Virus record (IMG/VR): IMGVR_UViG_3300031134_000466
Length of the DNA: 64,000 bases
Reading direction: 5' to 3' (one strand)
Source of the DNA: a virus
Lineage: Duplodnaviria; Heunggongvirae; Uroviricota; Caudoviricetes
The notes beneath the pieces were generated by a model, which had not been told where the DNA came from, ran no database searches, and saw nothing but the letters and a program-made list of their open reading frames with translations. Each line of letters begins with the position of its first letter. Position 1 is the first letter of the stretch. Positions 1 to 64,000 of this stretch are shown piece after piece. Both the position numbers and the translations under genes were made by a program.

Positions 1-42
1 ATCAACGGTAAGATTCGTCCTGTAGAAAAAGCTCAAGGAGCA

Positions 43-1527
43 ATGTTCCAGTTGCGTCCCCACCAGCAAGAAGGTGCAGACCTTATCAAGAAGGCAGGAG
101 CGACCGGTGGACGAGGTTTCATCGTTGCTGACGCCACTGGGGTAGGTAAGAGTCTTACAGGTCTTATAGGGGCGTCAGAGGCTGCAAGAGCTAAAGGCTT
201 CACAGCTCAGAAGAAAGCTAAAATGCTCATCATCTGCCCAAACGGGGCTGTTCCTCACTGGAAGAACACCATTCGTCACTCAGGTGTTGACAATCTTCGA
301 TGCCTGGTCATCAACTACGAGCAATACAAGAAACTACTTACCGTTCCCAAATCTGCTGAGACAGTGAAGAAGACAAAAACGAAGAACAAGCACATTGCTG
401 AATCAGGGAAACCTTACATTTTGTGGGACTTCATTATCTGTGACGAGTCGCATAAAATCAAAAATCAGACTTCCCAGCGAACGCAGGCATTCGAACGGGT
501 TGCTCAATACAGTGCTGACGCATCCCGTGCACCTTTCGTGATTTGGATGTCAGCTACCATCGGGCAGACACCCTTAGAGTTAGGTTACTTAGCCCCACTG
601 ATTGGTCAATTCGCTGGACAGAATTTGACTATGGAAACTTACCCTGCTTGGTTGCATGCGAATGGTTTCCATGTGAAGAAATCAAAGAGTGGCACTTGGA
701 CTTGGGTGAAACCAGCAAGTCCTGAAGATGCAGTATCCAGAGCTCAACAGAAGCAGGACGTTGAAAGACTTGCTGCTACTCTGTTCCATCCTAAAGCTCC
801 TTCCATCCGCCGTAAACCAGAAGACATTGCCGGCTGGCCATCAGTGAACCGCATTGCTTTGCCAGTTACTTTAGGCATGGAGGCAGAGAAGGAATACCAG
901 AAACTGTGGACAGAGTTCCGCAAAGCCATGAATTTGAAGATGAAAGGTAAAAACCCTACATCAGTTCTTGCTGAGCAACTCAGATTCTCGCAGAAAGCAT
1001 CTCTGTTACGAACTGCACAAACAGTTGACAACATTGTTGATTTGTTAGAAAACGGCTACCAGGTTGCTGTTTCGGTTCGATTCATTGAGAGTCTGGAAGC
1101 CATCAAAAGTTCACTGAGCAAACTGGGAGTGGATGTATCAGAATACTCTGGACGTAAATTCATCAACAAAGAGCATGAAAGAATTCTGTTCCAGAAAGGT
1201 GACAACAAAGTTATCTTGTTCACAGTTGAAGAAGCAGTTTCTTTCCATGCGAAAGAGCAACTCCCTGACGGTTCGTTAGCTTCGCCATTCCCACGAGCCA
1301 CTCTTATTCATGACATGCGTTACTCCGCATTGTCCATGACTCAAATTATTGGTCGTACCCACCGTGATGGCCAGTTAGCTAACGCTTACTTCTTGTACGC
1401 AGAGGGTACTGTGGAGAAGACAATTATGGATATCATGCTGAACAAGATGGAGAATATGACTATTTTGTCGGGGGATGAAGAGGAAGATTCCATTATGGAA
1501 ATCATGGAGTCTGTCCTGGCAGGCTAA
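43..1527 (+). CDS. SNF2/DEAH-family DNA helicase. The reading frame is open to the window edge, so the gene may be 5' partial.
   Basis: LRPHQxEG Q-motif, Walker A GVGKS, DESH box, motif VI QIIGRTHRDGQ; frame has no stop back to nt 1. Confidence 0.8.
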   Translation: MFQLRPHQQEGADLIKKAGATGGRGFIVADATGVGKSLTGLIGASEAARAKGFTAQKKAKMLIICPNGAVPHWKNTIRHSGVDNLRCLVINYEQYKKLLTVPKSAETVKKTKTKNKHIAESGKPYILWDFIICDESHKIKNQTSQRTQAFERVAQYSADASRAPFVIWMSATIGQTPLELGYLAPLIGQFAGQNLTMETYPAWLHANGFHVKKSKSGTWTWVKPASPEDAVSRAQQKQDVERLAATLFHPKAPSIRRKPEDIAGWPSVNRIALPVTLGMEAEKEYQKLWTEFRKAMNLKMKGKNPTSVLAEQLRFSQKASLLRTAQTVDNIVDLLENGYQVAVSVRFIESLEAIKSSLSKLGVDVSEYSGRKFINKEHERILFQKGDNKVILFTVEEAVSFHAKEQLPDGSLASPFPRATLIHDMRYSALSMTQIIGRTHRDGQLANAYFLYAEGTVEKTIMDIMLNKMENMTILSGDEEEDSIMEIMESVLAG

Positions 1528-1534
1528 CTATAAT

Positions 1535-1568
1535 GGATAAGGGTCCTCCAAAATAAGGACCCTTATCC
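1535..1568 (+). terminator. Rho-independent-type hairpin after the helicase gene
   Basis: ggataagggtcct/aaggacccttatcc perfect stem. Confidence 0.6.
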
Positions 1569-1635
1569 ATTCATGAGTATGAATTGACCGATAAAGAGTA
1601 AGTAATTTCCTTTATCCCCTTGAAAGTTTCTATTC

Positions 1636-2751
1636 ATGCTTGCCCTCAATAAGGTTTTGCAGTCCTCTAAAGCTGCTATTGATTTAGCATCAATTATGGT
1701 TGGTGTCATCATCATTGGTTTGATCGGTGGTGTTATCGCTGCTACTGTTTTCGCTGTCATTCCTTGGTCTCAAGACAAAGCAGCGAAGCAGCAGCTGGAT
1801 TCTGTCCATACTGCAGAGAACGCGTTCTTTGGTTTATCCTCTGACCCAAGCCAGAATCTTGTTGGAGGCAAAAAGAACAGCTTTACGAACTCAGCTGAAT
1901 TAGCTTCAAATAATTTGCTGACTTCAAATGCTAACTACTGCGCAGTGAACACTGTTGACGGCAAAGACTACCACGCTTATGCTAAGTCTAGTTCAGGTAA
2001 AACATTCTATGCTTTGAACAGTAACAAACAAGCCCAGGTCTTCACTGGTGCCTACCCTTGTATCACTGATGCTAACGGAGTAGTTATTGTTGACCCTACC
2101 GTCGATAACGGCACAACTCCAGTGGGAACAACTCCTGGAACTGCCCCAACTACTCCTACCCCAACACCTGGTTCAGATTACGGAGTACCAGTCGGCACAG
2201 TAGTTTATTCTACTGATTTTGAAGGAGAAGCTTTCAACGCTCTTCCAGCTGGCTGGAATTACTATAATTCCAGCGGTACTAATGGCACTGGTGCGAACTT
2301 GAAAGTTAAGACAACAGACTCTAACGCAATATCCGCTAACCGGGCTCAATACTCTGGATTGTACGCAAACTTCAGTAGAATAAACGCCACAAAAGCCCTC
2401 GAAATGCGAAACGCAGCAAATAATGGTTATATAACCGGACCTACAGTAACTCTTACTCCAGGTACATATTCAGCTTCTGGTTATACGGCAAAAGGTGCAA
2501 ACGGTTCTTGGAACACCTGGACTTTGAGTGCTAAAAAAACTACTGGTGCAACAGTAGCATCGACAACATGGACTCCAGGGTTCCAATCTAACGGAGGGAC
2601 TTCAGCTTATGTTTGGGAGACCCATGGAGTAGATTTCACTGTAACAGAAGAAGGCACTTACTATCTCAACTGGACTGGAACTGATGCAGGGGAGACTACT
2701 TCTTATCTCATGATTGACGACGTGAAGATTATTAAGACCGGAACACTCTAA
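1636..2751 (+). CDS. Membrane-anchored surface protein, paralogue A: N-terminal signal anchor, G/T/P-rich linker, unknown C-terminal beta-rich domain
   Basis: N-terminal 130 aa near-identical to the ORF at 2847; hydrophobic helix IMVGVIIIGLIGGVIAATVFAVIPW followed by IPWSQDKAAKQQL (pilin-like); TPTPTPG linker. Confidence 0.7.
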   Translation: MLALNKVLQSSKAAIDLASIMVGVIIIGLIGGVIAATVFAVIPWSQDKAAKQQLDSVHTAENAFFGLSSDPSQNLVGGKKNSFTNSAELASNNLLTSNANYCAVNTVDGKDYHAYAKSSSGKTFYALNSNKQAQVFTGAYPCITDANGVVIVDPTVDNGTTPVGTTPGTAPTTPTPTPGSDYGVPVGTVVYSTDFEGEAFNALPAGWNYYNSSGTNGTGANLKVKTTDSNAISANRAQYSGLYANFSRINATKALEMRNAANNGYITGPTVTLTPGTYSASGYTAKGANGSWNTWTLSAKKTTGATVASTTWTPGFQSNGGTSAYVWETHGVDFTVTEEGTYYLNWTGTDAGETTSYLMIDDVKIIKTGTL

Positions 2752-2846
2752 GTTATATAAAAATACGATAGAGATTCCAACAGTCAACTTAGAATCGTCG
2801 CAACCAATATCTTATCAAAATTATCCCCTAAAGAAAGTACCTAACT

Positions 2847-4235
2847 ATGCTTACCCTGAATAAGGTTTTGCAGTCCTCCAAAGCTGCTATTGACTTAGCT
2901 TCCATTATGGTTGGTGTCATCATCATTGGTTTAATCGGTGGAGTCATCTCAGCAACAGTTTTTGCTGTTATCCCTTGGTCCCAGGACAAAGCAGCAAAAC
3001 AGCAGTTAGAATCAATTCACACAGCTGAGAACGCTTTCTACGGCTTTAGTGCTGATGCGTCGACTACGCTGAAAAATAAAACAAACAGCACCCGCGAACT
3101 CAGGAATACATTTGCCGATTCAGCTGAACTGGCTTCCAACGCACTCCTGACATCAAACCCTAACTATTGTGTTGTACCTACTGCTGATGGCAAAGACTAT
3201 CACGCTTATTCAAAGTCTGGTTCAGGTAAGACTTTCTATGCTTTGAACAGCAACAAGCAAGCACAAGTTTTCACAGGCGCTTTCCCCTGTGTCGTTGACG
3301 CCTCTACTGGTGTTGTGGGTGTCGACCCAGCTGTAGACAACGGAACCTCCCCTGTAGGTGTTACTCCAGGAAGCACTGGCGGAACAGGTGGCGGAACAAC
3401 TGCACCTGGCACTGGTTCTGGTGGCACTGGCGGAGGAACAACTCCTACGGCTCCTGTGAATCCTCTTGCTTTGACCATCAACTGCCCTGCAAATATCAAT
3501 AAATATGCAACCCCAACAATTGATTTTGTCGGTAAAGCCCTTCTCAGCGATGGAGTAGAAAAAACTTACACGTCTCCTTCTAACCCAATTTTTGATGTCA
3601 CCCCAGGCAAAACTTACACTATTCAGATGACTGGTACTTACAGTCAGATGAGCAGTATTAGTGTAGCCAGTGCCCCTTGCTTGGTAAGTGTCGATTCATG
3701 GGGAGATACTTCTAAGTTCAACAACATCGCAAACGGTTTTTACGGTTCTACTAACTTAGTATCAGTTCCAGATACATTACCTCCGCTTATTACTACTTTA
3801 GCAAACACCTTTTACGGGGCAACTAAGTTCAACAGTCCCAACGTATCCAAATGGGACACCAGTAACGTAACAAAGATGAACAACACTTTCCGAGAAAATA
3901 CTGTGTTCAACCAAGATTTGAGCAAGTGGAACACCAGTAACGTAACAGATATGGTTGGTATGTTCTGGTTAGCTAATGCTTTCAATAGCAACATTAGTTC
4001 ATGGGACACCAGTAAAGTGACTGATATGTTTGCAATGTTCTACAAAGTGACATCGTTCAACCAAGACATCAGTGGATGGAACACCGTCAATGTGACTCGT
4101 ATGGCATCTATGTTTGATGGGGCTAAAGCTTTCAAGCAAAACCTGAGTGGATGGAATGTAGCGAAAGTTACAAATTATTCCAGCTTCAATACGAACGGCT
4201 TGTTGGTTGCAGCTGAACTTCCTAAGTTCAAGTAA
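2847..4235 (+). CDS. Membrane-anchored surface protein, paralogue B, with C-terminal DUF285/BspA-like repeats
   Basis: Same N-terminal anchor as 1636; Gly/Thr linker; at least 5 tandem repeats FNQDLSKWNTSNVTDMxxMF matching the DUF285 consensus. Confidence 0.75.
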   Translation: MLTLNKVLQSSKAAIDLASIMVGVIIIGLIGGVISATVFAVIPWSQDKAAKQQLESIHTAENAFYGFSADASTTLKNKTNSTRELRNTFADSAELASNALLTSNPNYCVVPTADGKDYHAYSKSGSGKTFYALNSNKQAQVFTGAFPCVVDASTGVVGVDPAVDNGTSPVGVTPGSTGGTGGGTTAPGTGSGGTGGGTTPTAPVNPLALTINCPANINKYATPTIDFVGKALLSDGVEKTYTSPSNPIFDVTPGKTYTIQMTGTYSQMSSISVASAPCLVSVDSWGDTSKFNNIANGFYGSTNLVSVPDTLPPLITTLANTFYGATKFNSPNVSKWDTSNVTKMNNTFRENTVFNQDLSKWNTSNVTDMVGMFWLANAFNSNISSWDTSKVTDMFAMFYKVTSFNQDISGWNTVNVTRMASMFDGAKAFKQNLSGWNVAKVTNYSSFNTNGLLVAAELPKFK

Positions 4236-4247
4236 CACTAATTAAAT

Positions 4248-4283
4248 AGTTGAAGCCCTACTGAATTCAGTAGGGCTTCAACT
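4248..4283. terminator. Bidirectional hairpin terminator between convergent genes
   Basis: agttgaagccctactg/cagtagggcttcaact perfect palindrome. Confidence 0.6.
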
Positions 4284-4285
4284 AT

Positions 4286-5107
4286 TTAACGACCGACATA
4301 ATGCTCTTTCAAAGCACTCCAAGACATAGGGATGATTTCCAAATCAAGAGTTGACAACTCCAAAAGAGCAAGGTTGTTTTTCGAACCATCCATGTCCAAC
4401 CCGATGCTGTGAAGAGTGTACTCATTCAGTCCATCATTCAGCACAGTTTCATGGTCTGCAAAGAAATGGTAATGACCATGAAGGAATAAGTCAGGTTTTA
4501 CTCCATCAACAGCTTGACGCATCATTGCACGTGACTGGTTTGCGTAACGCATCTCTGTTGGAGACCAGATACCATGGTCTTCTCGATGAGACCCGAACAG
4601 GTTCACCCCTGCAGGGCAGTCATGCGCCAGCATGATGTCAGCATGACCATGCATCACTGTCTTGAAGACATCATCCAGAGTAATCTGCTCAGCCTTCCAC
4701 CAGGTTCTATTCTCGGTACGACCAGTGAAGTCAATGCTGTTTGCTCCTCCAAGAGAGACAAAGGTACGACCATTCCACTCCCACCTTGCTCCACGGTCAG
4801 CTACAAGAATGTGAGGGTACTCAGGGTTGTAACGCCAGCCAGGGAACTGTGACGGTTGCAGCTGGCTGATTTGTACATAGTCCTCATGATTGCCCAAAGT
4901 CACGTACAAAACTTGCCCATTTGCCGCGAGACGTTTGTTAGTCTTGTAAAGATACTTTTGCCCATTGTTACCTGGCCAGAAACCGAAATCACCCAGATGA
5001 AGGATGTGCTTAATTCCAAGCTCAGCAAAACGTGCGATTGCGATACCAGCCCAGCCAGTATTACCATGCCAATCGCCTGCTACGCCAACAATGTCAAAAG
5101 TTTCCAT
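4286..5107 (-). CDS. Calcineurin-like metallophosphoesterase (lambda-PPase-like Ser/Thr phosphatase)
   Basis: GDWHG, LGDFGF, GNHEDY and GHYH motifs. Confidence 0.8.
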   Translation of the reverse strand: METFDIVGVAGDWHGNTGWAGIAIARFAELGIKHILHLGDFGFWPGNNGQKYLYKTNKRLAANGQVLYVTLGNHEDYVQISQLQPSQFPGWRYNPEYPHILVADRGARWEWNGRTFVSLGGANSIDFTGRTENRTWWKAEQITLDDVFKTVMHGHADIMLAHDCPAGVNLFGSHREDHGIWSPTEMRYANQSRAMMRQAVDGVKPDLFLHGHYHFFADHETVLNDGLNEYTLHSIGLDMDGSKNNLALLELSTLDLEIIPMSWSALKEHYVGR

Positions 5108-5148
5108 GACACAAGTGTATCACAGATGTTTGAAGAAAAGAACAAGAC

Positions 5149-5838
5149 TTAAGAACGCACAGCGATAGGGTTCAGTAAACCGTCAGTAGTTGGTGCCACT
5201 GGAGGGTTCTGCTCATCCCGTTCGGAAGAATACTTATTGGCGTTATCCATGAAGTCTTGGAAGGTTGGTTCTGAGAAAGCCATGCATGTTTGAGTTGCTC
5301 CCCATTGACTGAAAGCAATCAAACGACCAGAAGGCATGTCAGCATCAGCTGGCCAACTCAGAACAAGTAGCTTATCTTCATGAGTGTCATTCCATTTGTC
5401 AGCAAAGTCTCGAACGAACTCATACCCATCATCAGGGTAGTTAGTGGAAGTCCAAATAACTTTGTGACCTTCCCATTCAGCACGAAGAATCTCTTCGTTA
5501 CTGTAAGGATTACCTCGTGGTTCGATGCTCTCTATAGAGTCAGCGTCAAACGGAGCGGGTGACATGTACCCGTAAGCAGGGATAATCATTGGATGGCGGG
5601 GAACTTCTTCAGTGTAGTCTTCAGGAATGGTCCCGTACTGACCGTCCTTAGGGCTGAACACGAAAGTGTCACCACACTGGGTCAGGATACCGTTAGATGC
5701 GGGCGGAACACTGATACTGCCATAAGCGCTGTTCTGCTCAAGATTAGCTGAAGGTTGACTCAACGCTCCGAAAGCAAGCATAGAAACACCTGCCAGCAGA
5801 AAGCCAGACAAGATAAGTTTAGTTCCACGGTATAGCAT
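5149..5838 (-). CDS. Secreted hypothetical protein
   Basis: N-terminal signal peptide MLYRGTKLILSGFLLAGVSMLAFGA; no recognised domain. Confidence 0.55.
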   Translation of the reverse strand: MLYRGTKLILSGFLLAGVSMLAFGALSQPSANLEQNSAYGSISVPPASNGILTQCGDTFVFSPKDGQYGTIPEDYTEEVPRHPMIIPAYGYMSPAPFDADSIESIEPRGNPYSNEEILRAEWEGHKVIWTSTNYPDDGYEFVRDFADKWNDTHEDKLLVLSWPADADMPSGRLIAFSQWGATQTCMAFSEPTFQDFMDNANKYSSERDEQNPPVAPTTDGLLNPIAVRS

Positions 5839-5887
5839 GATGACGTACTTATCGGCTTACACGTATAACCAGCCTATAATAGAGGTT

Positions 5888-6619
5888 ATGAATGATGTGG
5901 TTAGTGTCAACAGTCTGTTAGTGAAATACGAAGAGTTCACAGCAGTGAAAGATGTTTCTTTTTCCGTGGAAGCTGGTGAAGTGCGTGGTGTTCTGGGCGG
6001 AAACGGTGCAGGTAAATCCACAACCCTTCGAGTCCTTGGTGGAGTCATTAAACCCACCGCTGGTGAAATCACCATTGGAGGAGTGAGCACGAAAAGTTTC
6101 AAAGGCGCCAACAAAGCAAGAACGCTGACAGGGTATTGTCCTGACGTAGGTGGGCTTATTTCAGGAGCCACTCCTTTGGAACATGTTCGGCTTTTAGCTT
6201 CACTCCATCGAGACAAATCGCTGTATGAAAAAGGCCAAGTTGAAATCGAACGATTCAACTTAGCCGAATTTAAAAACACTCCAGTCTCTGGGTTCTCTCA
6301 CGGAATGATGAGACGACTCAGTGTTCTCCTTGCTTACATTTCAGCAGACAAATTACTCATTCTTGATGAGCCTTTCGACGGGGTTGACCCTCTTGGTGTT
6401 GACATTATTAACGCAGCTATCAGTGATGCTCGTGAAGCAGGCACAGCTGTCATTGTTTCCACACATCTTCAGAATCTTCTTGTTGATGTGTCAGACTCGG
6501 TAAACATCATGTCCAAAGGTGAACTGTTGCAGATTATCCCAGCTTCAGAGCTCATCGGTCCTGAAGGTGTGAACCGTTACACAACCATGCTGACTACCCA
6601 CACAGAGAAGAATGCATAA
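5888..6619 (+). CDS. ABC transporter ATP-binding protein
   Basis: Walker A GGNGAGKST, degenerate signature FSHGMMRRL, Walker B LLILDEPFDGVD. Start moved to the internal Met at 5888 because the ATG at 5837 would overlap the divergent gene's start. Confidence 0.75.
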   Translation: MNDVVSVNSLLVKYEEFTAVKDVSFSVEAGEVRGVLGGNGAGKSTTLRVLGGVIKPTAGEITIGGVSTKSFKGANKARTLTGYCPDVGGLISGATPLEHVRLLASLHRDKSLYEKGQVEIERFNLAEFKNTPVSGFSHGMMRRLSVLLAYISADKLLILDEPFDGVDPLGVDIINAAISDAREAGTAVIVSTHLQNLLVDVSDSVNIMSKGELLQIIPASELIGPEGVNRYTTMLTTHTEKNA

Positions 6620-8191
6620 ATGAAACTGTTCTTTGCTGGGTTGAACGACTCATTCACTTTACTTGCCTTCCGTTTCGCTAACGCAAAACCATGGATGCAA
6701 ATAGCAGGCTTACTCTTCTTGCTTGGTGCAATCGGGGCTATTGCAGCGTCGCTGCAGACAACCTCATTCATCAGAGCAATCATGACAGCAACTCTGCCCG
6801 ATGATCCGACAGCAGAGACAGCCAGAGAGTTACAACAATTCCTGTCTGTATACCTGGAAATGTATACGACAGGTAACATGGAAGTATTCGTAACAGTAGC
6901 TGTAGCTCTGCTGTTAGGTTCCATTATCTTCGTACCGTTCTCAGGGTACGTAATTCACGGTATGGTGTCCCATAGTGAAATGGTTATTGTCAAGAATGGT
7001 GACACTTATAAAATCGGTGACAGTGTTCTGTTCCAGGTTATTTCATCCTTCACCCTTATCCAGCTCACTGGGTTGACCATTGCTGCCCAGCTGATAACTT
7101 TCGACTCGGCCTACCCTTCCTACGCTGTCATTTTTGCTTGGGGTATCTGGGTGTTCATGACAATCGTTACTGCTTTAGTTTCCTGGGTTGTCGAGTTCAT
7201 TTCCCGTAAGTTCGGTCGCAAAATGAGACTGTTGTTCTTAGGCATGTTCGTAGCAGTACTTGGACTTGTTCTGCTGATTGACCCTAAGCACGGAACCACA
7301 TTGTTCGGTGGAGCTAACACCGTGTTCGACTTCTTGAATCAGTTAGCAACTGGTGATGGAAAACTGCTGGTTGCATCGTTGGTCATCATTGCAGGCTTGA
7401 CAGCTGTTGCCATTTCAGCGTTGTCTTTGATGGCGTCACATACATTACAAATTCCAGAACCTTTGACGGTTTCTAAGACCAATGAGAAGCAAATCTCTGG
7501 AAGCTCTGTTCCTTTGAGTCCATTAGTGCTACTTACTCGTTTACTCTTCCGTTACAGCACTGTAACCAAACCAGTCATGACTTCCCTTGCATTCTCTCTC
7601 ATCATTGTTCTTCTACTCAAAGGTGAAAATGCTTTAACCACAACAATGATTGTGTTACCTCTTGCTGTTGGTGTTTCTTTCGGAGCGAACATCTTTGGTC
7701 TGATTAGCGGTTCAATCAACTGGTTGTTGTCAATCAACAAATGGCGGAGCAAGATGTTGAACGCTGGAATGATTGTCATTCTTGCCTCAATCGTCATCAT
7801 CTACGCTATTGTTTACGGCGTTGGTTTAGCTATTGGAACCATCGAATGGGACCAGTTGGTAAAAGTGATTCCCGCACTTATTTCTGTGACATCAGCAACA
7901 ACAATCATCTCCATCTACCTTTCAGTGAAGAAGCCTTTACCATTCTCAGGTAAATCTCGTGAGAACCTCATTTCTTCACCCACAGCTTTGATTGGTTATG
8001 TGTTTGTGCTGCTTGTCGGTGCCGGCGGTGCTGGTAACGTTGCACTCTTTGCCCCATCCCCATCATCATGGATTATCGCAGGAACAACACTGTTCATCAG
8101 CGTCATGAGCTACTTGTTACTTTACCGTACATGGATGAATACTGAAAAGTACACTAAGCGACTGTTGAAAGAAACCATCAACGCCGGTTAA
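6620..8191 (+). CDS. ABC transporter permease (multi-TM, ABC-2-like)
   Basis: 523 aa with 10 or more hydrophobic helices; start directly abuts the ATPase stop. Confidence 0.65.
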   Translation: MKLFFAGLNDSFTLLAFRFANAKPWMQIAGLLFLLGAIGAIAASLQTTSFIRAIMTATLPDDPTAETARELQQFLSVYLEMYTTGNMEVFVTVAVALLLGSIIFVPFSGYVIHGMVSHSEMVIVKNGDTYKIGDSVLFQVISSFTLIQLTGLTIAAQLITFDSAYPSYAVIFAWGIWVFMTIVTALVSWVVEFISRKFGRKMRLLFLGMFVAVLGLVLLIDPKHGTTLFGGANTVFDFLNQLATGDGKLLVASLVIIAGLTAVAISALSLMASHTLQIPEPLTVSKTNEKQISGSSVPLSPLVLLTRLLFRYSTVTKPVMTSLAFSLIIVLLLKGENALTTTMIVLPLAVGVSFGANIFGLISGSINWLLSINKWRSKMLNAGMIVILASIVIIYAIVYGVGLAIGTIEWDQLVKVIPALISVTSATTIISIYLSVKKPLPFSGKSRENLISSPTALIGYVFVLLVGAGGAGNVALFAPSPSSWIIAGTTLFISVMSYLLLYRTWMNTEKYTKRLLKETINAG

Positions 8192-8192
8192 A

Positions 8193-8234
8193 CGAATGAA
8201 GGCTGGAAGCCATATGACTTCCAGCCTTCATTCG
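8193..8234. terminator. Hairpin terminator between convergent genes
   Basis: cgaatgaaggctggaag/cttccagccttcattcg followed by tttgtt. Confidence 0.6.
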
Positions 8235-8245
8235 TTTGTTACAGG

Positions 8246-8998
8246 TTAGCGAATCTGACGGTTTGCACGCTGCACCTGGATGTACTCAGGGTATTCGTCA
8301 AGGAGAGCGTTGTACAGCTCGGTGCTGGTCAGCTTGTCCACATCGCCAACAGGCTTGTAGTCAGCGTTGTCCACGTAACGAGTCTTCAGGTCGTCCAGCT
8401 TCACGAGGAAGGGGAACTCCTCGCTACCGATGGAGAGGAACTGCCAGAAGATGGGGACGAAGGAAGCCTTCACCAGGGACTCCTGGGCCAGCTTACGGCT
8501 GTCAGGGCTACCGTCTGTCAGGAAGGTGACGTGAACAGGAAGCTCAGCAGGAGCGGAGAGAGGAGCGTTAGGAGTGGCAGTCTTGCCGAAGAGGCCGCCG
8601 AGACCCTTCTTGGTGGGGAAGTAGTGGTCGCGGATGAGGTCGAAGGCAGCGTGGTAAGCGGTGCTGGTCTTGCGGCGGTTGCCAAGAAGCTTAGCGAGAC
8701 CGTCACGGAAGTTGTCGATGGTCAGTTCGCCCAGGTACTCAGCCTCACGACCGAAGATGAAGATGTCAATAGCACCATCATCGTCAATCTGCGAACCGAA
8801 AGCCAGAACCTTCTCAGCAAGACGCTGCATTGCACCGCTGTTGTAGTGGTTGGTCATGGACATGGAGAAGTCAAGGCAGAGGGCAACCTTCGCACGGTGA
8901 CCCTCCAGACCCTTGCTCTTCAGGGTGTGGTTAGCGTTCTTGGAGAGACTCAGAAGCTCAGGAGCCTTCTGCTCAATCTTATCAAGTGAAATAGCCAT
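8246..8998 (-). CDS. vWA-domain protein (TerY-like)
   Basis: MIDAS DxSxS motif (LDFSMSM) and downstream TDG motif. Confidence 0.65.
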   Translation of the reverse strand: MAISLDKIEQKAPELLSLSKNANHTLKSKGLEGHRAKVALCLDFSMSMTNHYNSGAMQRLAEKVLAFGSQIDDDGAIDIFIFGREAEYLGELTIDNFRDGLAKLLGNRRKTSTAYHAAFDLIRDHYFPTKKGLGGLFGKTATPNAPLSAPAELPVHVTFLTDGSPDSRKLAQESLVKASFVPIFWQFLSIGSEEFPFLVKLDDLKTRYVDNADYKPVGDVDKLTSTELYNALLDEYPEYIQVQRANRQIR

Positions 8999-9095
8999 AA
9001 CGGGTAAACCTTTCTAAAACTAATTGTTGTTACGTAAGTATTCGGTTCAAAACTGCAATAACTAAACCTTAGTCATCACAAAAGGGAAAGTCAAG

Positions 9096-9497
9096 TCAGT
9101 CCAGCAAAGACTCAATCTTTACTACCAACGGAGTCTTAGCAAGCCAGGTGTGAGCTGTCATGTCGATACATTTAGTTGCTTCTTCAATAAAATCTCGACG
9201 CTCCTGCTCAGAAGGCTTCAAATAATCATTCATGAACAGCATGATGTTAGTAGCATACCAGTCGATAATAGCAACCTGGTAATTTTCTGCTTCATTGAAG
9301 ATGAAACCCAGCACATTCACAAGGTAATCACGGTCCATTGATTCAAGCTTGAACACATCCCCTGTAATGTTCACCCAAAACTCATCCTGCATGAACACGC
9401 GTAAGTCAATACTACCATCAGTATGCTTTTCTTTAGGTTCAGGGAACTCTGGAAGCAAACCAGCTTCCACTAACCAAGTGTCATTCTGCACCTTCAA
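9096..9497 (-). CDS. Hypothetical protein
   Basis: ORF; probable TTG start 6 nt after a GGAGG SD, overlapping the stop of the upstream gene; no domain recognised. Confidence 0.45.
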   Translation of the reverse strand: MKVQNDTWLVEAGLLPEFPEPKEKHTDGSIDLRVFMQDEFWVNITGDVFKLESMDRDYLVNVLGFIFNEAENYQVAIIDWYATNIMLFMNDYLKPSEQERRDFIEEATKCIDMTAHTWLAKTPLVVKIESLLD

Positions 9498-10065
9498 GGG
9501 CTGCCTCCTTCTCCTTGAATGCAATCCACTTCGGGCTAACCTCATCCACGTAGGTGTTCACGTGGTCAAGAAGCTCGGCAAGGGTTGCGTACTGAATCTT
9601 ACCGTCAAAGCTCGGGGCGAAAGGCTGACCCTGCCATGTCATGCGACGGTAAACCCAGCCATGCTCACGCTTAGCGAAAGTGATGGTGTTGACACCAGAG
9701 TCGATGTCAAGCGAGCGGGCTTCAACCTGCTTCAGGTACCAACCAGTAAGCTGGGTCTTACGGTAACGGATGTACTGGGCGACAAGCTTAGCGTCTTCCT
9801 CATCAGGAGCAAGGTAGTTCATGTAGTTGCTGTACTCACTGCTGTTATCAGGAACCACCAGAGCAGCGATGAAGAACGTGCCTACATGCATGTCCCTAAC
9901 GACAGGGACACGGTACTGGGCGACCCACGGGTGGTTGATGTCAACCTGGCTCAGGGTGGTCTCAGTGTAACCTTCGGCAATATCTGTACTCATTTGAAGA
10001 ACTCCAATATGATGGGGAACAGGACGTATTAGCTCTACTCTACCAGACGCAGGTTCTAAAATCAA
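9481..10065 (-). CDS. Hypothetical protein
   Basis: ORF with ATGA overlap to the upstream gene (operon). Confidence 0.5.
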   Translation of the reverse strand: MILEPASGRVELIRPVPHHIGVLQMSTDIAEGYTETTLSQVDINHPWVAQYRVPVVRDMHVGTFFIAALVVPDNSSEYSNYMNYLAPDEEDAKLVAQYIRYRKTQLTGWYLKQVEARSLDIDSGVNTITFAKREHGWVYRRMTWQGQPFAPSFDGKIQYATLAELLDHVNTYVDEVSPKWIAFKEKEAALEGAE

Positions 10066-10685
10066 CCCTTGTTCTGTTTAGCCCATTCTACACCAGCAAG
10101 GAAAGCATCACGAGGACGCTCGTCCTTCCAGGAATCAGCAATGGCAGCAGCTTCAGGGTCAACATCGTCCTTCGTCTTCACGAAAACATCGCTCACCAGC
10201 ATGAAAGTGATACGAAGTCTATCCTGCATGAACATCACATCTCGGGAAATGTACTCAAGCCCATCTTTGTACTTGACCTGCATAGGACTCTCATTGAGAA
10301 TTCCATCAGAAATAAAGTCGTCAATCTCCCAGCCTTTTGCCTGAAGTCGCTCAGTGATTGTCGATGCGTACTCAGTACGGTAAGCGTAACGCTCTTTCTT
10401 CTTTCGGTCGAAGTACTTGTCGCCGTAGCGATATGCAACGTAAAGACCTGCTGCAATGACTGCAAAACCGATGACGGTGCCAAAGAACTCGTTCACTGTC
10501 TTACCGAACATGGTGAAAAAGGGAACAAGGATGACAAGCGAGCCCAGGATGCCGGCAAGCATGAACAGGTTAGCTCGAAGCTTCTCGTCCCAGTCACTGA
10601 GACCGTAGAATCGCTTCATGTCAGGGTCAAAACTAATCCACTGCTCTTTGTAACGAGGAACAGGCTTGAAAGTCTCTACAGACAT
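10062..10685 (-). CDS. Membrane protein (2 TM)
   Basis: GGGAG SD 8 nt upstream; two hydrophobic helices. Confidence 0.55.
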   Translation of the reverse strand: MSVETFKPVPRYKEQWISFDPDMKRFYGLSDWDEKLRANLFMLAGILGSLVILVPFFTMFGKTVNEFFGTVIGFAVIAAGLYVAYRYGDKYFDRKKKERYAYRTEYASTITERLQAKGWEIDDFISDGILNESPMQVKYKDGLEYISRDVMFMQDRLRITFMLVSDVFVKTKDDVDPEAAAIADSWKDERPRDAFLAGVEWAKQNKG

Positions 10686-10758
10686 TATGAATCTCCCAAA
10701 ATAAGTCTGGCGAATAATATAGTCGTCAGTCTACCAAGGAAAAGCAGGAAAAGCAACC

Positions 10759-11367
10759 TTAGTCGTCAGATACTTGCTGCCACGCAACTGCAGCATCATT
10801 CCACTCCAGAGCATTGTCGATGTCACCAACCCATTCTCTTACTGATGGCAGCCGGTCACCATTCAAGAAGTTCCGCTTGATTTTCAAGCGTGGGACATAG
10901 AAGCCACCGACTTTTTCTAAGGAACTATGCAAGTTCTCAGTGGGAAGGAACTTGTCAAGGATAGCTGCAAATTCGGGCACAGCTAACCATAGATTGTTCA
11001 CGGAAAGGAACGGAGCAGTGTCAACATGGATAGCACGGTAGAAGTTTACGTCTGAATCGTACATGTAACCGCTTGCTATCCCACCAAAGATTTGCGGTTC
11101 AAATTTGGGGCGGTAAGTGACTTTTCTTGTTTCACTCAACGGAGCATCAATTTTTATCAAGTCAGGAACATATCTTGATGCAGACTTCTCTGTTTTTAGG
11201 TGAAGCAGGTAACCTGTTTGGTCCCAAAAGATTAGACTGTTAGGTACGCTTTTCATCTGTTTCTTGCTCAATAAGTCAAGTTTCGCAAGTTCAGATTTTA
11301 GACTCAACCGACTGATGTCAGGATCGTTCGATAGCTCTTTTGTGTAAGAGTGTGAGGTAATGTTCAT
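10759..11367 (-). CDS. Hypothetical protein
   Basis: ORF in the same minus-strand operon. Confidence 0.5.
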   Translation of the reverse strand: MNITSHSYTKELSNDPDISRLSLKSELAKLDLLSKKQMKSVPNSLIFWDQTGYLLHLKTEKSASRYVPDLIKIDAPLSETRKVTYRPKFEPQIFGGIASGYMYDSDVNFYRAIHVDTAPFLSVNNLWLAVPEFAAILDKFLPTENLHSSLEKVGGFYVPRLKIKRNFLNGDRLPSVREWVGDIDNALEWNDAAVAWQQVSDD

Positions 11368-11369
11368 GA

Positions 11370-12155
11370 TTAGTTATTCACCGTTTCAAAGTAGTATCTA
11401 TTATCGTCATGTTCAACGAAGTGACGTTCAGAAATGTTCTCATTCCCATCTACATACACTTTCAGCTTCCCGCTTCGAACAGTTCCTTCTGTGATAACGG
11501 AAGACTCTCGTCTGGTGGTGCCGTATTCAGTAGAAGCAACATTGTAGTTAGTGAGAATCCATTTTTCGACATCAGTACTGCTGTTGTCAGTGAACCATCC
11601 ACCAGGTAGGAACACTGATACCACAGCCGCGACCGCAAAAATAGATGTCAGAAGAGCTACATGAGCTCCCAGCACATGACCAACAACCTCTTTCCTCTCA
11701 CCCTTAGAGAAGACAACAAAAACCATAGCTAACAAACCAGCAAAAATGACTATGGCCACAACTCGTGCCACCCAGGTGATGATAGACGTTGAACCATCAA
11801 CCCACTCTAAATATTGTGGGTTGGTATAGATCAGATGACCTTTTACCCGAGGTCCGAACAAACCAAGAGAAATAGAGGTGATGTAGAACACAACCCCCAG
11901 GATGGCTAACCAGATCAGTGCTTTTGATTTGGATTTAGAATAAGCAGTTCCAATGTCATTGGCAGTGTCTTTGAAAAATGCTTTACTGTCACCAATCATA
12001 TTTTCTGGACTCAGAGGATCAGTTGAAGTGTTGGAAACAGTTTTAGGCTCAGGCTTTTTCTCTTCAAAATCATTTTTGGAGAAGCCGGTAATAAGATCAT
12101 CAGACATAGTATGTGATCCTATCATGAGTGCATTAGACGCATGAATAAAAGTCAA
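11370..12155 (-). CDS. Membrane protein (4 TM)
   Basis: Hydrophobic helices; first gene of the minus-strand operon. Confidence 0.5.
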   Translation of the reverse strand: MTFIHASNALMIGSHTMSDDLITGFSKNDFEEKKPEPKTVSNTSTDPLSPENMIGDSKAFFKDTANDIGTAYSKSKSKALIWLAILGVVFYITSISLGLFGPRVKGHLIYTNPQYLEWVDGSTSIITWVARVVAIVIFAGLLAMVFVVFSKGERKEVVGHVLGAHVALLTSIFAVAAVVSVFLPGGWFTDNSSTDVEKWILTNYNVASTEYGTTRRESSVITEGTVRSGKLKVYVDGNENISERHFVEHDDNRYYFETVNN

Positions 12156-12331
12156 ATCTTTAGCAAAAGAAAGTGTTTTAGGGGAATCAAAAATACTTTC
12201 TTAGCGTTATACAAAGACCACCAATACCCGATAGTTATTAACCCCATACCGCTCAATTTATCAAGTCTCAAAAACGTGCCTCAAAACAGGACGATGGTAG
12301 ACTTCCCGTACTGAACTACTAAGAAGGAAAC

Positions 12332-13324
12332 ATGTCAGAAGAAAACAACCTCGAACCTCGTGAGCAGCAGCACCCAGCTTATGAGGCAATCAACTGGAAC
12401 AACGTCGATGAGTTCGACAACGCTGTTTGGCAGAAACTTACCAGTAACTTCTGGTTGCCAGAAAAAGTCTCTGTTTCCAACGACCGTAAAACATGGGAAA
12501 CCTTGTCTGATGCAGAAAAGAAGCTGGTTCTCCATGTCTTTACTGGTCTGACAATGCTTGACACCATTCAGGGTCGTTTCGGTGCTTTGAGTATTATGAA
12601 AGATGCAACTTCGTTGTTCGAAGAAGCTGTGTACACAAACATTGCGTTTATGGAGAATGTTCACGCTAAGAGCTACTCTTCTATCTTCTCTACTCTGTCC
12701 ACCACAAAGGACATTAACCAGTCCTTCAACTGGTCACAGCATAATGAGTTCCTTCGTAAGAAGGAAGAAATCATCATGTCCTACTACCGCGACACCGAGC
12801 ACCCTTTAGCTCCTCAGCGTCGTAAGATTGCTTCAACCCTGCTTGAATCCTTCTTGTTCTACTCAGGTTTCTACCTTCCTCTGTACATGAACTCACAGGC
12901 TAAGCTCACAAACTCAGCTGACATCATCAAGCTGATTATTCGTGACGAAGCAGTTCACGGTTTCTACATTGGTAAAAAGTACCAGGACAGCATTGAAGAA
13001 CTGGATGAGGCTACTAAAGCTGAACTCAAAGACTTCACCTACGAATTGCTTCTCGACTTGTTCGATAACGAAATTCGTTACACTCAGGACTTGTATGATG
13101 AGTTCGGTCTTACCGAAGACGTAATTGCTTTCTTGAAGTACAACGCAAACAAGGCTCTTGCTAACTTGGGCTATGAGCCTTTGTTCCCTGACCCTGAAGT
13201 ATCTGCAGCTATCACTTCGCAGCTCAACGCAGGTTCTGACACGCACGACTTCTTCAGTGGAAGTGGAGCATCCTACGTGATGACCACTCGTGAAGAGTTG
13301 GCTGAAGAGGACTGGGACTTCTAA
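12332..13324 (+). CDS. nrdF: Class Ib ribonucleotide reductase beta subunit
   Basis: Close match to the NrdF N-terminus (AINWN...WQKLTSNFWLPEKV...FTGLTMLDTIQG); AAGGAAA SD. Confidence 0.9.
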   Translation: MSEENNLEPREQQHPAYEAINWNNVDEFDNAVWQKLTSNFWLPEKVSVSNDRKTWETLSDAEKKLVLHVFTGLTMLDTIQGRFGALSIMKDATSLFEEAVYTNIAFMENVHAKSYSSIFSTLSTTKDINQSFNWSQHNEFLRKKEEIIMSYYRDTEHPLAPQRRKIASTLLESFLFYSGFYLPLYMNSQAKLTNSADIIKLIIRDEAVHGFYIGKKYQDSIEELDEATKAELKDFTYELLLDLFDNEIRYTQDLYDEFGLTEDVIAFLKYNANKALANLGYEPLFPDPEVSAAITSQLNAGSDTHDFFSGSGASYVMTTREELAEEDWDF

Positions 13325-13350
13325 TCTACACTGACATGTAGCTTCTTAGG

Positions 13351-13387
13351 AGGGCTGACACTGAATACAAATTTTCAGTGTCAGCCC
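13351..13387 (+). terminator. Hairpin terminator after nrdF
   Basis: agggctgacactga/tcagtgtcagccct 14-bp perfect stem. Confidence 0.6.
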
Positions 13388-13615
13388 TCCTTGTGTTAAC
13401 AGACCAGAAACGTATCCCATTAGCCGCAGACGCCCATCTGCTGCCCTAATACCCTTCATTCACTCAAGTGGACGGCTTACACTACCCAACCTCTTAGACG
13501 CCGTTTTAGTAAGAAACTGCTTTATAGGGTTACCGAGTTGCATTCTTCGGACCTTCCTGCTAAGGTAAGGAACATACAGTCCTTATTCGTTCCACCAGGA
13601 AGAAACAAAGCTTTT

Positions 13616-14050
13616 ATGTTTGATGAGATTGGCTCGGCGCCTCAGACCCGGTACAAGCCCCGTGCGGGCGTTGTGCAGTTCCCTGAGAAGACTGCTCTTT
13701 CCAACCGTCAGCGTTCCTACCTGGATATTGCTGTTCGCCTCGCTGAGTCCTCGGATGCAAGCTTCAAGCACGGAGCAGTTATTGTTCGTGGCGGCAGCGT
13801 TCTTGCTGTCGGAGTGAACAAGTGGAAGAATCGTGACCTTCCTCCGACTCCCCCTGATGTGTACAACCCTGACATCACTGTCCACGCTGAGATTGATGCT
13901 CTTTCCCGAGTGAAGGACGCTCGCGGAACCACTGTCTACATTGCCCGAGTCACCCGTAGCGGCGACGAGCGTTTCTCTCGCCCCTGCAACCGTTGCGAGA
14001 AGGCTCTCATCGAGGCTGGAGTCAAGCGGGTCGTCTACACGGTAGGCTAA
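13616..14050 (+). CDS. dCMP/cytidine deaminase family protein
   Basis: HAEIDAL and PCNRCEKAL zinc motifs; start chosen at the Met with an upstream AGGAAGAAA SD (the ORF is open from 13538). Confidence 0.75.
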   Translation: MFDEIGSAPQTRYKPRAGVVQFPEKTALSNRQRSYLDIAVRLAESSDASFKHGAVIVRGGSVLAVGVNKWKNRDLPPTPPDVYNPDITVHAEIDALSRVKDARGTTVYIARVTRSGDERFSRPCNRCEKALIEAGVKRVVYTVG

Positions 14051-14127
14051 GACAAATAATTCCTAAGGCTGAACGTTTTACTGATAAAGTAAACGTTCAG
14101 CCTTATCTGTTTAACGAAAGAACCCTG

Positions 14128-14343
14128 ATGACTTGTCCACACTGTGCAATGGTAAACGAATGGCATCAATACAATTGCCCCACTGTACCCAAATTCGAAG
14201 ACATCTATGATGGACACCATTATTGGATTGCCTTCATGGATAGCCCTTATGCTTCATGTGCCTGGTGTGGAAAGATGAAAGGCAAACTTTCGTCAGCCCC
14301 AGATGCCCAATGTCGAGGAATCGTAAGAGTAGGATTACGTTAA
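14128..14343 (+). CDS. Small Cys-rich (zinc-ribbon-like) protein
   Basis: CPHC...C-x-C...CAWC pattern; weak RBS. Confidence 0.35.
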   Translation: MTCPHCAMVNEWHQYNCPTVPKFEDIYDGHHYWIAFMDSPYASCAWCGKMKGKLSSAPDAQCRGIVRVGLR

Positions 14344-14386
14344 CTGAAAGAAGCCCTGACTTATAACCAGTCAGGGCTTCTTTCAG
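14344..14386. terminator. Bidirectional hairpin terminator
   Basis: ctgaaagaagccctgac/gtcagggcttctttcag. Confidence 0.6.
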
Positions 14387-14394
14387 TTAATCAG

Positions 14395-16512
14395 TTACAG
14401 TTCACGACGACCTGTACGCAGTTCACGAAGCATACGCTCGTAAGCATATCCTGTCATTTCAGCGTCATTGTAAGCACGGTGAGCGCCAAGGTAAGGAACA
14501 TTGTAGCGGGCAGTGAATGAAGAGAGCTTATCGTTCGGAACATCAGTCAGAAGACGACGAGACAGTTTCAAAGTGTCAAGAATTTTGATTTTCTTGTGCT
14601 TCACAGCATCAGCAAAACCAGGAACATGTGTGGACATCCAACGCTGTTCAAAAGTCTTGTTGTGAGCCATCATGATACCAACATTTGTCAGCTGGTCAAG
14701 AACAGCAGTACCTTCAGCAGGGTTCAAGAACTGACGCTTCTTCGCAATCTGAGTTTCAGTAATACCATGCACTTCACTGTTGCCTGTGCTGCGAGTCAGG
14801 AGAGCTTTCTTCGAAAGACCGTAAAGCTTGCTTGTCTTAGCTTTCTCAGTGTCATTACGAGTCAGAGTAGAGTTACGGTAGTTGGTACGAACGGATGCAC
14901 CATACTCGATGATGCTACCTGAAGTAGGCTGAGAACCGGCAGTTTCCAAATCAACACTCACATAGTCAGGAAGCGTTTCCTGCTTAGCTGCCGTGACGTA
15001 GAGGCTACGAAGCTGAGCCGCAACATAGGTTCGGTCTTTGCGATTCTCATCATCGAAGTTGCCAGCAAACTCCTGCTCAACAACCTTAGAATCAACACCA
15101 CGCATTGTTGCAACTTCAGTGAAGATTTCCTGCTTCTCTTTGTTACTCAAGCTGGAGTTCAGAGCGTTCTGAGAGAAACCACGAGCGCGGTTACGTCCTT
15201 CCCAAGTACCAGCCTTACGGGAAGCAAGCTCGGTGTTGAACTTCTTCACAGCTTCAAGGTTGCCAGCAGCTTCCTGCTCAAGCTCAGGAGTCATAGTGAA
15301 ATGGTATTCACGGTATTCACGGTCGTCAATGACAACTGCAACCATACCACGCTTGAAACCAGCAGCCTGAGCATACCAAAGAGTCTGAGCTCGGTAAGTG
15401 TCAGGAACACCATCCAAACCATCTTCAGGGTTACCCCATTTGCCAGCAACAGAAGCAGTCTTGATTTCGACAATACCGTCAGGGTTACCATCCTTGTCAG
15501 CCATCAGACCGTCAAAGTTAGCAAACTGGAACTCGTTCTCGTTGTGCTTCCAAGAAGACTTGCAGAAAGTGATGTTGTCGTCAGGGTTGTTCTGCACAAC
15601 CTGGAGGAAGATTCGCTTCTCCCAAGCGTTACCACGACCAGCCGCGCCAGCATACTCTTCGTTGTTCAGTGCCTGCTCAGCAACCTGCTCATCAGTGATG
15701 GGTTCAAGCTTGGACTGCATGATTTCTTCATAGCTGTTGTAAGCACCCTTGACTCGCTTGATGGCTCCAACATCTGAACCACCAATACCTTTCTGACGCT
15801 GCTCAAGCCATTCACGAGTACCTGACTCGAACTCAGCAGTCTTAGTGAGTTCATTCAGCGTCTCTTTGTCATACTCACGCCATTCGCCAGCTTCACGAAG
15901 ACGGTTCTCTTCAAGGTCGGCAAGGTGAGCCACAACAGGTGCTGCAACGTCTTTGTACTCGTTAATCTGACGGCGGAGGAGACTGACTTCTTCGTTGATG
16001 TCAATCATCGCAAGTTCCTTCTGACGAACATCTTCGTAAAGGAACGCAGGGTCTTCTTCCCACTTCTTCTTCAGAAGGTCACGGTCAGCTTTAGTCTCCT
16101 CAAGAAGCTGCATGTTTGCATCACGCTTCTCAAGCAGGGCAGTAAAGTCTTCAGAGTTGATACGGTCCTGGATGAAGCTTTCCATGGCTTCCTCATCACC
16201 TGATTCAATCAGGCGGGCAGCTTCAGCTTTATCCTCTTCAACGGTCTTCAGAGCTTTCTGGTGACCGTAGGAACTAACAGGAGTGTAGGTACGCTCCATA
16301 GCTTCCTTCAAAATAGACATAGCAAGCAGGCTCTCAACATCGTTTGTGTTGTTCAGCTGCTTCTCAACCAGCTCAGCATTCTTGTGCTGATGATACTGGT
16401 ACTCAGTCATGTGTTCTCCGTTTATCAGTGTGCATTTCTTCTGTGCAGGGCAACGGACCCAATCGCCTTGCCTCTTGCCTGATTGCTGTTTATGGTAGTT
16501 CTTCATGGTCAA
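14395..16512 (-). CDS. Fusion protein: coiled-coil N-terminus, YqaJ/lambda-exonuclease-like PD-(D/E)xK domain, and C-terminal DnaQ-like 3'-5' exonuclease
   Basis: YqaJ motifs DGxxDGIVEIKT and YRAQTLWYAQAAG; DEDD motifs DLETAG (Exo I), HNKTFEQRW (Exo II), HRAYNDAEM (Exo III). Confidence 0.75.
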   Translation of the reverse strand: MTMKNYHKQQSGKRQGDWVRCPAQKKCTLINGEHMTEYQYHQHKNAELVEKQLNNTNDVESLLAMSILKEAMERTYTPVSSYGHQKALKTVEEDKAEAARLIESGDEEAMESFIQDRINSEDFTALLEKRDANMQLLEETKADRDLLKKKWEEDPAFLYEDVRQKELAMIDINEEVSLLRRQINEYKDVAAPVVAHLADLEENRLREAGEWREYDKETLNELTKTAEFESGTREWLEQRQKGIGGSDVGAIKRVKGAYNSYEEIMQSKLEPITDEQVAEQALNNEEYAGAAGRGNAWEKRIFLQVVQNNPDDNITFCKSSWKHNENEFQFANFDGLMADKDGNPDGIVEIKTASVAGKWGNPEDGLDGVPDTYRAQTLWYAQAAGFKRGMVAVVIDDREYREYHFTMTPELEQEAAGNLEAVKKFNTELASRKAGTWEGRNRARGFSQNALNSSLSNKEKQEIFTEVATMRGVDSKVVEQEFAGNFDDENRKDRTYVAAQLRSLYVTAAKQETLPDYVSVDLETAGSQPTSGSIIEYGASVRTNYRNSTLTRNDTEKAKTSKLYGLSKKALLTRSTGNSEVHGITETQIAKKRQFLNPAEGTAVLDQLTNVGIMMAHNKTFEQRWMSTHVPGFADAVKHKKIKILDTLKLSRRLLTDVPNDKLSSFTARYNVPYLGAHRAYNDAEMTGYAYERMLRELRTGRREL

Positions 16513-16555
16513 TCTCTAACCTACCGCATTAACGTTTGAACCGCAAATCGAGCTT

Positions 16556-17479
16556 TTAGTGAAGATGGGAGAAGTTTTTTACAGCATCAACAGAAACACC
16601 GTTGACTAACGGCTCTAACTCTTTAAGGAAAGAGTTCAGTTCACCTTCATCAGTAGCATGGAGTGTTTTTGAAGCGATTGTCAAAGCTCTACGACCAAGA
16701 AGAAGAGCTGCAAACTGATTCAAACCGTAATCACTCACTGATCTGCCCAGAAGAGTCTCATATTCTTGACGAGCAACTGTCCACAGTTCAGGACGACGCA
16801 TCCGGTGAACCAGGTGAAGATACAGATGAGCTAAATCATATTCGCGTGGAGCAGCTCTTGATTCTTCGAAGGAAGTCCAGACAACACTGTAGTCTTCTTT
16901 CATCACTAAGTTCTCTGGTGTGGCACGTCCATGACTGACAACATTGATTTCAGGTGTTGAAGAAATCATGTTGGTAACAGGCTGAATAATTACTTTGAAC
17001 AAATCCCGTAAACGGTTCTGATTCTCAGCAGTCAAATACTTGAACGAAGGAGAACCCAGCTTCTCTCCGTAGCGTAAGTAGTCATCATTGGAGCTTTCAT
17101 TCAACTGAGGATACTTCAAGCTGTTGTGGATGTAGAACAGTTCCCGTGCTGCGTGAGCTGCTTGCATGGGGTTCATGTTAGTCCCAATTGGATACAGACG
17201 TTCCCATTCCCAAGCGGACAGTACAAGAGGTAACCCTCGTGATGACCTATGGTGAACATTGTCGAATAGAGGGTTTGTACCGTAAGTGGTGTTTACTGCG
17301 AAATCAATTTCTGTTTGCAGAGGAGCTGGGTTAGTTTCTGGCCGGAGGAGCTTGACAAATACACGTTCGTTATCACTGAGAATGTGATGAGGGGAACGGT
17401 TCAAAGAGTCTAATCTCACGATACCGTAGGTGATGTAATTCTGGCTAAGAATTCGGCACACTTCGTGAACAAGATTCAT
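16556..17479 (-). CDS. Kinase-like (APH/ChoK-fold) phosphotransferase, possibly catalytically divergent
   Basis: HGRATPEN in place of the HGDxxPxN catalytic loop; DLAHLY downstream. Confidence 0.4.
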   Translation of the reverse strand: MNLVHEVCRILSQNYITYGIVRLDSLNRSPHHILSDNERVFVKLLRPETNPAPLQTEIDFAVNTTYGTNPLFDNVHHRSSRGLPLVLSAWEWERLYPIGTNMNPMQAAHAARELFYIHNSLKYPQLNESSNDDYLRYGEKLGSPSFKYLTAENQNRLRDLFKVIIQPVTNMISSTPEINVVSHGRATPENLVMKEDYSVVWTSFEESRAAPREYDLAHLYLHLVHRMRRPELWTVARQEYETLLGRSVSDYGLNQFAALLLGRRALTIASKTLHATDEGELNSFLKELEPLVNGVSVDAVKNFSHLH

Positions 17480-17597
17480 GGGGGTTGGCGACTTCTTTCT
17501 TCCAGGTGCAAAGGCGTAACCCTTCTATTATCGGGTAATGAAAGCCTTACTGCAGAAACTGTGGCAAAAAGAGTTGATCCGATAGACTATTTTTACT

Positions 17598-18269
17598 ATG
17601 ACTGATAAGAAAACCTACCCCTCCCCTTCACTCCTGGTCCTTGCTTTCCACGAAACCTACGGCCAGCCTGTTCGCACTGAACCTGTTTATGATGTTCCTG
17701 AGAAGCTTATGCGATCCGAACTGATCCTTGAAGAAGCAAGCGAGTTCTGGGACGCCAACAAAGCTAACGATTTAGTCGAAATGGCTGATGCTTTAGCTGA
17801 CCTTGTTTACGTAGCTTACGGTGCAGCAATCACCCATGGTGTCGACGTTGACGCTTCCTTCGGTGGACACAAAGAAACCCCTGCTGAGGTCTTGCGTGTT
17901 GTTCACCGCCGCCAGCGTCAGAAGATTCGTCCAATTCCAACATTGAACGTTCTTTCCCGCAACATGACTGCCTCAGGTTTGAACAAAACAGCTGTTGCTT
18001 ACGACAACTACGTTCGTCACACTCTTGAAGGTAACCCAGACCAGATTCGTGCGTTATTGACCACAATCATCTCCAGTGCTTACTTTGCAGCTTTTTCCTT
18101 AGGCATCGACTTGGATGACGTTCTGGAAGAAGTGCAGCGTTCCAACATGTCCAAGCTTGGTGAAGACGGCAAGCCAATCTACCGTGAAGATGGAAAGGTT
18201 CTCAAAGGACCAAACTTCTTCACACCTGACATTGCAGCTGTTTTGAAGCGTCAAGGTTGGAAAGGCTGA
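17598..18269 (+). CDS. All-alpha NTP pyrophosphohydrolase (MazG / dimeric-dUTPase-like)
   Basis: ExxE and ExxD metal-binding helices (LILEEASEF, LVEMADALADL). Confidence 0.5.
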   Translation: MTDKKTYPSPSLLVLAFHETYGQPVRTEPVYDVPEKLMRSELILEEASEFWDANKANDLVEMADALADLVYVAYGAAITHGVDVDASFGGHKETPAEVLRVVHRRQRQKIRPIPTLNVLSRNMTASGLNKTAVAYDNYVRHTLEGNPDQIRALLTTIISSAYFAAFSLGIDLDDVLEEVQRSNMSKLGEDGKPIYREDGKVLKGPNFFTPDIAAVLKRQGWKG

Positions 18270-18293
18270 AAAGCCCTGAACATTGAATTGTAA

Positions 18294-18328
18294 TTTTGTC
18301 CCCCACAAGAACCTTGTGGGGGACAAAA
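18294..18328 (+). terminator. Hairpin terminator
   Basis: ttttgtcccccacaag/cttgtgggggacaaaa. Confidence 0.6.
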
Positions 18329-18429
18329 TACTTTAATAAACTTTCACTCACCCTTGGTTCAAACTGGCTTTTGTCGGAGGTTTCCGATAGAATAAAGTAA
18401 CCCAGTAAACAAGAAAGCAGGCACATTCG

Positions 18430-21147
18430 ATGGCCACCCTCATCGGCGTATCAGGAAAAATTGCGTCAGGTAAAGATTACTTGACTGACAAGCTTGTAAA
18501 CGAACTGAAACGTCTTGGTTTTACCATCGACTACACAGCCTTCGCTGCACCCCTGAAGCAGGAACTCAACGAAATCATCTCTCTGATTCGAGCTTTCCCT
18601 GAACAGGATGAACTGACTCTTTCTTTCTCCATCGCTCGTAATCTGGACATCAACTACGATGATGCTCTTCTGATTGCTACTAATCTGAGAACAGAAGTGC
18701 TTGCAGATGAAACTCTCAACGGTTACTCACGAACAGTCAAAATTCGTGAATCTCTTCAGTATCTTGGTACAGAGATTCGCAGGAAGCAGCGTCCTGAATA
18801 CTGGACTGACTTGTTCTTGAACTTCGTCAACAATTCAGAAACAGATTTCATTTTCGTTTCAGATGCACGTTTTCCTAATGAAATGGACACGGTTGTCGAC
18901 AATCAAGGTGTTGCTCTACGTCTTGACATTCCAGAAGAAGTTCTTGCAGAGCGTCGAAACAAGCGTGACGGCATCAAATACACTGATGAGCAGTTGAATC
19001 ATATCTCAGAAACTGCACTGGATGATTACACCAAATTTGACATGATGATTGGTGTGCAGTTCAACGAACGTGAAATCGTAGAGAATATCCTGAAAAAAGT
19101 TGAACGACTTCAGGAACTTCCTGCAAAAGCTTCTCGCGTCCTGAAAGCCAAAATCGCAGAGCATACACCTTCAGTGTCAGATAAGAAAGATGTTTACCCA
19201 GAGGTGAATTTACCTGAAGGCCAGTACAAAGTGTTGTCTTTGTTTGCAGGTGCAGGTGGATTAGATTTAGGTTTTGAGTTAGCTGGATTAGAAGCAGTTC
19301 ACGGTAAAGAAAAAGTGGACGCTGCTTACAAAGACAAAAAAGCATTTGACGAGCTCCGCAAAGAGAACCTCATTCACACGGTCTACGTAAATGACAACTT
19401 CAAAGATGCAATAGCTTCCTACCGTCAGAACTTTCCTGAAACGTTTATTGACGAACGAGATATCAAAAAAATCAGCAGCTTCCCTGATGCAGACCTTCTG
19501 TTAGGTGGATTCCCTTGCTTCCCTAAAGGAACAGGTGTAGCTACAGAGACAGGTTACAAAAACATTGAAGATGTCGAGAAAGGTGATTTTGTTCTCACTC
19601 ATGAAGGTCGTTACCGTGAAGTAACAGACACCATGACACGCAATGTGAACAAATCAGCCACTCTACATGCTTACGGTTCTCTTCCTTTGGTCTCAACGGT
19701 GAATCATCCTTACTGGGTGAAAGAAACTGTCGATTCTGAACCTAAATGGGTTCATGCTGAGAACATTCAGCCAGGTTGGTTTGTGTCTCATCCAATCAGC
19801 ACATTCAGTACAGATGAAGTAACCGAAAAAGAAGCCAAGTTTGCTTACTTAGCCGGCGTCTTCGCTCAGTGTGGTACAAAAACTTTGAACGACGAGCACA
19901 AGCCAAGCTATCTCACTCCTTACAATGATGAGGAGTTCCTGGCTTTGCTGGCTGAAATTGATGCTGTCTGTTCAAAAGAAGGCAAAAACGTCATCGTCCA
20001 CAGTGAACAGCTGAACAAGATGATGAAATTGTTCGGAACTACCAAATGGAACAAAGTCATTCCTGAAGAGGTCCACCAGAAACCACGAGCTTGGCAGAAA
20101 GCTTTCCTTGACGGCTTCCTGTTCCACAACTCTGACCAGGAAGTGCACAGCAAGAACTTGGCTGTTGGCGTGGCTCGAATTATTCGTAGTTTGAACCCTA
20201 CACAGGATGTTATCGTGTCCTCACCCAAATACAGTTCCTGGATTGTAACTGCAACTGACACTACCGTAGCTCATCATGATGACAACTATGTATGGGTTCC
20301 TGTGGAGCGTTTGCAAGTAAGAAACGAAATGGGAGTACTTCCTGTTTACGATATTACTGTAGCCGAAGACGAATCATTCGTAGCAGATGGATTTGTAGTT
20401 CACAACTGCCCTGGCTTCTCAGCAGCAGGTCTTCGCATGTTAGATGACCCTCGCAACTTCCTGTACCTGCATTTCGTACGAGCTGTTGTTGACGCTCAAC
20501 CAAAGATTTTCGTAGCAGAAAACGTAAAAGGTCTACTCACTCATGGTCAAGGTGAAGCTTTCAACCAGATAGTCGAAGACTTTGCAGCAGCAGGTTACAC
20601 CATCTACTACAAGCTGATGAAAGCAATTCAGCATGGTGTACCTCAGATGAGAGAGCGATTGATTATTGTTGGTGTGCGAAACGACATTGATTTTGAATAC
20701 CAGCATCCTGCTGCCACTCATGGTGAAGGTCTACTTCCATACAAAACTCAAAGAGACGCTTTCTACGATTTGAGGGACCTGAACGATGAACACTACGAAG
20801 GAGACTTCTCTTCTCGCTACCGTTCCAGAAGGTTCAAACTGGACTGGGATGTACCGTCAAAGACCATTTTGGCAACAGGGCGGCACCTGCCTTTGCACCC
20901 TGACGGAGTGCCTCAGGAGAAGCTGGAGCAGGACTTGTGGAGTTTAGACGCTGCAGACCGTAGATTCACTGTAAGAGAAGCTGCACGAATCCAGACATTC
21001 CCTGACTGGTATGATTTCGTGACAACCTCTCGCGGAACAACCAACACAGTCCTGGAGAAACAGTACCGTCAGATAGGTAACGCTGTTCCTGTCGAACTGG
21101 GACGAGTTGTTGCTGAACCTATTGTTCAGTTCCTGAAAAGTCTGTAA
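18430..21147 (+). CDS. dNMP-kinase-like P-loop domain fused to a C5-cytosine DNA methyltransferase interrupted by an intein
   Basis: GKIASGKD P-loop; MTase motif I FAGAGG, motif IV GGFP|C...N|CPGFSAAG split by the intein, motif VI ENV, motif VIII QHGVPQMRER, motif X GNAVP. Confidence 0.85.
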   Translation: MATLIGVSGKIASGKDYLTDKLVNELKRLGFTIDYTAFAAPLKQELNEIISLIRAFPEQDELTLSFSIARNLDINYDDALLIATNLRTEVLADETLNGYSRTVKIRESLQYLGTEIRRKQRPEYWTDLFLNFVNNSETDFIFVSDARFPNEMDTVVDNQGVALRLDIPEEVLAERRNKRDGIKYTDEQLNHISETALDDYTKFDMMIGVQFNEREIVENILKKVERLQELPAKASRVLKAKIAEHTPSVSDKKDVYPEVNLPEGQYKVLSLFAGAGGLDLGFELAGLEAVHGKEKVDAAYKDKKAFDELRKENLIHTVYVNDNFKDAIASYRQNFPETFIDERDIKKISSFPDADLLLGGFPCFPKGTGVATETGYKNIEDVEKGDFVLTHEGRYREVTDTMTRNVNKSATLHAYGSLPLVSTVNHPYWVKETVDSEPKWVHAENIQPGWFVSHPISTFSTDEVTEKEAKFAYLAGVFAQCGTKTLNDEHKPSYLTPYNDEEFLALLAEIDAVCSKEGKNVIVHSEQLNKMMKLFGTTKWNKVIPEEVHQKPRAWQKAFLDGFLFHNSDQEVHSKNLAVGVARIIRSLNPTQDVIVSSPKYSSWIVTATDTTVAHHDDNYVWVPVERLQVRNEMGVLPVYDITVAEDESFVADGFVVHNCPGFSAAGLRMLDDPRNFLYLHFVRAVVDAQPKIFVAENVKGLLTHGQGEAFNQIVEDFAAAGYTIYYKLMKAIQHGVPQMRERLIIVGVRNDIDFEYQHPAATHGEGLLPYKTQRDAFYDLRDLNDEHYEGDFSSRYRSRRFKLDWDVPSKTILATGRHLPLHPDGVPQEKLEQDLWSLDAADRRFTVREAARIQTFPDWYDFVTTSRGTTNTVLEKQYRQIGNAVPVELGRVVAEPIVQFLKSL
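19516..20406 (+). mobile_element. Intein (297 aa, Cys1 ... His-Asn, +1 Cys) inserted at the catalytic Cys of MTase motif IV
   Basis: N-terminal splicing block CFPKGTGVATETG...GDFVLTHEG; C-terminal VVHN followed by extein Cys; removal restores GGFPCPGFSAAG; degenerate LAGLIDADG-like blocks (YLAGVF, FLDGFLF). Confidence 0.8.
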
Positions 21148-21762
21148 TCAGTTGATGGCGTGAATGCGGTTCAACGGCCACATCACGAACTTAGGCTGGC
21201 CCAGGATGCTATCCACTGGCACGAAAGGGTCATTAGGGTGGTACCTGGAGTCAGCTGAGTTCAACCGGTTGTCGCCCAGGACAAACACTTGCCCTGCTGG
21301 GACAGTGTAAGAGAATTCTTTGTTGACATCGTTCACACCATCTTTGATGTAATTCTCATTAAGTTCCTCGCCATTGAGAAGAAGCTTCCCATCATCAGAG
21401 CAGCAAGAGATGGTGTCACCACCAACAGCTATCACACGTTTCACAAACACTGTTCCAGCAGGTTCACCCCAAGATGCTGGAGGGTTGAAAACGACAACAG
21501 TGCCACGGTCAGGAGCCTGCCTGTTGTCCAAAGCAGGAACAGATACCATGTAATCCTTGACTTGCAAAGTATTCGTCATGGAGGAAGAAGGGACAACATA
21601 GCTGTCCACGAAGAATAGATTCAGAATGATTCCTACTACCAGACCAAAGATGATCGTGTCGAGGAAACCAATTTTGTGTTTTTTCTTAGAACGAGTTACA
21701 ACCTCAGAGGAGGGGGTAATGTCGTCGTCCATCAAAATTCTTCCTATCATTACAGTAACCAT
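21148..21762 (-). CDS. lepB: Signal peptidase I (S26 family), actinobacterial-type
   Basis: SSMTNTL Ser box, VKRVIAVGGDTI box, GDNRLNSADSR box. Confidence 0.85.
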   Translation of the reverse strand: MVTVMIGRILMDDDITPSSEVVTRSKKKHKIGFLDTIIFGLVVGIILNLFFVDSYVVPSSSMTNTLQVKDYMVSVPALDNRQAPDRGTVVVFNPPASWGEPAGTVFVKRVIAVGGDTISCCSDDGKLLLNGEELNENYIKDGVNDVNKEFSYTVPAGQVFVLGDNRLNSADSRYHPNDPFVPVDSILGQPKFVMWPLNRIHAIN

Positions 21763-21881
21763 TCTGGGTACTGGATCGTTCTATATGTCTGCCGTGCTGA
21801 TATTAGAAACAGCAGCAAAGTGGGCTAAATCAGAAAAACTGTAGAATAGCTACAGTGTAACACAACAAATTAGGGTTTTCA

Positions 21882-23186
21882 TTGATTTCAACACTACGAC
21901 ACTCCCAGAAATTTCAAGACAGCTTTGTTGTCTGGATTTTTGTACTTCTTTTCGCCGGTCAGGGTTTCAGGAACCTAATCGGCCTCATCTGTTACGGCAC
22001 TATCAGCCTGGTGACTGTAAGCGTAGCCGTTTGGCTCTTTTGGAATACCTGGAGTAAACGCCGAACCCCGTTTTTGCTGGGTGCTTTTGTAACTTTAGCA
22101 GCTCTGTCCACAATTTGGTCCACTTACCGTCTGGAAACATTCATAGCCAGTATCATTCTGGCGGCCACCAGCCTCATAGGACTTTTAGTTGCCTCAGCTT
22201 ACAAATGGAAAAAACTGATAGTCCTTTTAGGTTACGGACTGCAAATCTGCGTGGTCGGCAGTTTAGTCTTTGAAACAATCGTCGCCACTGTGTTTAGGAG
22301 ACCAGTTCTACCTGTCTTCATGGAATTTGTGGGCCTTACTGACATTGAGAAAAATTCTGGTGTGTTGAACTGGTCAGAGAACAATTTGTTTGCAGGTGGT
22401 CCAATTCAGGGTTTCATGGGTAACAGAAACTTGTTAGGTTTTGTTGCATTGCTTCTAATTGTTGTGTCAGTAGTGACTTTGTTGGAGAAACTCACAAACA
22501 AATGGGTGAGCCTTAGCTGGATAGCTGTAGGGTTAGGAACACATTTTCTGACAGTCTCAGCTACCATCTCTTTGGCTCTGCTGGCTGTTGTCATCATCGT
22601 TGCTGGTGCGATGTTTATACGATTTACGCCAGAAAAGTTCAGACGGATAACATCCTGGTCCTTCGTGGGACTCTGTATCGTTCTTGGTGTTGCTGCGTTG
22701 AAGAACTACGACAAACTGTTTGGTGTTTTTGACCGTGACCCGAACCTTACTAACCGCACTGAAATCTGGAAACGAGTGGCTGATCTGGCTTTGCAGAAAC
22801 CTGAAGGTTGGGGATGGGTTAGTTACTGGCCTGTATGGAAAGAGCCTTTCAACGGAATACTCACATTAGGTGGAGTGCCTGTAGCTCATGCCCATAATGC
22901 ATATTTGGATGTATGGTTCCAACTGGGTGTAGTTGGCGTCATTCTTCTAGCAGCTATGACTTTGTACATTTTAGGAAGCTCTTGGCGTTTAGTGGAACAT
23001 GCAGGAAGGAGTTCAAGCTTCTTACCTCTTGGTTTGTTCCTTCTTGGTGGTTGCTTGTTCATTCAAGCTCTTACAGAATCCCGTCTGCTACTTGAGGGTA
23101 ATTGGATGCTGTTGACTGTGTTGCTTGTGTATACGCCATCTGCTTTCCGAAAAACAAACCTGAAGGCGTTAGAGCCGATATCGTAA
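21882..23186 (+). CDS. O-antigen ligase / Wzy-like polytopic membrane protein
   Basis: At least 10 TM helices; AHNAYLDVWFQLGVVGV O-antigen-ligase family motif. Confidence 0.65.
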   Translation: MISTLRHSQKFQDSFVVWIFVLLFAGQGFRNLIGLICYGTISLVTVSVAVWLFWNTWSKRRTPFLLGAFVTLAALSTIWSTYRLETFIASIILAATSLIGLLVASAYKWKKLIVLLGYGLQICVVGSLVFETIVATVFRRPVLPVFMEFVGLTDIEKNSGVLNWSENNLFAGGPIQGFMGNRNLLGFVALLLIVVSVVTLLEKLTNKWVSLSWIAVGLGTHFLTVSATISLALLAVVIIVAGAMFIRFTPEKFRRITSWSFVGLCIVLGVAALKNYDKLFGVFDRDPNLTNRTEIWKRVADLALQKPEGWGWVSYWPVWKEPFNGILTLGGVPVAHAHNAYLDVWFQLGVVGVILLAAMTLYILGSSWRLVEHAGRSSSFLPLGLFLLGGCLFIQALTESRLLLEGNWMLLTVLLVYTPSAFRKTNLKALEPIS

Positions 23187-23188
23187 CC

Positions 23189-23380
23189 ATGACTACGAAT
23201 GACCTTGCTCCCATGCAACTACCTCCTTTTAAAGAGGGGGAAATGAAGAAAGTTGCTTTAGGGTTCCGTGAAGTTGACGGTAAAGTGGAAGTGACAGTGA
23301 CTTCACACAATATGAACGATGATATTAACGAAATTGCTGTGTTCTTGTCATTTGCGTTGGAAAAAATGCTCGAAGACTGA
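23189..23380 (+). CDS. Small hypothetical protein
   Basis: ATG directly after the stop of the previous gene. Confidence 0.35.
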   Translation: MTTNDLAPMQLPPFKEGEMKKVALGFREVDGKVEVTVTSHNMNDDINEIAVFLSFALEKMLED

Positions 23381-23433
23381 TATGGTGTGCAGCAGATAAG
23401 ATTTTTCTTGCTATCTGTTAGGAATACAAAACT

Positions 23434-24246
23434 ATGTGCAAACGCAAACCATACCCTCGTTGCAGCTACCATGCTCGCATCAAACTTGAAGCTGCAGAAA
23501 AGTCTGGTGATCTTGAACGCATCAAGCTTGCAAGAAGGAACTATTTCACTTCATTAGCTGGTATTGCTGACCTCAAAGCTCAGGGTAAAGATGCATTAGC
23601 TGCAAAATATGAGACTCGTAGAGCAAATCTCATTGCTCAAGCTGAACGTGAGACTAACCTCCGCAAGACACCCCTGGTTTTGGCGTTGGATGTAGACAAC
23701 ACCAGTGGTGACTTCACAGAATCCATTCGTAACCATGTCATGAAGACACAAGGACTTACTCCTGAACAGGCTGAAACACTTCTTCCTAGCCCTCCAACTC
23801 ACTACTCTTTCGTAGACTCAGGCTGGTTCACTGACGTTAACTCATTCCTGGATGCTTTCCATTCAGCGGAAGAGAATGGTGTTTACTCCAAGATGAAAGC
23901 TTTTGACGGAGTAAGCAAGACTCTTCGCACTTTGGTCAGTAATCGTGACGTTGAAGTTCGTGTTGTGACGGCCCGTGGTAACAGATGGAATGAAGAGACC
24001 CGTCAGTGGTTGCGTCGTCATCGTATTCCTTTCACTTCCATCACTCACACTGAGGACAAAGAGAAAGTCCCAGGTATCGATGTGTACATTGATGACTCTG
24101 ACAAGCAGATTAACACTCTGCAGAAGAACGGTAAGACAGTTATTGCGTTCGAGAATGCATACAACGCAACTGTTCCTTCTAAGTATCGTGTAAAGAAGTG
24201 GAAAGAAGTGCCGGCAGTTCTGAAACTCATCGCACAAGCCAAATAA
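23434..24246 (+). CDS. Effector-family protein: Cys/His N-terminal module fused to a HAD-superfamily phosphatase (5'-nucleotidase-like)
   Basis: N-terminus MCKRKPYPRCSYHA shared with the ARTs at 30500 and 51758; HAD motif I ALDVDNT, motif IV IDDSDKQ. Confidence 0.7.
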   Translation: MCKRKPYPRCSYHARIKLEAAEKSGDLERIKLARRNYFTSLAGIADLKAQGKDALAAKYETRRANLIAQAERETNLRKTPLVLALDVDNTSGDFTESIRNHVMKTQGLTPEQAETLLPSPPTHYSFVDSGWFTDVNSFLDAFHSAEENGVYSKMKAFDGVSKTLRTLVSNRDVEVRVVTARGNRWNEETRQWLRRHRIPFTSITHTEDKEKVPGIDVYIDDSDKQINTLQKNGKTVIAFENAYNATVPSKYRVKKWKEVPAVLKLIAQAK

Positions 24247-24391
24247 CAAACCATCAATATGGCGGTCCAGGATGCTAATTGTCCTGGGCCGCCCTTGTTT
24301 TCTCAATTAGGTGTTATGGGAACCTGTGAAAAGCTTGTTAATTACCGATACTTTTTTCAGCTACCTAACCCCCTTAGAGAGAAGAATCTGT

Positions 24392-26083
24392 ATGTCTGCT
24401 GGCAGCACGCACCCGACTATTCAAAACTACACAAAAATACGAGCAGCTTTTAGCTCCTCACAAGCCGCTATCGACTTAGCTTCCATCATGGTGGGTGTCA
24501 TCGTAATCGGACTTATTGGTGGAGTAATCTCTGCCACAGTATTCGCTATCATTCCTTGGGCACAGGACAAAGCAGCGAAAGCATCTCTCTCCTCAGTACA
24601 CACAGCAGAATCAGCATATGCTGGGTTCAGTGTTGGTGATGACGGAGAGAAGAAACAAACTTTTGGTAACTACGACGACTTGAAAGCTGAACATGGAGGT
24701 TTGCTTCAAGAATCTGAACGTCTAATAGTTTCCACCGGAACAAACAACAAAGACTGCTATGTTGCTGTCATTACCTCAGAGACAGGAAACCGTTTCTGGA
24801 TTGACAACAAGATCAGTGCACCTCGCATGTACCAAGAAGGTGACCAGTCAGAGTGTCTGAACCTTGAAGACATGTTCGGTGATGACAACGGTGGTATTGG
24901 ATACAACTCCTCCCTTGATGGTACTTACTTCGAAGGGCAAGGTTTTGCAGCTGTTGTTCACATTCGTAACAGTGCAATCAACTATGGTGTTGAACCAGAC
25001 CCAACTTGTGAGCCTACTGACCCAGCCACACAGGTAACACAGGTAAAAGCTTACTTAGACAGTGAAGAAATTGAAATTGCTGGTAGCTGGGAATACATGC
25101 AATCATCAGACGGAATTCAGACAGCAGTAGGCATCCAAACCACTAACGGATACATTGGTGCTACCACAGAGGAAGCTCAAACTTTCGCTGAAAGAGGACA
25201 AGTAATTTTCTTACCAGCTGGTTGTGCTGATTCAATCACCATCAACGTATCAGGAACATCCACTCCTCCAGGTGGTGACGACGGCGGTGGTGACCAACCT
25301 GTTGAACTATGCAGCAAGTACAATAACATGTTCACTGACGCCCAAACAACCAGTGAAACCACTGGAACTACTTTCTATGTTGACCCAAGCTGCAACACCA
25401 GCATGACTGCAATGTTCACATCCTTTGAGTCGATGTTCCAAACAATGGGACAGCCAACACTTACCGCTCGTACTGACGGTTGCTGGTCAGAACAGGGAAC
25501 TTATAAGAAAGTTGCCTGTGACCCAACAGGACAAGCTTACTACTACAGCCCAGGAAGCATGGAACAGTTCTGGACTTCAGCTAACGGAACAACAGTTGAA
25601 TTGTACCTCAACGGTTCAAGTACCCCATTCTTCTCCCAGGCATCAAACACTCCAAGTGAGTTCTACTACGAAGTTCCTCGTGAAGATAGGACAGATTCCT
25701 ACACTCAGAGCTCATACAACGCTGACGCTCCAACTGTCGGAATTGATGTCACAAGTAGCTACAGAATGACCAACTTCTACCGTGCAGCTAAACCAGCTGC
25801 AGGAACAACTTCAAACTCTTGCTTGGATGAACTTCAAGCGGGTAAGCTTCCAACCACTTACCAAGGCGAGTATGGTGTAGCTAACTGCCAAGGTGAAGAT
25901 GACTTCCGTATCTATGACTGGGACATCTCAGGTAACTTCGGTAATGCCGATGAAGCAACTTACGAAAACATCAAAACAGTCAGTGAACAAGGCGGTATGG
26001 TCAAGTTCACAACAACAGAAGGTAAAACTTCAACCATCCAGCTGAACCCAGGAGCTTTGAACCCAGAACCACAAGCTTCATAA
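24392..26083 (+). CDS. Membrane-anchored surface protein, paralogue C, with a divergent C-terminal domain
   Basis: AIDLASIMVGVIVIGLIGGVISATVFAIIPWAQDKAAK matches the N-terminus of 1636 and 2847; GAGAGAAG SD before the Met at 24392. Confidence 0.7.
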   Translation: MSAGSTHPTIQNYTKIRAAFSSSQAAIDLASIMVGVIVIGLIGGVISATVFAIIPWAQDKAAKASLSSVHTAESAYAGFSVGDDGEKKQTFGNYDDLKAEHGGLLQESERLIVSTGTNNKDCYVAVITSETGNRFWIDNKISAPRMYQEGDQSECLNLEDMFGDDNGGIGYNSSLDGTYFEGQGFAAVVHIRNSAINYGVEPDPTCEPTDPATQVTQVKAYLDSEEIEIAGSWEYMQSSDGIQTAVGIQTTNGYIGATTEEAQTFAERGQVIFLPAGCADSITINVSGTSTPPGGDDGGGDQPVELCSKYNNMFTDAQTTSETTGTTFYVDPSCNTSMTAMFTSFESMFQTMGQPTLTARTDGCWSEQGTYKKVACDPTGQAYYYSPGSMEQFWTSANGTTVELYLNGSSTPFFSQASNTPSEFYYEVPREDRTDSYTQSSYNADAPTVGIDVTSSYRMTNFYRAAKPAAGTTSNSCLDELQAGKLPTTYQGEYGVANCQGEDDFRIYDWDISGNFGNADEATYENIKTVSEQGGMVKFTTTEGKTSTIQLNPGALNPEPQAS

Positions 26084-26097
26084 ATAACCAAACTGTT

Positions 26098-26134
26098 GAA
26101 GCCTCCCACCTGTAGTAATAAGGTGGGAGGCTTC
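26098..26134 (+). terminator. Hairpin terminator
   Basis: gaagcctcccacct/aggtgggaggcttc. Confidence 0.6.
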
Positions 26135-26180
26135 AACCATGCTAAGATGTATGAAACCCCATACCTAACGAAAGAAATCT

Positions 26181-26297
26181 ATGGACGAGTATTCAGCTTT
26201 TGAGAAACGAAACAAAGTAATTCGAGTCGTCGCAATTGTCACAGTAATAGCTGTTGCCGGCTCAGGAATCGCAGCAGCCTTCTTCGGAGCATTCTAA
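26181..26297 (+). CDS. 38-aa small membrane peptide (single TM)
   Basis: MDEYSAFEKRNKVIRVVAIVTVIAVAGSGIAAAFFGAF; below the ORF-track cutoff. Confidence 0.3.
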   Translation: MDEYSAFEKRNKVIRVVAIVTVIAVAGSGIAAAFFGAF

Positions 26298-26337
26298 AAA
26301 TACCTGATGAGAGCGTCTTTTTGATTCAAAATTAGAG

Positions 26338-26365
26338 TTGCAAACCTCCGAAAACGTGCTATAAT
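26338..26365 (+). promoter_or_regulatory. Sigma70/SigA-type promoter TTGCAA-N16-TATAAT with the predicted TSS at the ATG of the PARP gene (leaderless)
   Basis: Hexamers read directly; the -10 ends 6 nt before the ATG at 26372. Confidence 0.45.
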
Positions 26366-26371
26366 AAGAGC

Positions 26372-27676
26372 ATGGGAAAAATCATTGAAGAGACAATGCT
26401 TGTCATGGTTGACACAAAGAACAACAACAACAAGTTCTACCATGTCACATTGGATGATGCTAACGTCGTCACCAAGCGCTGGGGACGTGTAGGAGCTGAA
26501 GGAGCGAGTTCCGTCGAGACAACAGGCAAGATTGGTTACGAGCGAGCCATCAAGTCCAAAGAGAAAAAGGGCTACAAGGTCTCACCTATTGTTAGCACAG
26601 GTGTCACAGTCAAGAGTTCTGTCAACCACCTTGACGAAGTAGCTAAGAAGTTTCTGTCCAAGGACAGCGGAGACAGCCTTATCAGCAACCTCATTGACCG
26701 ACTCATCGCATCAAACCAGCACCAGATTATGGAGCAGTCCGGTGGTATGATTAAGATTACCGACGACGGAACCGTAAAGACCGCTCTCGGTGTTGTTGAC
26801 CTTTGCTCCATCAACTCTGCCCGAGACCTCATTGGTGAGATGCAGAAGAAGAAAACAGGGCAGACCAAGCTCCTGGAAGATTACCTCACCCTCATTCCTC
26901 AGAACATTGGGTACCGTCGTGGTTGGGAAGAGGACTTCCTGAAGACGGAAAACTTTGCCAAGCAGATGGACTTCTTGAAGCAGCTTGAGGATTCTGTGCA
27001 GTGGCGAAACACCACCGCACAGGTCACCACAGATGACGAAGACAAGTTCGACATCGATGCTCACAAAGACCTGTTCCGCATGAACCTTGCGAAGATTTCC
27101 GACAGCGGAAAAGACTTCGACCGTATCAACAAGATGTTTAAAGAAACACGCAACAACATGCACACATCACGTAACCTCAAACTTGTGAACGTGTATGCAG
27201 TGGAAGATGTCAAGGGCAAGGAAGCTTACGAAGCTGCTCAGAAGAAGTATGGAAACGTACGTGAACTCTGGCACGGAACAAAAGCCTCCAATGTTCTCTC
27301 CATTCTCACAAAGGGATTGTTCGTGCCTAACGCAGGTAGCGGTATCCCTGTGACAGGAAGAATGTTCGGTGATGGTGTCTACTTCAGTGACCAGAGCACC
27401 AAAAGCTTGAACTACGCCAACGGTTACTGGGATGGTTCACGCACCAGCCAGAACTGTTTCATGCTTCTGAACGATGTTGTCATGGGTCATGAGTACCGCC
27501 CTCAGCGTTGGGACTACAGCTCTCTCCGTCAGGCACACAAGGGCGTTGGAACTTCAGGTAAGCCTTACCAGTCCATCAGCGTTCGTGGTGGAACCTGTAA
27601 CGTTCGAAACAACGAAATGATTATTTGGAACACTGACCAGGTGGCTGTACGTTACCTCTGCGAATTTGGTAGCTAA
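26372..27676 (+). CDS. Poly(ADP-ribose) polymerase: WGR domain, helical domain and PARP catalytic domain
   Basis: WGR motif KRWGRVG; catalytic H-G-T, GDGVYFSD, KSLNYA and NNEMIIW aligning to the PARP1 HGS / Y / catalytic-Glu region. Confidence 0.85.
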   Translation: MGKIIEETMLVMVDTKNNNNKFYHVTLDDANVVTKRWGRVGAEGASSVETTGKIGYERAIKSKEKKGYKVSPIVSTGVTVKSSVNHLDEVAKKFLSKDSGDSLISNLIDRLIASNQHQIMEQSGGMIKITDDGTVKTALGVVDLCSINSARDLIGEMQKKKTGQTKLLEDYLTLIPQNIGYRRGWEEDFLKTENFAKQMDFLKQLEDSVQWRNTTAQVTTDDEDKFDIDAHKDLFRMNLAKISDSGKDFDRINKMFKETRNNMHTSRNLKLVNVYAVEDVKGKEAYEAAQKKYGNVRELWHGTKASNVLSILTKGLFVPNAGSGIPVTGRMFGDGVYFSDQSTKSLNYANGYWDGSRTSQNCFMLLNDVVMGHEYRPQRWDYSSLRQAHKGVGTSGKPYQSISVRGGTCNVRNNEMIIWNTDQVAVRYLCEFGS

Positions 27677-27745
27677 TTGACAGCTTTTAGCCTATCTGCT
27701 GAAAATCACCAGAAAAGAAATATCGTATCAGTGATGCTGGTAAAG

Positions 27746-28399
27746 CTAATTGTGTTTTTTTGCAGGTACAGGTCTACTCATTGAATTTGCACTTCCTAAT
27801 ATGAATATTAACGCTGTGCTGGCTAAATTCAATATATTACTAAACGTTAAAACTAAATTTAGCCTTGATTGTTTTGTTTCACGGATTTCAGGATTGTAAA
27901 CATATTCTGGTACTTCTGCCAAGCATTTTTCTTTAGGAGTTAGGTTGTTGTACCAGGCAGCTGTTTGGGGCATGGAACCGGCACTATTTGAAACATTCGC
28001 ACATCGTTCGGCGGGAGTCATATTCTCTATTCGGGCGTCATTCAAAGAAGTTCCAATTACAATACTTTGCAGAAGGAAAGATATAACACTCAAAGTCAAG
28101 ATAAGACCAGGTAATTTTGATAAAGATTTTGTGTCATTGCCTCTTCTAAACCATAGGCTAATTGTAGGGGCTAAAATAGCTATAGTGAATATCAACGTGA
28201 GTACGTAAAATTGTTTCGTACTTATAAACTCAGCATATCGCATAAGTAACAAAACGATATTTACAGAAACATAAAATAACATCCAATACCAAAATTCACT
28301 TTTACTGGCTGTTCCTTGGGGCTTGAAACTACGTTCAAATCCATGGCGTATTGCTCTGAAAAAATTAACAGATTCTGCAACAGGGGGTATATAAGTCAT
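27746..28399 (-). CDS. DUF805-family inner-membrane protein
   Basis: ASKSEFWYWMLF motif and 4 TM helices. Confidence 0.6.
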   Translation of the reverse strand: MTYIPPVAESVNFFRAIRHGFERSFKPQGTASKSEFWYWMLFYVSVNIVLLLMRYAEFISTKQFYVLTLIFTIAILAPTISLWFRRGNDTKSLSKLPGLILTLSVISFLLQSIVIGTSLNDARIENMTPAERCANVSNSAGSMPQTAAWYNNLTPKEKCLAEVPEYVYNPEIRETKQSRLNLVLTFSNILNLASTALIFILGSANSMSRPVPAKKHN

Positions 28400-28538
28400 A
28401 CATCTATATTCGGTTCAAAAGAACAAAATAACACTTAGATAACAGGCTATTGATCGGATGTAGAGAGGATGACATGTTTCTATAGTGCGTGTATCTCAGA
28501 TAATCTAAGGTTGTAATTCGCCTTGTTAGACATAAACT

Positions 28539-29579
28539 ATGACCACTGCTACTAAATGTGCCAAACCAAAAGGGGTATATTGCCGTTTGCACAACCCTGA
28601 ACCTCGTGGGTATGCTTCTGCATCAGAAGCGTTAAATAAAGCAGAGCAGGACTTCAACAAAGCCAACCCGATCAAATCTTCTTCTCCTGGTGTTTCTTTT
28701 CATAAAAACGGTGAGACTCGCACATTGCACAAAAGTGTTCCAGAGAACATTGCTGACCATATTGCTTTGAATCAAGAACAACTGTCTCACTTGTCAGACA
28801 TGCAGAAGAAAGCTTTGAACGGTTACACCGGCTTTGCTGCAGGTGTTTGCAATAGTGTGTTGTTAGCAAAAGAATTCGCTTATGAGTATTACGAAGATGC
28901 CCCTCTATGGAAAGAAGCCCCAGGAGGAGCGTGTGACTTTGTTTCTCGTGAAGATTTAGTTGACTACATGGAAACAATGGATGGTATCCTTGCTTCCCGC
29001 CAGGAACAATCCCGAGTTCTATACCGTGGTATTCCTATTTACTCAGAACTGCATGACGAGATTGGTAATGGCATAGGTAAAAAGCTGCCTTTCGCTGATG
29101 CTACTGGCTTAGCAGAGGGTTTGAGTGAATATTACAAGCCTGGTACTGTCATTAAGCATGACCATTACTTGTCCACAACAGCATCAGCGTATTATGCAGC
29201 TGACCGTACAGACAATTCCATCGGGACAAAAAAGAGCTATTACGATAGCAATGATGTACCAGTCGGTATTGTCTTTGAGCTGAAAACCAATGCTGGTTTG
29301 GATGTTACAGCTGCAGCTCGTCATCATTCTTATGAACGTGAAGTGGTGTTACCTCGTGAAACTTACTTCAAAGTTGTCAACGTGGACGTGAATCCACAAG
29401 CTTATGACACTGTTTCAGGATTCGATACGCTCAACCATCCTGAGGAGCGAGAGCAGAAAACTTTCACTCGCTTAGCTGCTGTTGTTCAGATGGTCGAAGT
29501 AGACAAAAACGGCAAAGAAATAACAGGTACTGCACCTCATAATCCAGAGAGAAAAATCAGCGACATCATTCCTGGATGA
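28539..29579 (+). CDS. Mono-ADP-ribosyltransferase (R-S-E class, C3/VIP2-like)
   Basis: YRG Arg, STT, and ExE loop YEREVVLPRETYFKVV; weaker version of the shared Cys/His N-terminus. Confidence 0.75.
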   Translation: MTTATKCAKPKGVYCRLHNPEPRGYASASEALNKAEQDFNKANPIKSSSPGVSFHKNGETRTLHKSVPENIADHIALNQEQLSHLSDMQKKALNGYTGFAAGVCNSVLLAKEFAYEYYEDAPLWKEAPGGACDFVSREDLVDYMETMDGILASRQEQSRVLYRGIPIYSELHDEIGNGIGKKLPFADATGLAEGLSEYYKPGTVIKHDHYLSTTASAYYAADRTDNSIGTKKSYYDSNDVPVGIVFELKTNAGLDVTAAARHHSYEREVVLPRETYFKVVNVDVNPQAYDTVSGFDTLNHPEEREQKTFTRLAAVVQMVEVDKNGKEITGTAPHNPERKISDIIPG

Positions 29580-29612
29580 CAGCACCTTTGTTGGATTACT
29601 CCAAATATAGTT

Positions 29613-29658
29613 AAAAAGCTGTGGCGCCACCTCTACAAAGGTGGCGCCACAGCTTTTT
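29613..29658. terminator. Bidirectional hairpin terminator
   Basis: aaaaagctgtggcgccacc/ggtggcgccacagcttttt. Confidence 0.65.
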
Positions 29659-29884
29659 AACTTCTCATTTTCCTCTTATTAGCCATCTCCAATATTCTGT
29701 TGTATTCAACAACCTGCAGTAGAGCAGCACGTAGAGTATCTTCTAAGAACGCACCGTCTTTGTTTCGGTAGTCGGTACTGACTGAGATGTGATTGCCGTT
29801 CACAGTGAAGCGGATGAAGTTGGCTTCATGAGGCTGTGAGGCCGGGGATGGTTTTCCGAGGTGGAGTGATACGTTTTTTGACAT
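29657..29884 (-). CDS. Hypothetical small protein
   Basis: AAAGGA SD before the internal Met; the ORF is open to 29953. Confidence 0.4.
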   Translation of the reverse strand: MSKNVSLHLGKPSPASQPHEANFIRFTVNGNHISVSTDYRNKDGAFLEDTLRAALLQVVEYNRILEMANKRKMRS

Positions 29885-30049
29885 GGTTATCCTTTCAGTT
29901 GGTGTTATTGACTGAAAAGATAAATTTGCGTTACATGTCTTAGATAGTATCACATTCGTTTAGGACTCGGACAGAATCACTTATCGGCTACTTGCTCGAA
30001 AGTGTGATGTTTTCAACTAAGCTGCATTCAAATATGGTAACCTGTAATT

Positions 30050-30460
30050 ATGACTAACGAAAACCTGACCATGCATGATGTCGAAGTTGATGACCAAGTA
30101 GAAATTATTTTCACTAACGGTGACCGAATCACAGGGACTGTGACTTCTCCTAACATCAGCTCCACAATGCGTATCCAGACCATTTTTGCTGGGGACACAT
30201 ACATCTCTTTGCACAACGTAGACAGCTACACGGTAAAGAAGGTCCACGACAAGCAGGAACCTTTCGAACCTGAAGGTGAAGGAGAAATCTGGGGTTACAT
30301 CCAGTACCAGGTTCGAGGTTTCGCTGCAATCAACAAGAAGCAGGTCCACCGTGACGCTAAGGGGCTATGGCACATGGATGGCAAGTCAGGAACCTGGGCG
30401 AGACTTCAGTTCAACATTGGTCAGGACTTCACATTTGTTCAGTTGGTGGAAGCTAACTGA
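30050..30460 (+). CDS. Hypothetical protein
   Basis: ORF only. Confidence 0.45.
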   Translation: MTNENLTMHDVEVDDQVEIIFTNGDRITGTVTSPNISSTMRIQTIFAGDTYISLHNVDSYTVKKVHDKQEPFEPEGEGEIWGYIQYQVRGFAAINKKQVHRDAKGLWHMDGKSGTWARLQFNIGQDFTFVQLVEAN

Positions 30461-30499
30461 GGTTGGTAGCATATGCTTACATCTTGTTAGAGATTAGGT

Positions 30500-31465
30500 A
30501 TGTGCTACCCCAAACCTGGTCCTCGCTGTTCAGCTCATGCTGCAGTTAAACTGGCGACTGTAAAACTCGCTTCTACCAGCGGTAGTCAAGATTTTGCCGA
30601 GTACTTAGCTCATCAGGAGCGTCTTGAAGAAGCTCAGCTGGAGTATGACATCACGCCAGCAGGTTTGAAAGATTTACAGGATTTAGTGGGTCAACGAAAT
30701 GACCCTGACGCTGAGCTCCGTTATTCCAAAGCTAAAGCCCTGAGAGCAAAGAAGTTGGCTTTGTTGCATGAAGACCAGAAACAAGAGCAAGGTCATACTC
30801 TTGCAAGGGTTCAAGGGGTAAATGAAGATTTTTGTTCTGATGAAATTGTTCGTTCTAACAAAGATGCTGGAATCACATCCGCAGCTTTAGTAGCTGAAGC
30901 TGAACCGTGGTTTAATCAGTTGAACGATGATGAACTTTCTCAAATGCACTGGATGACCGACTATGGTTCAATGGAAGCTAATACGCACATCGCAGGAACC
31001 AATGACCATAAACGTTTTGGTGGTCTATTCTCTGCAGAGAACTTGGAATCTCGTATGGTTCAAGTTGACTCGGCTTTGAGTAAGTTTGAGTCACATCATG
31101 ATGAAGTTGTCTACAGGGGCTTTCGTGAAGGCTCTCTTCCCTCTGCTATGGCAAACAACTACCGGGTATCAGATGATGTGAAGCAAGCTGCAGTTCTGAA
31201 ATCTTTCACCGTAGGTGAAGTCTACAAGTCTGATTTCTACATGCCAACTTCTGTACAGCCTGAAGAGGCTGCTCGTTTTGCTGATTTCGGTTGCGTCATG
31301 GAAATCAAAACCCGCAAAGCTGCTCCTGTATCTGCCATTTCTGAAGTTCCCCGTGAGTCAGAAAAACTGATTGGTCGTAACAGTGAATTCAAAGTCGTGG
31401 CAATCAAAGAGAACATCATGTACGGCATTAAGAGAATGACTGTTGTTCAGTTAGAGCAACTCTAA
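30500..31465 (+). CDS. Mono-ADP-ribosyltransferase (R-S-E class) with the Cys/His N-terminal module
   Basis: MCYPKPGPRCSAHA N-terminus; VYRGF, MPTSV, ESEKLIGRNSEFKVV. Confidence 0.8.
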   Translation: MCYPKPGPRCSAHAAVKLATVKLASTSGSQDFAEYLAHQERLEEAQLEYDITPAGLKDLQDLVGQRNDPDAELRYSKAKALRAKKLALLHEDQKQEQGHTLARVQGVNEDFCSDEIVRSNKDAGITSAALVAEAEPWFNQLNDDELSQMHWMTDYGSMEANTHIAGTNDHKRFGGLFSAENLESRMVQVDSALSKFESHHDEVVYRGFREGSLPSAMANNYRVSDDVKQAAVLKSFTVGEVYKSDFYMPTSVQPEEAARFADFGCVMEIKTRKAAPVSAISEVPRESEKLIGRNSEFKVVAIKENIMYGIKRMTVVQLEQL

Positions 31466-31547
31466 TTTTCATTCATAAGCCTTTTCTGAGGCGTTTCACA
31501 AGAATCTGCTAGGCTCCTGCTAAGAAACATTAGTTAAGGAGACTCTC

Positions 31548-32480
31548 TTGGTCGGTTTCATTATTTTTGCAGTGATCGCGTTCATCGCTGTTATTGTTTG
31601 GCGTAAATTCTCTAAACAGTCAAAACTTGTCAGTCGCACAGCCGGCGGTGCAGGTGTTCTGTTCGGTCTGATCGCTGCAGCATGCCTGGTAGGGGCTATG
31701 GCGTACACTCAGGACCCTGGTGAGGCTGTTGTGCAGCGTGACACCATCACAGGTAAGATCGTCGGTCAGACGACCACTGAAGGCTTGTACTTCAAAGCTC
31801 CTTGGGTTGACACTGTGACTTTCAACATTCGAAACCAGAAAGTATCTTTCGCTGGAAGTGCTGAGACCGGCTACAACGACAACGCTGGTGGTGCAGCTGA
31901 CGGAGCTCAGGTCACTGTGCAGGACAAAGAAGGTGTTTCTTCCAACATTGACATCACCTTACGTTATTCGATCAAAGCTGATTCAGTGACTGACATCTAC
32001 CGTCAGTTCAAAGATGAAGACAACTTCAAGAGTTCCTTCATTACTCAGGACATCCGTTCCGTAGTTCGTTCAGTGCCAACACAGTTCACAACCCTTGAAC
32101 TCATCACTAAGCGAGGCGAAATCGAAGCTCAGATTCTTGAAGCTTTGGAAGACCGTTGGAAATCAGAAGGCGTCATCATTGATTCAATCTCCTTACAGGA
32201 AATCCGAGTACCTGAAAGCGTGAAAGAAGCTTACGCTTCAGCCCAAGAAGCTCAGATTAACGTTGAGAAAGAACGATCCAACTTGGAAGCTGAAGAAGTG
32301 AAAGCTCAGCAGAAAGTCGCTAACGCTACAGCTGAAGCAGAAGCTAACCGACTGCTTACCGAATCTTTGAACGACAACGTTCTGAAGCAGCGATACCTGG
32401 ACACTTTGAGTGAACTTGGTAAAGACGGTAACGTCATTGTTGTTCCTGAAGGATTCAACGCTTTAGGTTCAATCAAGTAA
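31548..32480 (+). CDS. SPFH/Band-7 (HflK/C, stomatin-like) membrane protein
   Basis: N-terminal TM, SPFH core, C-terminal coiled coil AEAEANRLL. Confidence 0.7.
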   Translation: MVGFIIFAVIAFIAVIVWRKFSKQSKLVSRTAGGAGVLFGLIAAACLVGAMAYTQDPGEAVVQRDTITGKIVGQTTTEGLYFKAPWVDTVTFNIRNQKVSFAGSAETGYNDNAGGAADGAQVTVQDKEGVSSNIDITLRYSIKADSVTDIYRQFKDEDNFKSSFITQDIRSVVRSVPTQFTTLELITKRGEIEAQILEALEDRWKSEGVIIDSISLQEIRVPESVKEAYASAQEAQINVEKERSNLEAEEVKAQQKVANATAEAEANRLLTESLNDNVLKQRYLDTLSELGKDGNVIVVPEGFNALGSIK

Positions 32481-32488
32481 TTTCTCCT

Positions 32489-32540
32489 TAACTAAGTAAC
32501 GGGAACCCATAGATATTACTGGGTTCCCGTTACTTAGTTA
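32489..32540. terminator. Bidirectional hairpin terminator
   Basis: taactaagtaacgggaaccc/gggttcccgttacttagtta. Confidence 0.65.
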
Positions 32541-32545
32541 AGCTG

Positions 32546-32866
32546 TTAGTCGCAGCCGCCGCCTCCACCGCTGTCGCTACTGCCGCCTGAATCGCTTCCG
32601 CCAGAGTAACCTCCGCTGGAGCCGCTGTCACCAGAGTAGCTGCTGAACCAGGTGGAAGTTCCAGAATCTGAAGAACTTGAGCTGAAAGATGAACGAGACG
32701 AACGACCAGCGCTTGAACGGTGAGTGGTCTGAGTTGAGTTGAAACTCTCAGAAAGAGTAGGCTCTCGGTACGTCTGCGAAGATGACCTACTGCGGAACAC
32801 CAGCACTGCGATAACAGCTACAACAGCGATAGCTGCCAGAATCAGGATAATAGTAAGGGTTGTCAT
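32546..32866 (-). CDS. Small membrane protein with a Ser/Gly-rich low-complexity tail
   Basis: N-terminal TM helix; tail ...SGGYSGGSDSGGSSDSGGGGGCD. Confidence 0.45.
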   Translation of the reverse strand: MTTLTIILILAAIAVVAVIAVLVFRSRSSSQTYREPTLSESFNSTQTTHRSSAGRSSRSSFSSSSSDSGTSTWFSSYSGDSGSSGGYSGGSDSGGSSDSGGGGGCD

Positions 32867-32920
32867 GGTCTGATGCTAACATAGAAGGAAGGCAAAAGTC
32901 AACAACCCGATAAGGTAGAC

Positions 32921-33580
32921 ATGGTAGACGTAAAGATTTTAGACTCATTTCCTTCTTCTGAAGAGCTGCAAAAGCGTGCAGAGTTGTCAGTAGAGATTCA
33001 GTTAGCGTTAGAAGAAAGTCAAGGCTGGACTCATCCGTTCAGTAAGAAAGATTTGTTTTCTCAGAAGTCAGACTCGGTTGGTGGTTACACTGAATACCAT
33101 TGGGAAGATGGTGGTGGACAGTCACTGACAATTTTCTTTGCAGACAACCAAATTCTCTTACTGGCTTATGACCACGAATGCTCATCTAACTTCTATTCAG
33201 GGGAAGACGAAGATATTGCTAATCAAATTGCTATGTATGAAGGCGTACCAGAAAACCTGATGCGTTTTGTCTCTAACGTAGATGAAAATCCTTGGAATCT
33301 GAACATCGAACTGGATGATGACGGAGAAAAGACAATCTCTTCTGCTTCGTTCGTTGCATGGTTTGATGGTGAAAAGTGGAACCATGCACCTAACCTGGAA
33401 CAGTTACTGGGTAGATACAATGAAGACGGCGGGTTAGGGTATTGTTCAGCACATCTCGTCCCAGAAGAAAAGGTTCTGTCCGAAGAAAGCGTTCGTCAGT
33501 ACTATTTCGAAGCTGGTTATGACGAAGACGAACTGCTGGAGGTAGTTGTAGCAACGTACAGAAAGTTCATGGCTTCATGA
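32921..33580 (+). CDS. Hypothetical acidic protein
   Basis: ORF only. Confidence 0.5.
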   Translation: MVDVKILDSFPSSEELQKRAELSVEIQLALEESQGWTHPFSKKDLFSQKSDSVGGYTEYHWEDGGGQSLTIFFADNQILLLAYDHECSSNFYSGEDEDIANQIAMYEGVPENLMRFVSNVDENPWNLNIELDDDGEKTISSASFVAWFDGEKWNHAPNLEQLLGRYNEDGGLGYCSAHLVPEEKVLSEESVRQYYFEAGYDEDELLEVVVATYRKFMAS

Positions 33581-34143
33581 GAGAACAAGAAGAACTGTTC
33601 TTCCAAGCACTAAGAGCTAAACACAACAAAGCAGCCATCCTCAAAGAAGTCACCATGCCTGACGAACCAGCTGCATTAATTTACCGCACTCGTCAAGCAC
33701 AATCGTCTCCACGGTACAGAGCCTGGTTCGATAAAAAAGGACTTACTTACGATGGTGTGGTTCCTGATGATTACGACATGGCTAAAGCTAAGCTCACCAG
33801 ACGTATTGACTTTCTCATGTTCGAAGGCCCCTCAGTAACAGCCATCGAGATGAAAGTTTCCAAAGCTGATTTCAGAAGAGATACTGAGGACAAAAGGAGA
33901 GCTTGGAAAGCTGTCACAAACCGATTTGTTTACCTCACGCCTAAAGGATTGTTATCCCCTGAGGATATCCCCGAAGGTTGCGGGTTGTGGGAGTTTGAGA
34001 ATGGAAAAATTGTTGTCATCAAAAAGTCTAAAACGAATAACGATCCAGAGCCTTTCCCAGCATCCATGGTGAAATATTTTGCTTGGAGAGCCTTCGCTGC
34101 TGAAGCAACTAATCCAAGAAGAGCCAGAAGACGTAGACGCTAA
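33577..34143 (+). CDS. Hypothetical protein, possible PD-(D/E)xK nuclease, with a basic C-terminal tail
   Basis: D...EMKVSK motif; ATGA overlap with the upstream gene; RRARRRRR tail. Confidence 0.4.
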   Translation: MREQEELFFQALRAKHNKAAILKEVTMPDEPAALIYRTRQAQSSPRYRAWFDKKGLTYDGVVPDDYDMAKAKLTRRIDFLMFEGPSVTAIEMKVSKADFRRDTEDKRRAWKAVTNRFVYLTPKGLLSPEDIPEGCGLWEFENGKIVVIKKSKTNNDPEPFPASMVKYFAWRAFAAEATNPRRARRRRR

Positions 34144-34350
34144 ATCGCTGAAAATGACTTTACCTCAAAAAAGCTGTTAAACTTATGGGGCAGTAGAAAA
34201 ACGGCAAGCGTCATCAAATTTCTTTTGAAGAAAATACCTTTTAGTTCGGTTAAGGATGAAAATCGTCCGATAACATTAAAAGGTTAGTTCTTCTTGATTC
34301 GGGGGATAAAGAAAACTGATGACATGTGTAACTTTCTTCCGTTACACACT

Positions 34351-34391
34351 GCGGGGCCCAGGTACTAAGTACTTGGGCCCCGCATCTTTTT
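34351..34391. terminator. Bidirectional hairpin terminator with a T-tract
   Basis: gcggggcccaggtact/agtacttgggccccgc followed by tttttt. Confidence 0.7.
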
Positions 34392-34403
34392 TACCTGTAA
34401 CAG

Positions 34404-35891
34404 TTAGCCTACGAAGGTTACTCCAGTAGTGGTTCTGTCATACTGTGTCCATGTTGTTCCGTTGGATGGTCCATAGAAATGGGTAGTCAAACTACCTGTC
34501 TTTGTATCAAACTCCAGAGTTCGTACAGGGTTGGTGGTGTTTGAATGGAATGTTCCCAGGTAAGAAACAATCTTGTTGCCGTTCACTCCCACATCTTCAC
34601 GGTAACCAGCTTCACCGACATGGCCAGATAAGACAACTTTGATGTTTGGGTACTGCTTGACAAGGTTGTCATACACATACTGAGCTGAGTTACTTCCATA
34701 ACTGGCTGACTGGTCAATACTTCCATCACCGTTCAAATACGAATGAGTGGAAACAATAACATTGTAGTCAGGATGTGCAGCTACGACAGTTTTTGCCCAG
34801 TCAACGACCTCAGTGCGTGGCCAGAGTTCCAGAGTCAAAACCAACCACTTTTTGTCAGCAGCGTTGAAAGTCTGGTAAGCATTGTCAACTTTTCCAGTTT
34901 CGAAGGTTGTGATACCTGGGTAACGTGAAGGACTGAAGTAGCTATTGAAAGTGGTGGTGTTTCGCACTAAAGTGCGAGTGTTCTTAGGGTCAGCAGCAGA
35001 ACCGCCAACACCTACAGCAGCTGTATCATGGTTTCCGATGGTAAGAGAATTCTGGATTTTGTTGTCATCTAACACCTTCATGGCTTTGGATGCAACAGCG
35101 TACTGTTCGTGATTTGGAGTATCCCAATTGACGACATCACCAGTATGGTTCACATATCGCAAATCTAAAGCGTTTTTGTTATCAACAAGCCATTGTGTAC
35201 GGTTCACAAATCGAGTGTCTGTTCCAACTTCTTGTTGGGTGTCTGGAATCACAGCCATTGTGAACTTGCCGTCAGCATCAGCAGGATTTACTGGCGGAGT
35301 TGTTGGTGGTGTAACAACAGGGGAAGGTTTAGCTCCGTAGAATGAGATTCCTTCGGCTGCCCAGCCGGCTGTTGTCAGGGCAGTTCTTTCGGCTTCAGTT
35401 GTCGCATAACGATGCTTACCACTTTTTTGGAAACGGTAGACTGGTTGGCTGCCAGAAAGGTTTTTGGTTGAAGCGTAGAAATTGATTCCTTGCTCTGTGT
35501 AACCATATTTACTTTGGGCAACGGCAAGTTCATTAGAGGAAGAAGATTTTGCTATCCAGATGAAATCGCCGTTCTTGTGAAGACGGTAGACTGGCACTAA
35601 CCCTGTTTTTTGGTCGTGGTTAGCTTTGAAAACAATCCCTTTGGTTTCTGTGAAGCCATAGCTGTTTTTAGCACTGTCAATTTCTTTTGAGTTGACAGTG
35701 AGTAGATTAGCTTGGCTTTTAGGGTTGATTGACTGATAAACATCTGTCGTCATTGAAGACAGAATAGATGCATCAGAGGGAGCGGTCGCAGCTGAAGCGG
35801 ATGTAGCTGTAGCGAAAGGTAGAACAAGTGTAGCTAATAGTACGACGCCTAAAGTCCTAAATCGGACAGGTTGCGTTTGATTGTGGTTCAC
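34404..35891 (-). CDS. Secreted metallophosphoesterase with three N-terminal tandem repeats of about 55 aa
   Basis: Signal peptide; repeats VYRxxKxG...TxAERTALTTAGWAAEGISFY; catalytic motifs DTQ, GDVVN, GNHD, GHVG. Confidence 0.65.
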   Translation of the reverse strand: MNHNQTQPVRFRTLGVVLLATLVLPFATATSASAATAPSDASILSSMTTDVYQSINPKSQANLLTVNSKEIDSAKNSYGFTETKGIVFKANHDQKTGLVPVYRLHKNGDFIWIAKSSSSNELAVAQSKYGYTEQGINFYASTKNLSGSQPVYRFQKSGKHRYATTEAERTALTTAGWAAEGISFYGAKPSPVVTPPTTPPVNPADADGKFTMAVIPDTQQEVGTDTRFVNRTQWLVDNKNALDLRYVNHTGDVVNWDTPNHEQYAVASKAMKVLDDNKIQNSLTIGNHDTAAVGVGGSAADPKNTRTLVRNTTTFNSYFSPSRYPGITTFETGKVDNAYQTFNAADKKWLVLTLELWPRTEVVDWAKTVVAAHPDYNVIVSTHSYLNGDGSIDQSASYGSNSAQYVYDNLVKQYPNIKVVLSGHVGEAGYREDVGVNGNKIVSYLGTFHSNTTNPVRTLEFDTKTGSLTTHFYGPSNGTTWTQYDRTTTGVTFVG

Positions 35892-35979
35892 GTATTACCC
35901 CTTTATTATCCCCTGTTTAGGTTGCAAAGGTAATCGGCTTCTATCCCTCGTTTGGGGGTCAAGAACGTGAATTTATTAT

Positions 35980-36441
35980 TTAATACTCTGTACGCAGCTG
36001 ATACTCGCCCCAAGTCGTGAAAGGCTGAACAGAATTGTCCAGGATAATTCGTTCAGCAACATCACCAGATGCAAGCTTCTCATAAAATGCTGCATCGTCA
36101 AAACCAGCATTCGCCGCATCATAACGGTCAGCAGAAAACACAATACGGTCAACACGAGACCATAAAGCAGCACCTAAACACATAGGGCAAGGTTCACAGG
36201 ATGAATAAAGAACACATCCTTCCAGGTTGAACACTTTAGCCTTGGCACAAGCAGCCCTAATAGCATTCACTTCCGCATGAGCGGTAGGGTCAATCGTGGT
36301 GGTGACAGAGTTTCCCGCAGCAACCGTGCTGCCGTTAGGGAAAAGGATTACAGCCCCAAAAGGTCCACCATTGCCGCTTTCCACGTTCTTTACAGCTGTA
36401 TCAATAGCAAGCTTAAGATAGTCAGCGTCGTTCATATTCAA
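35980..36441 (-). CDS. CDA-fold guanine deaminase / tRNA adenosine deaminase-like protein (GuaD/TadA family)
   Basis: GGPFGAVI, HAEVNAIR and CEPCPMCLGA motifs, closely resembling Bacillus GuaD. Confidence 0.75.
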   Translation of the reverse strand: MNMNDADYLKLAIDTAVKNVESGNGGPFGAVILFPNGSTVAAGNSVTTTIDPTAHAEVNAIRAACAKAKVFNLEGCVLYSSCEPCPMCLGAALWSRVDRIVFSADRYDAANAGFDDAAFYEKLASGDVAERIILDNSVQPFTTWGEYQLRTEY

Positions 36442-36526
36442 AACTCCTCAATAGTGACAACTTCATTTTATGGCACTTTTCAGGTAAAAGCAAATCGCAG
36501 CAACAAACCTGTTAGAATGAATCATC

Positions 36527-37519
36527 ATGCTTACAGTCTCCTCTTCCCTGAAAAGCTATAAAGCGTCAGGGTTATTCTTTGGGAGTCTACTACTCATACT
36601 GGCAGCGTTTGCTCTACTCCCTAAGAAGAGCTTCACTGGGTTGCTGAATGATTTCTTCATGCTTAGCTTCAGTGTGATTGTTGAATCTGTGCCGTTCTTG
36701 ATCCTGGGTAGCGTCCTTGCTGCACTGGTGCAAATTTTTGTCTCGTTTACCTGGCTGACAAGAATACTCCCTAACAACCCTCACCTGAAACGCTTCTTCC
36801 TGTCATTGTTCGGTGTTTTCTTACCGGTATGCGAATGCGGGAACATTCCTATGGCTCGGGGACTGATGCTAAAAGGATTCACTGTGTCAGAAGCAATGGT
36901 CTTTTTGCTCGCTGCACCCATTGTTAACCCTGTCACCATAATCACAACCCATCAAGCTTTTGGATGGGATTCAGGCATCCTCATTTGCCGTATTTTAGGT
37001 GGACTTGCCATAGCGAACTTCATTGGCTGGCTCTTCTCCCGCCAACAAGATGCAACCCAGTTTCTCACCCCTTCATTCGAACATTCATGTCGAGTTGAAG
37101 CAGGCGTTGTAGAAAAGAAAAGCATTTTCAACATAGCAAACAAAACAGCCTCGGAGCTGATCCTTCTATTCCCAGCTTTGATCGTGGGTGCAGGCATTGC
37201 TGCGTTCATTCAAGTGATTGTACCGAGGAGTACATTGTTAGCCATTGGTGAAGACCCAGTACTCTCAGTTCTTGTTATGCTCCTACTGGGAATCATCGTA
37301 GCAATATGTTCAAACGTGGATTCATTCTTTGCTCTATCATTCGCTAGCACTTTCACGAATGGAAGCCTCATCACATTCCTTCTGGCAGGTCCCTTAGTCG
37401 ATGTGAAGATGATCGCATTGATGAAATCCACTTTCACATCCAGAGCTGTCCTATATATTGTACTACTGGTGGTATGTGCCAGCGTTAGCATTGGGTTAGG
37501 AGTCAATCTTGTCTCTTGA
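36527..37519 (+). CDS. DUF318/ArsP-type permease (YcgR-like)
   Basis: Polytopic membrane protein; CECGNIP motif. Confidence 0.65.
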   Translation: MLTVSSSLKSYKASGLFFGSLLLILAAFALLPKKSFTGLLNDFFMLSFSVIVESVPFLILGSVLAALVQIFVSFTWLTRILPNNPHLKRFFLSLFGVFLPVCECGNIPMARGLMLKGFTVSEAMVFLLAAPIVNPVTIITTHQAFGWDSGILICRILGGLAIANFIGWLFSRQQDATQFLTPSFEHSCRVEAGVVEKKSIFNIANKTASELILLFPALIVGAGIAAFIQVIVPRSTLLAIGEDPVLSVLVMLLLGIIVAICSNVDSFFALSFASTFTNGSLITFLLAGPLVDVKMIALMKSTFTSRAVLYIVLLVVCASVSIGLGVNLVS

Positions 37520-38231
37520 TAAGATAACTAAAACCCTACAATGGGTGACACTTGCAGTAACTATGAGCTTCATCCTCTGGCTCATATTCACAGGTAAGCT
37601 GTCATTGTTCATTCATCCTCGATATAACCTCTTCACCGCCATCATGGTTATTCTGGGAGCAGCTTTAGTGACAATAAGCTTTACTAAGAAGCAACCTTCA
37701 GGACATGAACATCAGCATGATGAGAAAAAGAACCCAAAACAGAAGCTGGTGATTGCTGCAATCGTTTTGGTAGCCACTTCCAGCATGTTCGTTGTCGCCC
37801 CAGGAGCTTTATCTTCCACCTTTGCTTCAGATAAAGTTGTCAACGGAGGGGTAGTGTCCACAAATCAAGACCTTGCTAATCCTGAAGGAGACTACCAAGA
37901 TTTTACTGTCAAAGACTGGGCTTTACTTGCCGAATCTGACATCAAGTATGAGTTCACAGGAAAAGAAGTCGATTTAGTAGGATTTGTTGTTCCCATTGAT
38001 GAAAACAATTTCTACTTGTCTCGATTTGTTGTGTACTGCTGTGCTGTTGACGCCCAACCAGTTGGTGTGCCAGTACATCAAGAGAATTGGCAGCAAGATT
38101 TCCAAGAAAATGATTGGGTTGAAGTGAAAGGGGAGTTCAGTGATACTACAAGTAACAGCGGTTATCAAGCTGAGCTCATCCCTGTTCGTGTTACTAAAAC
38201 TGTAGAACCAGAGGCTCCTTATGAGTACTGA
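37509..38231 (+). CDS. TIGR03943-like membrane protein (partner of the DUF318 permease)
   Basis: 2 TM N-terminus; C-terminal VVYCCAVD Cys-Cys motif; overlaps the permease gene. Confidence 0.55.
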   Translation: MSLDKITKTLQWVTLAVTMSFILWLIFTGKLSLFIHPRYNLFTAIMVILGAALVTISFTKKQPSGHEHQHDEKKNPKQKLVIAAIVLVATSSMFVVAPGALSSTFASDKVVNGGVVSTNQDLANPEGDYQDFTVKDWALLAESDIKYEFTGKEVDLVGFVVPIDENNFYLSRFVVYCCAVDAQPVGVPVHQENWQQDFQENDWVEVKGEFSDTTSNSGYQAELIPVRVTKTVEPEAPYEY

Positions 38232-39276
38232 ACAAACCAAATCTCAGCATAGTCTAAACCGCAGTATAGTGGTGTCATTGTTACTCGTCCTGGCGTTAGT
38301 TGCTGCTTTGTTCGTCAAAGATGGCATCGCTCAGCAAACAAAAGTAAACAATGTTGACGGCTACTATTTAGCTGATTCCTCTTTCTACCATCAAAAAGGA
38401 ACCAACCCAGGTGAGGAAGTCTACTCTGGTCCAGAGTCAATTCTTTCTTTTTCATTGACTCATTCACATGCGTTACTCGTTACCTCTGCCCAGAAGATAC
38501 TACTTGTAGATTTAGCTTCAGGTAAATCTGAGGACATCACTACTCCTGGTTGTTCTGTACTTCAGACCAGCTCTGCATTCGACAGGTATTTTGTGTACCT
38601 AAACTCTTGCGATACAGACACAACAGCCCAACGTTTTGTTTCATATGACACTCAAACGAATAAGGAAACAACAACAGAAGTACAAGCATCCTCACAATGG
38701 CAAGTGAACCCTAAAACAGGAAACGTTGTATACCAGGCTGGTTTGACCAGTACTGTTTATTCAGGAAACATGGATAAGTCTGGCCAATGGCAACCGTTTG
38801 TGCAGTTAGGTCAGATGGGTTATCTCGGAGGTTTCTACAACAAAGGGAACACTTTGTTCTTATGGGGAACCGAAGCTGATGCTTCAACCCCAATCTCGTA
38901 TAACCTAAACGACTTGAATACTGTGAAGCTAGTTTTACCTGAAGCTGCAGATTCTAAAACACAGATAGCGTCAGGAACAACTGCTATTGATAGAACCAGT
39001 ATTTTGTGGGCTGTGACCGCTTATTCTCCAGAAGAAGATGCATATTACGAGTACGTCATCAAAGACACAAATCTTGGAGCTACTTTACTGGTTGACTTAT
39101 CTACTCTCGGGTATACGTTAGGTAACCGATTATCGTATGATGCAAAGAATGATGTAGTTGCAATTCCGGTGACACAGTACAACGGCGGGGATGTGTCTAC
39201 ACTGTTTGCTGATGCAGAAACAGGAAAAATTCTTTACCAGTTGCAGTTCACTACAGCGTTTCAATTTGCACCTTAA
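38221..39276 (+). CDS. Membrane-anchored beta-rich hypothetical protein
   Basis: N-terminal TM helix; start overlaps the upstream stop. Confidence 0.5.
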   Translation: MSTEQTKSQHSLNRSIVVSLLLVLALVAALFVKDGIAQQTKVNNVDGYYLADSSFYHQKGTNPGEEVYSGPESILSFSLTHSHALLVTSAQKILLVDLASGKSEDITTPGCSVLQTSSAFDRYFVYLNSCDTDTTAQRFVSYDTQTNKETTTEVQASSQWQVNPKTGNVVYQAGLTSTVYSGNMDKSGQWQPFVQLGQMGYLGGFYNKGNTLFLWGTEADASTPISYNLNDLNTVKLVLPEAADSKTQIASGTTAIDRTSILWAVTAYSPEEDAYYEYVIKDTNLGATLLVDLSTLGYTLGNRLSYDAKNDVVAIPVTQYNGGDVSTLFADAETGKILYQLQFTTAFQFAP

Positions 39277-39279
39277 ATT

Positions 39280-39324
39280 ATGAAAGCCGACCCGACAGAA
39301 ATTCTTTGTCAGGTCGGCTTTCAT
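39280..39324. terminator. Bidirectional hairpin terminator
   Basis: atgaaagccgacc/ggtcggctttcat. Confidence 0.6.
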
Positions 39325-39327
39325 AAT

Positions 39328-40449
39328 TCAGTCAGCAGTTTTTCCGTTCAAGTTCCAGAATGGCTTCTCAAACTCAGGCTGAATCATTTTCCAGATGATG
39401 TCAGAGATTTTCTTCTCAGACCTGGTATCAAAATGACCTCCGCTGTGACGAGAGAATAACAAACCAGTAATGCGTTTGTCTTCTTTCTGTACAGCTGCAG
39501 CGTAGTCCTTCTGAGTGTATCCTTCAGGAAGTTCAGAAAGAATACGGTTGTAAGTTTCCTCAACTGTTGCACGCAATTCAGCATGCTCTGCAAGTAGTCG
39601 GTCACGAGTTGTTTCGACATACTCAACGAACTCATCAGGGAGACCAACAATCCATGAAGTGAAGTCACCGTCAGCTACAAGCAGCTCCCAGATGCGACGC
39701 GAAGAAGCACCTGTGATGACACGGTGAAGCTGAACGTAGTCATCCTGTTTCACTTTCACTCGAACATCACTATCCAGGAAGTGAACAACAACGCCTTCTT
39801 TGTTCTCACGACCAGGAGCGGCCAAAGCTTCAGTAAGGCTGTTGTATTCAAACTGCTCAACCTTCAACCAAGTCCATTCATCAACCTGTGATGCTGGTAC
39901 AGAGCGACCTGTTGCTGTGTTCACTCGGGCAATCAAGATGAGGTCATCCAAATCACCGTAGTTAACAACGATACGGTTTGTAGGGTAGATGATTTCCCAG
40001 ATGTAAGTTTCACCAGCAAGTGGCTCCCATTTTCCGTCGTACAGCTCCTGGTAACGTGCTGTGGCATGCAGAGCCTGCTCAGAGCTGAATGAACCTCGTG
40101 TGGAGATGTTCAGTCGACCAGTTTCAGGGTTTACATATGAAACACCCATAGAACCATCTGCTTTGTCTGTGACAACGATAGGTCCAGTCAGTGCATCCTG
40201 AGGAACATCTGGTTCGCCGTGGTTAAAGAACTTACCAAGAGGGCGGGAGACAATCTCCTGGGTGGAACCGTCAACGATAAGTCCTCGTGAAGCTAATGTT
40301 GCAGCGTTCCAGGCTCGGTCAAACTGGCATACCTGTGAGTAGTCAAAGATAGCCAGGTCAAGCGTAGGGTGAACCTGACGATTGATGTGCTTGTTCTGGA
40401 ATTCAGCTGCCCAAAGTTCAGCAGGAGCGATATCGTAAATGTGTACCAT
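39328..40449 (-). CDS. ATP-dependent RNA ligase, paralogue 1
   Basis: Nucleotidyltransferase motif I VTDKADGSMG (KxDG); shared block LASRGLIVDG...RPLGKFFNHGEPDVP with the ligase at 54122. Confidence 0.75.
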   Translation of the reverse strand: MVHIYDIAPAELWAAEFQNKHINRQVHPTLDLAIFDYSQVCQFDRAWNAATLASRGLIVDGSTQEIVSRPLGKFFNHGEPDVPQDALTGPIVVTDKADGSMGVSYVNPETGRLNISTRGSFSSEQALHATARYQELYDGKWEPLAGETYIWEIIYPTNRIVVNYGDLDDLILIARVNTATGRSVPASQVDEWTWLKVEQFEYNSLTEALAAPGRENKEGVVVHFLDSDVRVKVKQDDYVQLHRVITGASSRRIWELLVADGDFTSWIVGLPDEFVEYVETTRDRLLAEHAELRATVEETYNRILSELPEGYTQKDYAAAVQKEDKRITGLLFSRHSGGHFDTRSEKKISDIIWKMIQPEFEKPFWNLNGKTAD

Positions 40450-40536
40450 GATGGTTCTTTCGTTAGATCAGTATTTCATCAACGATAGCAGAAGACAGGT
40501 CTCCAAGTCAACTAATATGCATCCGATTGTTTAGAG

Positions 40537-40809
40537 ATGGATGTTAGAAGAATGAGCGTTACTGATTTAGTAGCGATTGTCGTGGCTGCGGGCAAAAAAC
40601 CTCGACATGCTCAAAATGTTTTGCTTCGTCATGTTGTTACTGAACAGGTTGCTGTTACTTCCGATCATTACATTGAAGACAGTGAAGGCTCAGTATCAAC
40701 AATGCTATTGTTCTTTTTTGCTAAGTATAAGATTGATTACGATAAGCTCATCGATCATCCGGAGTTGAGTTTCGAAATCAAACAAAGGCTTTATCAACTT
40801 ACGGTATAA
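40537..40809 (+). CDS. Hypothetical protein
   Basis: ORF only. Confidence 0.4.
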   Translation: MDVRRMSVTDLVAIVVAAGKKPRHAQNVLLRHVVTEQVAVTSDHYIEDSEGSVSTMLLFFFAKYKIDYDKLIDHPELSFEIKQRLYQLTV

Positions 40810-40813
40810 AAGA

Positions 40814-41173
40814 TTGGTTATGACGTTTATGAATACTACAACACTATGGCGCCCAGTAGGACCAAAAGAACTGGAACTAATAGCTCAGACTGGATTTACC
40901 CATTTCCCACCCAGATTACCAGAACAACCCATTTTTTATCCTGTGCTGAATCAGGAATACGCAGTAAAGATTGCTAAAGAATGGAACGTAAAACATGATG
41001 GTGCTGGTTATGTGAGCGAATTCCAAGTAGAAACCAGCTTTTTGTCTAATTACCCTATCCAGCAAGCTGGAGGTAGAACCATTCTCGAATATTGGATACC
41101 TGCAGAGGATTTAGATGCTTTCAACGATTCGATAGTGGGTATTATTAAAATCGTCAACACTTTTCTTTCTTGA
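40814..41173 (+). CDS. Hypothetical protein
   Basis: ORF with a hairpin terminator at its 3' end (around 41166-41212). Confidence 0.45.
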   Translation: MVMTFMNTTTLWRPVGPKELELIAQTGFTHFPPRLPEQPIFYPVLNQEYAVKIAKEWNVKHDGAGYVSEFQVETSFLSNYPIQQAGGRTILEYWIPAEDLDAFNDSIVGIIKIVNTFLS

Positions 41174-41293
41174 AACCTTTATGTTGTAGTTTTTTACAGA
41201 TACTACAACATAAGGAACCGCCTAATTTGCTTGTCATTGAAATATAATGTAAGCTGGTGCTAACGTTCAAAATACGGAAAGATTACTGTTATT

Positions 41294-42706
41294 ATGCCAA
41301 TTGGTCAAAAAATTGTAGGAGTAGCTGTAGCAGCTACAGTTTCATTAAGTGCGGTAGCTTTTGTGGCTTCTCCAGCACTTGCTGATGAGGCAGCTCCTAC
41401 GACAACACAAGACGTTCCTACGGAAGTAGAAACTGGGACTGAGGGAGTTGCTCCAGCAGCTGACCCTGTTGAGGAAGAAGTACCTGCTCCTGAGGTTGCA
41501 GTACCAGAAGAGACTGAACCTGAAGTAGTTGTTCCATCTGAAGAAGCACCAGTAGAAGAAGTACCTACTGAAGAAGCACCTGTTGAAGAAGTTCCTGTCG
41601 AAGAGGTCCCTGCAGAGGAAAATGCTTTGGTAGCAACAACATTTGCTTTGACTTTTGGTGGTGACACATCAACTGTTCCTGAAAACCTGACACTTGAAGT
41701 TCACTATACTTCTTTGGTGAATGATGAAGTGCAGGATAATGTTGTTTACCTAACCCGCGATGTCCCTCCTACTGCCATTGACATCCCTGAAGGTTCTACA
41801 GTTCAGGTTTCAGTAACTGGTTTACCTGACATCGAAAACACAACACTAAACCCAGTTGTTCTGCTCAATGGGAATCCTTTGCCTGCTGATGGTGTTACAT
41901 TAGTGTCTGGTGAAGTGTATGATTTTTCTGTAGCTATTGATGCAGTAACAGAAAACCCTGCACCTTCAGACGCTCCTGCTATTCAGCAGGATGAAGCTCT
42001 TCCTGTTGATGTAGAAAACCTTATTTCTGTAAATGCTGCAGTTGCTTTCCCTGGTGACACTATAACTGTTTCTGCTTCAAGCGTTGCTACTCCTGAATCT
42101 TGGGTTTCAGTATGGCTTCATTCCACTCCTGTGCTTCTCGCTGGTTGGGTTCAGACTGACGTGAATGGAAACATTGATGTCACAATTCCAGCAGGTACCG
42201 AAACTGGTGAACACCGTATTGTTGTGTCTGACGCAGACAACAACATTGTAGGTTGGACAAGCATTCTTGTTGTCAACCAGGATGATGAAGTTATCGTTCC
42301 TGGAGAAGACCCTGAAACCCCTGTAGACCCTGAAACGCCTACAGACCCTACCCTTCCTGTGGACCCTACAACTCCTACTGACCCAGAAGTGCCAGTTACT
42401 CCTACAAACCCAGATGCAGGAGTAACTCCTGAGACTGAACCAGAAACAACTCCTCGTGACCCTTCTTCTGGCGGAGTATCCATCATTCCTGAGGAAGAGT
42501 TCAACACTGGAGGTTACGACAATGATGAGTTGGGTAACGTAACAGACCGTGGTGACCGCTCAGACATTAACACCAGAGCTTTGGCTTACACTGGTTCTGA
42601 CTCCAACTCCACGGTGTTCCTCACCTTCATGGGTGGTCTCATGTTGATTGGTGGTTTCGTCCTCCGCAGACTTCCTCGTCTGCGTGCTGCACGTCGCAAT
42701 AGCTGA
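41294..42706 (+). CDS. Sortase-anchored cell-wall surface protein (LAXTG sorting signal) with a Glu/Pro/Val-rich stalk and PT-rich linker
   Basis: Signal peptide; EEVPxEEAP repeats; C-terminal LAYTG motif, hydrophobic helix, RRLPRLRAARRNS tail. Confidence 0.7.
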   Translation: MPIGQKIVGVAVAATVSLSAVAFVASPALADEAAPTTTQDVPTEVETGTEGVAPAADPVEEEVPAPEVAVPEETEPEVVVPSEEAPVEEVPTEEAPVEEVPVEEVPAEENALVATTFALTFGGDTSTVPENLTLEVHYTSLVNDEVQDNVVYLTRDVPPTAIDIPEGSTVQVSVTGLPDIENTTLNPVVLLNGNPLPADGVTLVSGEVYDFSVAIDAVTENPAPSDAPAIQQDEALPVDVENLISVNAAVAFPGDTITVSASSVATPESWVSVWLHSTPVLLAGWVQTDVNGNIDVTIPAGTETGEHRIVVSDADNNIVGWTSILVVNQDDEVIVPGEDPETPVDPETPTDPTLPVDPTTPTDPEVPVTPTNPDAGVTPETEPETTPRDPSSGGVSIIPEEEFNTGGYDNDELGNVTDRGDRSDINTRALAYTGSDSNSTVFLTFMGGLMLIGGFVLRRLPRLRAARRNS

Positions 42707-42720
42707 GAATAGCAAATAAG

Positions 42721-42751
42721 AAAAACCTGAGTCACCACGACTCAGGTTTTT
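42721..42751 (+). terminator. Hairpin terminator
   Basis: aaaaacctgagtc/gactcaggttttt. Confidence 0.6.
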
Positions 42752-42792
42752 CTTATTTAATTTGTCTTATCCCCCAAAATGGTGTACTATGA

Positions 42793-44685
<1,893 letters not shown>

Positions 44686-44700
44686 TTTCTGAGATACTCT

Positions 44701-44797
44701 GAAAGGGACGCTACTGTGATAATGGTAGCGTCCCTTTCAGATTGCATTTAAACGATAAAGTAGAAAGGCCCTGACTAAAGAGTCAGGGCCTTTCTAC
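44701..44797. terminator. Two tandem hairpins after dnaK (44701-44738 and 44760-44797)
   Basis: gaaagggacgctac/gtagcgtccctttc and gtagaaaggccctgac/gtcagggcctttctac. Confidence 0.6.
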
Positions 44798-45427
44798 TTA
44801 GTTCTTTTTAGCTATGTATTCCCAGGTGATGATACCTTTTTCACAAGTCAGAACATAATGGCTATTGTACCATTCTCCACCTGCGTTGTAGTTATATTCA
44901 TGATAACCAGTTGTGTATCCTTTTGCTACCCATGTGTCTGCAGATGGAGGAACATCTTGATGAGGTCGAGCGTCAGAAGGCTGGAAGCTTTGTACCTGAT
45001 TGATTCGTAACTTCAATTCCTTATGAAGTTCTTCGAACTTGATAGCGACAGACTTACGTCCCTGTTCATCTTCATTCACATACAGAGAAGTATCACTTTC
45101 GTTCCAACCATTGCTGTCACCTAACATGCTCAGGCGGTAAGAAATAACCACAGTAACCTGAAGTTCTGCTCCTGTGCGTTGAGCTTCAAAGATTTCATCT
45201 AAAGTCAATGCAGTGACTACTCGTGTAGCTTCAGGAACTGGGATAAGCTTAGCCCATTCGCCATGAGCGTAATGAGCAAGTTCTCTTTTAGGTAATGTGC
45301 CGAGGACATCAGCTATTTTAGCTGGTCGTTTGTTCGTTTCTTTAGCCATTAGGTGTTTCAACCATTCTGTCTTGGTATCCAAGTATATCAAACAAATTAG
45401 GTAAAAGGCATAAATAGTGTGGAACAA
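44798..45427 (-). CDS. Hypothetical protein
   Basis: ORF only. Confidence 0.5.
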   Translation of the reverse strand: MFHTIYAFYLICLIYLDTKTEWLKHLMAKETNKRPAKIADVLGTLPKRELAHYAHGEWAKLIPVPEATRVVTALTLDEIFEAQRTGAELQVTVVISYRLSMLGDSNGWNESDTSLYVNEDEQGRKSVAIKFEELHKELKLRINQVQSFQPSDARPHQDVPPSADTWVAKGYTTGYHEYNYNAGGEWYNSHYVLTCEKGIITWEYIAKKN

Positions 45428-45511
45428 AGAAATGGCATAGTTCGGCCTGGGTCATCACCATTGTGTTACAATTGACCTGTACAACACCAATAAAGCGTAA
45501 CAGGAGTTACC

Positions 45512-46171
45512 ATGGACAACATTAAAGTAGAAGCTAACGGTAAATGGGTCAAGCTGGTAGAAAAAGCAGCATATGATGCACCTCCTACGTGGCATTTGGA
45601 AACCCCAGAGGGCGAGTTCCATATTTCTGTACCTATGCAGTCCACTCAGTTTGAATTGGTAAAACAATACCAGCGTGTATATGACAGTCAGAAAGATATA
45701 GGAATTCCTATTGCTGACGACTTAATGGTTGAGTTAGTTGAATCCGACTGGGGTTTTGTCGGTAACGAAGATGATGTATGGAAGTTCATCTTTACTTCTG
45801 TTGGTTATGACCAGAAGAATCTGATTGAGGACAAAGCAGAGCTGAAAGAACTGGTTCAGGATGCAGCTGAGCAGTTAGAAATCCTCAAACATGATGTTGA
45901 AGCCTCTGCTATCAGCTTCGACCCTGAAGTTGACACTAACACTGGCGATTTCTTTGAGTTTACATCTGCAACATTGAGTGATATGACAAAGCTACTTGCT
46001 GAAACTAAAAAGTCTTTGAAGCGTTACAAGGTACTTTTAGAAGCAGCTGAAAGATGGGTAGCTAAAGAATCGATGGGCCTGAACTGGACTAACGAGACAT
46101 TCCTTAGTAACTATGGTGAAACTCCTGAAGCTAAAAGGCTAATGGCTACGTACGAAGCACACCAAAAGTAG
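45512..46171 (+). CDS. Hypothetical acidic protein
   Basis: ORF only. Confidence 0.5.
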   Translation: MDNIKVEANGKWVKLVEKAAYDAPPTWHLETPEGEFHISVPMQSTQFELVKQYQRVYDSQKDIGIPIADDLMVELVESDWGFVGNEDDVWKFIFTSVGYDQKNLIEDKAELKELVQDAAEQLEILKHDVEASAISFDPEVDTNTGDFFEFTSATLSDMTKLLAETKKSLKRYKVLLEAAERWVAKESMGLNWTNETFLSNYGETPEAKRLMATYEAHQK

Positions 46172-46365
46172 CGAACAACATACCAAAAAGTTGTCAGAGT
46201 GGAGTAAAGATGGTAGACTTGTCTCAGTTGGCGATAACAGTCGCCCGTCTCAAGTGGTTACTCCTACGCGGTTTCGCTGTTGAGAGCAAGGTCCCGAGGA
46301 TTCTGTTATCTCACCATCATTCTATTTGACGGTTGAGCGTAGGTTGACTGTCAGAAAATAGGTAA

Positions 46366-47154
46366 ATGATGACTACAAACAGTTTCCAGAAAAAAGCCAT
46401 TCGTGAACGAATGAAGCACACTGGTGAACCGTACCTCGAAGCTTCCCGCCAGCTTTATGGAACCTCTGACAAGTTTCCTACTCCATGGTCTGAACTCAAT
46501 AAAGTTTTGGACGGTGGACTAAGAAAAGGTTCAGTTACTCTTCTTGGCTCTGGACCAGGAGGAGGTGCCACAAGCACAGCTATCAGCATCGCAGAAGGTG
46601 CTAAAAATAAGAGAGCTTTGTATGTTTCCTCGGAAATCTATGGACAAGAATTTCGCACTTTGGACAGTAAGCGGGATGATGATTCTTCTGACCTTATTTT
46701 CATCTACATCGGGCGAGAACAGTTTGGTAACTTAGTCGGCTCTTTGAAAGGGATGGTGTCATCAGTACATGACATCAAAGATGAACCTGATGTCGAGCTT
46801 ATTGTTATTGACTCTTTCGACTTTCTGACTCCTGAACTGCCTACGGTCCAAGAAGCAGCTGCTATGTCTGCTCAAATTAAGAAAATGGCTATCGAGCTTA
46901 ACCTTCCAGTAGTTCTTCTTACTCATTTGAGTACACAATCTGCACACGAAAAAAACCACTTCAGACATTCTTCTGATTTGGTCCAAGACTCTGATGTAAT
47001 ACTCACCTCTCATGTTGAAGGAGAGGGTGTCAACTTAGTTGTTCGCAAAAACAGATTCGGGGACTACGGTCAAAAGATTGCTTTAGATTGGGACAAAAAG
47101 AACTGCTTAATGACATCGAAAAAGTCTACTAATAACTCCTCAGAAACCAACTGA
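46366..47154 (+). CDS. RecA-fold (DnaB-C / KaiC / RadA-like) protein with a degenerate Walker A
   Basis: TLLGSGPGGGATS replaces GxxxxGK(S/T); Walker-B-like LIVIDSFD. Confidence 0.5.
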   Translation: MMTTNSFQKKAIRERMKHTGEPYLEASRQLYGTSDKFPTPWSELNKVLDGGLRKGSVTLLGSGPGGGATSTAISIAEGAKNKRALYVSSEIYGQEFRTLDSKRDDDSSDLIFIYIGREQFGNLVGSLKGMVSSVHDIKDEPDVELIVIDSFDFLTPELPTVQEAAAMSAQIKKMAIELNLPVVLLTHLSTQSAHEKNHFRHSSDLVQDSDVILTSHVEGEGVNLVVRKNRFGDYGQKIALDWDKKNCLMTSKKSTNNSSETN

Positions 47155-47200
47155 CGTTAGATATAGTAGTGCAGGTAAAACTGTGTTATCTAACTCCTTT

Positions 47201-47232
47201 ATTGCGCCGCCTTCTCACTGAGGCGGCGCAAT
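47201..47232 (+). terminator. Hairpin terminator
   Basis: attgcgccgcct/aggcggcgcaat. Confidence 0.6.
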
Positions 47233-47248
47233 TGGTTAAATTGCCGAC

Positions 47249-47668
47249 ATGAAGAAAACAAGCTATAATCATTGCATGCTCCCTGAAGGTATAATCACCC
47301 ATCGTAAGATCATTCAACTGCAATTTACTGATATTGCAGGCGATAATTACAGTATTGCTCAAATGGATGACAGCAATGCAGCTGTTGGACATTGCGAAGA
47401 TGTTTCCAGAACCATTCTCAACTCAGGTCTTCTTGAAAATGCTGAGTTAGTAAGTGTCGAAGCTCTCACAGGGAGTGAAGTCTGGTGGCATGTAGCGGTA
47501 GGTATCACTGATCCTGTTTCAGAAGAGCTCACAGTGTACGACTACACTGCACGTCAATTCAGTGCTAATTTGCCTTTCCCTTTAATTCAGCATTATGACA
47601 CATGGGTAAACACCATTGAAACACACGCTAAGAAAGGAACGCTGGCTTTCAGCGAACTCGTATGGTAA
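47249..47668 (+). CDS. Hypothetical protein
   Basis: ORF only. Confidence 0.45.
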   Translation: MKKTSYNHCMLPEGIITHRKIIQLQFTDIAGDNYSIAQMDDSNAAVGHCEDVSRTILNSGLLENAELVSVEALTGSEVWWHVAVGITDPVSEELTVYDYTARQFSANLPFPLIQHYDTWVNTIETHAKKGTLAFSELVW

Positions 47669-48114
47669 ACATGACCCCAACACTTGACTTGAAAGAAAGT
47701 TTCACAGTCCAACGCTTCTACTCTGAGCTGAAAAGGCTAATCAGTTCTTTGGAAGCTGGCACACCAGTTACTGATGACGAGCGTATTTGGCTTATCGTGT
47801 TGAATGCAGGACTTGATAACTTCCAAGGCAGTTTCTATGCAGCAGAAGAACCTCAGCCAGACACTGTAGAAAACTGGTTACTTTTTGCGAACAACATTCA
47901 GATTAGCTTGTACGCATTATCCGATGAACAAGGATGGTTCTTCTTTAGAACAGGAACTCCAGGTGCAACGGTAAAAGAACTGCTCAAGTCTGAAGTGTCA
48001 TCCAACCTTCTTTCATCTACTGATTGGGATGCTTTGGTGTCCCAGCTGGAGAATGATGAGAGTAACGAAATGTTTATCGATGGCGAAGTGTACGTTTGTA
48101 ACGTGCGGTTCTAA
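47662..48114 (+). CDS. Hypothetical protein
   Basis: ORF overlapping the upstream stop. Confidence 0.45.
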   Translation: MVNMTPTLDLKESFTVQRFYSELKRLISSLEAGTPVTDDERIWLIVLNAGLDNFQGSFYAAEEPQPDTVENWLLFANNIQISLYALSDEQGWFFFRTGTPGATVKELLKSEVSSNLLSSTDWDALVSQLENDESNEMFIDGEVYVCNVRF

Positions 48115-48133
48115 GAATCCGATATAGGTCGAC

Positions 48134-48655
48134 ATGAATAAACTTGTAGTTGCCTGTGATGGTTCATGCCTAAAAAATCCAGGCGGCGCAATTGGATGGT
48201 CCTGGGCGGACAGCAAAGGACGCTGGCAAGCAAACGGTTTACCCACCGGGACAAACCAGGTAGCTGAACTTATTGGGTTATTGTCTGTCCTTTACGCTTT
48301 TCCTAATACAGACCTTCACATCAAAATTGACTCACGTTACGCTATGGACATCTCAACCAAATGGATGTTTACCTGGAAGAAGAATGGTTGGTGGCGTGAC
48401 ACTCAGCAGACAAAAGCAGTTAGCAACCTCACCCACGTGAAAGCTCTTTATGAAGCTCTTCGAATTAGAAAAAAGAAGAACCTTGTAACAACATTCGAAT
48501 GGGTGAAAGGCCATGCTTCTGACACTTTGAACAACAAAGCCGACAAAGAAGCTCAAGCAGCTGCCAGGCGAGTCAAAGCCGGCAAACTAGCGTATGCTGA
48601 CTCAGCAAAGAACACAACTTCTGAACGACAAACAAGAATGTTAGAAACCCTGTGA
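48134..48655 (+). CDS. rnhA: Ribonuclease HI
   Basis: CDGSCLKNPGG, TNQVAEL, and a C-terminal His/Asp. Confidence 0.8.
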   Translation: MNKLVVACDGSCLKNPGGAIGWSWADSKGRWQANGLPTGTNQVAELIGLLSVLYAFPNTDLHIKIDSRYAMDISTKWMFTWKKNGWWRDTQQTKAVSNLTHVKALYEALRIRKKKNLVTTFEWVKGHASDTLNNKADKEAQAAARRVKAGKLAYADSAKNTTSERQTRMLETL

Positions 48656-49461
48656 CTCTCACTATTGCTTCATACAACATCCAAGTGCCTGCCGCTAAAG
48701 CTGAATTCCATGGCTGGGAGGGGAGGAAAGAAGAACTGTTGGCAACGTTGCCAACTTTAGGTGATCTGTTTGGTTTACAAGAAGTTTCATACGTAGATAC
48801 TCAAGGGTCAGAGGTTTCAACCCAGCTACGTAACAACGGATTTGATGGTTATGAACCTTCACATAACGACTTTAGCGAATATGATGACGAATTCCATCAG
48901 AGAAATCCTATCTTCTGGAAAGCTGACAAATTTGAACTCAAACAAAGCCATGTAAGGCTACTCACTACAGGAACTGTCGAAGAGCAGCAAGAGCTTCCCA
49001 ATATTGAAAACAGATACAGCACTCACGTATTGCTGGAGCATGTTTCAGGTGATTTGATCCATTTCTTCAACCTTCACCAGCAGCATGTTCCCATTGAACT
49101 AACAGATGAAGAACTCATTGCCAAATATGCAGCGGTGCAGGTAAAAGGTCTGATAGCTTTGCACGAATTTGCTCAGGAAGTCAACCCAGAAAATAATCCT
49201 GCAATCATTGTTGGAGATTTCAACTCTGTTTCCCCAACTGTCATGGGGTTCACCTGTGCCAAGAAAGCCGCTAACGAAAACGTGAATGGCCAGTACAACA
49301 GCTACCACGGCTATGTAGAAGAAACGGCTGCTAACGGTGACTACATAATTGACCATATACTGTCAAATTTCCCAGCTGGTGACATTCTTCGCACTGAGAC
49401 TTTGATAGAAGACAAAGGCAGCGACCATTACCCTCTGCAAGCATCATTCAAACACTGCTGA
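48652..49461 (+). CDS. Endonuclease/exonuclease/phosphatase (EEP) family protein
   Basis: IIVGDFNS, DHIL and GSDHYPL motifs. Confidence 0.7.
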   Translation: MTLTIASYNIQVPAAKAEFHGWEGRKEELLATLPTLGDLFGLQEVSYVDTQGSEVSTQLRNNGFDGYEPSHNDFSEYDDEFHQRNPIFWKADKFELKQSHVRLLTTGTVEEQQELPNIENRYSTHVLLEHVSGDLIHFFNLHQQHVPIELTDEELIAKYAAVQVKGLIALHEFAQEVNPENNPAIIVGDFNSVSPTVMGFTCAKKAANENVNGQYNSYHGYVEETAANGDYIIDHILSNFPAGDILRTETLIEDKGSDHYPLQASFKHC

Positions 49462-49519
49462 CGATAGTAAAAAATAGACTTCCGGTAGACTTGAACTCTG
49501 CCTAACCAGATTTGGAACC

Positions 49520-50176
49520 ATGAGAATAGTAGTAGCTGATTGTTCAGTCATTTACACAGGAAGAGGAGACACCCGTCTTCCCCGAGCAGTCCGAGCGATC
49601 ATTGTCAAAGATGATGGTTCAATCTCAGTGCATAACGACAAAAGTAACAAACCTTTGAACTATATGGGTAAAGGTAACGAGCTTTCAGAAGTTGAGCTGG
49701 AAGATTGTAAACTATGGTTCTTTGACACAAGGCAAGAAAGTCTCCGCATTACTTTACATGAAGTTATTTCTGACACTGATTTCCTCCTTGATCGAAACGA
49801 TGAAGGACTGATCCGTGACGGCACAGAGAAGCAGCTGCAGGCTTGGTTAGCAGAGAACCCAGAAGCATTAGGTGAAGGCTATACTTTCGTTCAAAGAGAA
49901 TATCAGACAGGTGCAGGAGCTGTTGATTTGTTAGTCACTGACCCTGAAGGTAACCCTGTGGCGGTAGAAGTGAAACGAGTGGCCATGATTAACAGTGTGA
50001 GCCAGACACAACGTTATGTTGAGTCGATGAAAGAGGACCCTGAGTTTGCCAATACCACTGGCATTATCGCCGCTTTAGACATTCGACCTAACACTGTGAA
50101 GTTAGCGGACAAAAAGAAAATCCGCTGTGTCACTTTACCAACATGGTGGCGTGACCCAGCGGATACTTCAATGTAA
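49520..50176 (+). CDS. NucS/EndoMS-like PD-(D/E)xK endonuclease
   Basis: GAGAVDLLVTDPEGNPVAVEVKR nuclease motif. Confidence 0.6.
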   Translation: MRIVVADCSVIYTGRGDTRLPRAVRAIIVKDDGSISVHNDKSNKPLNYMGKGNELSEVELEDCKLWFFDTRQESLRITLHEVISDTDFLLDRNDEGLIRDGTEKQLQAWLAENPEALGEGYTFVQREYQTGAGAVDLLVTDPEGNPVAVEVKRVAMINSVSQTQRYVESMKEDPEFANTTGIIAALDIRPNTVKLADKKKIRCVTLPTWWRDPADTSM

Positions 50177-50177
50177 T

Positions 50178-50666
50178 TCAGCCGTCAAACTTTTCGACAT
50201 CTTGAGGTGCTACACGGTAAGCGTATTCTGTTTTTGCTGACAGGTAGTACACGTACAGCTTGTCAGTTTTGTCAGTACTGGTTTCCAGAATGTAATTACG
50301 TTTTGCATCTTCATCCAAGAACCCGTTCTGATTGTGAAGCATCTCAAGCGATTCTTCTTTTGTAAGGCCAAGATAAGAGTAGTTCTTGTCAAACCATTTC
50401 AAATAGCTTTTTTCTGAAATAGCTACTTTCTGTTGGGGCTGGAAGAATGAAATGTGCCAGAAGCTGAAACCGGCAGCTCCTACAAGAAGGAGAGTGAATA
50501 GCCAGGTCAGGATAACAGGAAGTTGCCTGATGGCAGGGATAATCATGCCCAGGATGAGTAACCCTGCTGGGATGAGGAGGAACCAGAAGTTGAAGTTCTC
50601 ATACCCAGATAGATCATGAGGAGGCAACCAACCAGTGAGGTCTTCCAGTGTGATGTCGTTGGGCAT
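50178..50666 (-). CDS. Membrane protein (3 TM)
   Basis: Hydrophobic helices. Confidence 0.45.
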   Translation of the reverse strand: MPNDITLEDLTGWLPPHDLSGYENFNFWFLLIPAGLLILGMIIPAIRQLPVILTWLFTLLLVGAAGFSFWHISFFQPQQKVAISEKSYLKWFDKNYSYLGLTKEESLEMLHNQNGFLDEDAKRNYILETSTDKTDKLYVYYLSAKTEYAYRVAPQDVEKFDG

Positions 50667-50800
50667 GATTCTAATGTTCCTTAATCGTTGTCAGCTTTAT
50701 GAGCGGTCAAAGAATTCTATCATCAACGGCTAAAGCACATAGTATTTGACAGCTGGCTGGGTTTCATGGTAAGTTGGAGTATCTTAAGTTAGGAAACAAA

Positions 50801-51706
50801 ATGTCACAGATAATGCGGATTCACCGTGGAGTGCAAGGCTCTGGTAAATCCACAGAAGCCATCCGTTGGGTGAACCAGGACCCGTTAAACCGTGCCCGTG
50901 TGAACCGTGATGACATTCGTCTCAGCCAGTTCGGCTCCTACGAGCTTCCTCAGGAACTCGAAGTTGCTGTTACCAAAGTAGAGCATGCCATCATCACCGC
51001 ACTTCTTGCTGCACGCAAAAGTGTTGTTGTTGACAATGTGAACCTGAAAGCCAAGTACGTTAAAGAGTACCTGCTTATTGCGGAGAAAGCCAACGTACCT
51101 GTTGTGCATCAGGACTTCCCTGTGGAGTTGGAGACAGCTCTTGCTCGTAACGCTGCTCGTGACCGTAAAGTCCCTGCACATGTGATTGAGACAACATTCA
51201 AGCGTTACATTCAGAGTGGCAAGTTCCCTCCGTTCCCCGTACTTGACTACGAAGCCGCTGCAGCAGGAATCTATGTTCCTGATGAGACTCTGCCTAAAGC
51301 TATCCTTTTGGATGTTGACGGCACAGCCATGAAGATGGGTTCACATCGTGGACCGTTTGACTGGCACAAAGTCATTGATGACGAGCCTAACCCGCCTGTT
51401 GTTGAAACAGTAAAAGCTTTGCATGCTCAGGGCTACAAAGTTGTTGTCATGTCTGGTCGTGATGAAGTCTGCAAAACAGACACGTTACTTTCTCTGGAAG
51501 TAGCTGGTGTTCCTGTGGATGAAATCTACATGAGACCCCACAACGATTACCGTAAAGACAACATCATCAAGCGTGAACTTTTTGATGCTCACATTCGGGA
51601 GCGTTTCAACATCCTGTTAGCTTTGGATGACCGGAACCAGGTTGTGGACGCTTACCGTCGTGAGCTGGGTCTTCCTGTCTTTCAGGTTGACTACGGAGAC
51701 TTCTAA
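50801..51706 (+). CDS. pnk: Polynucleotide 5'-kinase/3'-phosphatase (T4 Pnk-like)
   Basis: N-terminal P-loop GVQGSGKST kinase; C-terminal HAD LLDVDGT...SGRD...LDDR; AGGAAA SD. Confidence 0.8.
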   Translation: MSQIMRIHRGVQGSGKSTEAIRWVNQDPLNRARVNRDDIRLSQFGSYELPQELEVAVTKVEHAIITALLAARKSVVVDNVNLKAKYVKEYLLIAEKANVPVVHQDFPVELETALARNAARDRKVPAHVIETTFKRYIQSGKFPPFPVLDYEAAAAGIYVPDETLPKAILLDVDGTAMKMGSHRGPFDWHKVIDDEPNPPVVETVKALHAQGYKVVVMSGRDEVCKTDTLLSLEVAGVPVDEIYMRPHNDYRKDNIIKRELFDAHIRERFNILLALDDRNQVVDAYRRELGLPVFQVDYGDF

Positions 51707-51717
51707 GTCAGCATGAG

Positions 51718-51750
51718 TAAAGCCCCGAATCGTAACTTGATTCGGGGCTT
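51718..51750. terminator. Bidirectional hairpin terminator
   Basis: aaagccccgaatc/gattcggggcttt. Confidence 0.65.
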
Positions 51751-51757
51751 TACCTGT

Positions 51758-52729
51758 TTAAATTTCTCGCAGCTGCACAATTGTCAGTTCAGTTGCTTCA
51801 CCTTTTTTATTGACCCTTTTGACTTTCACATCATTAGCAACAACTTCGAATTTTGCACCACGAGGAATGATGAACTCATACTCTCTTGGACCTTGCGATG
51901 AAATAGCTGTGATTGGGGCTCCACTTTTTGTAAGAATCTGTAAAGAAACATTGATGTTGTCTTTGGAAGGTAAATCTTGAGGATTCAAACTTGTCGATAA
52001 GAAGAATTTAGGTTCGTAAGTGCTACCAACAGGGAAATGTTTGTCGAGGTTTTGAGCGTCATCACTTGAATGATATCCTTTTTCATCATAAAGATGATGA
52101 CGGCGGTAAACCATCACGCCTTCTTCTGCTGGTTCGTGTTTAGCAAAAGCATCATCCAGGATAGTTACAGCTGCATCCAACGTTTCAGGTGCAACATTTT
52201 TTGCGTACGGATTTGTTGAAGCTGAAAGATGGCCGTTGATGTCAGCATAGCCATCTTCTGAATACCAGCGAAGAGTAGCTATTTCAGTATCATCCAGTTT
52301 GGCACTCCAGTTTTGGGAATCTGCCATGCTGTTCAACAGGTCAGCATGTTTGTAATGCATCTCTTCAAGAGTGTCACCAGTTTCGAAAAACGTCGGAGAA
52401 GTGTAAGCAGCTTTTTGTGCTTTTTTGTGGGTGATGACTTTACGATCCGCAACAGCAGCTAATCTTCTGGCTCGTTCTTGAGAAAGCGCTTCGTATTCTT
52501 CTGCATGCCATTCCTGCGTTGGATTCTTTTTGATCTGTCTTTCCAAAGACTTTAGATAAGCTGGTGTTAGTTTGTACTCTGCTTCAGCTTTTCTTCTTAC
52601 CGCTATTAGCTTCTCAAGCTCTGGGTCTTTGCGGTTGTCCATGAAAGCACTGAGAACCGCTTGATGAGCTTTAGCGTAGGTGGCTGCAGCATGAGCTGAA
52701 CAACGGGGACCAGGTTTTGGGTAACACAT
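51758..52729 (-). CDS. Mono-ADP-ribosyltransferase (R-S-E class) with the Cys/His N-terminal module
   Basis: MCYPKPGPRCSAHA N-terminus; VYRR, LSTSL, PREYEFIIPRGAKFEVV. Confidence 0.8.
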   Translation of the reverse strand: MCYPKPGPRCSAHAAATYAKAHQAVLSAFMDNRKDPELEKLIAVRRKAEAEYKLTPAYLKSLERQIKKNPTQEWHAEEYEALSQERARRLAAVADRKVITHKKAQKAAYTSPTFFETGDTLEEMHYKHADLLNSMADSQNWSAKLDDTEIATLRWYSEDGYADINGHLSASTNPYAKNVAPETLDAAVTILDDAFAKHEPAEEGVMVYRRHHLYDEKGYHSSDDAQNLDKHFPVGSTYEPKFFLSTSLNPQDLPSKDNINVSLQILTKSGAPITAISSQGPREYEFIIPRGAKFEVVANDVKVKRVNKKGEATELTIVQLREI

Positions 52730-52811
52730 GCTCCATTTCTAACAGCTTGACATCCCATCATTTATCCGATACTGTTGTTACTATACGAACCGAATAGCAG
52801 ATTGAGGTTAT

Positions 52812-53015
52812 ATGCCTGGAATGATGGCTTCCAACAAGAACCGTGCCGTGAACAACGTTGACAGCACTATGTTCGATGATGGTTTCTGGCAGCACCGACA
52901 CTTCAAAGGTAAGCGTCGCACTGGAGCTGCAACTGGTGGTCGCGGTTGGCGTCGAGCTCTTCGCAAGAAGGAGAAGCAGAGCGTCAAAAAGGACATCCGT
53001 AACGACGAAATGTGA
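52812..53015 (+). CDS. Small, highly basic protein (67 aa)
   Basis: GAGG SD 6 nt upstream; followed on the + strand by a hairpin and T-tract; preferred over the antisense ORF. Confidence 0.4.
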   Translation: MPGMMASNKNRAVNNVDSTMFDDGFWQHRHFKGKRRTGAATGGRGWRRALRKKEKQSVKKDIRNDEM

Positions 53016-53025
53016 ACTGTAAATA

Positions 53026-53061
53026 GGGTCAAAATCCTGATAAACTCAAGGATTTTGACCC
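53026..53061 (+). terminator. Hairpin terminator with a T-tract
   Basis: gggtcaaaatcc/ggattttgaccc followed by tattttgtt. Confidence 0.65.
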
Positions 53062-53146
53062 TATTTTGTTGCTGGATACCGTGTTCTGTGGTAGACTTGA
53101 GTAACATACAACGCAGCATCACACAGTTCACTGAAAGGGTTCCATT

Positions 53147-54028
53147 ATGACTACAAATTTAGGTTTCAGAGCTGAGGTCTCATACGACGCAGTGAAAGAT
53201 TTGACTCTCATGAGTTCATCATCTTCAGACTTCTCTTCTCCTCTTAACTTTGCCCTCACACGAGGTTCTGACGAGGACAAAGCCGTCAGGGCTCTCCTCG
53301 AAGACCAGGGACGAGTAGAATTCGTCAAGTCAGCGGTTTCTTTGAACAACCTTTCCCAGGTAGGTTCTTTCGGTGTTAGAACAGACGGTAATCCTTCCCG
53401 AGCTGACCTGGGTGTTCACAAGAACCTCACTATCGCAGGTAAAGATGGTTCAGGTGTTCTGAACTTCGTCAGAAACTATCTTCTTTGGGCTTACGCTACA
53501 AACACTCGAATCTATGCTGTGAACGCTCCAGCTGACATGTACGGTGCTGTGAATTACTTGCGTACTGACAAACTGGTTCGTATCGACTCAGGAGATGAGC
53601 CGAACATTGATTCCATCTGGAGTCAGTACGATGCTGATGTTGCTGCTGGTCGTCCTGTGCTTGTGTTGGTGAACAGCATTGGTGATATCGAAGACCAGGA
53701 TGAGGTGGTTGCAAGTTTCCTTGCCCATGTTGACACACGCAAGTTCGAAGTTTACGCTCTTTCTTTCTCAACATTCCAGGAAGAGCTTCCAGAAGACACT
53801 CATTACGAGAACTTCTTCTGGCGAGTTGGTGTTGACGCTGAGCACACTACAGGTTTCATTGGTGACACTCTTCCTGAGATTGCATCTTACATGATGAAAG
53901 AACATGTAGGAATTCCTCATGAGAACCCTCGTGGCGTGCTGTGGTTAAACAGAAATGCTGAGCGTTACGAACGAGTTATCACCTATGTGGTGCCTCGTCG
54001 TTTCTGGGAAGACAGCCTGAACTTCTGA
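53147..54028 (+). CDS. Hypothetical protein
   Basis: ORF only. Confidence 0.5.
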   Translation: MTTNLGFRAEVSYDAVKDLTLMSSSSSDFSSPLNFALTRGSDEDKAVRALLEDQGRVEFVKSAVSLNNLSQVGSFGVRTDGNPSRADLGVHKNLTIAGKDGSGVLNFVRNYLLWAYATNTRIYAVNAPADMYGAVNYLRTDKLVRIDSGDEPNIDSIWSQYDADVAAGRPVLVLVNSIGDIEDQDEVVASFLAHVDTRKFEVYALSFSTFQEELPEDTHYENFFWRVGVDAEHTTGFIGDTLPEIASYMMKEHVGIPHENPRGVLWLNRNAERYERVITYVVPRRFWEDSLNF

Positions 54029-54036
54029 TTTCAGAC

Positions 54037-54081
54037 AATTGAGGGACCTGTGCTTGTAATTAAAGTGCAGGTCCCTCAATT
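54037..54081 (+). terminator. Hairpin terminator with a T-tract
   Basis: aattgagggacctg/caggtccctcaatt followed by ttttgt. Confidence 0.7.
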
Positions 54082-54121
54082 TTTTGTATTCTGCTGTCTG
54101 TTTCTTTGTTAGTAATAGGGC

Positions 54122-55363
54122 ATGTCAACTACAAGAAAACCTCCTTATCATCACAGCGATGGTACAAACTGCTGGACTAAAGATTGTTCGATCAGAGGCC
54201 GTGAAGATACAGAAAAAGCTGCTTTCTTCAAGCAAGTAGAAACAGCTGCTGAGACTGTTGTTCCAACCAATGAATTGCCTCCTCTGTCAGCTTTTCAGAA
54301 AGCCTATGATGATGGTCGCATTGAGTGCAGCCGCCACCCTGAACATCCTTATGTGACTTACAAGTATTCCAGAACAACTCAGTTTGCTTCTGACTGGGAT
54401 GATGTGACCTTAGCGTCTCGTGGTGTCATCTTCAATGAGGAGACAGGCGAGATTGTTGCTCGTCCATTTGCTAAGTTCTTCAACCATAACGAACCGTCAG
54501 TTCCCAGAGACAAATTACATGGCCGTATTAGTGTAACTGACAAGCTGGACGGTTCTTTAGGAATTGGTTATGTTGATGAGAACGGTAAGTTCAACATTGC
54601 AACCTCTGGAAGCTTTATCTCTGAACAGGCAAAACGTTCTACAGAGCTCTATCATGAGCGTTATGAAGGCAACTGGAAGCCAAATCCTAAGTTGACCTAC
54701 ATGTGGGAAATCATCTACCCAGAAAATCGTGTCGTGGTCAACTATGGCGATGAAGATGACTTGCATCTCATCGGTGCTGTCAACAAACGAACTGGTAAAT
54801 CAGTTCCGTTGCGTGACATCAAAGAATGGAAGTGGAAAAGAGCTGAAGAGTACAAAGACTTCTCCTCCTTGGATGCTGTTCTTCACTCTCCTGAAAGAGA
54901 AAACCGTGAAGGTTTCATTGTTCATTACATCGATACTGATACCCGCGTGAAATACAAGCATGCAGATTATCTTGAGCTCCATCGTAACCGTACTGGCGTG
55001 ACTTCCAAAACTATCTGGCGTAAAATGCGTATGGGTGAAGATATGGCAGGTTGGAAAGAGAACATGCCTGAAGAGTTCAGTGAGTTCGTATCCACTCGTC
55101 AAGCTAAAATCACTGCCGGATATAACAAAGAAATTGCCCAAATTACTGATGAGCATGGCACTTTCAAAGCAACTCTTCCTGCTGGTTATGACCGTAAGAC
55201 TTTTGCTACCACTTTGAAAAACTCACCTCTTGTACCAGCCGAAAACAAAGCTTTCGTCATGAACCTTGAGTTCAACGGCAGTGCTGTTGGAAGTGTTGTT
55301 CAATCTCATAAGATTTGGGACCGTGTGAAACCTGAGGACGAGAACACCTTGTGGAACATGTAA
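54122..55363 (+). CDS. ATP-dependent RNA ligase, paralogue 2
   Basis: VTDKLDGSLG motif I; paralogous to the ligase at 39328. Confidence 0.75.
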   Translation: MSTTRKPPYHHSDGTNCWTKDCSIRGREDTEKAAFFKQVETAAETVVPTNELPPLSAFQKAYDDGRIECSRHPEHPYVTYKYSRTTQFASDWDDVTLASRGVIFNEETGEIVARPFAKFFNHNEPSVPRDKLHGRISVTDKLDGSLGIGYVDENGKFNIATSGSFISEQAKRSTELYHERYEGNWKPNPKLTYMWEIIYPENRVVVNYGDEDDLHLIGAVNKRTGKSVPLRDIKEWKWKRAEEYKDFSSLDAVLHSPERENREGFIVHYIDTDTRVKYKHADYLELHRNRTGVTSKTIWRKMRMGEDMAGWKENMPEEFSEFVSTRQAKITAGYNKEIAQITDEHGTFKATLPAGYDRKTFATTLKNSPLVPAENKAFVMNLEFNGSAVGSVVQSHKIWDRVKPEDENTLWNM

Positions 55364-55364
55364 T

Positions 55365-55652
55365 TCAAGTAAAGAGGTTCCACAAAAAGTCTCCGACCCC
55401 GAAGATAATAAAGAACAAGTTTATCATTAGAGCAGAAAAGAAAATTTTTTGCGAAACATTGGAGGCTTGACTTTGATTATCAATAAGATTACCAGCTCCA
55501 GCAAATAAGAGGACCAAACCCCACCAAGCCGCTCCCTTAAAAACAAAAATATAAATTACAGCCAGAACAACCAAGATAACATAATAAAACGCGGCAAAAT
55601 AAAGAAGTGCTTGAGTATCTTGTTGTTCTTCATTGGTAGAATTAGTTTTCAC
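55365..55652 (-). CDS. Small membrane protein (3 TM)
   Basis: Hydrophobic helices. Confidence 0.4.
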   Translation of the reverse strand: MKTNSTNEEQQDTQALLYFAAFYYVILVVLAVIYIFVFKGAAWWGLVLLFAGAGNLIDNQSQASNVSQKIFFSALMINLFFIIFGVGDFLWNLFT

Positions 55653-55746
55653 CTTGGACCTCCTAATTTTAAATCGGCTGATTATTTTACGAATTGTACT
55701 GTAATTATAGTCATTCTGACGATAAAGATGGTATGATTAGGATGTT

Positions 55747-56412
55747 ATGAAGAACACATACGGAATTCTCGGCGGATATGGGGCGGTAGCCACCCTACAT
55801 CTCCAGCAGCTGCTCGTGAAGCGAGTCCTCAGCACTGGACAGTACGCTGATATTGCCTTCCCTCGTATGGTAATTTCCAATCTGCCTGAAGACATCATCA
55901 ATGCTGAAGGACATATCAGCAGCCTTGGTAGCCTGCGGACTGAACTTGGTAAAACAGCTCCTCTATTCCAAGGAGCCACAGATGTTTATGTCATTTGTAA
56001 CACCTTCCATGTCGAAGAAGAGTTCATGCAGCGAGTCTTCGCTAACAAACTACATTCTGTTCCGGCTTTAACCAGTCAAGCTGTCGTAGATGCTGGATAC
56101 TCCAAACCTCTTATCGTAGGTTCCAAGCTGACTTCTCAGGATAACCTGTACAGTCATACAGCTTACACCTCAACTAACATGTTTGCGGATGAGCTAATCA
56201 CTGCTGGAATGAAGTACCAGACATCTCACTCTCAGCTGGCAGATGTCATAGCTGCTGCCAAACAGGCTAGCTCAGACTGCATTGTTTTAGGTTGCACAGA
56301 TTTGTCCGTGATGGCTGACACTCTCCGAACCATGACTGCACTTCCCGTAATCGACTCCGTTGAAGCAGTCGCCAACCATATTTACAACTCCCATACGAAA
56401 GATGAATCGTGA
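55747..56412 (+). CDS. Asp/Glu/hydantoin racemase superfamily protein (aspartate-racemase-like)
   Basis: GILGGYGAVAT, catalytic VICNTFH and VLGCTDL, PVIDSVE. Confidence 0.7.
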   Translation: MKNTYGILGGYGAVATLHLQQLLVKRVLSTGQYADIAFPRMVISNLPEDIINAEGHISSLGSLRTELGKTAPLFQGATDVYVICNTFHVEEEFMQRVFANKLHSVPALTSQAVVDAGYSKPLIVGSKLTSQDNLYSHTAYTSTNMFADELITAGMKYQTSHSQLADVIAAAKQASSDCIVLGCTDLSVMADTLRTMTALPVIDSVEAVANHIYNSHTKDES

Positions 56413-57374
56413 AAGTCTACAACGACACAGTAACCATGACTGCAGAGCTGGCTCAGACCTTAGAGCAATTGAGAGCTGTGCGGGCTTTTGACGCTACAGA
56501 ATGGATTGAGCGTAAGGTTGTCCTAATCAACCAGTACTTCGCTCAGAACAAGCTCTCAGGGGCTGTAGTAGGTGTTTCTGGTGGCATCGACTCAGCTGTA
56601 GCCCTTTCACTTCTTGTCAAAGCATCCCAGCAAGACAACAGCCCAATTCAGAAGATTGTCCCTCTTCTACTTCCTGCTCTTTCTTACGAAGGTGCAACTA
56701 ACCAAGACGGGGCAGTTCAGCAGGCTACTGACCTATGCCAGAACCTTGGACTGAAGCCAGCTGTTTTCACTAAGCTCACATCTCTTTCCCAAGTGATTAC
56801 TTCTGAACTGGAAGACATTCTGGACATCAAATCAACAGACTGGGCTAAAGGACAGCTAGTGGCTTACACCAGAACCCCAGTCCTGTACAACACCTGCTCA
56901 ATCCTTACTGACGCCGGCTACCCTGCACTGGTTGTAGGAACCACAAACCTTTCCGAAGGTGGATACCTCGGTTATGTCGGAAAAGCTTCAGATGGTATGG
57001 TTGACCTGCAAGTAATTTCTGATTTGTACAAGTCAGAAGTGTACAAAGTCGCAGCTTTACTTGAAGTTCCTGAAAGCGTTATGAAAGCTACTCCTACAGG
57101 GGACATGTACGACGGTCGTGAAGATGAAACAGTTTTCGGAGCTTCTTACGACTTCGTAGAGCTGTTTCATCTATGGCTACAGGCACGCAGCGTCCCATTG
57201 AAACTTCTTCGAGATGCCCACTTTGTCACAGGAGCTAAAAACCTGCAAAAACTGCACGACTACAACGCACATAAGTACACCTACGGAACTCCATCCATTC
57301 ACCTGGACATTATGAACGCAGCAATCCCAAACGGATGGAACAATCAGCCTTGGAGGCCCCAGAATGGCAACTAA
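56409..57374 (+). CDS. NAD synthetase-like PP-loop ATP pyrophosphatase (divergent NadE)
   Basis: VGVSGGIDSAV PP-loop; NadE-like length; ATGA overlap with the upstream gene. Confidence 0.65.
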   Translation: MKVYNDTVTMTAELAQTLEQLRAVRAFDATEWIERKVVLINQYFAQNKLSGAVVGVSGGIDSAVALSLLVKASQQDNSPIQKIVPLLLPALSYEGATNQDGAVQQATDLCQNLGLKPAVFTKLTSLSQVITSELEDILDIKSTDWAKGQLVAYTRTPVLYNTCSILTDAGYPALVVGTTNLSEGGYLGYVGKASDGMVDLQVISDLYKSEVYKVAALLEVPESVMKATPTGDMYDGREDETVFGASYDFVELFHLWLQARSVPLKLLRDAHFVTGAKNLQKLHDYNAHKYTYGTPSIHLDIMNAAIPNGWNNQPWRPQNGN

Positions 57375-58104
57375 ATTCGTAAACCAAGTCAACTTCGAAA
57401 TCCCTACTGTTGCTCACACAGTTCAAGTGAGACCGTTCCCTGAACTTGACCGTACAGCGGTAGTGATTCCTGAACTCGTCCCTGCCGAGGAAAAAGTCAG
57501 TATCATGGCAGCGTTGGAAGACTCCAACTGGCAGCCAGTGTCAGTGACAGGAATGTCAGGAAACTGGAAAGAAGGTGACCCTATTGGTTCTTACCGTGCT
57601 TCCAACTACACTCCTGAGTATGCTGAAGTTCTGTGGAACAGAATCAAACACGGTTTCCCTACTGTACGCACATTCACAGATGCTGATAACACCGACTTCG
57701 ATGGTCATGAGCTGTGGGAACCCATTGGCGTGTCACCTCTTCTTCGATTCATCAAATATGAAGAAGGCGGCTGGCTTGTAGTTCATTACGATGCTCCGTA
57801 TGTCGAATCAGAAGATGTTCGCACACTCCAAAGCCTTGTCGTATATCTGGAACACCCAGGTGAACTTCACGGAGGAGCAACCCGCTACCTTCATGACCCT
57901 CAGGCTCATCTTCCTGTTACTCAGCGTGAACTCAACGACGAATACCGTGCTGCTGAAGAAGATGAAGTGAGACTCCGCTTCGCTCCTGAAGATGGAACAG
58001 CTGTAGTCTTCGACCACCGCCTTCTGCATGACGCTGAAAAGGTCACAGGAACTGGCACAAAAACAATCATTCGAACAGACATTATGTACAGGAAAGTACG
58101 ATGA
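57364..58104 (+). CDS. 2OG-Fe(II) oxygenase family protein
   Basis: H-x-D (HYDAPY) and distal His (RLLHDAE) facial triad. Confidence 0.55.
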   Translation: MATKFVNQVNFEIPTVAHTVQVRPFPELDRTAVVIPELVPAEEKVSIMAALEDSNWQPVSVTGMSGNWKEGDPIGSYRASNYTPEYAEVLWNRIKHGFPTVRTFTDADNTDFDGHELWEPIGVSPLLRFIKYEEGGWLVVHYDAPYVESEDVRTLQSLVVYLEHPGELHGGATRYLHDPQAHLPVTQRELNDEYRAAEEDEVRLRFAPEDGTAVVFDHRLLHDAEKVTGTGTKTIIRTDIMYRKVR

Positions 58105-59624
58105 ATTTAGACAGATACTTCCAGGCTCTTTACGAAAGAACCAATAGTAAGCAGGACTTAGTAACAGCAGGTTGGATTGAAAACAAGCCGCTACGCATCA
58201 ACCCGCATGTGCGATTCTACACAACCCCTCTGCAAGCTATTCGTGACGCGGGCAAAAAGGACGTATCTGTCTTGTTCTACCCTGGTTGTTTCGCTCCAGT
58301 CCATGAAGGTCACCTTGGGGCTATGAGGCTGGCCAAAGAAGCAATTGAAACCCAGACAGGCGAGACTGTAGCTGCAGGCTATTTCACCCCTGACCATGAT
58401 AACTACATCATGCGTAAAACTCATGACGAACGTTTCATCGCACCTAACCGCATCGCTCTTCTCCATGAAGCAGTAGAAAATGAACCCTGGATGCAGGTGG
58501 ACGACTGGGCTTCACTGTACGCTCCCACTGATTTGAACTTCACAACACTATATGACAGGTTCAACCTTTACCTGAAGCGTTGGTTACCTGACTTGAACAT
58601 CAAGCTGTACATGGTTTTTGGTGGAGACAACTACATGTTTGCGAACAGTTTCACTGAATACGGACACGGTGTTTGTGTGCCAAGAGAAGGAGCTCAGATG
58701 GACTTGAGCTTAGTTCACCCTGATGCCAAAAAGCGGGTTATTTTCAGCGAAAAAGTCTGTACAGACCATTCTTCTACAGCTGCACGAGCAGCAAACCCTG
58801 GAGCTATCGATATCCACGGCAGAAGTGCATTAGGTTCCACCTATGTACTTCGTGAAGACTTGGACTTAGCTTTCCGAGAGAACCCTACTACTTACTCGAA
58901 CAAAATTATTGCTGACTCTGTAGCTATTCTTTTGCAGGCGCATGTGCCGTACGAGAAAGTCAAAGTGAAAAGAGTTCCCATTATCAGGCAGATGGCTAAC
59001 CATACTGAGACAGAGAATGTGATTTCCTTAGACTGTTTCTGGAAAGCAGAGCAGAACCTTGAAATTTCTCGCCTGTTTTCAACTGGAGGCAGTCAGCACC
59101 ATGCCATCAAATACGTCAACCGTCCTGGCTCGCCGGCTCTTCAAGAGCAGGTAGAAGCAATTCCTGCTGGAGTGTACACTCTCGTAGATGATGACATTGC
59201 TACTGGGGAGACAATGAGTTTTGTTTCCAACATGCTGGAAACGCACGATGTTGTTGTTGATAAGCAGGACAGCCTGATTTCCGAGCTGGGTTCTGACTTG
59301 TACGATGTAGTTGATTTGCGAGACTTTGTTCTTGGAACCGAACACGGCGGACTGACGGTTGCAACTCCTACAGGAGAAACGACAAGAATGCCTTACATCG
59401 CTCCTTATGTGAATCTTGTAAGCCGTGCTCGCATTAACCCTGACCGGGTGTTCAGTTTCTCCACCGAACTGTGGAAATTGAACTATGCACTTTACCGTAA
59501 TACGAAAACTACAGTAGGTGACATCAAAGAACATCAGGACTTCACCATGTTCGGTTTTGCCGAAGACATGACAGTGGCTGACTTGTGCCAAAAGCATCTT
59601 CAATTGATGACTGAATTGCAGTAA
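58101..59624 (+). CDS. Bifunctional protein: NMN/NaMN adenylyltransferase-like domain fused to a type-I phosphoribosyltransferase (Prs/PRT-like) domain
   Basis: N-terminal GCFAPVHEGH (HxGH nucleotidyltransferase motif); C-terminal PRPP-binding loop VYTLVDDDIATGETM. Confidence 0.65.
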   Translation: MNLDRYFQALYERTNSKQDLVTAGWIENKPLRINPHVRFYTTPLQAIRDAGKKDVSVLFYPGCFAPVHEGHLGAMRLAKEAIETQTGETVAAGYFTPDHDNYIMRKTHDERFIAPNRIALLHEAVENEPWMQVDDWASLYAPTDLNFTTLYDRFNLYLKRWLPDLNIKLYMVFGGDNYMFANSFTEYGHGVCVPREGAQMDLSLVHPDAKKRVIFSEKVCTDHSSTAARAANPGAIDIHGRSALGSTYVLREDLDLAFRENPTTYSNKIIADSVAILLQAHVPYEKVKVKRVPIIRQMANHTETENVISLDCFWKAEQNLEISRLFSTGGSQHHAIKYVNRPGSPALQEQVEAIPAGVYTLVDDDIATGETMSFVSNMLETHDVVVDKQDSLISELGSDLYDVVDLRDFVLGTEHGGLTVATPTGETTRMPYIAPYVNLVSRARINPDRVFSFSTELWKLNYALYRNTKTTVGDIKEHQDFTMFGFAEDMTVADLCQKHLQLMTELQ

Positions 59625-59641
59625 GATGATAGACATGATGC

Positions 59642-60238
59642 ATGCTTGAAATACTTACAGCGGTAGGTCTTGCTTTAGCGGCAGGGTTGAACGCTTACAT
59701 TCCTCTGATTGCTGTCAGTTTGTTATCAAAGTTCACTGATTTTTTCACTCTTCCAGGAAACTGGTCATGGATGGAAGACAACTGGACATTAGCGATCTTG
59801 ATTGCTTTAGCTTTAGTAGAGTTCTTTGCTGACAAAATAGCTGCAGTTGACTCGTTGAATGATGTCATCCAAACAGCAGTCCGTCCAACATCAGGCGGAT
59901 TGCTGTTTGCTGCAGGTACCCATGTAACAGATGTTCCTGTGACTCAGATTAGTAATTTTGTGAGTTCTCCAGGCTTTCCTATGTTCATCATTGGTTTGAC
60001 TGTTGCTTTGCTTCCTCATTTGATGAAGATGTTCATCAGGCCGCTTATTAACGCAACGATGAGTGGAATGGTGACACCCATTGTCAGTTTTGGTGAAAAC
60101 ATTCTTACAGTAGGTTTGGTTGCTATGGCTATATTCATTCCAGTGCTGGTACCAGTAGCAGTAATACTGGTCATTGTTATAGGAGTACGGATTTTCCGAA
60201 ACCTCACCGCGAAAAAGAGTAAAACAGCAACAGCCTGA
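59642..60238 (+). CDS. Polytopic membrane protein (DUF4126-like)
   Basis: 4-5 TM helices. Confidence 0.45.
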   Translation: MLEILTAVGLALAAGLNAYIPLIAVSLLSKFTDFFTLPGNWSWMEDNWTLAILIALALVEFFADKIAAVDSLNDVIQTAVRPTSGGLLFAAGTHVTDVPVTQISNFVSSPGFPMFIIGLTVALLPHLMKMFIRPLINATMSGMVTPIVSFGENILTVGLVAMAIFIPVLVPVAVILVIVIGVRIFRNLTAKKSKTATA

Positions 60239-60330
60239 AGTTGTTCCGATAGACTGAGTTAGCATGCTTAGCATGTCTGCCCTGGCAGTAAACCAGTTTA
60301 TTCGATTTAGACAACAAAGGAGTACCTATC

Positions 60331-61548
60331 ATGGTGCAAAAACCAGAACGCGGGCGTTACTTAGAGCTTGAAGGTGTACGTGTTTCGTATAAACACAAAG
60401 ATGATTCCATCCACCTCACAGCAACAGACCCAGATGTTCCTCAGATAAACATCACCCTAAACAAAGGGACAGCGACAGAAGATTCGCTTAGAGATTTGCT
60501 CGTAGAGTACGGTTTAATTAGAGAATCAGAGTCTAATGCTGTTACCGAAATGGAACCTATCCCATATTACGCGGGTAACCCATTCTCAGCATTGCTGGCA
60601 GAATCACATATCCCGTCAGACAGAGCCAAGAACATTCTTCTTACAGGACAGCCAGGTTCAGGTAAAACCGTGGCCGCATCCTATGCAGCATTTCTTGCAC
60701 AAGGAATGAACATGCCTACTTTCGTCATGGGGCTTGCAGTTGACTATCTGAAAACGCTCAATGAAGACACCCAGGTTCTGATGCTGACAAAAATGGAATC
60801 AGGCTACCTGAATCCATTCAAAACAAAAATGTCAACAGAGCAGATTCTTCACTTTATCAACACTTTGACACTTCCAAGAGATGCTTACTATCAAGCACGA
60901 GCAAACCAGACGATAACAACACTCATCAAACAACAGTATGAAACTAAGCAGCCTTCATTGACTGGACTGCTACAAGTAATCAGCAAGTATGAAGAACTCC
61001 AATATGAAACAGCTGCTCTTTCCCATTTGGGTCTTAGCCCTGTAGGAGCTCCATTCTTTGGATACTCAGAGAACGTATTAGTGATTGATCCTGACAAGGA
61101 TTATGTCTTTGATGCCGCTGAAGTTCCGCTTGTAGCACCAGTAGAAGCATTGGACACTACTCAGGCAAGACAGAACACTGCAATCATTCAAGCAGTGTTC
61201 CATTTTGTTAGACAGCATTCACGACCAAGTAGTCAACCAAAAATGCTGATTGTCGACGGGAGGAATTACCAGTATGTTACTGAACTGAACCAGCTCAGTA
61301 GGTTAGCCCGAAGCCTAAATTTGGTTATGCTCACAGTAGGTGAACTTGAAGAAAATAACAGTCAATACTCTGACTTCATGGCTTACCGCTCTTCAACCGC
61401 AGAGACATCTGAACTTTTTGGTAAAAGGCTTGACACGCTTTCTTCAGGTCAATCTTATTGGAGAAACGAAGACGGAGAGGTCTTCTTTGTCCCTCGACCT
61501 ACCCTTCCAGCATCGTTTGCAAGAATTTTTGACACAATACCCAGATAA
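60331..61548 (+). CDS. P-loop NTPase of unknown function
   Basis: Walker A LLTGQPGSGKTV; Walker-B-like MLIVDG. Confidence 0.55.
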   Translation: MVQKPERGRYLELEGVRVSYKHKDDSIHLTATDPDVPQINITLNKGTATEDSLRDLLVEYGLIRESESNAVTEMEPIPYYAGNPFSALLAESHIPSDRAKNILLTGQPGSGKTVAASYAAFLAQGMNMPTFVMGLAVDYLKTLNEDTQVLMLTKMESGYLNPFKTKMSTEQILHFINTLTLPRDAYYQARANQTITTLIKQQYETKQPSLTGLLQVISKYEELQYETAALSHLGLSPVGAPFFGYSENVLVIDPDKDYVFDAAEVPLVAPVEALDTTQARQNTAIIQAVFHFVRQHSRPSSQPKMLIVDGRNYQYVTELNQLSRLARSLNLVMLTVGELEENNSQYSDFMAYRSSTAETSELFGKRLDTLSSGQSYWRNEDGEVFFVPRPTLPASFARIFDTIPR

Positions 61549-61590
61549 TACCTGCCAAACACACAGGTTATCTCATGGTAGAATAGTTAA

Positions 61591-62238
61591 ATGAACACCA
61601 TCCAGTTCCACGCCCAACACGGTGAAGACCCAAACACTGTAACTATTCAGCCCAGTGAAAGTAGCAAGTTTGCTGACATTATCAACAATATAGGTAAAGC
61701 TTTTCTTCAGCCTGCCTGGAATCAAGACATCCTTCGTAAAGCAATAGCAGCAGAGAACTCTCTTTCGCAAGAGACAAGAGATATAGTGCGCTGGGCTGAA
61801 CAGTTCACCACTAAGTTCAATAACAAGGAATTCAACCTTGTTGTAGAAGAGCAGGTATTGGATAGTTACAGTATCAACTTGAACACAGTGCAAAGCGTTG
61901 GCAACAACAGTATGAAACTCCTTGCCAGGCTTCACCATGCGACCCGAATGTGGATTGCTGTAGAAGATACAGACTGGGTAGCAGATATCATCCAAGATGC
62001 CCACCCCGACATCTTTCAGAAGGACAAAGGCTGGCTGGATGTCATCAATCTTCTCAGACAGAATCATGCTGTCCCTGTCATTGTCACCAGTAATAACAAC
62101 AGTTGGAATTGGAACACAGATAAGGCTGAAGAGTTGACGTTTGAACAGCAGCTCACTCCGCACACATGGGAAAGTTACATGTATGGGCACGGATATGATG
62201 CATTGGCAGTCGTTCGAAAACTTTCTCAAAGGAAATAG
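61591..62238 (+). CDS. Hypothetical protein
   Basis: ORF only. Confidence 0.5.
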
Positions 62239-62312
62239 TCACAAAAACGTGCTTTTTCGTCAATATGACGATATACTGTAATAAGAATGGTCTAAGGAAG
62301 GAAACCCGTATC

Positions 62313-63158
62313 ATGACCAAGCTCCAGAAACAGATTATTAACACTCTTGGGGTAAAACCCGTCATCAATGCCGAACAGGAGCTACGCACTCGTGTAGATT
62401 TCCTCAAAGACTTCACCCGTAATGCTGGCACCAGAGGATTTGTACTTGGAATCAGTGGTGGACAGGACTCTGCTCTTGCCGGCTACATTGCACAGACAGC
62501 TGTCCGTGAACTCCGCGACGAGACGGGTGAGAACTACCAGTTCTTAGCTCTTCTTCTTCCTTACGGGACTCAGAAAGACGCTGATGATGCAATCACCATC
62601 GCCCGTGACTTCATCAAGGCTGACCAGGTAATTGAGTACAACATCAAGCCTGCAGTGGATGCTTTCACTGACCAGTACAATGACATCGCTGGCTGGTCAG
62701 GCGATGAAGCTGATAACCTCAGCGATTACCATAAAGGTAACGTCAAAGCCCGCACCCGTGCCGTAACACAGTACGCTTACGCTGGTACCCATCAGCTGCT
62801 TGTTGTAGGTACAGACCATGCTGCTGAGGCAGTATCAGGCTTCTTCACCAAGTTCGGTGACGGTGCAGCTGACGTTCTCCCTTTGAGCGGTTTGAACAAA
62901 CGTCAGGGCAAAGAGCTTCTTCGCTTGGCAGGTGCTCCCGAGTTCGTCATCACCAAAGCTCCCACAGCGGACCTTCTGGACAACAAAGCAGGTCAGGCTG
63001 ATGAGACTGAGCTGGGTATTACATACGATGTTCTTGACGACTACCTTGAAGGTAAAGATGTCAATGTAGTTGCAGCTCAGAAAATTGAACTGCGTTACCT
63101 GATGACAGAACACAAGCGTCAACTCCCAGTTGACCCTGCAGCAACATGGTGGAAGTGA
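62313..63158 (+). CDS. nadE: NH3-dependent NAD+ synthetase
   Basis: [15 protein letters not shown]-loop; close to B. subtilis NadE along its whole length; AAGGAAGGAAA SD. Confidence 0.9.
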
Positions 63159-63174
63159 CCCTCTACTGAACAAT

Positions 63175-63223
63175 AGCGTTAGTGCTACAACTCCGTGTGA
63201 TATGGATTTGTAGCACTAACGCT
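63175..63223 (+). terminator. Hairpin terminator
   Basis: agcgttagtgctaca/tgtagcactaacgct. Confidence 0.6.
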
Positions 63224-63269
63224 ACTTAATGGGTGTGTCAACTAAGTGTGGGCTACTCTTGAATAGAGA

Positions 63270-63632
63270 ATGCTGTTACCTACAATTCGAGGTAGCAAAG
63301 TTGACAAGTTGAGCAAAGGTAAAAACGTGGACAGTTACATCTTTTGGAGAGTGTCCAACTCAGAAGACAATATCTCATGGATAGCCGCTCAAGAAGATTT
63401 TGGTGAACACCGAATTTTCGTGTGGGTAGGCAATACAAGACTTTGGCATCATCACGACGATTTGGAAAATGATTTCTATAACCGTGACAGAATAATGACC
63501 TACCTAAGGATCACTGCTGAAGAAGTAAATAGTCAGCTACCGTTCCAAGCATTGTTTGGTGAACGAACTGAGTGGATTTTGGACATTCTAAAGCAAGCTC
63601 CTGTTCGAACACATCAAGAAATAGGGTTATAA
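63270..63632 (+). CDS. Hypothetical protein
   Basis: ORF only. Confidence 0.45.
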   Translation: MLLPTIRGSKVDKLSKGKNVDSYIFWRVSNSEDNISWIAAQEDFGEHRIFVWVGNTRLWHHHDDLENDFYNRDRIMTYLRITAEEVNSQLPFQALFGERTEWILDILKQAPVRTHQEIGL

Positions 63633-63655
63633 CAATTTGACTTACTTTCAACTGA

Positions 63656-63973
63656 ATGGTAGAATCAGATATGACTATCAATATTGCTATTAACAGTCCC
63701 CTTACCGAGAACTATTCTTTGGATCAGAAGAACGCTTTAGCTAAACAAATTCTTGCTTTGATTGAAGCCAACAAAATCGATTTTGTCACCACTGTTGGAG
63801 AAGCTCGTCCTTACATTGGTCGGAATATCAGCATGTGGAGTTTTTCTGGGAACGATATTGAAGGTGTCCTGGAGCAGGTTGGATTCTCCGCTCAGGATAA
63901 TCGAGACTACGTTGTCGTAGACGGTAAAACTCATTACACTATCAAATCTTTCCCTATTACTGTAAAGCCTTAG
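63656..63973 (+). CDS. Hypothetical protein
   Basis: ORF only. Confidence 0.45.
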   Translation: MVESDMTINIAINSPLTENYSLDQKNALAKQILALIEANKIDFVTTVGEARPYIGRNISMWSFSGNDIEGVLEQVGFSAQDNRDYVVVDGKTHYTIKSFPITVKP

Positions 63974-64000
63974 CCTGGAGTCCCCTACCCTCATCATGAT

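Follow-up and report, generated by a model that had tools for sequence, protein, structure and literature searches.

A 64-kb window (the whole stretch of 64,000 nucleotides analysed here) codes for a 434-aa protein that combines a WGR domain, a helical domain and an ADP-ribosyltransferase (ART) domain in the manner of PARP1, PARP2 and PARP3. We consider it probable that this is a working compact "bacterial PARP" of a very large phage-like replicon, which would carry out NAD+-dependent ADP-ribosylation when activated by DNA breaks and would be expressed in leaderless form from a sigma-70-type promoter.

In the mechanism that we propose, the protein would represent the WGR-HD-ART core of the eukaryotic PARP1/2/3 proteins with none of their accessory domains. 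By homology to these, the WGR domain would bind a DNA break, either a nick or an end, and this binding would loosen the autoinhibitory helical domain (HD). The H-Y-E site would then use NAD+ to ADP-ribosylate the PARP itself and nearby targets, the product probably being short or long ADP-ribose chains. Sequence and comparison further suggest that a sigma-70-type promoter, TTGCAA-N16-TGcTATAAT, starts transcription of the PARP gene at the A of its ATG and that the same extended -10-N6-ATG layout also drives three mono-ADP-ribosyltransferase (mART) genes and several others. The NadE-type genes of the phage would help sustain the NAD+ pool.

The 434-aa protein is a clean and compact candidate, with its catalytic and DNA-sensing residues intact and with signs of purifying selection. 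With three mARTs and NAD+ synthesis genes as its neighbours, it lends itself to tests of break sensing, polymer making and DNA-end modification by phage PARPs. The extended -10-N6-ATG arrangement is itself a compact, testable expression signal that bears on the annotation of giant genomes. These observations leave present views of PARP evolution and of phage biology as they were and add a well-documented case.

Table 1. Positions of the PARP gene, its domains and promoter elements, and the mART and NAD+ synthesis genes in the window.
Feature	Position	Strand	Basis or remark
-35-like hexamer TTGCAA	26338..26343	+	sequence; 16-nt spacer to the -10
Extended -10 TGcTATAAT	26357..26365	+	TG at 26357-26358, TATAAT at 26360-26365
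ATG start codon, predicted transcription start (A at +1)	26372..26374	+	6 nt after the -10
PARP CDS	26372..27676	+	434 aa, stop codon included
WGR domain, about aa 1-75	26372..26596	+	Pfam WGR; alignment to PARP3/PARP2 WGR
Helical (regulatory, HD-like) domain, about aa 85-235	26624..27076	+	PARP1 HD alignment, AlphaFold, Foldseek
ADP-ribosyltransferase (PARP catalytic) domain, about aa 237-434	27080..27673	+	Pfam PARP
Mono-ADP-ribosyltransferase 1	28539..29579	+	R163, S212-T-T, E266-R-E268; TGT TAGACA-N6-ATG upstream
Mono-ADP-ribosyltransferase 2	30500..31465	+	YRG, ESE; TGT TAGAGA-N6-ATG upstream
Mono-ADP-ribosyltransferase 3	51758..52729	-	Alt-like phrog_802; TGT TAGAAA-N6-ATG upstream
NadE-like NAD synthase	56409-57374	+	NadE-type
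NadD-like adenylyltransferase domain, weak match	58101-59624	+	
NadE	62265-63158	+	passes NCBIfam equivalog cut-off

Domain architecture and fold of the PARP

The reading frame opens at ATG 26372, the earliest start codon past the in-frame stop at 26333. Pfam recovers two domains in the product, namely WGR (PF05406; 42 bits, 1.1e-10, cut-off 22) and PARP (PF00644; 102.7 bits, 2.4e-29, cut-off 26.7), the latter at aa 247-432 and spanning model positions 2-197 of 199. The KRWGRVG stretch, which had been singled out from the sequence as a WGR motif, occupies aa 35-41 of this above-cut-off WGR domain, with W37-G38-R39 encoded by TGG GGA CGT at 26480-26488; the NNNNKFY block of the domain lies at aa 17-23. 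Among WGR domains, the best alignments are to those of PARP3 (2eoc) and PARP2.

Downstream of the WGR domain, aa 90-235 align to the PARP1 helical domain. This region is all-helical in an AlphaFold2 model of the protein (pLDDT 87.6, pTM 0.80), with helices at residues 87-95, 102-122, 144-159, 164-174, 192-219 and 228-234. The Pfam PARP_reg model (PF02877), which some members of the family do match, finds no match on the 434-aa protein. The helical domain thus appears to be present at the level of fold and alignment, though not at that of Pfam, and autoinhibition by it is argued from the model and the alignments because PARP_reg is silent. This domain did not figure in the sequence-only reading of the locus.

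Full-length comparisons likewise place the protein with the PARP1/2/3 type. A phmmer search against PARP1 gives 1e-20 over aa 4-405, while the family profile matches human PARP1 (8e-40) and PARP2 (1.7e-38) over the full length and sets E415 on PARP1 E988. The best Foldseek matches of the model are the WGR-HD-ART chains of DNA-bound PARP1 (8g0h, 4dqy) and PARP2 (6x0l), with TM-scores of 0.64-0.66. That a WGR-PARP is encoded at this locus, as originally read from the sequence, is therefore confirmed by the ORF, Pfam, the profile and the model. The gene appears to be under purifying selection, with dN/dS values of 0.1-0.2 against relatives at dS from 0.8 to >2.

The active site and the nature of the product

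The H-Y-E triad is complete and aligns with PARP1 H862, Y896 and E988: H301 (CAC at 27272-27274) lies in WHGT at aa 300-303, Y337 (TAC at 27380-27382) in GVYFSD at aa 335-340, and E415 (GAA at 27614-27616) in NNEMIIW at aa 413-419. This agrees with the earlier claim of a PARP1-like C-terminus with an intact catalytic Glu. The other key residues of the ART domain are G302, T303, K344, S345 and Y348, of which the last three correspond to PARP1 K903, S904 and Y907; the possible loss of NAD-binding residues, raised beforehand as a point to check, is not seen, the NAD+ pocket being intact on the alignment. In 118 homologues, H301, G302, Y337, K344, Y348 and E415 are invariant, as are N18, K21, F22, Y23, G38 and R39 of the WGR domain, with W37 at least 90% conserved. 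The protein gives no match to the Pfam ADPrib_exo_Tox model, and its motifs point to an H-Y-E (diphtheria-toxin-like) enzyme rather than an R-S-ExE mono-ADP-ribosyltransferase of the T4 Alt/ModA/ModB or C2/C3-like kind.

The H-Y-E triad is necessary for polymer synthesis but not sufficient, and poly- versus mono-ADP-ribosylation is unreadable from it alone: PARP3 has H-Y-E, yet is a mono-transferase. PARP4, for its part, is labelled a mono-ADP-ribosyltransferase by its PDB depositors. PARP1 Y986 is the acceptor-site tyrosine that PARP1 mutants link to chain elongation and branching; its position is taken here by an Asn (N413; VRNNE versus LLYNE in PARP1) that does not vary across the family. 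Relative to PARP1, the loop preceding the catalytic Glu is also shorter, by ~14 residues. The Asn is no criterion of family membership, but it does bear on the poly versus mono distinction.

N413 and the shortened loop, together with the closeness of the WGR domain to those of PARP3 and PARP2 and the absence of a PARG-type eraser from the window, raise the possibility that the protein is no true polymerase. It would then be a mono- or oligo-ADP-ribosyltransferase that DNA breaks activate, as with PARP3, or would ADP-ribosylate DNA-end phosphates, a reaction of which PARP1, PARP2 and PARP3 are all capable in vitro; by this modification it could cap the ends of the phage genome or mark those of host DNA without PAR scaffolds. 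We regard this as a possibility of some standing but a doubtful one, given that H-Y-E and the entire NAD+ pocket are intact, that both tested compact bacterial PARPs make antibody-detectable PAR (PMC5966428), and that one of the tested bacterial PARPs has a still shorter Tyr-to-Glu segment.

Neighbouring genes and the role of the PARP

The mARTs and NAD-supply genes reported near the PARP are indeed there (Table 1). Each of the three ADPrib_exo_Tox-type genes carries R / S-T-S / ExE motifs, and the supply genes comprise two of NadE type and a weak NadD-like one. The relatives share a gene neighbourhood of NT5C, PARP, mART and SPFH. One of them, L029, has a Macro gene 5 kb from its PARP; a tblastn search with this macrodomain protein finds nothing in the window, and no Pfam match to a PARG, macrodomain or ARH eraser occurs among its ~70 ORFs. 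None of the PADLOC 2.0 defence models matches the PARP or the mARTs at E<=1e-3, and NCBIfam has no model for the PARP.

This setting also allows for a host-directed activity, in which fragmentation of the host chromosome by the phage or by host nucleases activates the PARP, which then ADP-ribosylates nucleoid, replication or repair proteins of the host or burns NAD+ as part of host takeover alongside the mARTs, instead of serving as a sensor that guards phage DNA. The three Alt/Mod-like mARTs close by and the NT5C, PARP, mART and SPFH neighbourhood common to the relatives fit such a role, as does the strong host-type promoter, which suggests expression by unmodified host RNA polymerase. A related proposal by Iyer et al. 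is that phage PARPs work as the phage ARTs do, except that they add chains (PMC7824862). Nevertheless, the promoter class of the PARP, with its -35, differs from the TGTTAG-type sites of the mARTs, and the depletion of NAD+ as a goal is argued against by the fact that the phage also invests in NAD+ synthesis. We entertain host takeover only tentatively, as a role that the PARP might have but probably does not. That the PARP responds to host nuclease attack, as was suggested from the sequence, is speculation.

An extended -10 element and a predicted leaderless start

The break-activated PARP that we favour appears to be expressed from a promoter abutting its start codon. The arrangement TTGCAA-N16-TATAAT with the ATG at the predicted +1, as first described from the sequence, is present, with a gap of 6 nt (AAGAGC) from the end of TATAAT at 26365 to ATG 26372, and there is no Shine-Dalgarno (SD) sequence before this ATG. 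On both strands of the 64-kb window, sites with at least 10/12 consensus matches plus the TG number three, as compared to 0.6 expected from first-order shuffles. The PARP promoter is one of these three strong sigma-70-like sites and stands at the canonical distance from the start codon, suggesting that it is more than a chance match; promoter-like matches overall are not enriched in the 8-kb neighbourhood (7 found versus 11 expected).

Seven syntenic but diverged relatives, with 55-100% protein identity and nearly saturated synonymous sites, all have TGnTAnAAT-N6-ATG, while their other upstream DNA is unalignable. TGnTA(n)AAT is retained in L019, L026, L015, L017, L027 and L028; the 6-nt spacers differ (AAGAGC, AGATGC, AGACAC, AGAGCT, AACACC, AGAATC and AGAAGC), and the -35 of the relatives is TAGACA or TTGAAA, 17-18 nt upstream of the -10. 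Across the window, TGnTA lies at offset 6 from 9 of 68 gene starts, with every other offset between 0 and 30 accounting for 0-2. Of the 19 motif copies in the window, 10 are placed at the first start of ORFs that are 100 aa or longer, and the start codon is ATG in all ten. The ten window genes with the extended -10-N6-ATG layout include all three R-S-ExE mARTs, and the mART genes of the relatives retain TGTTAGnnn-N6-ATG. The spacing kept in diverged relatives and the sharp offset-6 peak back the leaderless reading, by which the PARP mRNA apparently begins at the start codon with no leader.

Two kinds of -10 occur: TGnTAnAAT is accompanied by a -35 element, TGTTAGnnn is not. A single ADP-ribosylation operon or regulon was not adopted, the PARP having the former and the mARTs the latter; because their promoter types differ, the PARP and the mARTs may belong to different temporal classes.

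We also weighed a later start. GAAGAG occurs 3 nt before ATG 26396 (Met9), and initiation at Met9 or Met12 with GAAGAG as the SD was considered and rejected. The N-terminus MGKI(V/I)EETML is conserved as protein with synonymous codon changes, its conservation extending over codons 1-8; residues 4-14 belong to the first WGR strand of the AlphaFold model, and the relative L027 (GAC GAA CGC ATG) lacks GAAGAG. For at least one orthologue, P0013, a gene finder appears to have set the start at a downstream Met, and 63656-63973 may be a second such case, within the window. A 4-mer SD core is found in only 20 of 68 window genes, so SD-independent initiation must be common there. It is improbable that the promoter is incidental, with the PARP expressed by upstream transcription and SD-independent initiation or from Met9 behind a 24-nt leader: the scarcity of SD cores, the GAAGAG and the call of P0013 would fit this, but seven lineages preserve the 6-nt gap and the TG despite variation in the intervening bases, the peak at offset 6 is sharp, the first eight codons and the WGR strand speak for the upstream ATG, L027 does without GAAGAG, and L028 has the same motif before that ATG.

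Nature of the replicon

The window contains a T4-type PNKP (phrog_505, 1e-87), an Rnl1 (phrog_562, 6e-64), Alt-like ARTs, a phage-type RNR small subunit and a DnaB-like helicase. Genes for capsid, portal and terminase are absent from the 64 kb, as are tRNA and rRNA genes, and an Rfam scan of the whole window gives no matches. Because no virion gene lies in the window, we infer phage origin from the above phage-type genes, and on their strength the description of the PARP as phage-encoded is likely right, though no structural gene in the window seconds it. The YqaJ-RNaseT fusion protein, used as a tblastn query, matched unrelated phages only weakly, at the domain level.

The close relatives lie on contigs of 0.41-0.88 Mb, with members of the P0001 and P0006 clusters on contigs of 776-789 kb and 878-881 kb, and the largest phage genome that we found in the literature is 841,704 bp. 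That the upper end of this range exceeds the phage record, that the window is devoid of structural genes, and that in cultured organisms the nearest homologues are encoded on Micrococcales chromosomes would all suit a megaplasmid, another extrachromosomal element or a cellular island, on which the PARP would be a cellular stress or defence gene. We deem this unlikely in view of the T4-type PNKP, Rnl1, Alt-like ART, phage-type RNR small subunit and DnaB-like helicase, the lack of tRNA and rRNA genes and of Rfam matches in the window, the absence of a PADLOC defence model matching the PARP and the occurrence of homologues in bona fide cultured phages. We also considered a Gram-positive or actinobacterial host, the hints being weak and not taken as evidence: an LPXTG-like motif below the Pfam cut-off, a DUF285 protein, a CHAP gene in a relative and the actinobacterial nearest homologues.

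As a long shot, one may imagine that in a phage-like lineage of ~0.78-0.88 Mb the PARP, driven by a host-type promoter, comes first in a leaderless set that includes the three mARTs, an RNA ligase and others, with the ends of phage or host DNA as its substrate, whose terminal phosphates would be ADP-ribosylated to block exonucleases or repair, and with leaderless mRNAs staying translated while the phage ARTs reprogramme SD-dependent translation; such a function for a PARP, coupled to an expression mode of its own, would be previously undescribed.

Comparison with known PARPs and leaderless genes

Returning to a break-activated compact PARP as the likeliest identity of the protein, it has abundant company. 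More than 320 clusters (at 50% identity) match it at E<=1e-30, and homologues occur in 16 phage records, several of which already bear the annotation poly(ADP-ribose) polymerase. The rarity of PARPs in bacteria and phages asserted by the sequence-only reading was thus overstated, and with it the novelty of the find, while the WGR-PARP itself, its leaderless promoter and its mART/NAD context stand. The gene is a clear additional example of a known bacterial and phage PARP kind, and its novelty is limited. Phage PARPs, and the pairing of NAD+ synthesis with PARPs in jumbo phages (2024), have already been published (PMC4245714, PMC7824862, PMC11662467); our literature search found no biochemical or transcript study of a phage PARP. 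At the DNA level, megablast of 26000-28000 against 50,697 phage records gave no match, and a scan of IMG/VR found only relatives at <=38% identity. The close PARP relatives were obtained by exact-protein look-up; the same look-up with the NadE at 62265 and the DUF285 protein at 2847 returned no match.

Two bacterial PARPs, HaPARP of Herpetosiphon aurantiacus (47 kDa) and CdPARP of C. difficile CD160 (52 kDa), carry out DNA-dependent, rucaparib-sensitive PAR automodification in vitro (PMC5966428; PMC8120803). The window protein resembles them in its compact WGR-HD-ART build of about 45-52 kDa, its H-Y-E triad and the Gly, Tyr, Ser, Tyr and Glu of the NI site. Many members of the family, like the one in the window, escape the Pfam PARP_reg model and yet are modelled with a helical domain (PMC5966428; PMC8120803). 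The Tyr-to-Glu segment spans 78 residues in the window PARP as compared to 69 in CdPARP (Y359 to E428; PMC5966428; PMC8120803). HaPARP and CdPARP are chromosomally encoded in bacteria that also have PARG, whereas the window PARP lies on a giant phage-like replicon, and no eraser accompanies it in the window.

Human PARP2 and PARP3 match the window PARP over the full length in profile and fold and have the NNNNKF/YY and RWGRVG blocks of the WGR domain in common with it. However, identity to them is ~20%, and the window protein is devoid of an N-terminal extension, zinc fingers and BRCT, has a shorter WGR domain (~75 aa), bears Asn in place of Y986 and has a pre-Glu loop ~14 residues shorter. 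An HPF1-type partner is not expected.

Annotated phage PARPs come from the Xanthomonas phages Xoo-sp13 and XacN1, the Stenotrophomonas phages CM1 and RAS14, Klebsiella phage vB_KpM_FBKp34 (gp111) and the Cellulophaga phages phi4:1 and phi17:2. They agree with ours in length and three-domain layout, gp111 of FBKp34 being annotated with all three domains, and their carriers are jumbo or large myoviruses; four annotated phage records show 40-41% protein identity over 98% of the query. They differ in having no DNA similarity to it, other neighbours, Gram-negative hosts and mostly an SD-type leader. The closest homologues from cultured cells are full-length "WGR domain-containing proteins" of Micrococcales (Leifsonia sp. 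Leaf264, Rathayibacter and Agromyces), at 42-46% identity, of which that of Leifsonia sp. Leaf264 falls in clade 2.6 of the bacterial PARP tree (PMC5966428). Unlike the window gene, these are chromosomal genes of high-GC genomes with no TGnTAnAAT-N6-ATG upstream.

With respect to expression, the window genes parallel known leaderless mRNAs, which include that of lambda cI from P_RM and those of many actinobacterial and Deinococcus genes. In these, the -10 puts +1 at the A of the AUG, the AUG is required and an SD is absent. In contrast to them, the layout described here is read from sequence, and it serves a set of ADP-ribosylation and RNA-repair genes in a giant phage-like genome.

Domain architecture and active site of the PARP

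The window gene at 26372-27676 can be securely identified as a PARP that has WGR, helical (HD) and ADP-ribosyltransferase (ART) domains and an intact active site. The motifs quoted in the sequence-only reading are all found in the ORF (see the table), and amino acids 4-405 match the WGR-helical-catalytic chain of human PARP1 at 1e-20 (phmmer, PDB sequences), while the alignment of a 118-homologue profile runs the whole length of PARP1 (8e-40) and PARP2 (1.7e-38). As the sole query, the first 83 residues recover the WGR domains of PARP3 and PARP2, with the NNNNKF/YY and RWGRVG blocks in common. A confident AlphaFold2 model (pLDDT 87.6, pTM 0.80) displays a beta-rich WGR domain, an all-helical segment at about aa 85-235 and an ART fold, and the PDB chains that Foldseek ranks highest against it are those of PARP1 and PARP2 (WGR-HD-ART) on DNA breaks (TM-scores 0.64-0.66). 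The Pfam PARP_reg model has no match on the protein despite its helical segment, and it likewise misses most bacterial PARPs despite their helical domain (PMC5966428). By alignment and model, the protein thus has a regulatory helical domain besides the WGR and ART domains.

The claim of an intact catalytic Glu is borne out by careful alignment to PARP1, with no loss of NAD-binding residues. The phmmer and profile alignments, both computed here, give the equivalences in the table; E415 is equated with E988 because the profile sets the family NNE on PARP1 Y986-N987-E988. Across the 118 sequences, H301, G302, Y337, K344, Y348 and E415 of the catalytic domain and N18, K21, F22, Y23, G38 and R39 of the WGR domain are invariant. 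The gene is under purifying selection, with dN/dS of 0.1-0.2 against five relatives, ratios that are approximate because dS (0.8 to >2) is near saturation. The protein differs from PARP1 at two points of relevance to chain synthesis: an invariant Asn (N413) occupies the site of PARP1 Y986, and the loop preceding the catalytic Glu is shorter, the Tyr-to-Glu distance being 78 residues as against 92. However, the C. difficile enzyme CdPARP makes antibody-detectable PAR with a Tyr-to-Glu distance of only 69 residues (Y359 to E428; PMC5966428); hence, the short loop does not exclude polymer synthesis.

Features of the PARP gene, its predicted promoter and associated genes (window coordinates unless marked aa; L, loci of relatives with a PARP homologue)
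Feature	Position	Strand	Remarks
PARP ORF	26372-27676	+	434 aa; in-frame stop 26333, ATG 26372 earliest possible start; leaderless layout
WGR domain PF05406	aa 8-69		Pfam 1.1e-10
PARP catalytic domain PF00644	aa 247-432		Pfam 2.4e-29, nearly full model
KRWGRVG	aa 35-41
WHGT	aa 300-303
GVYFSD	aa 335-340
STKSLNY	aa 342-348
NNEMIIW	aa 413-419
H301-G302-T303			PARP1 H862-G863-S864
Y337-F338			PARP1 Y896-F897
K344-S345			PARP1 K903-S904
Y348			PARP1 Y907
E415			PARP1 E988
-35-like TTGCAA	26338-26343	+	then 16-nt spacer
TG of extended -10	26357-26358	+
-10 TATAAT	26360-26365	+	6 bases (AAGAGC) to ATG 26372
L019 PARP start			76% identity; TGA TACAAT, agatgc, ATG
L026 PARP start			73%; TGG TAGAAT, agacac, ATG
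L015 PARP start			67%; TGG TACAAT, agagct, ATG
L017 PARP start			65%; TGA TACAAT, aacacc, ATG
L028 PARP start			56%; TGT TAGAAT, agaagc, ATG
L027 PARP start			55%; TGG TAAAAT, agaatc, ATG
mART1, mART2, mART3	starts 28539, 30500, 52729	+, +, -	leaderless layout
T4 Rnl1-like ligase	start 54122		leaderless layout
Calcineurin-like phosphoesterase	start 5107	-	leaderless layout
DUF4126 protein	start 59642		leaderless layout
Three ORFs, no assigned function	starts 30050, 61591, 32866(-)		leaderless layout
NadE	62265-63158		above NCBIfam equivalog cut-off
NadE-like, second copy	56409-57374
NadD-like adenylyltransferase domain	58101-59624		weak

A conserved, predicted leaderless promoter

The leaderless promoter was the most speculative claim of the sequence-only reading, which made no mention of the TG of the extended -10, and it is the one that gained the most support. 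No Shine-Dalgarno sequence lies ahead of ATG 26372, and sites that fit the consensus at 10 or more of 12 positions and also have the TG number only three on both strands of the whole window, as compared to 0.6 expected. In six syntenic relatives the DNA upstream of the PARP is unalignable with that of the window; nonetheless, the layout is kept, with a 6-nt gap between the -10 and the ATG. A -35-like TAGACA or TTGAAA lies 17-18 nt upstream in five of them, whereas in the sixth (L026) no -35 hexamer stands out. In L028 the gene finder took a downstream Met, and the motif precedes an upstream ATG that restores the conserved N-terminus. This N-terminus, MGKI(V/I)EETML, is conserved as protein with synonymous codon changes, and both the first WGR strand of the model and the PARP1 alignment begin at residue 4, all of which supports ATG 26372. 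The predicted leaderless PARP promoter is thus well supported by the conserved layout.

With gene starts set by the longest-ORF rule alone, TGnTA is seen in 9 of 68 window genes with exactly 6 nt between its hexamer and the start codon, as compared to 0-2 at each other offset from 0 to 30. The window has 19 copies of TGnTAnnnn-N6-[AG]TG, as compared to 17.8 predicted by composition, and in 10 of them the start codon, ATG in every case, is the first one of an ORF that is 100 aa or longer; a 4-mer Shine-Dalgarno core is found in only 20 of the 68 genes. Judging from these patterns, this genome appears to make general use of leaderless expression. The -10 of the mono-ADP-ribosyltransferase (mART) genes, TGTTAGnnn, differs from that of the PARP, lacks a recognisable -35 and is kept in relatives; therefore, the PARP is not necessarily co-regulated with the mARTs.

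Three further starts are of note. Of the two overlapping ORFs at 61573-62238, the genuine gene is probably that on the + strand (61591). The second-best sigma-70-like site of the window, TTGACT-N17-TGgTAGAAT (63636-63673), is followed by 5 nt and ATG 63671, which suggests that the ORF listed at 63656-63973 truly starts there and is also leaderless. Upstream of the NT5C gene (23416-23436), TGTTAGGAA, then 9 nt and ATG are kept in the window and in L015, L017 and L027; with this TGTTAG element, the same as that of the mARTs at a longer fixed offset, the leader would be about 3 nt long.

The ADP-ribosylation and NAD+ neighborhood

The three mARTs reported along with the PARP are all ADPrib_exo_Tox genes with full R / S-T-S / ExE motifs, and the proposed NAD-supply cluster was recovered as NadE, a second NadE-like gene and a weak NadD-like domain. 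A scan of approximately 70 window ORFs turned up no PARG, macrodomain or ARH gene; in L029, a more distant relative, a Macro gene lies 5 kb away from the PARP. The gene neighborhood of YqaJ-RNaseT, MazG-like, signal peptidase, Wzy, NT5C, PARP, mARTs and SPFH is syntenic across relatives.

The NT5C-like nucleotidase (23434-23480) and the mARTs at 30500-30545 and 52729-52685(-) share an MC(K/Y)xKPxPRCSxHA start, of which mART1 has a looser version, CAKPKGVYCRLH. This N-terminal module, common to different enzymes, might serve for targeting or packaging, or form a small Cys/His knuckle. A DUF805 membrane-protein gene (27746-28399, -) lies between the PARP and mART1 (gap 27677-28538). It is missing in L001 and L002, whose PARPs are 100% identical to that of the window and which have there an unrelated 100-nt spacer (11306-11404) with a hairpin of about 21 bp, its 8-nt loop inverted between the contigs (TTTTTAGC vs GCTAAAAA). 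At 29612-29659, a perfect palindromic hairpin with a 20-bp stem, flanked by A and T runs between convergent genes, reads as a bidirectional intrinsic terminator.

The replicon

Three window ORFs, at 39328-40449(-), 50774-51706 and 54122-55363 (the last being one of the ligases), code for two T4 Rnl1-type RNA ligases (6e-64 for T4-type Rnl1) and a T4-type polynucleotide kinase-phosphatase (PNKP; phrog_505, 1e-87), a complete tRNA-repair kit that implies a host with anticodon nucleases. Alongside are an Alt-like ART, RNR small subunit, DnaB-like helicase, intein-bearing Dcm and DnaK, while the window has neither tRNA genes nor Rfam RNA matches; taken together with PNKP and Rnl1, such a content is typical of jumbo phages. 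This content favors the earlier description of the PARP as phage-encoded, but there is no virion gene within the window, and the description is therefore likely rather than shown.

Members of the cluster with the window's own PARP (P0001, 90% identity) lie on contigs of 776,559, 782,330 and 788,683 bp, and those of a 67%-identity cluster (P0006) on contigs of 878,479, 878,612, 880,975, 881,636 and 828,331 bp, which come from JGI, ENA and Logan assemblies made independently. That similar lengths recur suggests that the replicons, of about 0.78 and 0.88 Mb, are complete; if phages, the larger would exceed the largest published genome that we found, BF3 (841,704 bp; bioRxiv 10.1101/2025.01.14.633092). 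The P0006 cluster also includes KAJ1683543.1, a 'hypothetical protein' of 616 aa assigned to the plant Rhynchospora breviuscula; its 54-kb contig is almost certainly a phage or bacterial contaminant of the plant assembly and may hint at a plant-associated habitat.

Among the other window genes, a 905-aa ORF (18430-21147) combines an N-terminal dNMP-kinase-like region with a C5 cytosine methyltransferase split by a Hint/intein. Its counterpart has 553 aa and no recorded Pfam match in L015 and L019, and is a lone kinase-like ORF of 225-230 aa in L016-L018, L027 and L028, which have no methylase gene there. Paralogues of 371, 462 and 590 aa (1636-2751, 2847-4235 and 24311-26083) share an N-terminal segment, near-identical in DNA, that encodes a hydrophobic anchor (...SSQAAIDLASIMVG...); their C-terminal parts differ, with DUF285 repeats in the second. 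There are also a TerF-like vWA protein (8246-8998, -), an ABC ATPase (5837-6619), the above DnaK/Hsp70, a full-length protein (42826-44685), and two dCMP-deaminase-like proteins (13538-14050 and 35980-36441, -).

Relation to known PARPs

As a whole, the initial observation of a WGR-PARP ORF behind a promoter-like site holds at the sequence level, with motifs, domains and triad in place. A PARP homologue is present in 16 of the 50,697 phage records searched; in four, the match covers 98% of the query at 40-41% identity, and two of these four, Xoo-sp13 and XacN1, carry the annotation poly(ADP-ribose) polymerase. Among 1.84 billion cluster representatives there are 323 matches at E<=1e-30, nearly all full-length (410-450 aa), and the nearest cultured-cell homologues are from Micrococcales (Leifsonia sp. 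Leaf264, 46%). Our literature search turned up no experimental work on phage PARPs; possible roles are to sense nuclease damage in phage DNA, to help take over the host or to modify DNA ends.

Catalogues of compact bacterial PARPs date back to 2014 (PMC4245714), and two of these enzymes, from Herpetosiphon and C. difficile, show DNA-dependent, inhibitor-sensitive and PARG-reversed auto-PARylation (PMC5966428, PMC8120803). As for phages, PARP genes of Aeromonas phage Aeh1 and Cellulophaga phage phi4:1 were listed in 2014, that of jumbo phage XacN1 was noted in 2021 (PMC7824862), and in 2024 NAD+ synthesis in gut jumbo phages was explicitly tied to a phage 'PARP1' as a DNA-damage sensor (PMC11662467). 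The present gene is not a new type of system; its worth lies in offering a clean experimental candidate together with a conserved leaderless signal.

Follow-up and report, generated by a model that had tools for sequence, protein, structure and literature searches.

The DNA analyzed here, a stretch of 64,000 nucleotides that we call the 64-kb window, presumably belongs to a giant phage-like or virus-like genome, and its viral nature and host are likewise presumptive. An earlier note had described eight plus-strand ORFs in this DNA as an NAD+ metabolism cluster. All eight were found at the positions given there, and an independent gene caller predicts the same ORFs on L073, a near-identical metagenome contig of 788,683 bp. 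Profile searches with each ORF also uphold the domain assignments made at that time. The overlapping stops and starts that had been reported are present at the first three junctions, where g1 and g2 share 4 nt (GTGA), g2 and g3 share 11 nt, and g3 and g4 share 4 nt (ATGA). The genes from g4 to g8 are instead separated by gaps of 17, 92, 42, and 26 nt (the last counted to position 62265, an alternative start of g8 discussed below).

Table 1. Genes of the locus and NAD+-consuming enzymes encoded elsewhere in the 64-kb window.
Feature	Coordinates	Strand	Description
g1	55747..56412	+	Asp/Glu-racemase-superfamily protein, 221 aa; both catalytic cysteines present
g2	56409..57374	+	Core member, 321 aa; PP-loop ATP-pyrophosphatase, NadE-like but divergent, with a single domain
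g3	57364..58104	+	Prolyl-4-hydroxylase-like (P4H-type) 2OG-Fe(II) oxygenase, 246 aa
g4	58101..59624	+	CTP_transf_like/NMNAT N-terminal domain and PRTase-fold C-terminal domain
g4-N	58101..58826	+	About residues 1-242; predicted NMN/NaMN adenylyltransferase
g4-C	58827..59624	+	Type I phosphoribosyltransferase fold, very divergent; residues 243-507
g5	59642..60238	+	DUF4126 membrane protein (PF13548, 153 bits); outside conserved module
g6	60331..61548	+	Putative P-loop NTPase, Walker A GQPGSGKT; outside conserved module
g7	61591..62238	+	Protein of unknown function; outside conserved module
g8	62313..63158	+	Canonical NH3-dependent NAD+ synthetase NadE, Bacillus-type, 281 aa
WGR-PARP	26372..27676	+	NAD+ consumer; PF00644, 102.7 bits; PF05406, 42 bits
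R-S-E type ADP-ribosyltransferase	51758..52729	-	NAD+ consumer; PF03496 (ADPrib_exo_Tox), 74.6 bits; 3 kb upstream of the module

The N-terminal domain of g4 is, by sequence and predicted fold, an NMNAT. Its profile matches the NMNAT structure 9rpk best in the PDB (E 5.8e-22), followed by fungal and human NMNAT1/3 (E 1e-16 to 1e-14), and the motifs GxFxPxHxGH and SSTxxR are invariant. The structure comparison proposed in the earlier note points the same way, in that an AF2 model of this domain (pLDDT 90.3) retrieves NMNAT/NadD structures in Foldseek with E values of 1.7e-8 and below and target TM scores of 0.6 to 0.7. The C-terminal portion is a single PRTase domain that resembles Prs no more than OPRT or HGPRT, and its PRPP loop (VDDDIATGET) is intact and invariant. 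The nicotinate, nicotinamide, and quinolinate PRTases known to us are all type II enzymes, and we know of no precedent for a type I enzyme in such a role.

Two NadE-family proteins, g2 and g8, are encoded at the locus and share 27% identity. The assignment of g2 to this family is based on its sequence, which scores 110 bits against PF02540 (NAD_synthase) and 107.6 bits against TIGR00552 (cut-off 63.65) and which carries an invariant SGGIDS P-loop (SGGxDS motif). It misses the NCBIfam NadE equivalog cut-offs, all of them by a wide margin (best 122 versus 255). The g2 family profile matches Francisella NadE best in the PDB (3fiu, E 4e-33), with Bacillus/E. coli-type NadE ranking behind (E 1e-20 to 1e-17). 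In contrast, g8 scores 347 bits against NF001979 (equivalog cut-off 250) and is 59 to 62% identical to Bacillus ammonia-dependent NAD synthetases, so its original designation as a canonical NH3-dependent NadE stands. The ORF is correct, but the start first assigned to it, 62265, probably lies 48 nt upstream of the real one. Position 62313, yielding a 281-aa protein, is most likely the true start because an SD-like sequence, AGGAAGGAA, lies upstream, and because homolog lengths and a 281-aa gene call in L073 agree with it. The presence of this second, canonical NadE beside g2 suggests that g2 has a role other than plain NaAD amidation.

The remaining members of the overlapping set are g1 and g3. 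The g1 protein scores 38.8 bits against PF01177 (Asp_Glu_race; cut-off 31), and NCBIfam amino-acid racemase models align with it over the full length at scores below their cut-offs. Its two cysteines, located in CNT(F)H and GCTD, are invariant among nine module-linked homologs from viral and CPR loci. The g3 protein matches PF13640 (2OG-FeII_Oxy_3) at 34 bits and, weakly, P4H/PKHD hydroxylases in the PDB (E 0.01-0.06); residues H141, D143, H218/H222, and R237 are invariant across 14 family members. To our knowledge, 2OG oxygenases, radical-SAM enzymes, and racemases have no part in any known NAD pathway. A simple Preiss-Handler reading of the locus leaves no role for g1 or g3.

The evolutionary range of this arrangement was surveyed among 63 nonredundant loci carrying a g4 homolog. 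A g2-type NadE-like gene adjoins the g4 homolog in at least 56 of these, and the co-occurrence check called for previously thus reveals a g2-g4 linkage that is kept across phyla and viruses. An oxidase gene is present in 53 loci, encoding the 2OG oxygenase (22 loci), an rSAM290 protein weakly resembling MoaA and viperin (24 loci), or a RaSEA-like rSAM (7 loci; TIGR01210, 197 bits) that replaces the oxygenase in CPR and viral loci. In none of the 63 does the oxygenase occur together with either rSAM type. Moreover, single ORFs of ~1100 to 1200 aa, in the order NadE-like, 2OG, NMNAT, PRTase, are found in at least 11 bacterial loci (L032, L036, L040, L042-L046, L048, L051, and L052), which places the g2-g3-g4 adjacency far beyond chance. 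Their carriers are Myxococcota and others, including the isolates Legionella shakespearei and Paraliomyxa miuraensis. Six further loci (L006, L008, L018, L028, L037, and L049) encode two-domain NadE-like::2OG proteins with the oxygenase at the C terminus. Thus, g3 is a core module member in aerobic lineages. The racemase gene occurs in only about 9 of the 63 loci, and g1 is an accessory member.

Most carriers are cellular genomes, namely CPR bacteria (including genome-reduced ones), Clostridia, Myxococcota, and Legionella. The module is also present on 18 IMG/VR contigs, mostly jumbo-sized, and in an unfused version in the cultured phage vB_AbaM_ME3 (ME3_299, ME3_298, and ME3_305), where the stand-alone PRTase-fold domain has a degenerate PRPP loop (DHDIVNGIG). 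In gut Clostridia, the g2-g4 pair resides in an operon of nine genes, whose other products are an enzyme resembling PLP decarboxylases, a GNAT, two rSAMs, and unknown proteins, an arrangement that looks more like a specialized-metabolite cluster. Accessories that handle amino acids recur with the module, namely the two-cysteine racemase, a LysA-like PLP enzyme, and an ATP-grasp protein resembling cyanophycin synthetase.

The eight-gene unit originally proposed does not extend this far. Conservation covers g1 to g4 and, more loosely, g8; a canonical NadE lies near the module in only four of the 63 loci (the window, L001, L004, and L015). Genes g5 to g7 are kept only in L001 and L073, the closest relatives: homologs of g5 adjoin the module, and homologs of g6 are found, in these two alone, and g7 has one weak homolog, in L001. 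The DUF4126 protein g5 is not PnuC. For g6, Pfam returned only subthreshold AAA/STAND matches and PADLOC a weak mad8 match, and g7 has no match in Pfam, PHROGs, NCBIfam, or PADLOC.

Several neighbors of the module support the original proposal that the locus concerns NAD, as do the identities of g2, g4-N, and g8. Nudix proteins with NrtR_WHD domains adjoin it in L015, L030, L049, L050, and L053, with scores reaching 82.7 bits, and L049 has the gene order NrtR, NAMPT, NMNAT/PRTase, racemase-like, NadE-like::2OG. NrtR, NAMPT, and canonical NadE neighbors span several phyla. The loci with NrtR neighbors, which are of CPR, gammaproteobacterial, and clostridial origin, recall NrtR-regulated salvage operons of the nadV-prs-nadM type in having NrtR-type Nudix/wHTH regulators and, once, NadV. 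They differ in placing novel enzymes under NrtR control, and the 64-kb window itself lacks both NrtR and NadV.

We propose, with about even confidence, that g1 to g4, aided by g8, constitute a compact pathway to a pyridine dinucleotide, most likely NAD+, via deamidated intermediates. Domain identities, fusions, and co-occurrence form the basis of this proposal, from which we infer the substrates, step order, and physiological purpose. The presence of two carboxylate-amidating enzymes, g2 and g8, suggests that the intermediates are deamidated (nicotinate to NaMN to NaAD). In the proposed scheme, g4-C would form NaMN from PRPP and a pyridine carboxylate (in the simplest case, nicotinate), and the mononucleotide would then be adenylylated by the NMNAT domain of the same protein. 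The carboxylate would be adenylated and converted to an amide by g2 at either the mononucleotide or the dinucleotide level, and g8 would carry out the ordinary step in which NaAD is amidated to NAD+. The g3 oxygenase would contribute an oxidation that is obligatory and coupled to g2, taken over by a radical-SAM enzyme in anaerobic lineages, and the two-cysteine g1 protein may be an accessory for an amino-acid-like cosubstrate.

This scheme shares with the Preiss-Handler pathway (PncB-NadD-NadE) the use of an adenylyltransferase for NMN/NaMN and of a NadE whose substrates are deamidated intermediates, with g8 as an ordinary NadE. It also shares an implied PRPP-dependent first step and, with the pncB-nadD-nadE clusters reported for jumbo phages in 2024 (PMC11662467), phage-borne clustering of NAD synthesis. 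However, the module has a type I PRTase-fold domain fused to NMNAT in place of PncB (a type II NAPRTase, PF04095), and it adds a racemase-like accessory and a divergent NadE-like enzyme obligately tied to a 2OG oxygenase or rSAM. A second relevant route is that of Francisella, wherein NaMN is converted to NMN by NMN synthetase (NadE*) before NadM acts. The top match of the g2 family may point to such a step; similarity to the Francisella enzyme is about 25 to 30%. A dual-specificity eukaryote-type NMNAT could likewise accept NMN. Unlike the module, the Francisella route has no oxygenase, PRTase fusion, or racemase.

The tie between the NadE-like protein and an oxidase can also be read, by analogy and as a rather unlikely case, as amidation without free NH3. 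Here g2 would ligate an amino acid (Asp/Glu type, perhaps a D-form that g1 supplies) through its amino group to the adenylated carboxylate of nicotinate. Hydroxylation by g3 of the carbon beside that nitrogen would collapse the adduct to a primary amide (NMN or NAD+) and an oxo-acid, with radical-SAM enzymes performing the same cleavage in anaerobes. If correct, this would explain the coexistence of g2 with a canonical NH3-dependent NadE. Nitrogen is installed in two steps via an amino-acid adduct by ArcS/RaSEA, PurC/PurB, and ArgG/ArgH, each of which couples a ligase to a second enzyme that does the cleaving; a lysine adduct is cleaved by RaSEA, which leaves its nitrogen on archaeosine, and PHM/PAL offers another chemical precedent. 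ArgG and NadE are members of one PP-loop superfamily, and the fusion of NadE-like and oxidase domains in at least 17 loci, the mutual exclusion of oxidase types, the RaSEA-like rSAM of CPR and viral loci, and the recurrent amino-acid-handling neighbors all fit. The parallel is nonetheless one of gene context and analogy, in which substrate, adduct, and cleavage chemistry are hypothetical. Furthermore, the racemase is infrequent, the resemblances of rSAM290 are uninformative on C-N cleavage, and the oxidase might equally target the ring or another substrate.

Also doubtful is a product other than NAD+, namely a modified or analog dinucleotide (for instance, one with a pyridine that is hydroxylated or conjugated to an amino acid, or a carboxamide nucleotide of another heterocycle) serving as a specialized metabolite, inhibitor, or private cofactor. 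In its favor, the oxygenase, rSAM, and racemase belong to no NAD route known to us, and g2 lies below all NadE equivalog cut-offs. The clostridial operons, which also encode large unknown proteins and one that resembles methyltransferases and sit on serine-recombinase islands beside defense genes, are likewise in keeping with it. Against this stand the NrtR, NAMPT, and canonical NadE neighbors in several phyla, the full conservation of the NMNAT motifs, and the occurrence of the module in the minimal genomes of CPR bacteria, which are unlikely to carry out secondary metabolism.

We consider improbable the counterdefense role put forward in the earlier note, namely a dedicated rebuilding of NAD+ from ADP-ribose and nicotinamide, the products of NADase defenses. 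Phages are known to counter NAD depletion through the reconstitution pathways NARP1 (Adps and Namat), NARP2 (Nampt and Nmnat), and NARP3 (PnuC and a NadR-like protein; published in 2026, PMC13464706). The module resembles these in being a phage-encoded route to NAD+, in an NMNAT step common to NARP2 and NARP3, and in a PRTase-type fold common to Adps. The setting is also phage-like, with a PNKP and two Rnl1-like RNA ligases as countermeasure genes nearby, and related modules occur in other viral genomes, including phage ME3, whose NadE-like gene lies two genes away from a macrodomain gene. However, Pfam and NCBIfam searches of the 64-kb window found no NAMPT/Namat-family gene, two-domain Prs-like kinase, Nudix, PnuC, or NadR, and g4-C is a single domain with no greater likeness to Prs than it has to OPRT or HGPRT. 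The gene content thus differs from that of NARP1 and NARP2, as had been noted, and lacks the defining partners of NARP3 as well. Two amidating enzymes imply nicotinate-level intermediates, which nicotinamide could enter only via host PncA. A dedicated antidefense function also fits poorly with a family that is mostly cellular, including single-polypeptide forms of free-living bacteria, and PADLOC has no match for g2 or g4. Nor would the module be a third route, given that NARP3 and the jumbo-phage clusters (PMC11662467) have already been described.

Finally, chance adjacency of unrelated genes in a gene-dense genome, although in keeping with promoter and terminator scans that gave no signal exceeding shuffled controls, has a negligible probability and is refuted for g1 to g4 by the same-order fusions and the co-occurrence across phyla and viruses; it holds for the nonconserved g5 to g7 only.

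If g1 to g4 and g8 do supply NAD+ through deamidated intermediates, their output in this giant phage-like genome would serve replication and its own NAD+ consumers, the WGR-PARP and the ADP-ribosyltransferase, and would buffer NAD+ depletion incidentally. It is plausible that raised NAD+ could help against NADase defenses. Most likely, this is a combination of enzymes for NAD+ that has not been described before and that is shared with many bacteria and other large phages.

The eight plus-strand open reading frames between positions 55747 and 63158 (g1 to g8), which the earlier note had proposed to form a single NAD+ metabolism cluster, are also returned by an independent gene caller on L073, a near-identical metagenome contig of 788,683 bp (JGI 3300031413 Ga0308164_10000007). 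Profile searches bear out, gene by gene, the domain labels that these ORFs had been given. Overlapping stops and starts, originally described for the cluster as a whole, occur at the g1/g2, g2/g3 and g3/g4 junctions, whereas the remaining junctions have gaps of 17 to 92 nt. Likewise, the identification of g8 as a canonical NadE holds, but its start does not: the start is almost certainly that given in the table below, because the Shine-Dalgarno (SD)-like sequence AGGAAGGAA lies upstream and both the lengths of homologues and the independent gene call agree with it. An extra 151-aa gene is present between the DUF4126 and P-loop genes of L073 (5449-5904) and is absent at 60238-60331 of the window, which indicates strain-level indel variation within a nonconserved spacer region. 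A scan of positions 55300 to 63700 yielded five promoter-like sites, compared with 10.7 in shuffled sequences, and terminators were within noise.

Features of the window, with positions, strand where given, and assignment
Feature	Position	Strand	Assignment
DUF285 repeat protein	2847-4235
RNR small subunit	12332-13324
905-aa ORF	18430-21147	+	dNMP-kinase-like N-terminus and C-5 cytosine DNA methyltransferase split by a Hint/intein domain
WGR-PARP	26372-27676	+	PF00644, 102.7 bits; PF05406, 42 bits; NAD+ consumer
DUF5648 and metallophosphatase protein	34404-35891
RNA-repair set	50774-51706, 54122-55363 (+); 39328-40449 (-)		PNKP (kinase and HAD phosphatase) and two T4 Rnl1-like RNA ligases
Hsp70/DnaK	42826-44685		Full-length, 772 bits
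NucS endonuclease	49520-50176
R-S-E ADP-ribosyltransferase	51758-52729	-	ADPrib_exo_Tox-type, 74.6 bits; NAD+ consumer
g1	55747-56412	+	Asp_Glu_race (profile search)
g2	56409-57374	+	NAD_synthase, 110 bits; far under all NadE equivalog cut-offs
g3	57364-58104	+	2OG-FeII_Oxy_3
g4	58101-59624	+	N-terminal cytidylyltransferase-like/NMNAT domain and C-terminal domain
g5	59642-60238	+	DUF4126
g6	60331-61548	+	Weak P-loop matches only; clear Walker A motif
g7	61591-62238	+	No match in any search
g8	Start 62313, 281 aa	+	NF001979, 346.9 bits (cut-off 250)

The two NadE-type proteins of the locus differ in how firmly they can be classified. The g8 protein passes the curated equivalog cut-off, carries the PP-loop SGGxDS motif and is 59 to 62% identical to Bacillus NadE. 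The g2 protein passes only the domain-level model TIGR00552 (107.6 against 63.65) and falls below the equivalogs (NF010587, the best, 122.3 against 255; NF001979, 74 against 250), and thus it belongs to the NadE family without its substrate being fixed by that membership. A profile of the g2 family finds the Francisella enzyme 3fiu as its best match (E 4e-33), compared with E values of 1e-20 to 1e-17 for NadE of the Bacillus/E. coli type represented by g8. Since the Francisella NadE acts as an NMN synthetase (PMC3376133), amidation by g2-type proteins at the mononucleotide level is conceivable on grounds of sequence relationship.

The g3 oxygenase scores above the PF13640 cut-off, and its iron triad and 2OG-binding basic residue (H141, D143, H218/H222 and R237) are invariant in 14 of 14 sequences; its nearest relatives in the PDB are P4H/PKHD enzymes, with E values of only 0.01 to 0.06. 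Both catalytic cysteines of g1 (CNT.. and GCT(E/D) motifs) are invariant in all nine module-associated homologues. The g1 score exceeds the Pfam gathering score and all NCBIfam racemase equivalogs lie under cut-off, so that a substrate is not assignable.

The description of g4 as an NMNAT fused to a type I PRTase proved correct by profile, motifs, structural models and Foldseek searches. A profile built from 31 homologues matches solved NMNATs, including the plant structure 9rpk (E 5.8e-22) and fungal and human NMNAT1/3 structures (1e-16 to 1e-14), and the motifs GxFxPxHxGH and SSTxxR are invariant. The best matches (9rpk, 9iw1 and human NMNAT1/3) place this domain with the NadD/eukaryotic type, whereas similarity to NadR is confined to the HIGH motif (E 0.05-0.6) and a ribosylnicotinamide kinase (RNK) domain is absent. 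The AlphaFold model of the whole protein is confident (pLDDT 90.3), and its N-terminal half retrieves NMNAT/NadD structures exclusively. Because the full-length search against the PDB returned the NMNAT half only, the C-terminal 265 residues were modeled and searched separately. They adopt a type I PRTase fold (pLDDT 92.5) that is remote from all solved members of this class and that, by sequence, aligns only through its PRPP loop, to APRT (E 0.02). Across the family, neither this loop (VDDDIATGET) nor several arginines vary, and the combination of the core fold with an acidic-acidic-x-x-(S/T)-G-x-T loop identifies the domain as a type I PRTase. The structural comparison that had been suggested for the fusion upholds the PRTase fold but reveals no specific likeness to Prs. 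The base specificity of the domain is beyond the reach of homology inference, and we know of no precedent for a type I fold that acts on a pyridine base. A lead toward 'PRTase-CE', consisting of a single weak Pfam match in a gut homologue (PF24390, E 0.007), was rejected; the term is absent from the literature.

Neither the locus (megablast) nor g4 (tblastn) has a match among the 50,697 deposited phage genomes of INPHARED. In metagenomes, g4 has 44 close relatives, several of them on contigs of 412 to 878 kb, and 18 IMG/VR contigs, mostly of 180 to 465 kb, also carry relatives. Species-representative bacterial genomes contributed 41 loci from gut Clostridia, six CPR lineages, Chthonomonadales, Myxococcota, and alpha-, gamma- and betaproteobacteria, with the isolates Paraliomyxa miuraensis (Myxococcota) and Legionella shakespearei DSM 23087 among the carriers. 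An exhaustive profile search (E <= 1e-30) recovered at least 670 clusters at 50% identity, and proteins of 1069 to 1208 aa make up 14 of the top 150 clusters. Most of the g4 family is cellular.

The neighborhoods of g4 homologues were compared in 63 nonredundant loci, wherein all co-occurrence counts are lower bounds, because the NadE-like::2OG gene of L006/L038 was missed when a longer antisense ORF was picked instead. No more than 10 kb from the g4 homologue, 56 of the 63 loci carry a g2-type NadE-like gene, and an oxidase is nearby in 53, this being a g3-type 2OG oxygenase (22 loci), a 290-aa radical-SAM protein (rSAM; 24 loci) or a RaSEA-like rSAM (seven loci; TIGR01210, 197 bits). The 2OG oxygenase is the version carried by aerobic-type lineages, and the rSAMs are those of Clostridia, CPR bacteria and human-microbiome phages; no locus of the 63 pairs the oxygenase with either rSAM. 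At least 11 loci encode NadE-like, 2OG, NMNAT and PRTase domains in a single ORF, in the order of g2, g3 and g4, and six further loci encode a two-domain NadE-like::2OG protein. NCBIfam models support both ends of the Legionella fusion protein, whereas N-terminal extensions of 250 to 420 aa on GC-rich myxobacterial mega-fusions were discarded as artefacts of longest-ORF calling. These fusions are the strongest evidence for a conserved unit, and they exclude chance adjacency of g1 through g4.

The racemase-like gene recurs in about nine loci, both viral and CPR, whereas homologues of g5, g6 and g7 are found only in the nearest relatives, and a canonical NadE is near the module in only four of the 63 loci. 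On the basis of these co-occurrence, fusion and recurrence patterns, the eight-gene unit of the earlier note is not upheld. The unit is instead a conserved module of three to four genes (g1 to g4) to which an ordinary NadE (g8) is loosely linked, and g5 to g7 are unrelated spacers.

Some lineages place additional genes beside the module. In human and animal gut Clostridia (L010-L013, L014-L025, L029, L033 and L047), an operon of about nine genes encodes a LysA-like PLP enzyme, an rSAM (291 aa), the NadE-like protein, the NMNAT-PRTase and a GNAT protein, followed by a SPASM-type rSAM, an unannotated protein of about 600 aa, small proteins and a methyltransferase-like protein. The GNAT domain is fused to the g4 homologue in L033, several contigs carry a large serine recombinase and Lamassu or helicase genes adjacent to the operon, and the Clostridial NadE-like protein P0153 is present in 150 index blocks. 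An ATP-grasp ligase of about 335 aa that resembles the ATP-grasp domains of cyanophycin synthetase and GshAB (230 bits, partial match) adjoins the module in L026, L031, L034, L041 and L044, from CPR, Pseudomonadales and Legionella shakespearei. Some CPR module loci also include a MoxR-like AAA and VWA gene trio.

An unfused version of the module is present in a cultured Acinetobacter baumannii jumbo phage, vB_AbaM_ME3 (KU935715 216842-221833; positions 21842-26833 of the compared locus L080). A Foldseek search of the g4 C-domain against viral structures gave one significant match, the uncharacterized 212-aa protein ME3_299 (E 3e-8, target TM 0.68), whose gene overlaps the start of ME3_298 by 4 nt. 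The latter is annotated as 'NAD synthetase' and is nearer to g2 than to g8, and a clear g3-family oxygenase (ME3_305, 178 bits) is encoded 1.3 kb upstream. A macrodomain protein (ME3_296) lies two genes downstream of the module, and an NMNAT and an ADPR pyrophosphatase are encoded elsewhere in the genome. ME3_299 has a degenerate PRPP loop (DHDIVNGIG), a sequence feature that calls for caution regarding catalytic activity in the ME3 lineage.

The assignment of the locus to NAD metabolism is supported by the domain identities and by NrtR and NAMPT genes near the module in unrelated organisms. Nudix and NrtR-winged-helix regulators (NrtR_WHD scores up to 82.7 bits) adjoin it in two CPR lineages, a gammaproteobacterium and a Clostridium. 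Indeed, an uncultured gammaproteobacterial MAG (L049, CAZREA010000001, 7015-14150) has the order NrtR, NAMPT, NMNAT/PRTase, racemase-like and NadE-like::2OG. In this MAG, a frameshift that falls between about 10744 and 11029 breaks the NMNAT/PRTase reading frame and reflects an assembly error or else a pseudogene; replacement of the PRTase domain by NAMPT was rejected, as tblastn locates the PRTase part after the frameshift. The presence of the module in CPR bacteria, with their reduced genomes, makes an exotic secondary pathway less likely than cofactor supply. NAD+ consumers, namely the WGR-PARP and the R-S-E ADP-ribosyltransferase, are likewise encoded in the window alongside the NAD module.

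The overall reading that we favor, with about even confidence, is that g1 to g4 together with g8 form an NAD-type dinucleotide synthesis pathway. The C-domain of g4 would join a pyridine carboxylate to PRPP to yield a mononucleotide, and its N-domain, with good support from sequence and models, is predicted to adenylylate this product. Family membership suggests an ATP-dependent amidation for g2, whereas g8 very probably converts NaAD to NAD+. The g3 protein, or an rSAM in anaerobes, would perform an obligatory oxidative step coupled to g2, to which it is demonstrably linked, and g1 may handle an amino-acid-like molecule. Compared with the Preiss-Handler pathway, a predicted NaMN adenylyltransferase (g4 N-domain, by sequence and fold) and NAD synthetase (g8) are present, whereas the type II enzyme PncB is absent, with no PF04095 match in g1 to g8 or 30 other window ORFs scanned, and a type I fold domain holds its position. 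A simple analogy to this pathway would leave the oxidase and racemase without explanation.

One scheme that would accommodate both is amidation independent of ammonia, wherein g2 would couple the carboxylate with an amino acid whose carbon skeleton the oxidase then strips away, so that the amide remains. Such chemistry would account for the obligatory NadE-like/oxidase fusion, for the alternation of 2OG with rSAM enzymes, RaSEA-like replacement included, for the racemase, LysA-like PLP enzyme and cyanophycin-synthetase-like ATP-grasp of various loci, and for the presence of g2 alongside an ordinary NadE. We consider this scheme, which derives from gene context and chemical analogy only, unlikely. 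A non-NAD or modified dinucleotide as the product is favored by the elaborate operons that Clostridia carry on serine-recombinase islands, with their PLP enzyme, pair of rSAMs, GNAT, methyltransferase-like and unannotated proteins, but is rather unlikely given the NrtR, NAMPT and NadE context.

Reconstitution of NAD+ from ADPR and nicotinamide in the manner of the NARP pathways, as the earlier note had proposed in an anti-defense role, is quite improbable. NARP1 (bioRxiv 10.1101/2024.02.11.579819) relies on Adps, a Prs-like ADP-ribose pyrophosphokinase with two PRTase-type domains, and on Namat, a NAMPT-family nicotinamide ADPR-transferase, and neither has a counterpart here; g1 to g8 contain no NAPRTase or NAMPT_N domain by profile search, and the L049 NAMPT has no tblastn match in the whole window. 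NARP2 (same preprint) pairs Nampt (NadV), which the window lacks, with a NadM-type Nmnat usually fused to Nudix, unlike the PRTase-fused, NadD/eukaryotic-type domain of g4. NARP3 combines a PnuC-like nicotinamide riboside transporter with a NadR-like NMNAT/RNK enzyme (PMC13464706), whereas the sole membrane protein among g1 to g8 is the DUF4126 protein and g4 has no RNK domain. The lack of any specific Prs likeness in the C-domain and the mostly cellular family also argue against this reading. Searched against PADLOC models, g1, g2, g4, g5, g7, g8 and the gut homologues were without a match, and g3 and g6 yielded no more than a generic '2OG' Cas-associated model and a weak mad8 match, respectively. 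Clusters already published from jumbo phages comprise NR-salvage, NAM-salvage and pncB-nadD-nadE sets (PMC11662467). Neither that report, the NARP1/2 preprint and PMC13464706, nor surveys of NAD-ADPr functions in viruses (PMC9503650) and of the NADS family (PMC3376133) mention a NadE-like/2OG/NMNAT-PRTase module. Thus, we class the module with NAD biosynthesis and phage-borne NAD supply and not with any NARP.

The window itself fits a huge phage, as we infer from its compact coding (density about 88%, median gap 84 nt, nine overlapping gene pairs), its gene content, the absence of housekeeping bacterial genes and the occurrence of relatives on 412-878 kb contigs. Its genes include a YqaJ exonuclease (26 to 31% identical to phage RecE-like genes in INPHARED), SNF2, Hsp70, NucS, RNR small subunit, PNKP, two Rnl1-like ligases (one matching phrog_562 with 217 bits) and a dNMP kinase-intein-C5 methyltransferase. 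No tRNAs are present in the window, and capsid and terminase genes are absent from it and from the stretches examined of L073 and L001. Most window ORFs longer than 350 aa are without a Pfam or PHROG match, and a 590-aa ORF has no match among INPHARED phages. Immediately upstream of the NAD module, the window and loci L001 and L004 carry PNKP paired with a ligase; L007 has PNKP only, along with 2H-SAK and Thg1. SD-like motifs precede 14 of 60 genes against a background of 10%, so that inference of the host domain is weak, and a k-mer search of upstream regions found no recurrent motif. The lineage is represented on contigs of 789 kb (L073) and 878 kb (L001, ENA ERZ27247405 k141_830180, 878,479 bp). 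If these are complete, nonchimeric phage genomes, they are comparable to or larger than the 841-kb genome of BF3, for which the title of largest phage has been claimed (bioRxiv 10.1101/2025.01.14.633092).

The core interest of the locus is an undescribed, widely distributed NAD-type nucleotide synthesis module with an unexplained oxidative step. NAD biosynthesis is regarded as a closed book, wherein a few enzyme families serve metabolic reconstruction, drug targeting and the spotting of phage counter-defense genes. In the g4 family, an NMNAT that continues into a type I PRTase fold is combined with a NadE paralogue and an obligatory oxidase, parts that current annotation names piecemeal or leaves unnamed. 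In its boldest form, which we judge distinctly unlikely, the module would be an unrecognized, self-contained NAD+ route of bacteria and large phages that obtains its amide nitrogen without ammonia or glutamine. A type I PRTase-fold domain would then stand in for the type II pyridine PRTases, and an amino acid would be ligated to the nicotinate carboxylate, with the adduct oxidatively dealkylated by the 2OG oxygenase in aerobes or a radical-SAM enzyme in anaerobes. Two cultured carriers, phage vB_AbaM_ME3 and Legionella shakespearei, are available. If the module makes NAD+, it would close gaps in the pathways of CPR bacteria and of other organisms with reduced genomes, define a new class of PRTase specificity, bring oxygen- or radical-dependent chemistry into NAD synthesis and give giant phages a further way to control the host NAD+ pool; if its product is not NAD+, an unidentified nucleotide metabolite would be common to phages and bacteria.

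Follow-up and report, generated by a model that had tools for sequence, protein, structure and literature searches.

An adenylyltransferase fused to a divergent phosphoribosyltransferase-like domain is the signature gene of a widespread NAD-related module

Analysis of a 64,000-nucleotide stretch of DNA recorded as a virus of the class Caudoviricetes (IMG/VR record IMGVR_UViG_3300031134_000466; here named the window) revealed a 507-amino-acid protein in which an NAD-building adenylyltransferase is joined to a very divergent phosphoribosyltransferase-like (PRT-like) domain. The fusion marks an NAD-related module that is widespread in bacteria and giant phages, has apparently not been described before, and also includes a NadE-like amidoligase and an oxygenase or radical-SAM enzyme. 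Few parts of metabolism have been mapped as thoroughly as NAD biosynthesis, and the reconstitution of NAD+ by phages (NARP1 to NARP3) is a recent major theme of counter-defense. The module would extend both areas with more than 1,000 clusters, an occurrence that reaches from gut Clostridia to giant phages, a PRT-like domain that is not of type II, a dedicated NadE paralog, and an obligatory oxygenase or radical-SAM step. In the literature open to searching, we found no account of the NMNAT/PRT-like architecture or of the module, and an earlier computational mention is possible. The features of the window that are considered here are listed in Table 1.

Table 1. Genes, domains, and motifs of the module and its surroundings (positions refer to the window)
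Feature	Position	Strand	Remarks
Asp/Glu-racemase-superfamily protein	55747..56412	+	PF01177; first gene of apparent operon; accessory
NadE-like PP-loop amidoligase, distinct NAD synthetase paralog	56409..57374	+	PF02540, 110 bits
2OG-Fe(II) oxygenase	57364..58104	+	PF13640 and PhyH matches
NMNAT + PRT-like fusion	58101..59624	+	507 aa; open reading frame and translation
NMN/NaMN adenylyltransferase domain	58275..58790	+	residues 59-230
GxFxPxHxGH motif	58284-58313	+	within NMNAT domain
SSTxxR motif	58770-58787	+	within NMNAT domain
Divergent type-I-PRT-like domain	58833..59621	+	residues about 245-507
PRPP/ribose-5-phosphate loop	59172-59216	+	within PRT-like domain
DUF4126 membrane protein	59642..60238	+	PF13548, E 7e-45; directly downstream of fusion
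Canonical NH3-dependent NAD synthetase (second NadE)	62265..63158	+	NF001979, 347 bits vs cut-off 250

A sequence-only reading of the window had proposed that a single protein combines an NMNAT with a type-I PRT, and this was confirmed by HMM searches, by the predicted fold, and by 44 full-length homologs of the open reading frame. The AF2 model of the entire protein reached a pLDDT of 90.3 and a pTM of 0.89. Domain-wise HMM searches placed PF01467 on the N terminus, with Pfam silent on the C terminus, and structure prediction gave the C-terminal domain a PRT-like rather than an unrelated fold. The motif in question is short and Pfam models leave the C-terminal 260 residues uncovered, which would be in keeping with an artifact: the C terminus could be an unrelated extension whose PRPP-loop-like motif arose by chance, or a sequencing error could have merged two genes. 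This explanation was discarded as extremely improbable, since the PRT-like fold is confident, the motif is invariant, and the fusion is kept in hundreds of clusters from unrelated samples.

The N-terminal domain matched PF01467 (E = 1.2e-8; 35.7 bits, above the cut-off of 21) and fell below the cut-off of the equivalog model TIGR00482 (E = 1.8e-9; 37.9 versus 112.45). PDB sequence matches of the fusion protein were to NMNAT1/3. All 28 Foldseek matches of the N-terminal domain in the PDB at E ≤ 1e-3 were NMNAT1/3, fungal NMNAT, or bacterial NadD, and the fold is nearest to NMNAT/NadD rather than to PPAT, GCT, or FADS. The (H/T)xGH motif is present in the first Rossmann loop as GCFAPVHEGH (residues 62 to 71), with G62, F64, P66, H68, G70, and H71 invariant across 31 homologs. 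Likewise, the SxxxxR (ISSTxxR) motif is present as HSSTAARA (residues 223 to 230), with S225 and R229 invariant. PF01467, Foldseek, and the invariant (H/T)xGH motif thus bear out the original assignment as an NMNAT; the two HMM scores place it as divergent within the NadD/NMNAT clade rather than as an equivalog.

The C-terminal domain folds confidently (pLDDT 93.5), and its model shows the five-stranded PRT core. Its PRPP loop, YTLVDDDIATGET, comprises a hydrophobic strand and two acidic residues followed by (T/S)Gx(T/S); the pattern of the domain is (D/E)DDxx(T/S)GxT. Among 183 representatives, D364 and D365 are conserved in 100%, T/S368 and T/S371 in 99%, and G369 in 98%. The model fold and the almost invariant loop therefore uphold the earlier claim that the core resembles type-I PRTs and carries a canonical PRPP/ribose-5-phosphate loop. 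Furthermore, a set of five arginines and four aspartates is 96 to 100% conserved in 183 to 185 diverse representatives, as would be expected of an active site but not of a domain in decay. R341 precedes the PRPP strand and is a candidate loop residue, and the R324 and R341 motifs are 96 to 99% conserved. We take SR324xF to resemble the (A/S)RGF motif of APRT, which would make it a candidate element of a PPi-binding or mobile catalytic loop. No match to PF00156, PRTase_2, PRTase_3, or PRTase-CE was obtained on the fusion at E ≤ 0.1. NCBIfam APRT models reached E values of 0.04 to 0.15 at best on this domain, and the family profile weakly matched APRT in the PDB (E = 0.023, 50 residues).

Neither the barrel fold nor the family HMMs of type-II PRTs (NAPRT/NAMPT/QPRT) matched, no Nudix domain was found with PF00293, and no kinase or AAA HMM indicated a P-loop ribosylnicotinamide kinase as in NadR, the C-terminal fold being PRT-like. 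The protein is therefore not of the NadV/NatV type, in line with the initial view, nor of the NadM-Nudix or NadR type. The further suggestion of an Adps/Prs-like domain was not specifically supported: the fusion lacks the Prs N-terminal lobe, a pair of PRT-like lobes, and any Prs Pfam signal, and Prs scored no better than PRTases against the C-terminal domain. A pyrophosphokinase of the Adps/Prs kind, with ADP-ribose or ribose-5-phosphate as its substrate, is one version of a more general alternative, in which the domain is not a base phosphoribosyltransferase and its loop binds a nucleotide or PRPP for another purpose; allosteric control or substrate handover to the NadE-like and oxygenase partners is the other version. 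We regard this alternative as unlikely, since the near-absolute conservation of the loop, the arginines, and the aspartates suggests catalysis and neither the NMNAT domain nor the NadE-like gene would be needed for an Adps-like step. Phage ME3 has a degenerate loop (LYDHDIVNG) in a gene that still adjoins NadE, so the role of the domain, at least in ME3, cannot rest on a canonical PRPP loop, which counts against the leading interpretation given below.

Profile searches yielded 1,167 cluster representatives (50% identity), nearly all of them with the same fusion. They derive from Clostridia, candidate phyla radiation (CPR) bacteria, Myxococcota, Legionella, and viral contigs of 27 to 465 kb. 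The 1.09-Mb Collierbacteria contig MFAS01000001.1 is one of the carriers of the fusion. The architecture had been described as unusual, which holds in comparison with characterized enzymes but not for metagenomes, where it is abundant. Divergent versions were found in the cultured phages Xanthomonas phage X1 (WEM34357) and Acinetobacter phage ME3, and the family is also present in the cultured bacteria Legionella shakespearei DSM 23087 and Paraliomyxa miuraensis SMH-27-4. INPHARED gave nothing by tblastn with the whole protein or by megablast with 14 kb; the C-terminal domain, searched with tblastn at E ≤ 10, matched nothing but plastocyanin, by chance. A short, seemingly stand-alone C-terminal protein (P0045) looks like a broken fusion, as it follows a NadE gene and a 177-amino-acid open reading frame with a gap. 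The flanking ME3_297 and a 380-amino-acid protein of X1 were considered as split NMNAT or PRT halves and rejected for lack of similarity.

In the window, the module forms one apparent, translationally coupled operon (55747-59624), in which the oxygenase gene overlaps the NadE-like gene by 11 nucleotides and the fusion gene by 4 nucleotides. The NadE-like protein shares 40 to 51% identity with the proteins that neighbor the fusion in 40 of 41 bacterial loci but only 21 to 28% with canonical NadE, and the alignment shows subfamily-specific motifs and a C-terminal extension. Since a canonical NadE is encoded as well (Table 1), the NadE-like paralog is not simply the NadE of this genome. NCBIfam racemase models matched the product of the first gene below cut-off, and racemase-like homologs lie beside the module at six other loci. 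The only plus-strand promoter-like site ahead of the operon (55708-55737) is weak evidence, given a regional promoter count below shuffle expectation; the scan of the region for promoters and terminators gave counts at or below this expectation. The DUF4126 gene is syntenic in three loci (L001 to L003) and absent from the others, and its product is specific to this lineage and may lie outside the module. PADLOC gave no match for the fusion, NadE-like, racemase-like, or DUF4126 proteins and only a generic 2OG match for the oxygenase.

The same genes recur together in other genomes. The decisive context, which had escaped the sequence-only reading, is the obligate NadE-like paralog and the 2OG oxygenase or radical-SAM partner directly upstream of the fusion. 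In 40 of the 41 bacterial loci, the fusion adjoins a NadE-like gene; among 18 viral loci, 14 have such a gene at a distance of no more than 10 kb. Every one of the 39 bacterial loci that are not truncated encodes exactly one of three unrelated enzymes: a 2OG-Fe(II) oxygenase, a radical-SAM protein of family A, or a RaSEA-like radical-SAM protein. Radical-SAM families A and B show no detectable similarity and were therefore kept separate. In 18 bacterial loci, an ortholog of the oxygenase (32 to 43% identity) separates the NadE-like gene from the fusion. Furthermore, in-frame fusions of the 2OG domain occur in Legionella, Paraliomyxa, P0150, P0152, P0177, and P0137, and one protein comprises NadE-like, 2OG, NMNAT, and PRT-like parts in L. 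shakespearei, P. miuraensis, P0150, P0152, and P0177.

The Preiss-Handler pathway (PncB as NaPRT, NadD as NaMNAT, and NadE) consists of precisely the PRT, NMNAT, and NadE activities that are encoded together here, and an obligate amidoligase implies a carboxylated (deamido) substrate. What is observed is the identity of the domains, the conservation of their motifs, and the linkage and fusion of the genes; from this we infer that PRPP is a substrate, that nicotinate is the base, in which order the steps follow, and that NAD+ is the product. Our leading, still tentative interpretation is that the module leads to NAD+ on its own by a deamido (Preiss-Handler-like) route, with the PRT-like domain in place of a type-II NaPRT and with an additional oxidative step. 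The PRT-like domain would bind PRPP via its intact ribose-5-phosphate loop and form NaMN with a carboxylated pyridine base, most probably nicotinate. The NMNAT domain would then adenylylate NaMN to NaAD, and the NadE-like enzyme would convert the carboxylate of NaAD to the amide, i.e., to NAD+. The 2OG-Fe(II) oxygenase would perform one further obligatory step outside textbook NAD chemistry, and in anaerobes one of the two radical-SAM enzymes would stand in for it. For a very large virus-like genome that also codes for a PARP, the likely benefit is an NAD+ pool that is sustained or rebuilt. In the Preiss-Handler pathway, PncB is a type-II PRT, whereas the module has a divergent type-I-like fold fused to the adenylyltransferase and a separate NadE paralog. 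The pathway also has no counterpart to the oxygenase or radical-SAM enzyme; this partner is obligatory here, yet without a role in the classical pathway, which counts against an NAD+ route.

NAMPT, a NadM-type NMNAT, or canonical NadE occur in the same islands as the module in X1, L039, L050, L004, and the window. Canonical NadE accompanies the NadE-like paralog in the window, L001, L004, and L005; NAMPT and a second NMNAT accompany the fusion in X1 and L050, and NAMPT does so in L039. Hence, the module does not merely duplicate NAD+ synthesis and may have another product. Instead of NAD+ itself, this could be a non-canonical pyridine or other heterocycle dinucleotide, such as an NAD analog that is hydroxylated or bears an N-substituted carboxamide, which we consider somewhat unlikely. 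In this reading, the dinucleotide scaffold would come from the PRT-like and NMNAT domains and an amine would be added by the NadE-like ligase, with tailoring by the oxygenase or radical-SAM enzyme and by the products of lineage-specific GNAT, methyltransferase-like, PLP-decarboxylase, and amidase genes. The apparent non-redundancy with canonical NadE and with NAMPT or a second NMNAT argues for such a product, as do extended clusters that resemble tailoring sets. In Clostridia, a GNAT adjoins the fusion or is fused to it (P0048), and a second radical-SAM protein, an SDR, and a formamidase-family protein are found; the Legionella cluster additionally holds a methyltransferase, PhyH, an ATP-grasp protein, and a CN-hydrolase. 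A family of 255-amino-acid neighbors (16 loci) has no relative in Pfam, NCBIfam, or the PDB and, by eye only, a methyltransferase-like GxG...D...NHxxDD pattern. However, the core consists of three genes only, the tailoring genes being lineage-variable and missing from the window. NrtR-family regulators, which flank the module at five loci, and the nearby NAD salvage genes suggest an ordinary NAD pool, and the presence of the module in minimal-genome CPR bacteria and many phages makes basic cofactor supply likelier than a secondary metabolite.

The third partner enzyme is a close relative of RaSEA of the ArcS-RaSEA system for archaeosine, with 184 bits against TIGR01210, under the equivalog cut-off of 212. 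RaSEA strips the lysine carbon skeleton from an N-substituted intermediate, while the nitrogen stays (PMC11298593). By analogy, the 2OG oxygenase could reach the same net result via oxidative N-dealkylation. Neither ArcS nor a tRNA context is present here; the likeness is one of inferred chemistry, not of membership. It is conceivable, though rather improbable, that the NadE-like ligase joins the nicotinate carboxylate to an organic amine, with the alkyl group then removed oxidatively to leave the primary amide, and that the PRT-like domain is a new class of NaPRT. The donor would be an amino acid or polyamine instead of ammonia, and the nicotinamide amide would be formed in a hitherto unknown way. 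NaMN from the PRT-like domain and NaAD from the NMNAT domain would precede the coupling, and removal of the alkyl group would fall to the 2OG-Fe(II) oxygenase in aerobes and to radical-SAM enzymes in anaerobes. The three mutually exclusive partners would then represent aerobic and anaerobic solutions to a single reaction, and phages could rebuild NAD+ independently of the ammonia or glutamine supply of the host and of type-II PRTs.

Phages are known to rebuild NAD+ with bifunctional proteins in which, as proposed for the fusion, an NMNAT is joined to the enzyme making its mononucleotide, namely NadR and NARP3, the latter consisting of PnuC and a NadR-like protein (PMC13464706). The C terminus of NadR is a P-loop kinase for nicotinamide riboside, whereas that of the fusion is PRT-like, with neither Walker motif, kinase HMM match, nor PnuC. 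NadM-Nudix and the NatV and NadV proteins of KVP40 (NARP2) likewise represent a phage NMNAT with a phosphoribosyltransferase that lead from a pyridine base and PRPP to NAD+. Unlike the module, NARP2 consists of a separate type-II NAMPT and an NMNAT-Nudix fusion and does not need NadE, which is not mentioned in the preprint on NARP1 and NARP2 (bioRxiv 10.1101/2024.02.11.579819). X1 and L050 hold a NARP2-like pair besides the module, so the two are distinct. In NARP1 (Adps and Namat), phages have also recruited a PRT-superfamily fold for NAD+ reconstitution. Adps is a two-lobed Prs homolog that acts on ADP-ribose and is paired with the type-II Namat, whereas the fusion has a single PRT-like core without Prs signal and NMNAT and NadE-like partners.

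If the module makes NAD+, NAD would be formed by a new route or, at the least, a known step would have gained a new class of enzyme, and the module would be a candidate fourth phage NAD+ pathway; a module making an NAD analog would be equally interesting. Since divergent versions exist in cultured phages and cultured bacteria, these possibilities can be tested now. The window also encodes a PARP, and its PHROGs matches are to an RNA ligase and a ribonucleotide reductase only.

The main result of our analysis is the genomic context of the fusion, a 507-amino-acid protein joining an NMNAT to a PRT-like domain, which belongs to a widespread, uncharacterized four-activity module related to NAD. 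The open reading frame is genuine; its start codon overlaps the stop codon of the upstream gene (ATGA), AGGA lies 6 to 10 nt 5' of the start, and the gene model is sound because the alignment with homologs runs from the first residues of the N terminus. Both motifs quoted in the sequence-only reading, GCFAPVHEGH (residues 62 to 71) and VYTLVDDDIATGETM (residues 358 to 372), were confirmed, and its fold call of an NMNAT plus a type I PRT-like domain was correct.

The sole Pfam match of the fusion was PF01467 (cytidylyltransferase-like; residues 59 to 230, E = 1.2e-8, above cut-off). The match to the NCBIfam nadD equivalog TIGR00482 (E = 1.8e-9) fell far short of the cut-off of that model, and PDB sequence matches were eukaryotic NMNATs. 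An AlphaFold model of the full-length protein (pLDDT 90.3, pTM 0.89) was compared to the PDB using Foldseek, and all 28 matches with E≤1e-3 were NMNAT1/3, fungal NMNAT, or bacterial NadD. In addition, neither the HxGH nor the SxxxxR motif varies across the family alignment. The HMM matches, the Foldseek matches, and these motifs place the N-terminal half, as a divergent member, in the clade of pyridine-mononucleotide adenylyltransferases. Identity with NadM-Nudix was ruled out, as the fusion has no Nudix domain, and identity with NadR was excluded by the lack of a P-loop kinase.

For the C-terminal half (residues about 245 to 507), no Pfam model matched at E≤0.1, and NCBIfam and PDB sequence/profile searches gave only marginal APRT signals around the loop. 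Alignment of 186 family representatives to the domain profile revealed residues conserved at 100% (D364, D365, D405, D408, and G417), 99% (R324, T/S368, and T/S371), 98% (G369 and R407), 97% (R442), and 96% (R341 and R429). This near-invariant set is at odds with a decayed domain and suggests an active site that may bind a ribose-5-phosphate moiety and further anionic groups. The earlier proposal of an Adps- or Prs-like activity found no support.

A word-indexed search yielded 44 full-length homologs, down to 30% identity, and searching 1.84 billion representatives with a profile yielded 1,167 matches at E≤1e-3 (530 at E≤1e-30), nearly all of 500 to 640 amino acids with the matched domain at the C terminus. 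Because of this abundance, the architecture, previously regarded as unusual, is so only in comparison to characterized enzymes. Homologs are named "hypothetical protein," "nicotinic acid mononucleotide adenylyltransferase," or "NAD+ synthetase" in the databases, and none of these names recognizes the C-terminal domain. Scanning one genome per species, we found 41 prokaryotic loci in gut Clostridia MAGs, many CPR lineages, Myxococcota (including the isolate Paraliomyxa miuraensis SMH-27-4), Legionella shakespearei DSM 23087, Chthonomonadales, and several proteobacteria. In IMG/VR, 18 viral contigs of 27 to 465 kb carry the fusion.

In the window, the fusion ends a run of four genes that are translationally coupled (see the table). 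A NadE-like gene adjoins it in 40 of the 41 bacterial loci; in tblastn searches with the window proteins, these neighbors show 40 to 51% identity to the window copy and only 21 to 28% to canonical NadE. According to the alignment, they form a separate subfamily with its own motifs and a C-terminal extension. Clustering of all neighboring ORFs at the 41 loci revealed a third enzyme of three kinds: a 2OG oxygenase (18 loci, mainly aerobic lineages), a 291-amino-acid radical-SAM enzyme termed rSAM-A (14 loci, mainly Clostridia), and rSAM-B, a radical-SAM enzyme related to archaeosine RaSEA (7 loci, mainly CPR; 184 bits to TIGR01210, below the cut-off of 212). No similarity was detectable between rSAM-A and rSAM-B. 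Two kinds never occur together among the 41 loci, and the two loci lacking a third enzyme are both truncated or partial. The viral contigs obey the same rule for the third enzyme (2OG oxygenase, 4; rSAM-A, 9; rSAM-B, 1; none within 10 kb, 4).

Features of the window and of selected module loci
Feature	Location	Strand	Remarks
DUF285 protein	2847-4235	+	Mycoplasma-type leucine-rich repeat; 183 bits
905-aa ORF	18430-21147	+	dNMP-kinase-like N terminus, Hint/intein, C5 cytosine DNA methylase (apparently split by the intein)
WGR + PARP catalytic domain protein	26372-27676	+	NAD+-consuming enzyme; 30 kb from NAD module
T4 Rnl1-type RNA ligase	39328-40449	-	
DnaK	42826-44685	+	Full length, Gram-positive type; 829 bits to PDB 6w6e chain I
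T4 Rnl1-type RNA ligase	54122-55363	+	
Racemase-like gene	55747-56412	+	First of four; no junction
NadE-like gene	56409-57374	+	4-nt overlap with racemase-like gene
2OG-Fe(II) oxygenase	57364-58104	+	11-nt overlap with NadE-like gene
Fusion	58101-59624	+	4-nt overlap with 2OG-Fe(II) oxygenase gene
P-loop NTPase	60331-61548	+	405 aa; just downstream of module
GNAT gene, clostridial locus	L004:11626-12108		Directly downstream of fusion
255-320 aa family	L004:16717-17484; L034:5703-6671; L016:20032-20910		Examples
Xanthomonas phage X1 (L064)	OQ427096: 105048-112638		Divergent module
Acinetobacter phage ME3 (L045)	KU935715: 218403-221833		Divergent module

The functional link between the parts of the module is confirmed by gene fusions that join them. 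L. shakespearei encodes NadE-like, 2OG, NMNAT, and PRT-like segments, in this order, in a single ORF of 1,118 amino acids; in Paraliomyxa, all four segments lie within one open frame. Three metagenomic proteins (P0150, P0152, and P0177) combine all four domains, and another (P0137) is a 2OG-NMNAT-PRT-like protein. In the clade of the protein P0048 (705 amino acids, 32 cluster members), a GNAT acetyltransferase is fused C-terminally to the NMNAT-PRT-like protein, and clostridial loci carry a separate GNAT gene immediately downstream of the fusion; both arrangements hint at an amine-bearing intermediate.

Further NAD genes around the module connect it with ordinary NAD metabolism. NrtR-family Nudix proteins flank it at five loci, one of them with PDB 3gz5, which we take to be Shewanella NrtR, as best match (E = 1.7e-21). 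At locus L039, a type II NAMPT lies immediately upstream of the fusion; at the viral locus L050, NAMPT plus a NadM-type NMNAT occupy the position immediately upstream of the module. A glutamine-dependent canonical NadE is present at the clostridial locus L004, and a second, canonical NadE occurs in the window and its relative L001. Divergent modules, annotated as hypothetical proteins, are also present in two cultured jumbo phages, X1 and ME3. The 371-amino-acid X1 protein WEM34357 has an NMNAT-like N terminus (hhalign 95.7%) and a PRT-like C terminus (hhalign 70%) with the loop LLDSDIFTGTT; next to it come a 2OG oxygenase (27% identity to that of the window, E = 5e-17) and NadE, in turn followed by annotated NMNAT and NAMPT. 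In ME3, a stand-alone 212-amino-acid PRT-like protein with a degenerate PRPP loop (BFVD match, E = 4e-8; hhalign 95%) is encoded directly upstream of NadE, and an orthologous 2OG oxygenase (33% identity, E = 4e-29) lies 1.3 kb away. A macro-domain protein and a Ter/PRTase_2/StiP cluster neighbor the ME3 module.

A PRT-type domain, an NMNAT, and an amidoligase of the NAD synthetase family correspond to the three activities of the Preiss-Handler pathway. This leads to the most economical reading of the sequences, in which the module would be a compact nicotinate-to-NAD+ route with the PRT-like domain replacing type II NaPRT; that the amidoligase is obligate implies that an intermediate is carboxylated (deamido). 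The very large, virus-like genome of the window encodes a PARP as well, and such a route would help it to maintain or rebuild NAD+. We classify the module among NAD salvage or reconstitution modules; the fusion matches no component of the phage NAD+ reconstitution pathways NARP1, NARP2, or NARP3 and no known defense or anti-defense model in PADLOC. The fusion would act in the manner of bifunctional salvage enzymes of the NadR type, in which the mononucleotide is formed by one domain and adenylylated by the other, and would do so using a domain family for which there is no curated model. Full-text literature searches, which left out one potentially relevant 2012 comparative-genomics paper, turned up no description of the module.

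Two features, however, are at odds with a plain Preiss-Handler pathway: the oxidative partner is obligatory, and canonical NadE, NAMPT, and a second NMNAT occur alongside the module. Both suggest a modified product or a different amidation chemistry. Since 2OG oxygenases perform oxidative N-dealkylation and RaSEA removes a lysine skeleton, we infer, as an attractive hypothesis, that the NadE-like ligase might couple an organic amine and the oxygenase or radical-SAM partner might trim the product to the primary amide. In the RaSEA reaction, the lysine skeleton is stripped off preQ0-lysine and the amidine nitrogen stays (PMC11298593). Lineage-specific neighbors, namely, a LysA-like PLP decarboxylase, GNAT, and a formamidase-family protein in Clostridia, CN-hydrolase and methyltransferase in Legionella, and the racemase-like gene of the window, would fit a pathway that involves an amine but are no proof of it. 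New chemistry in one of the steps is a realistic prospect; the substrate assignments are predicted, and the cultured phages and bacteria carrying the module make substrate tests feasible. Sixteen module loci (Clostridia, CPR, and Legionella) also encode a family of 255 to 320 amino acids, often next to the RaSEA-like radical-SAM enzyme, that has no relative in Pfam, NCBIfam, or PDB; its conserved VDLxPGxAPK...D...NHxxDD is reminiscent of SAM methyltransferases.

The window genome looks very large and phage-like, with many ORFans, no tRNA genes in the 64-kb window, and no match in INPHARED at the nucleotide level. The fusion gene has its closest relatives on contigs of 828 to 882 kb, assembled repeatedly from different samples; the genome may be that of a megaphage or of an odd small-genome bacterium. 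If viral, it would be larger than any phage genome in the collection (maximum, 735 kb). The window DnaK is 52% identical to that of uncultured phages of 634 to 642 kb. It lacks a segment of about 24 residues present in the other DnaK structures among its PDB matches, presumably from E. coli, whose alignments start at query position 73 and chain position 97. The P-loop NTPase, syntenic in L001, gave only weak, sub-threshold matches (nSTAND3/AAA; PADLOC mad8, E = 3.9e-5). L001 also encodes ClpB. Two T4 Rnl1-type RNA ligase genes lie in this one window, and L001 additionally has PNKP, NucS, and RNase H nearby.
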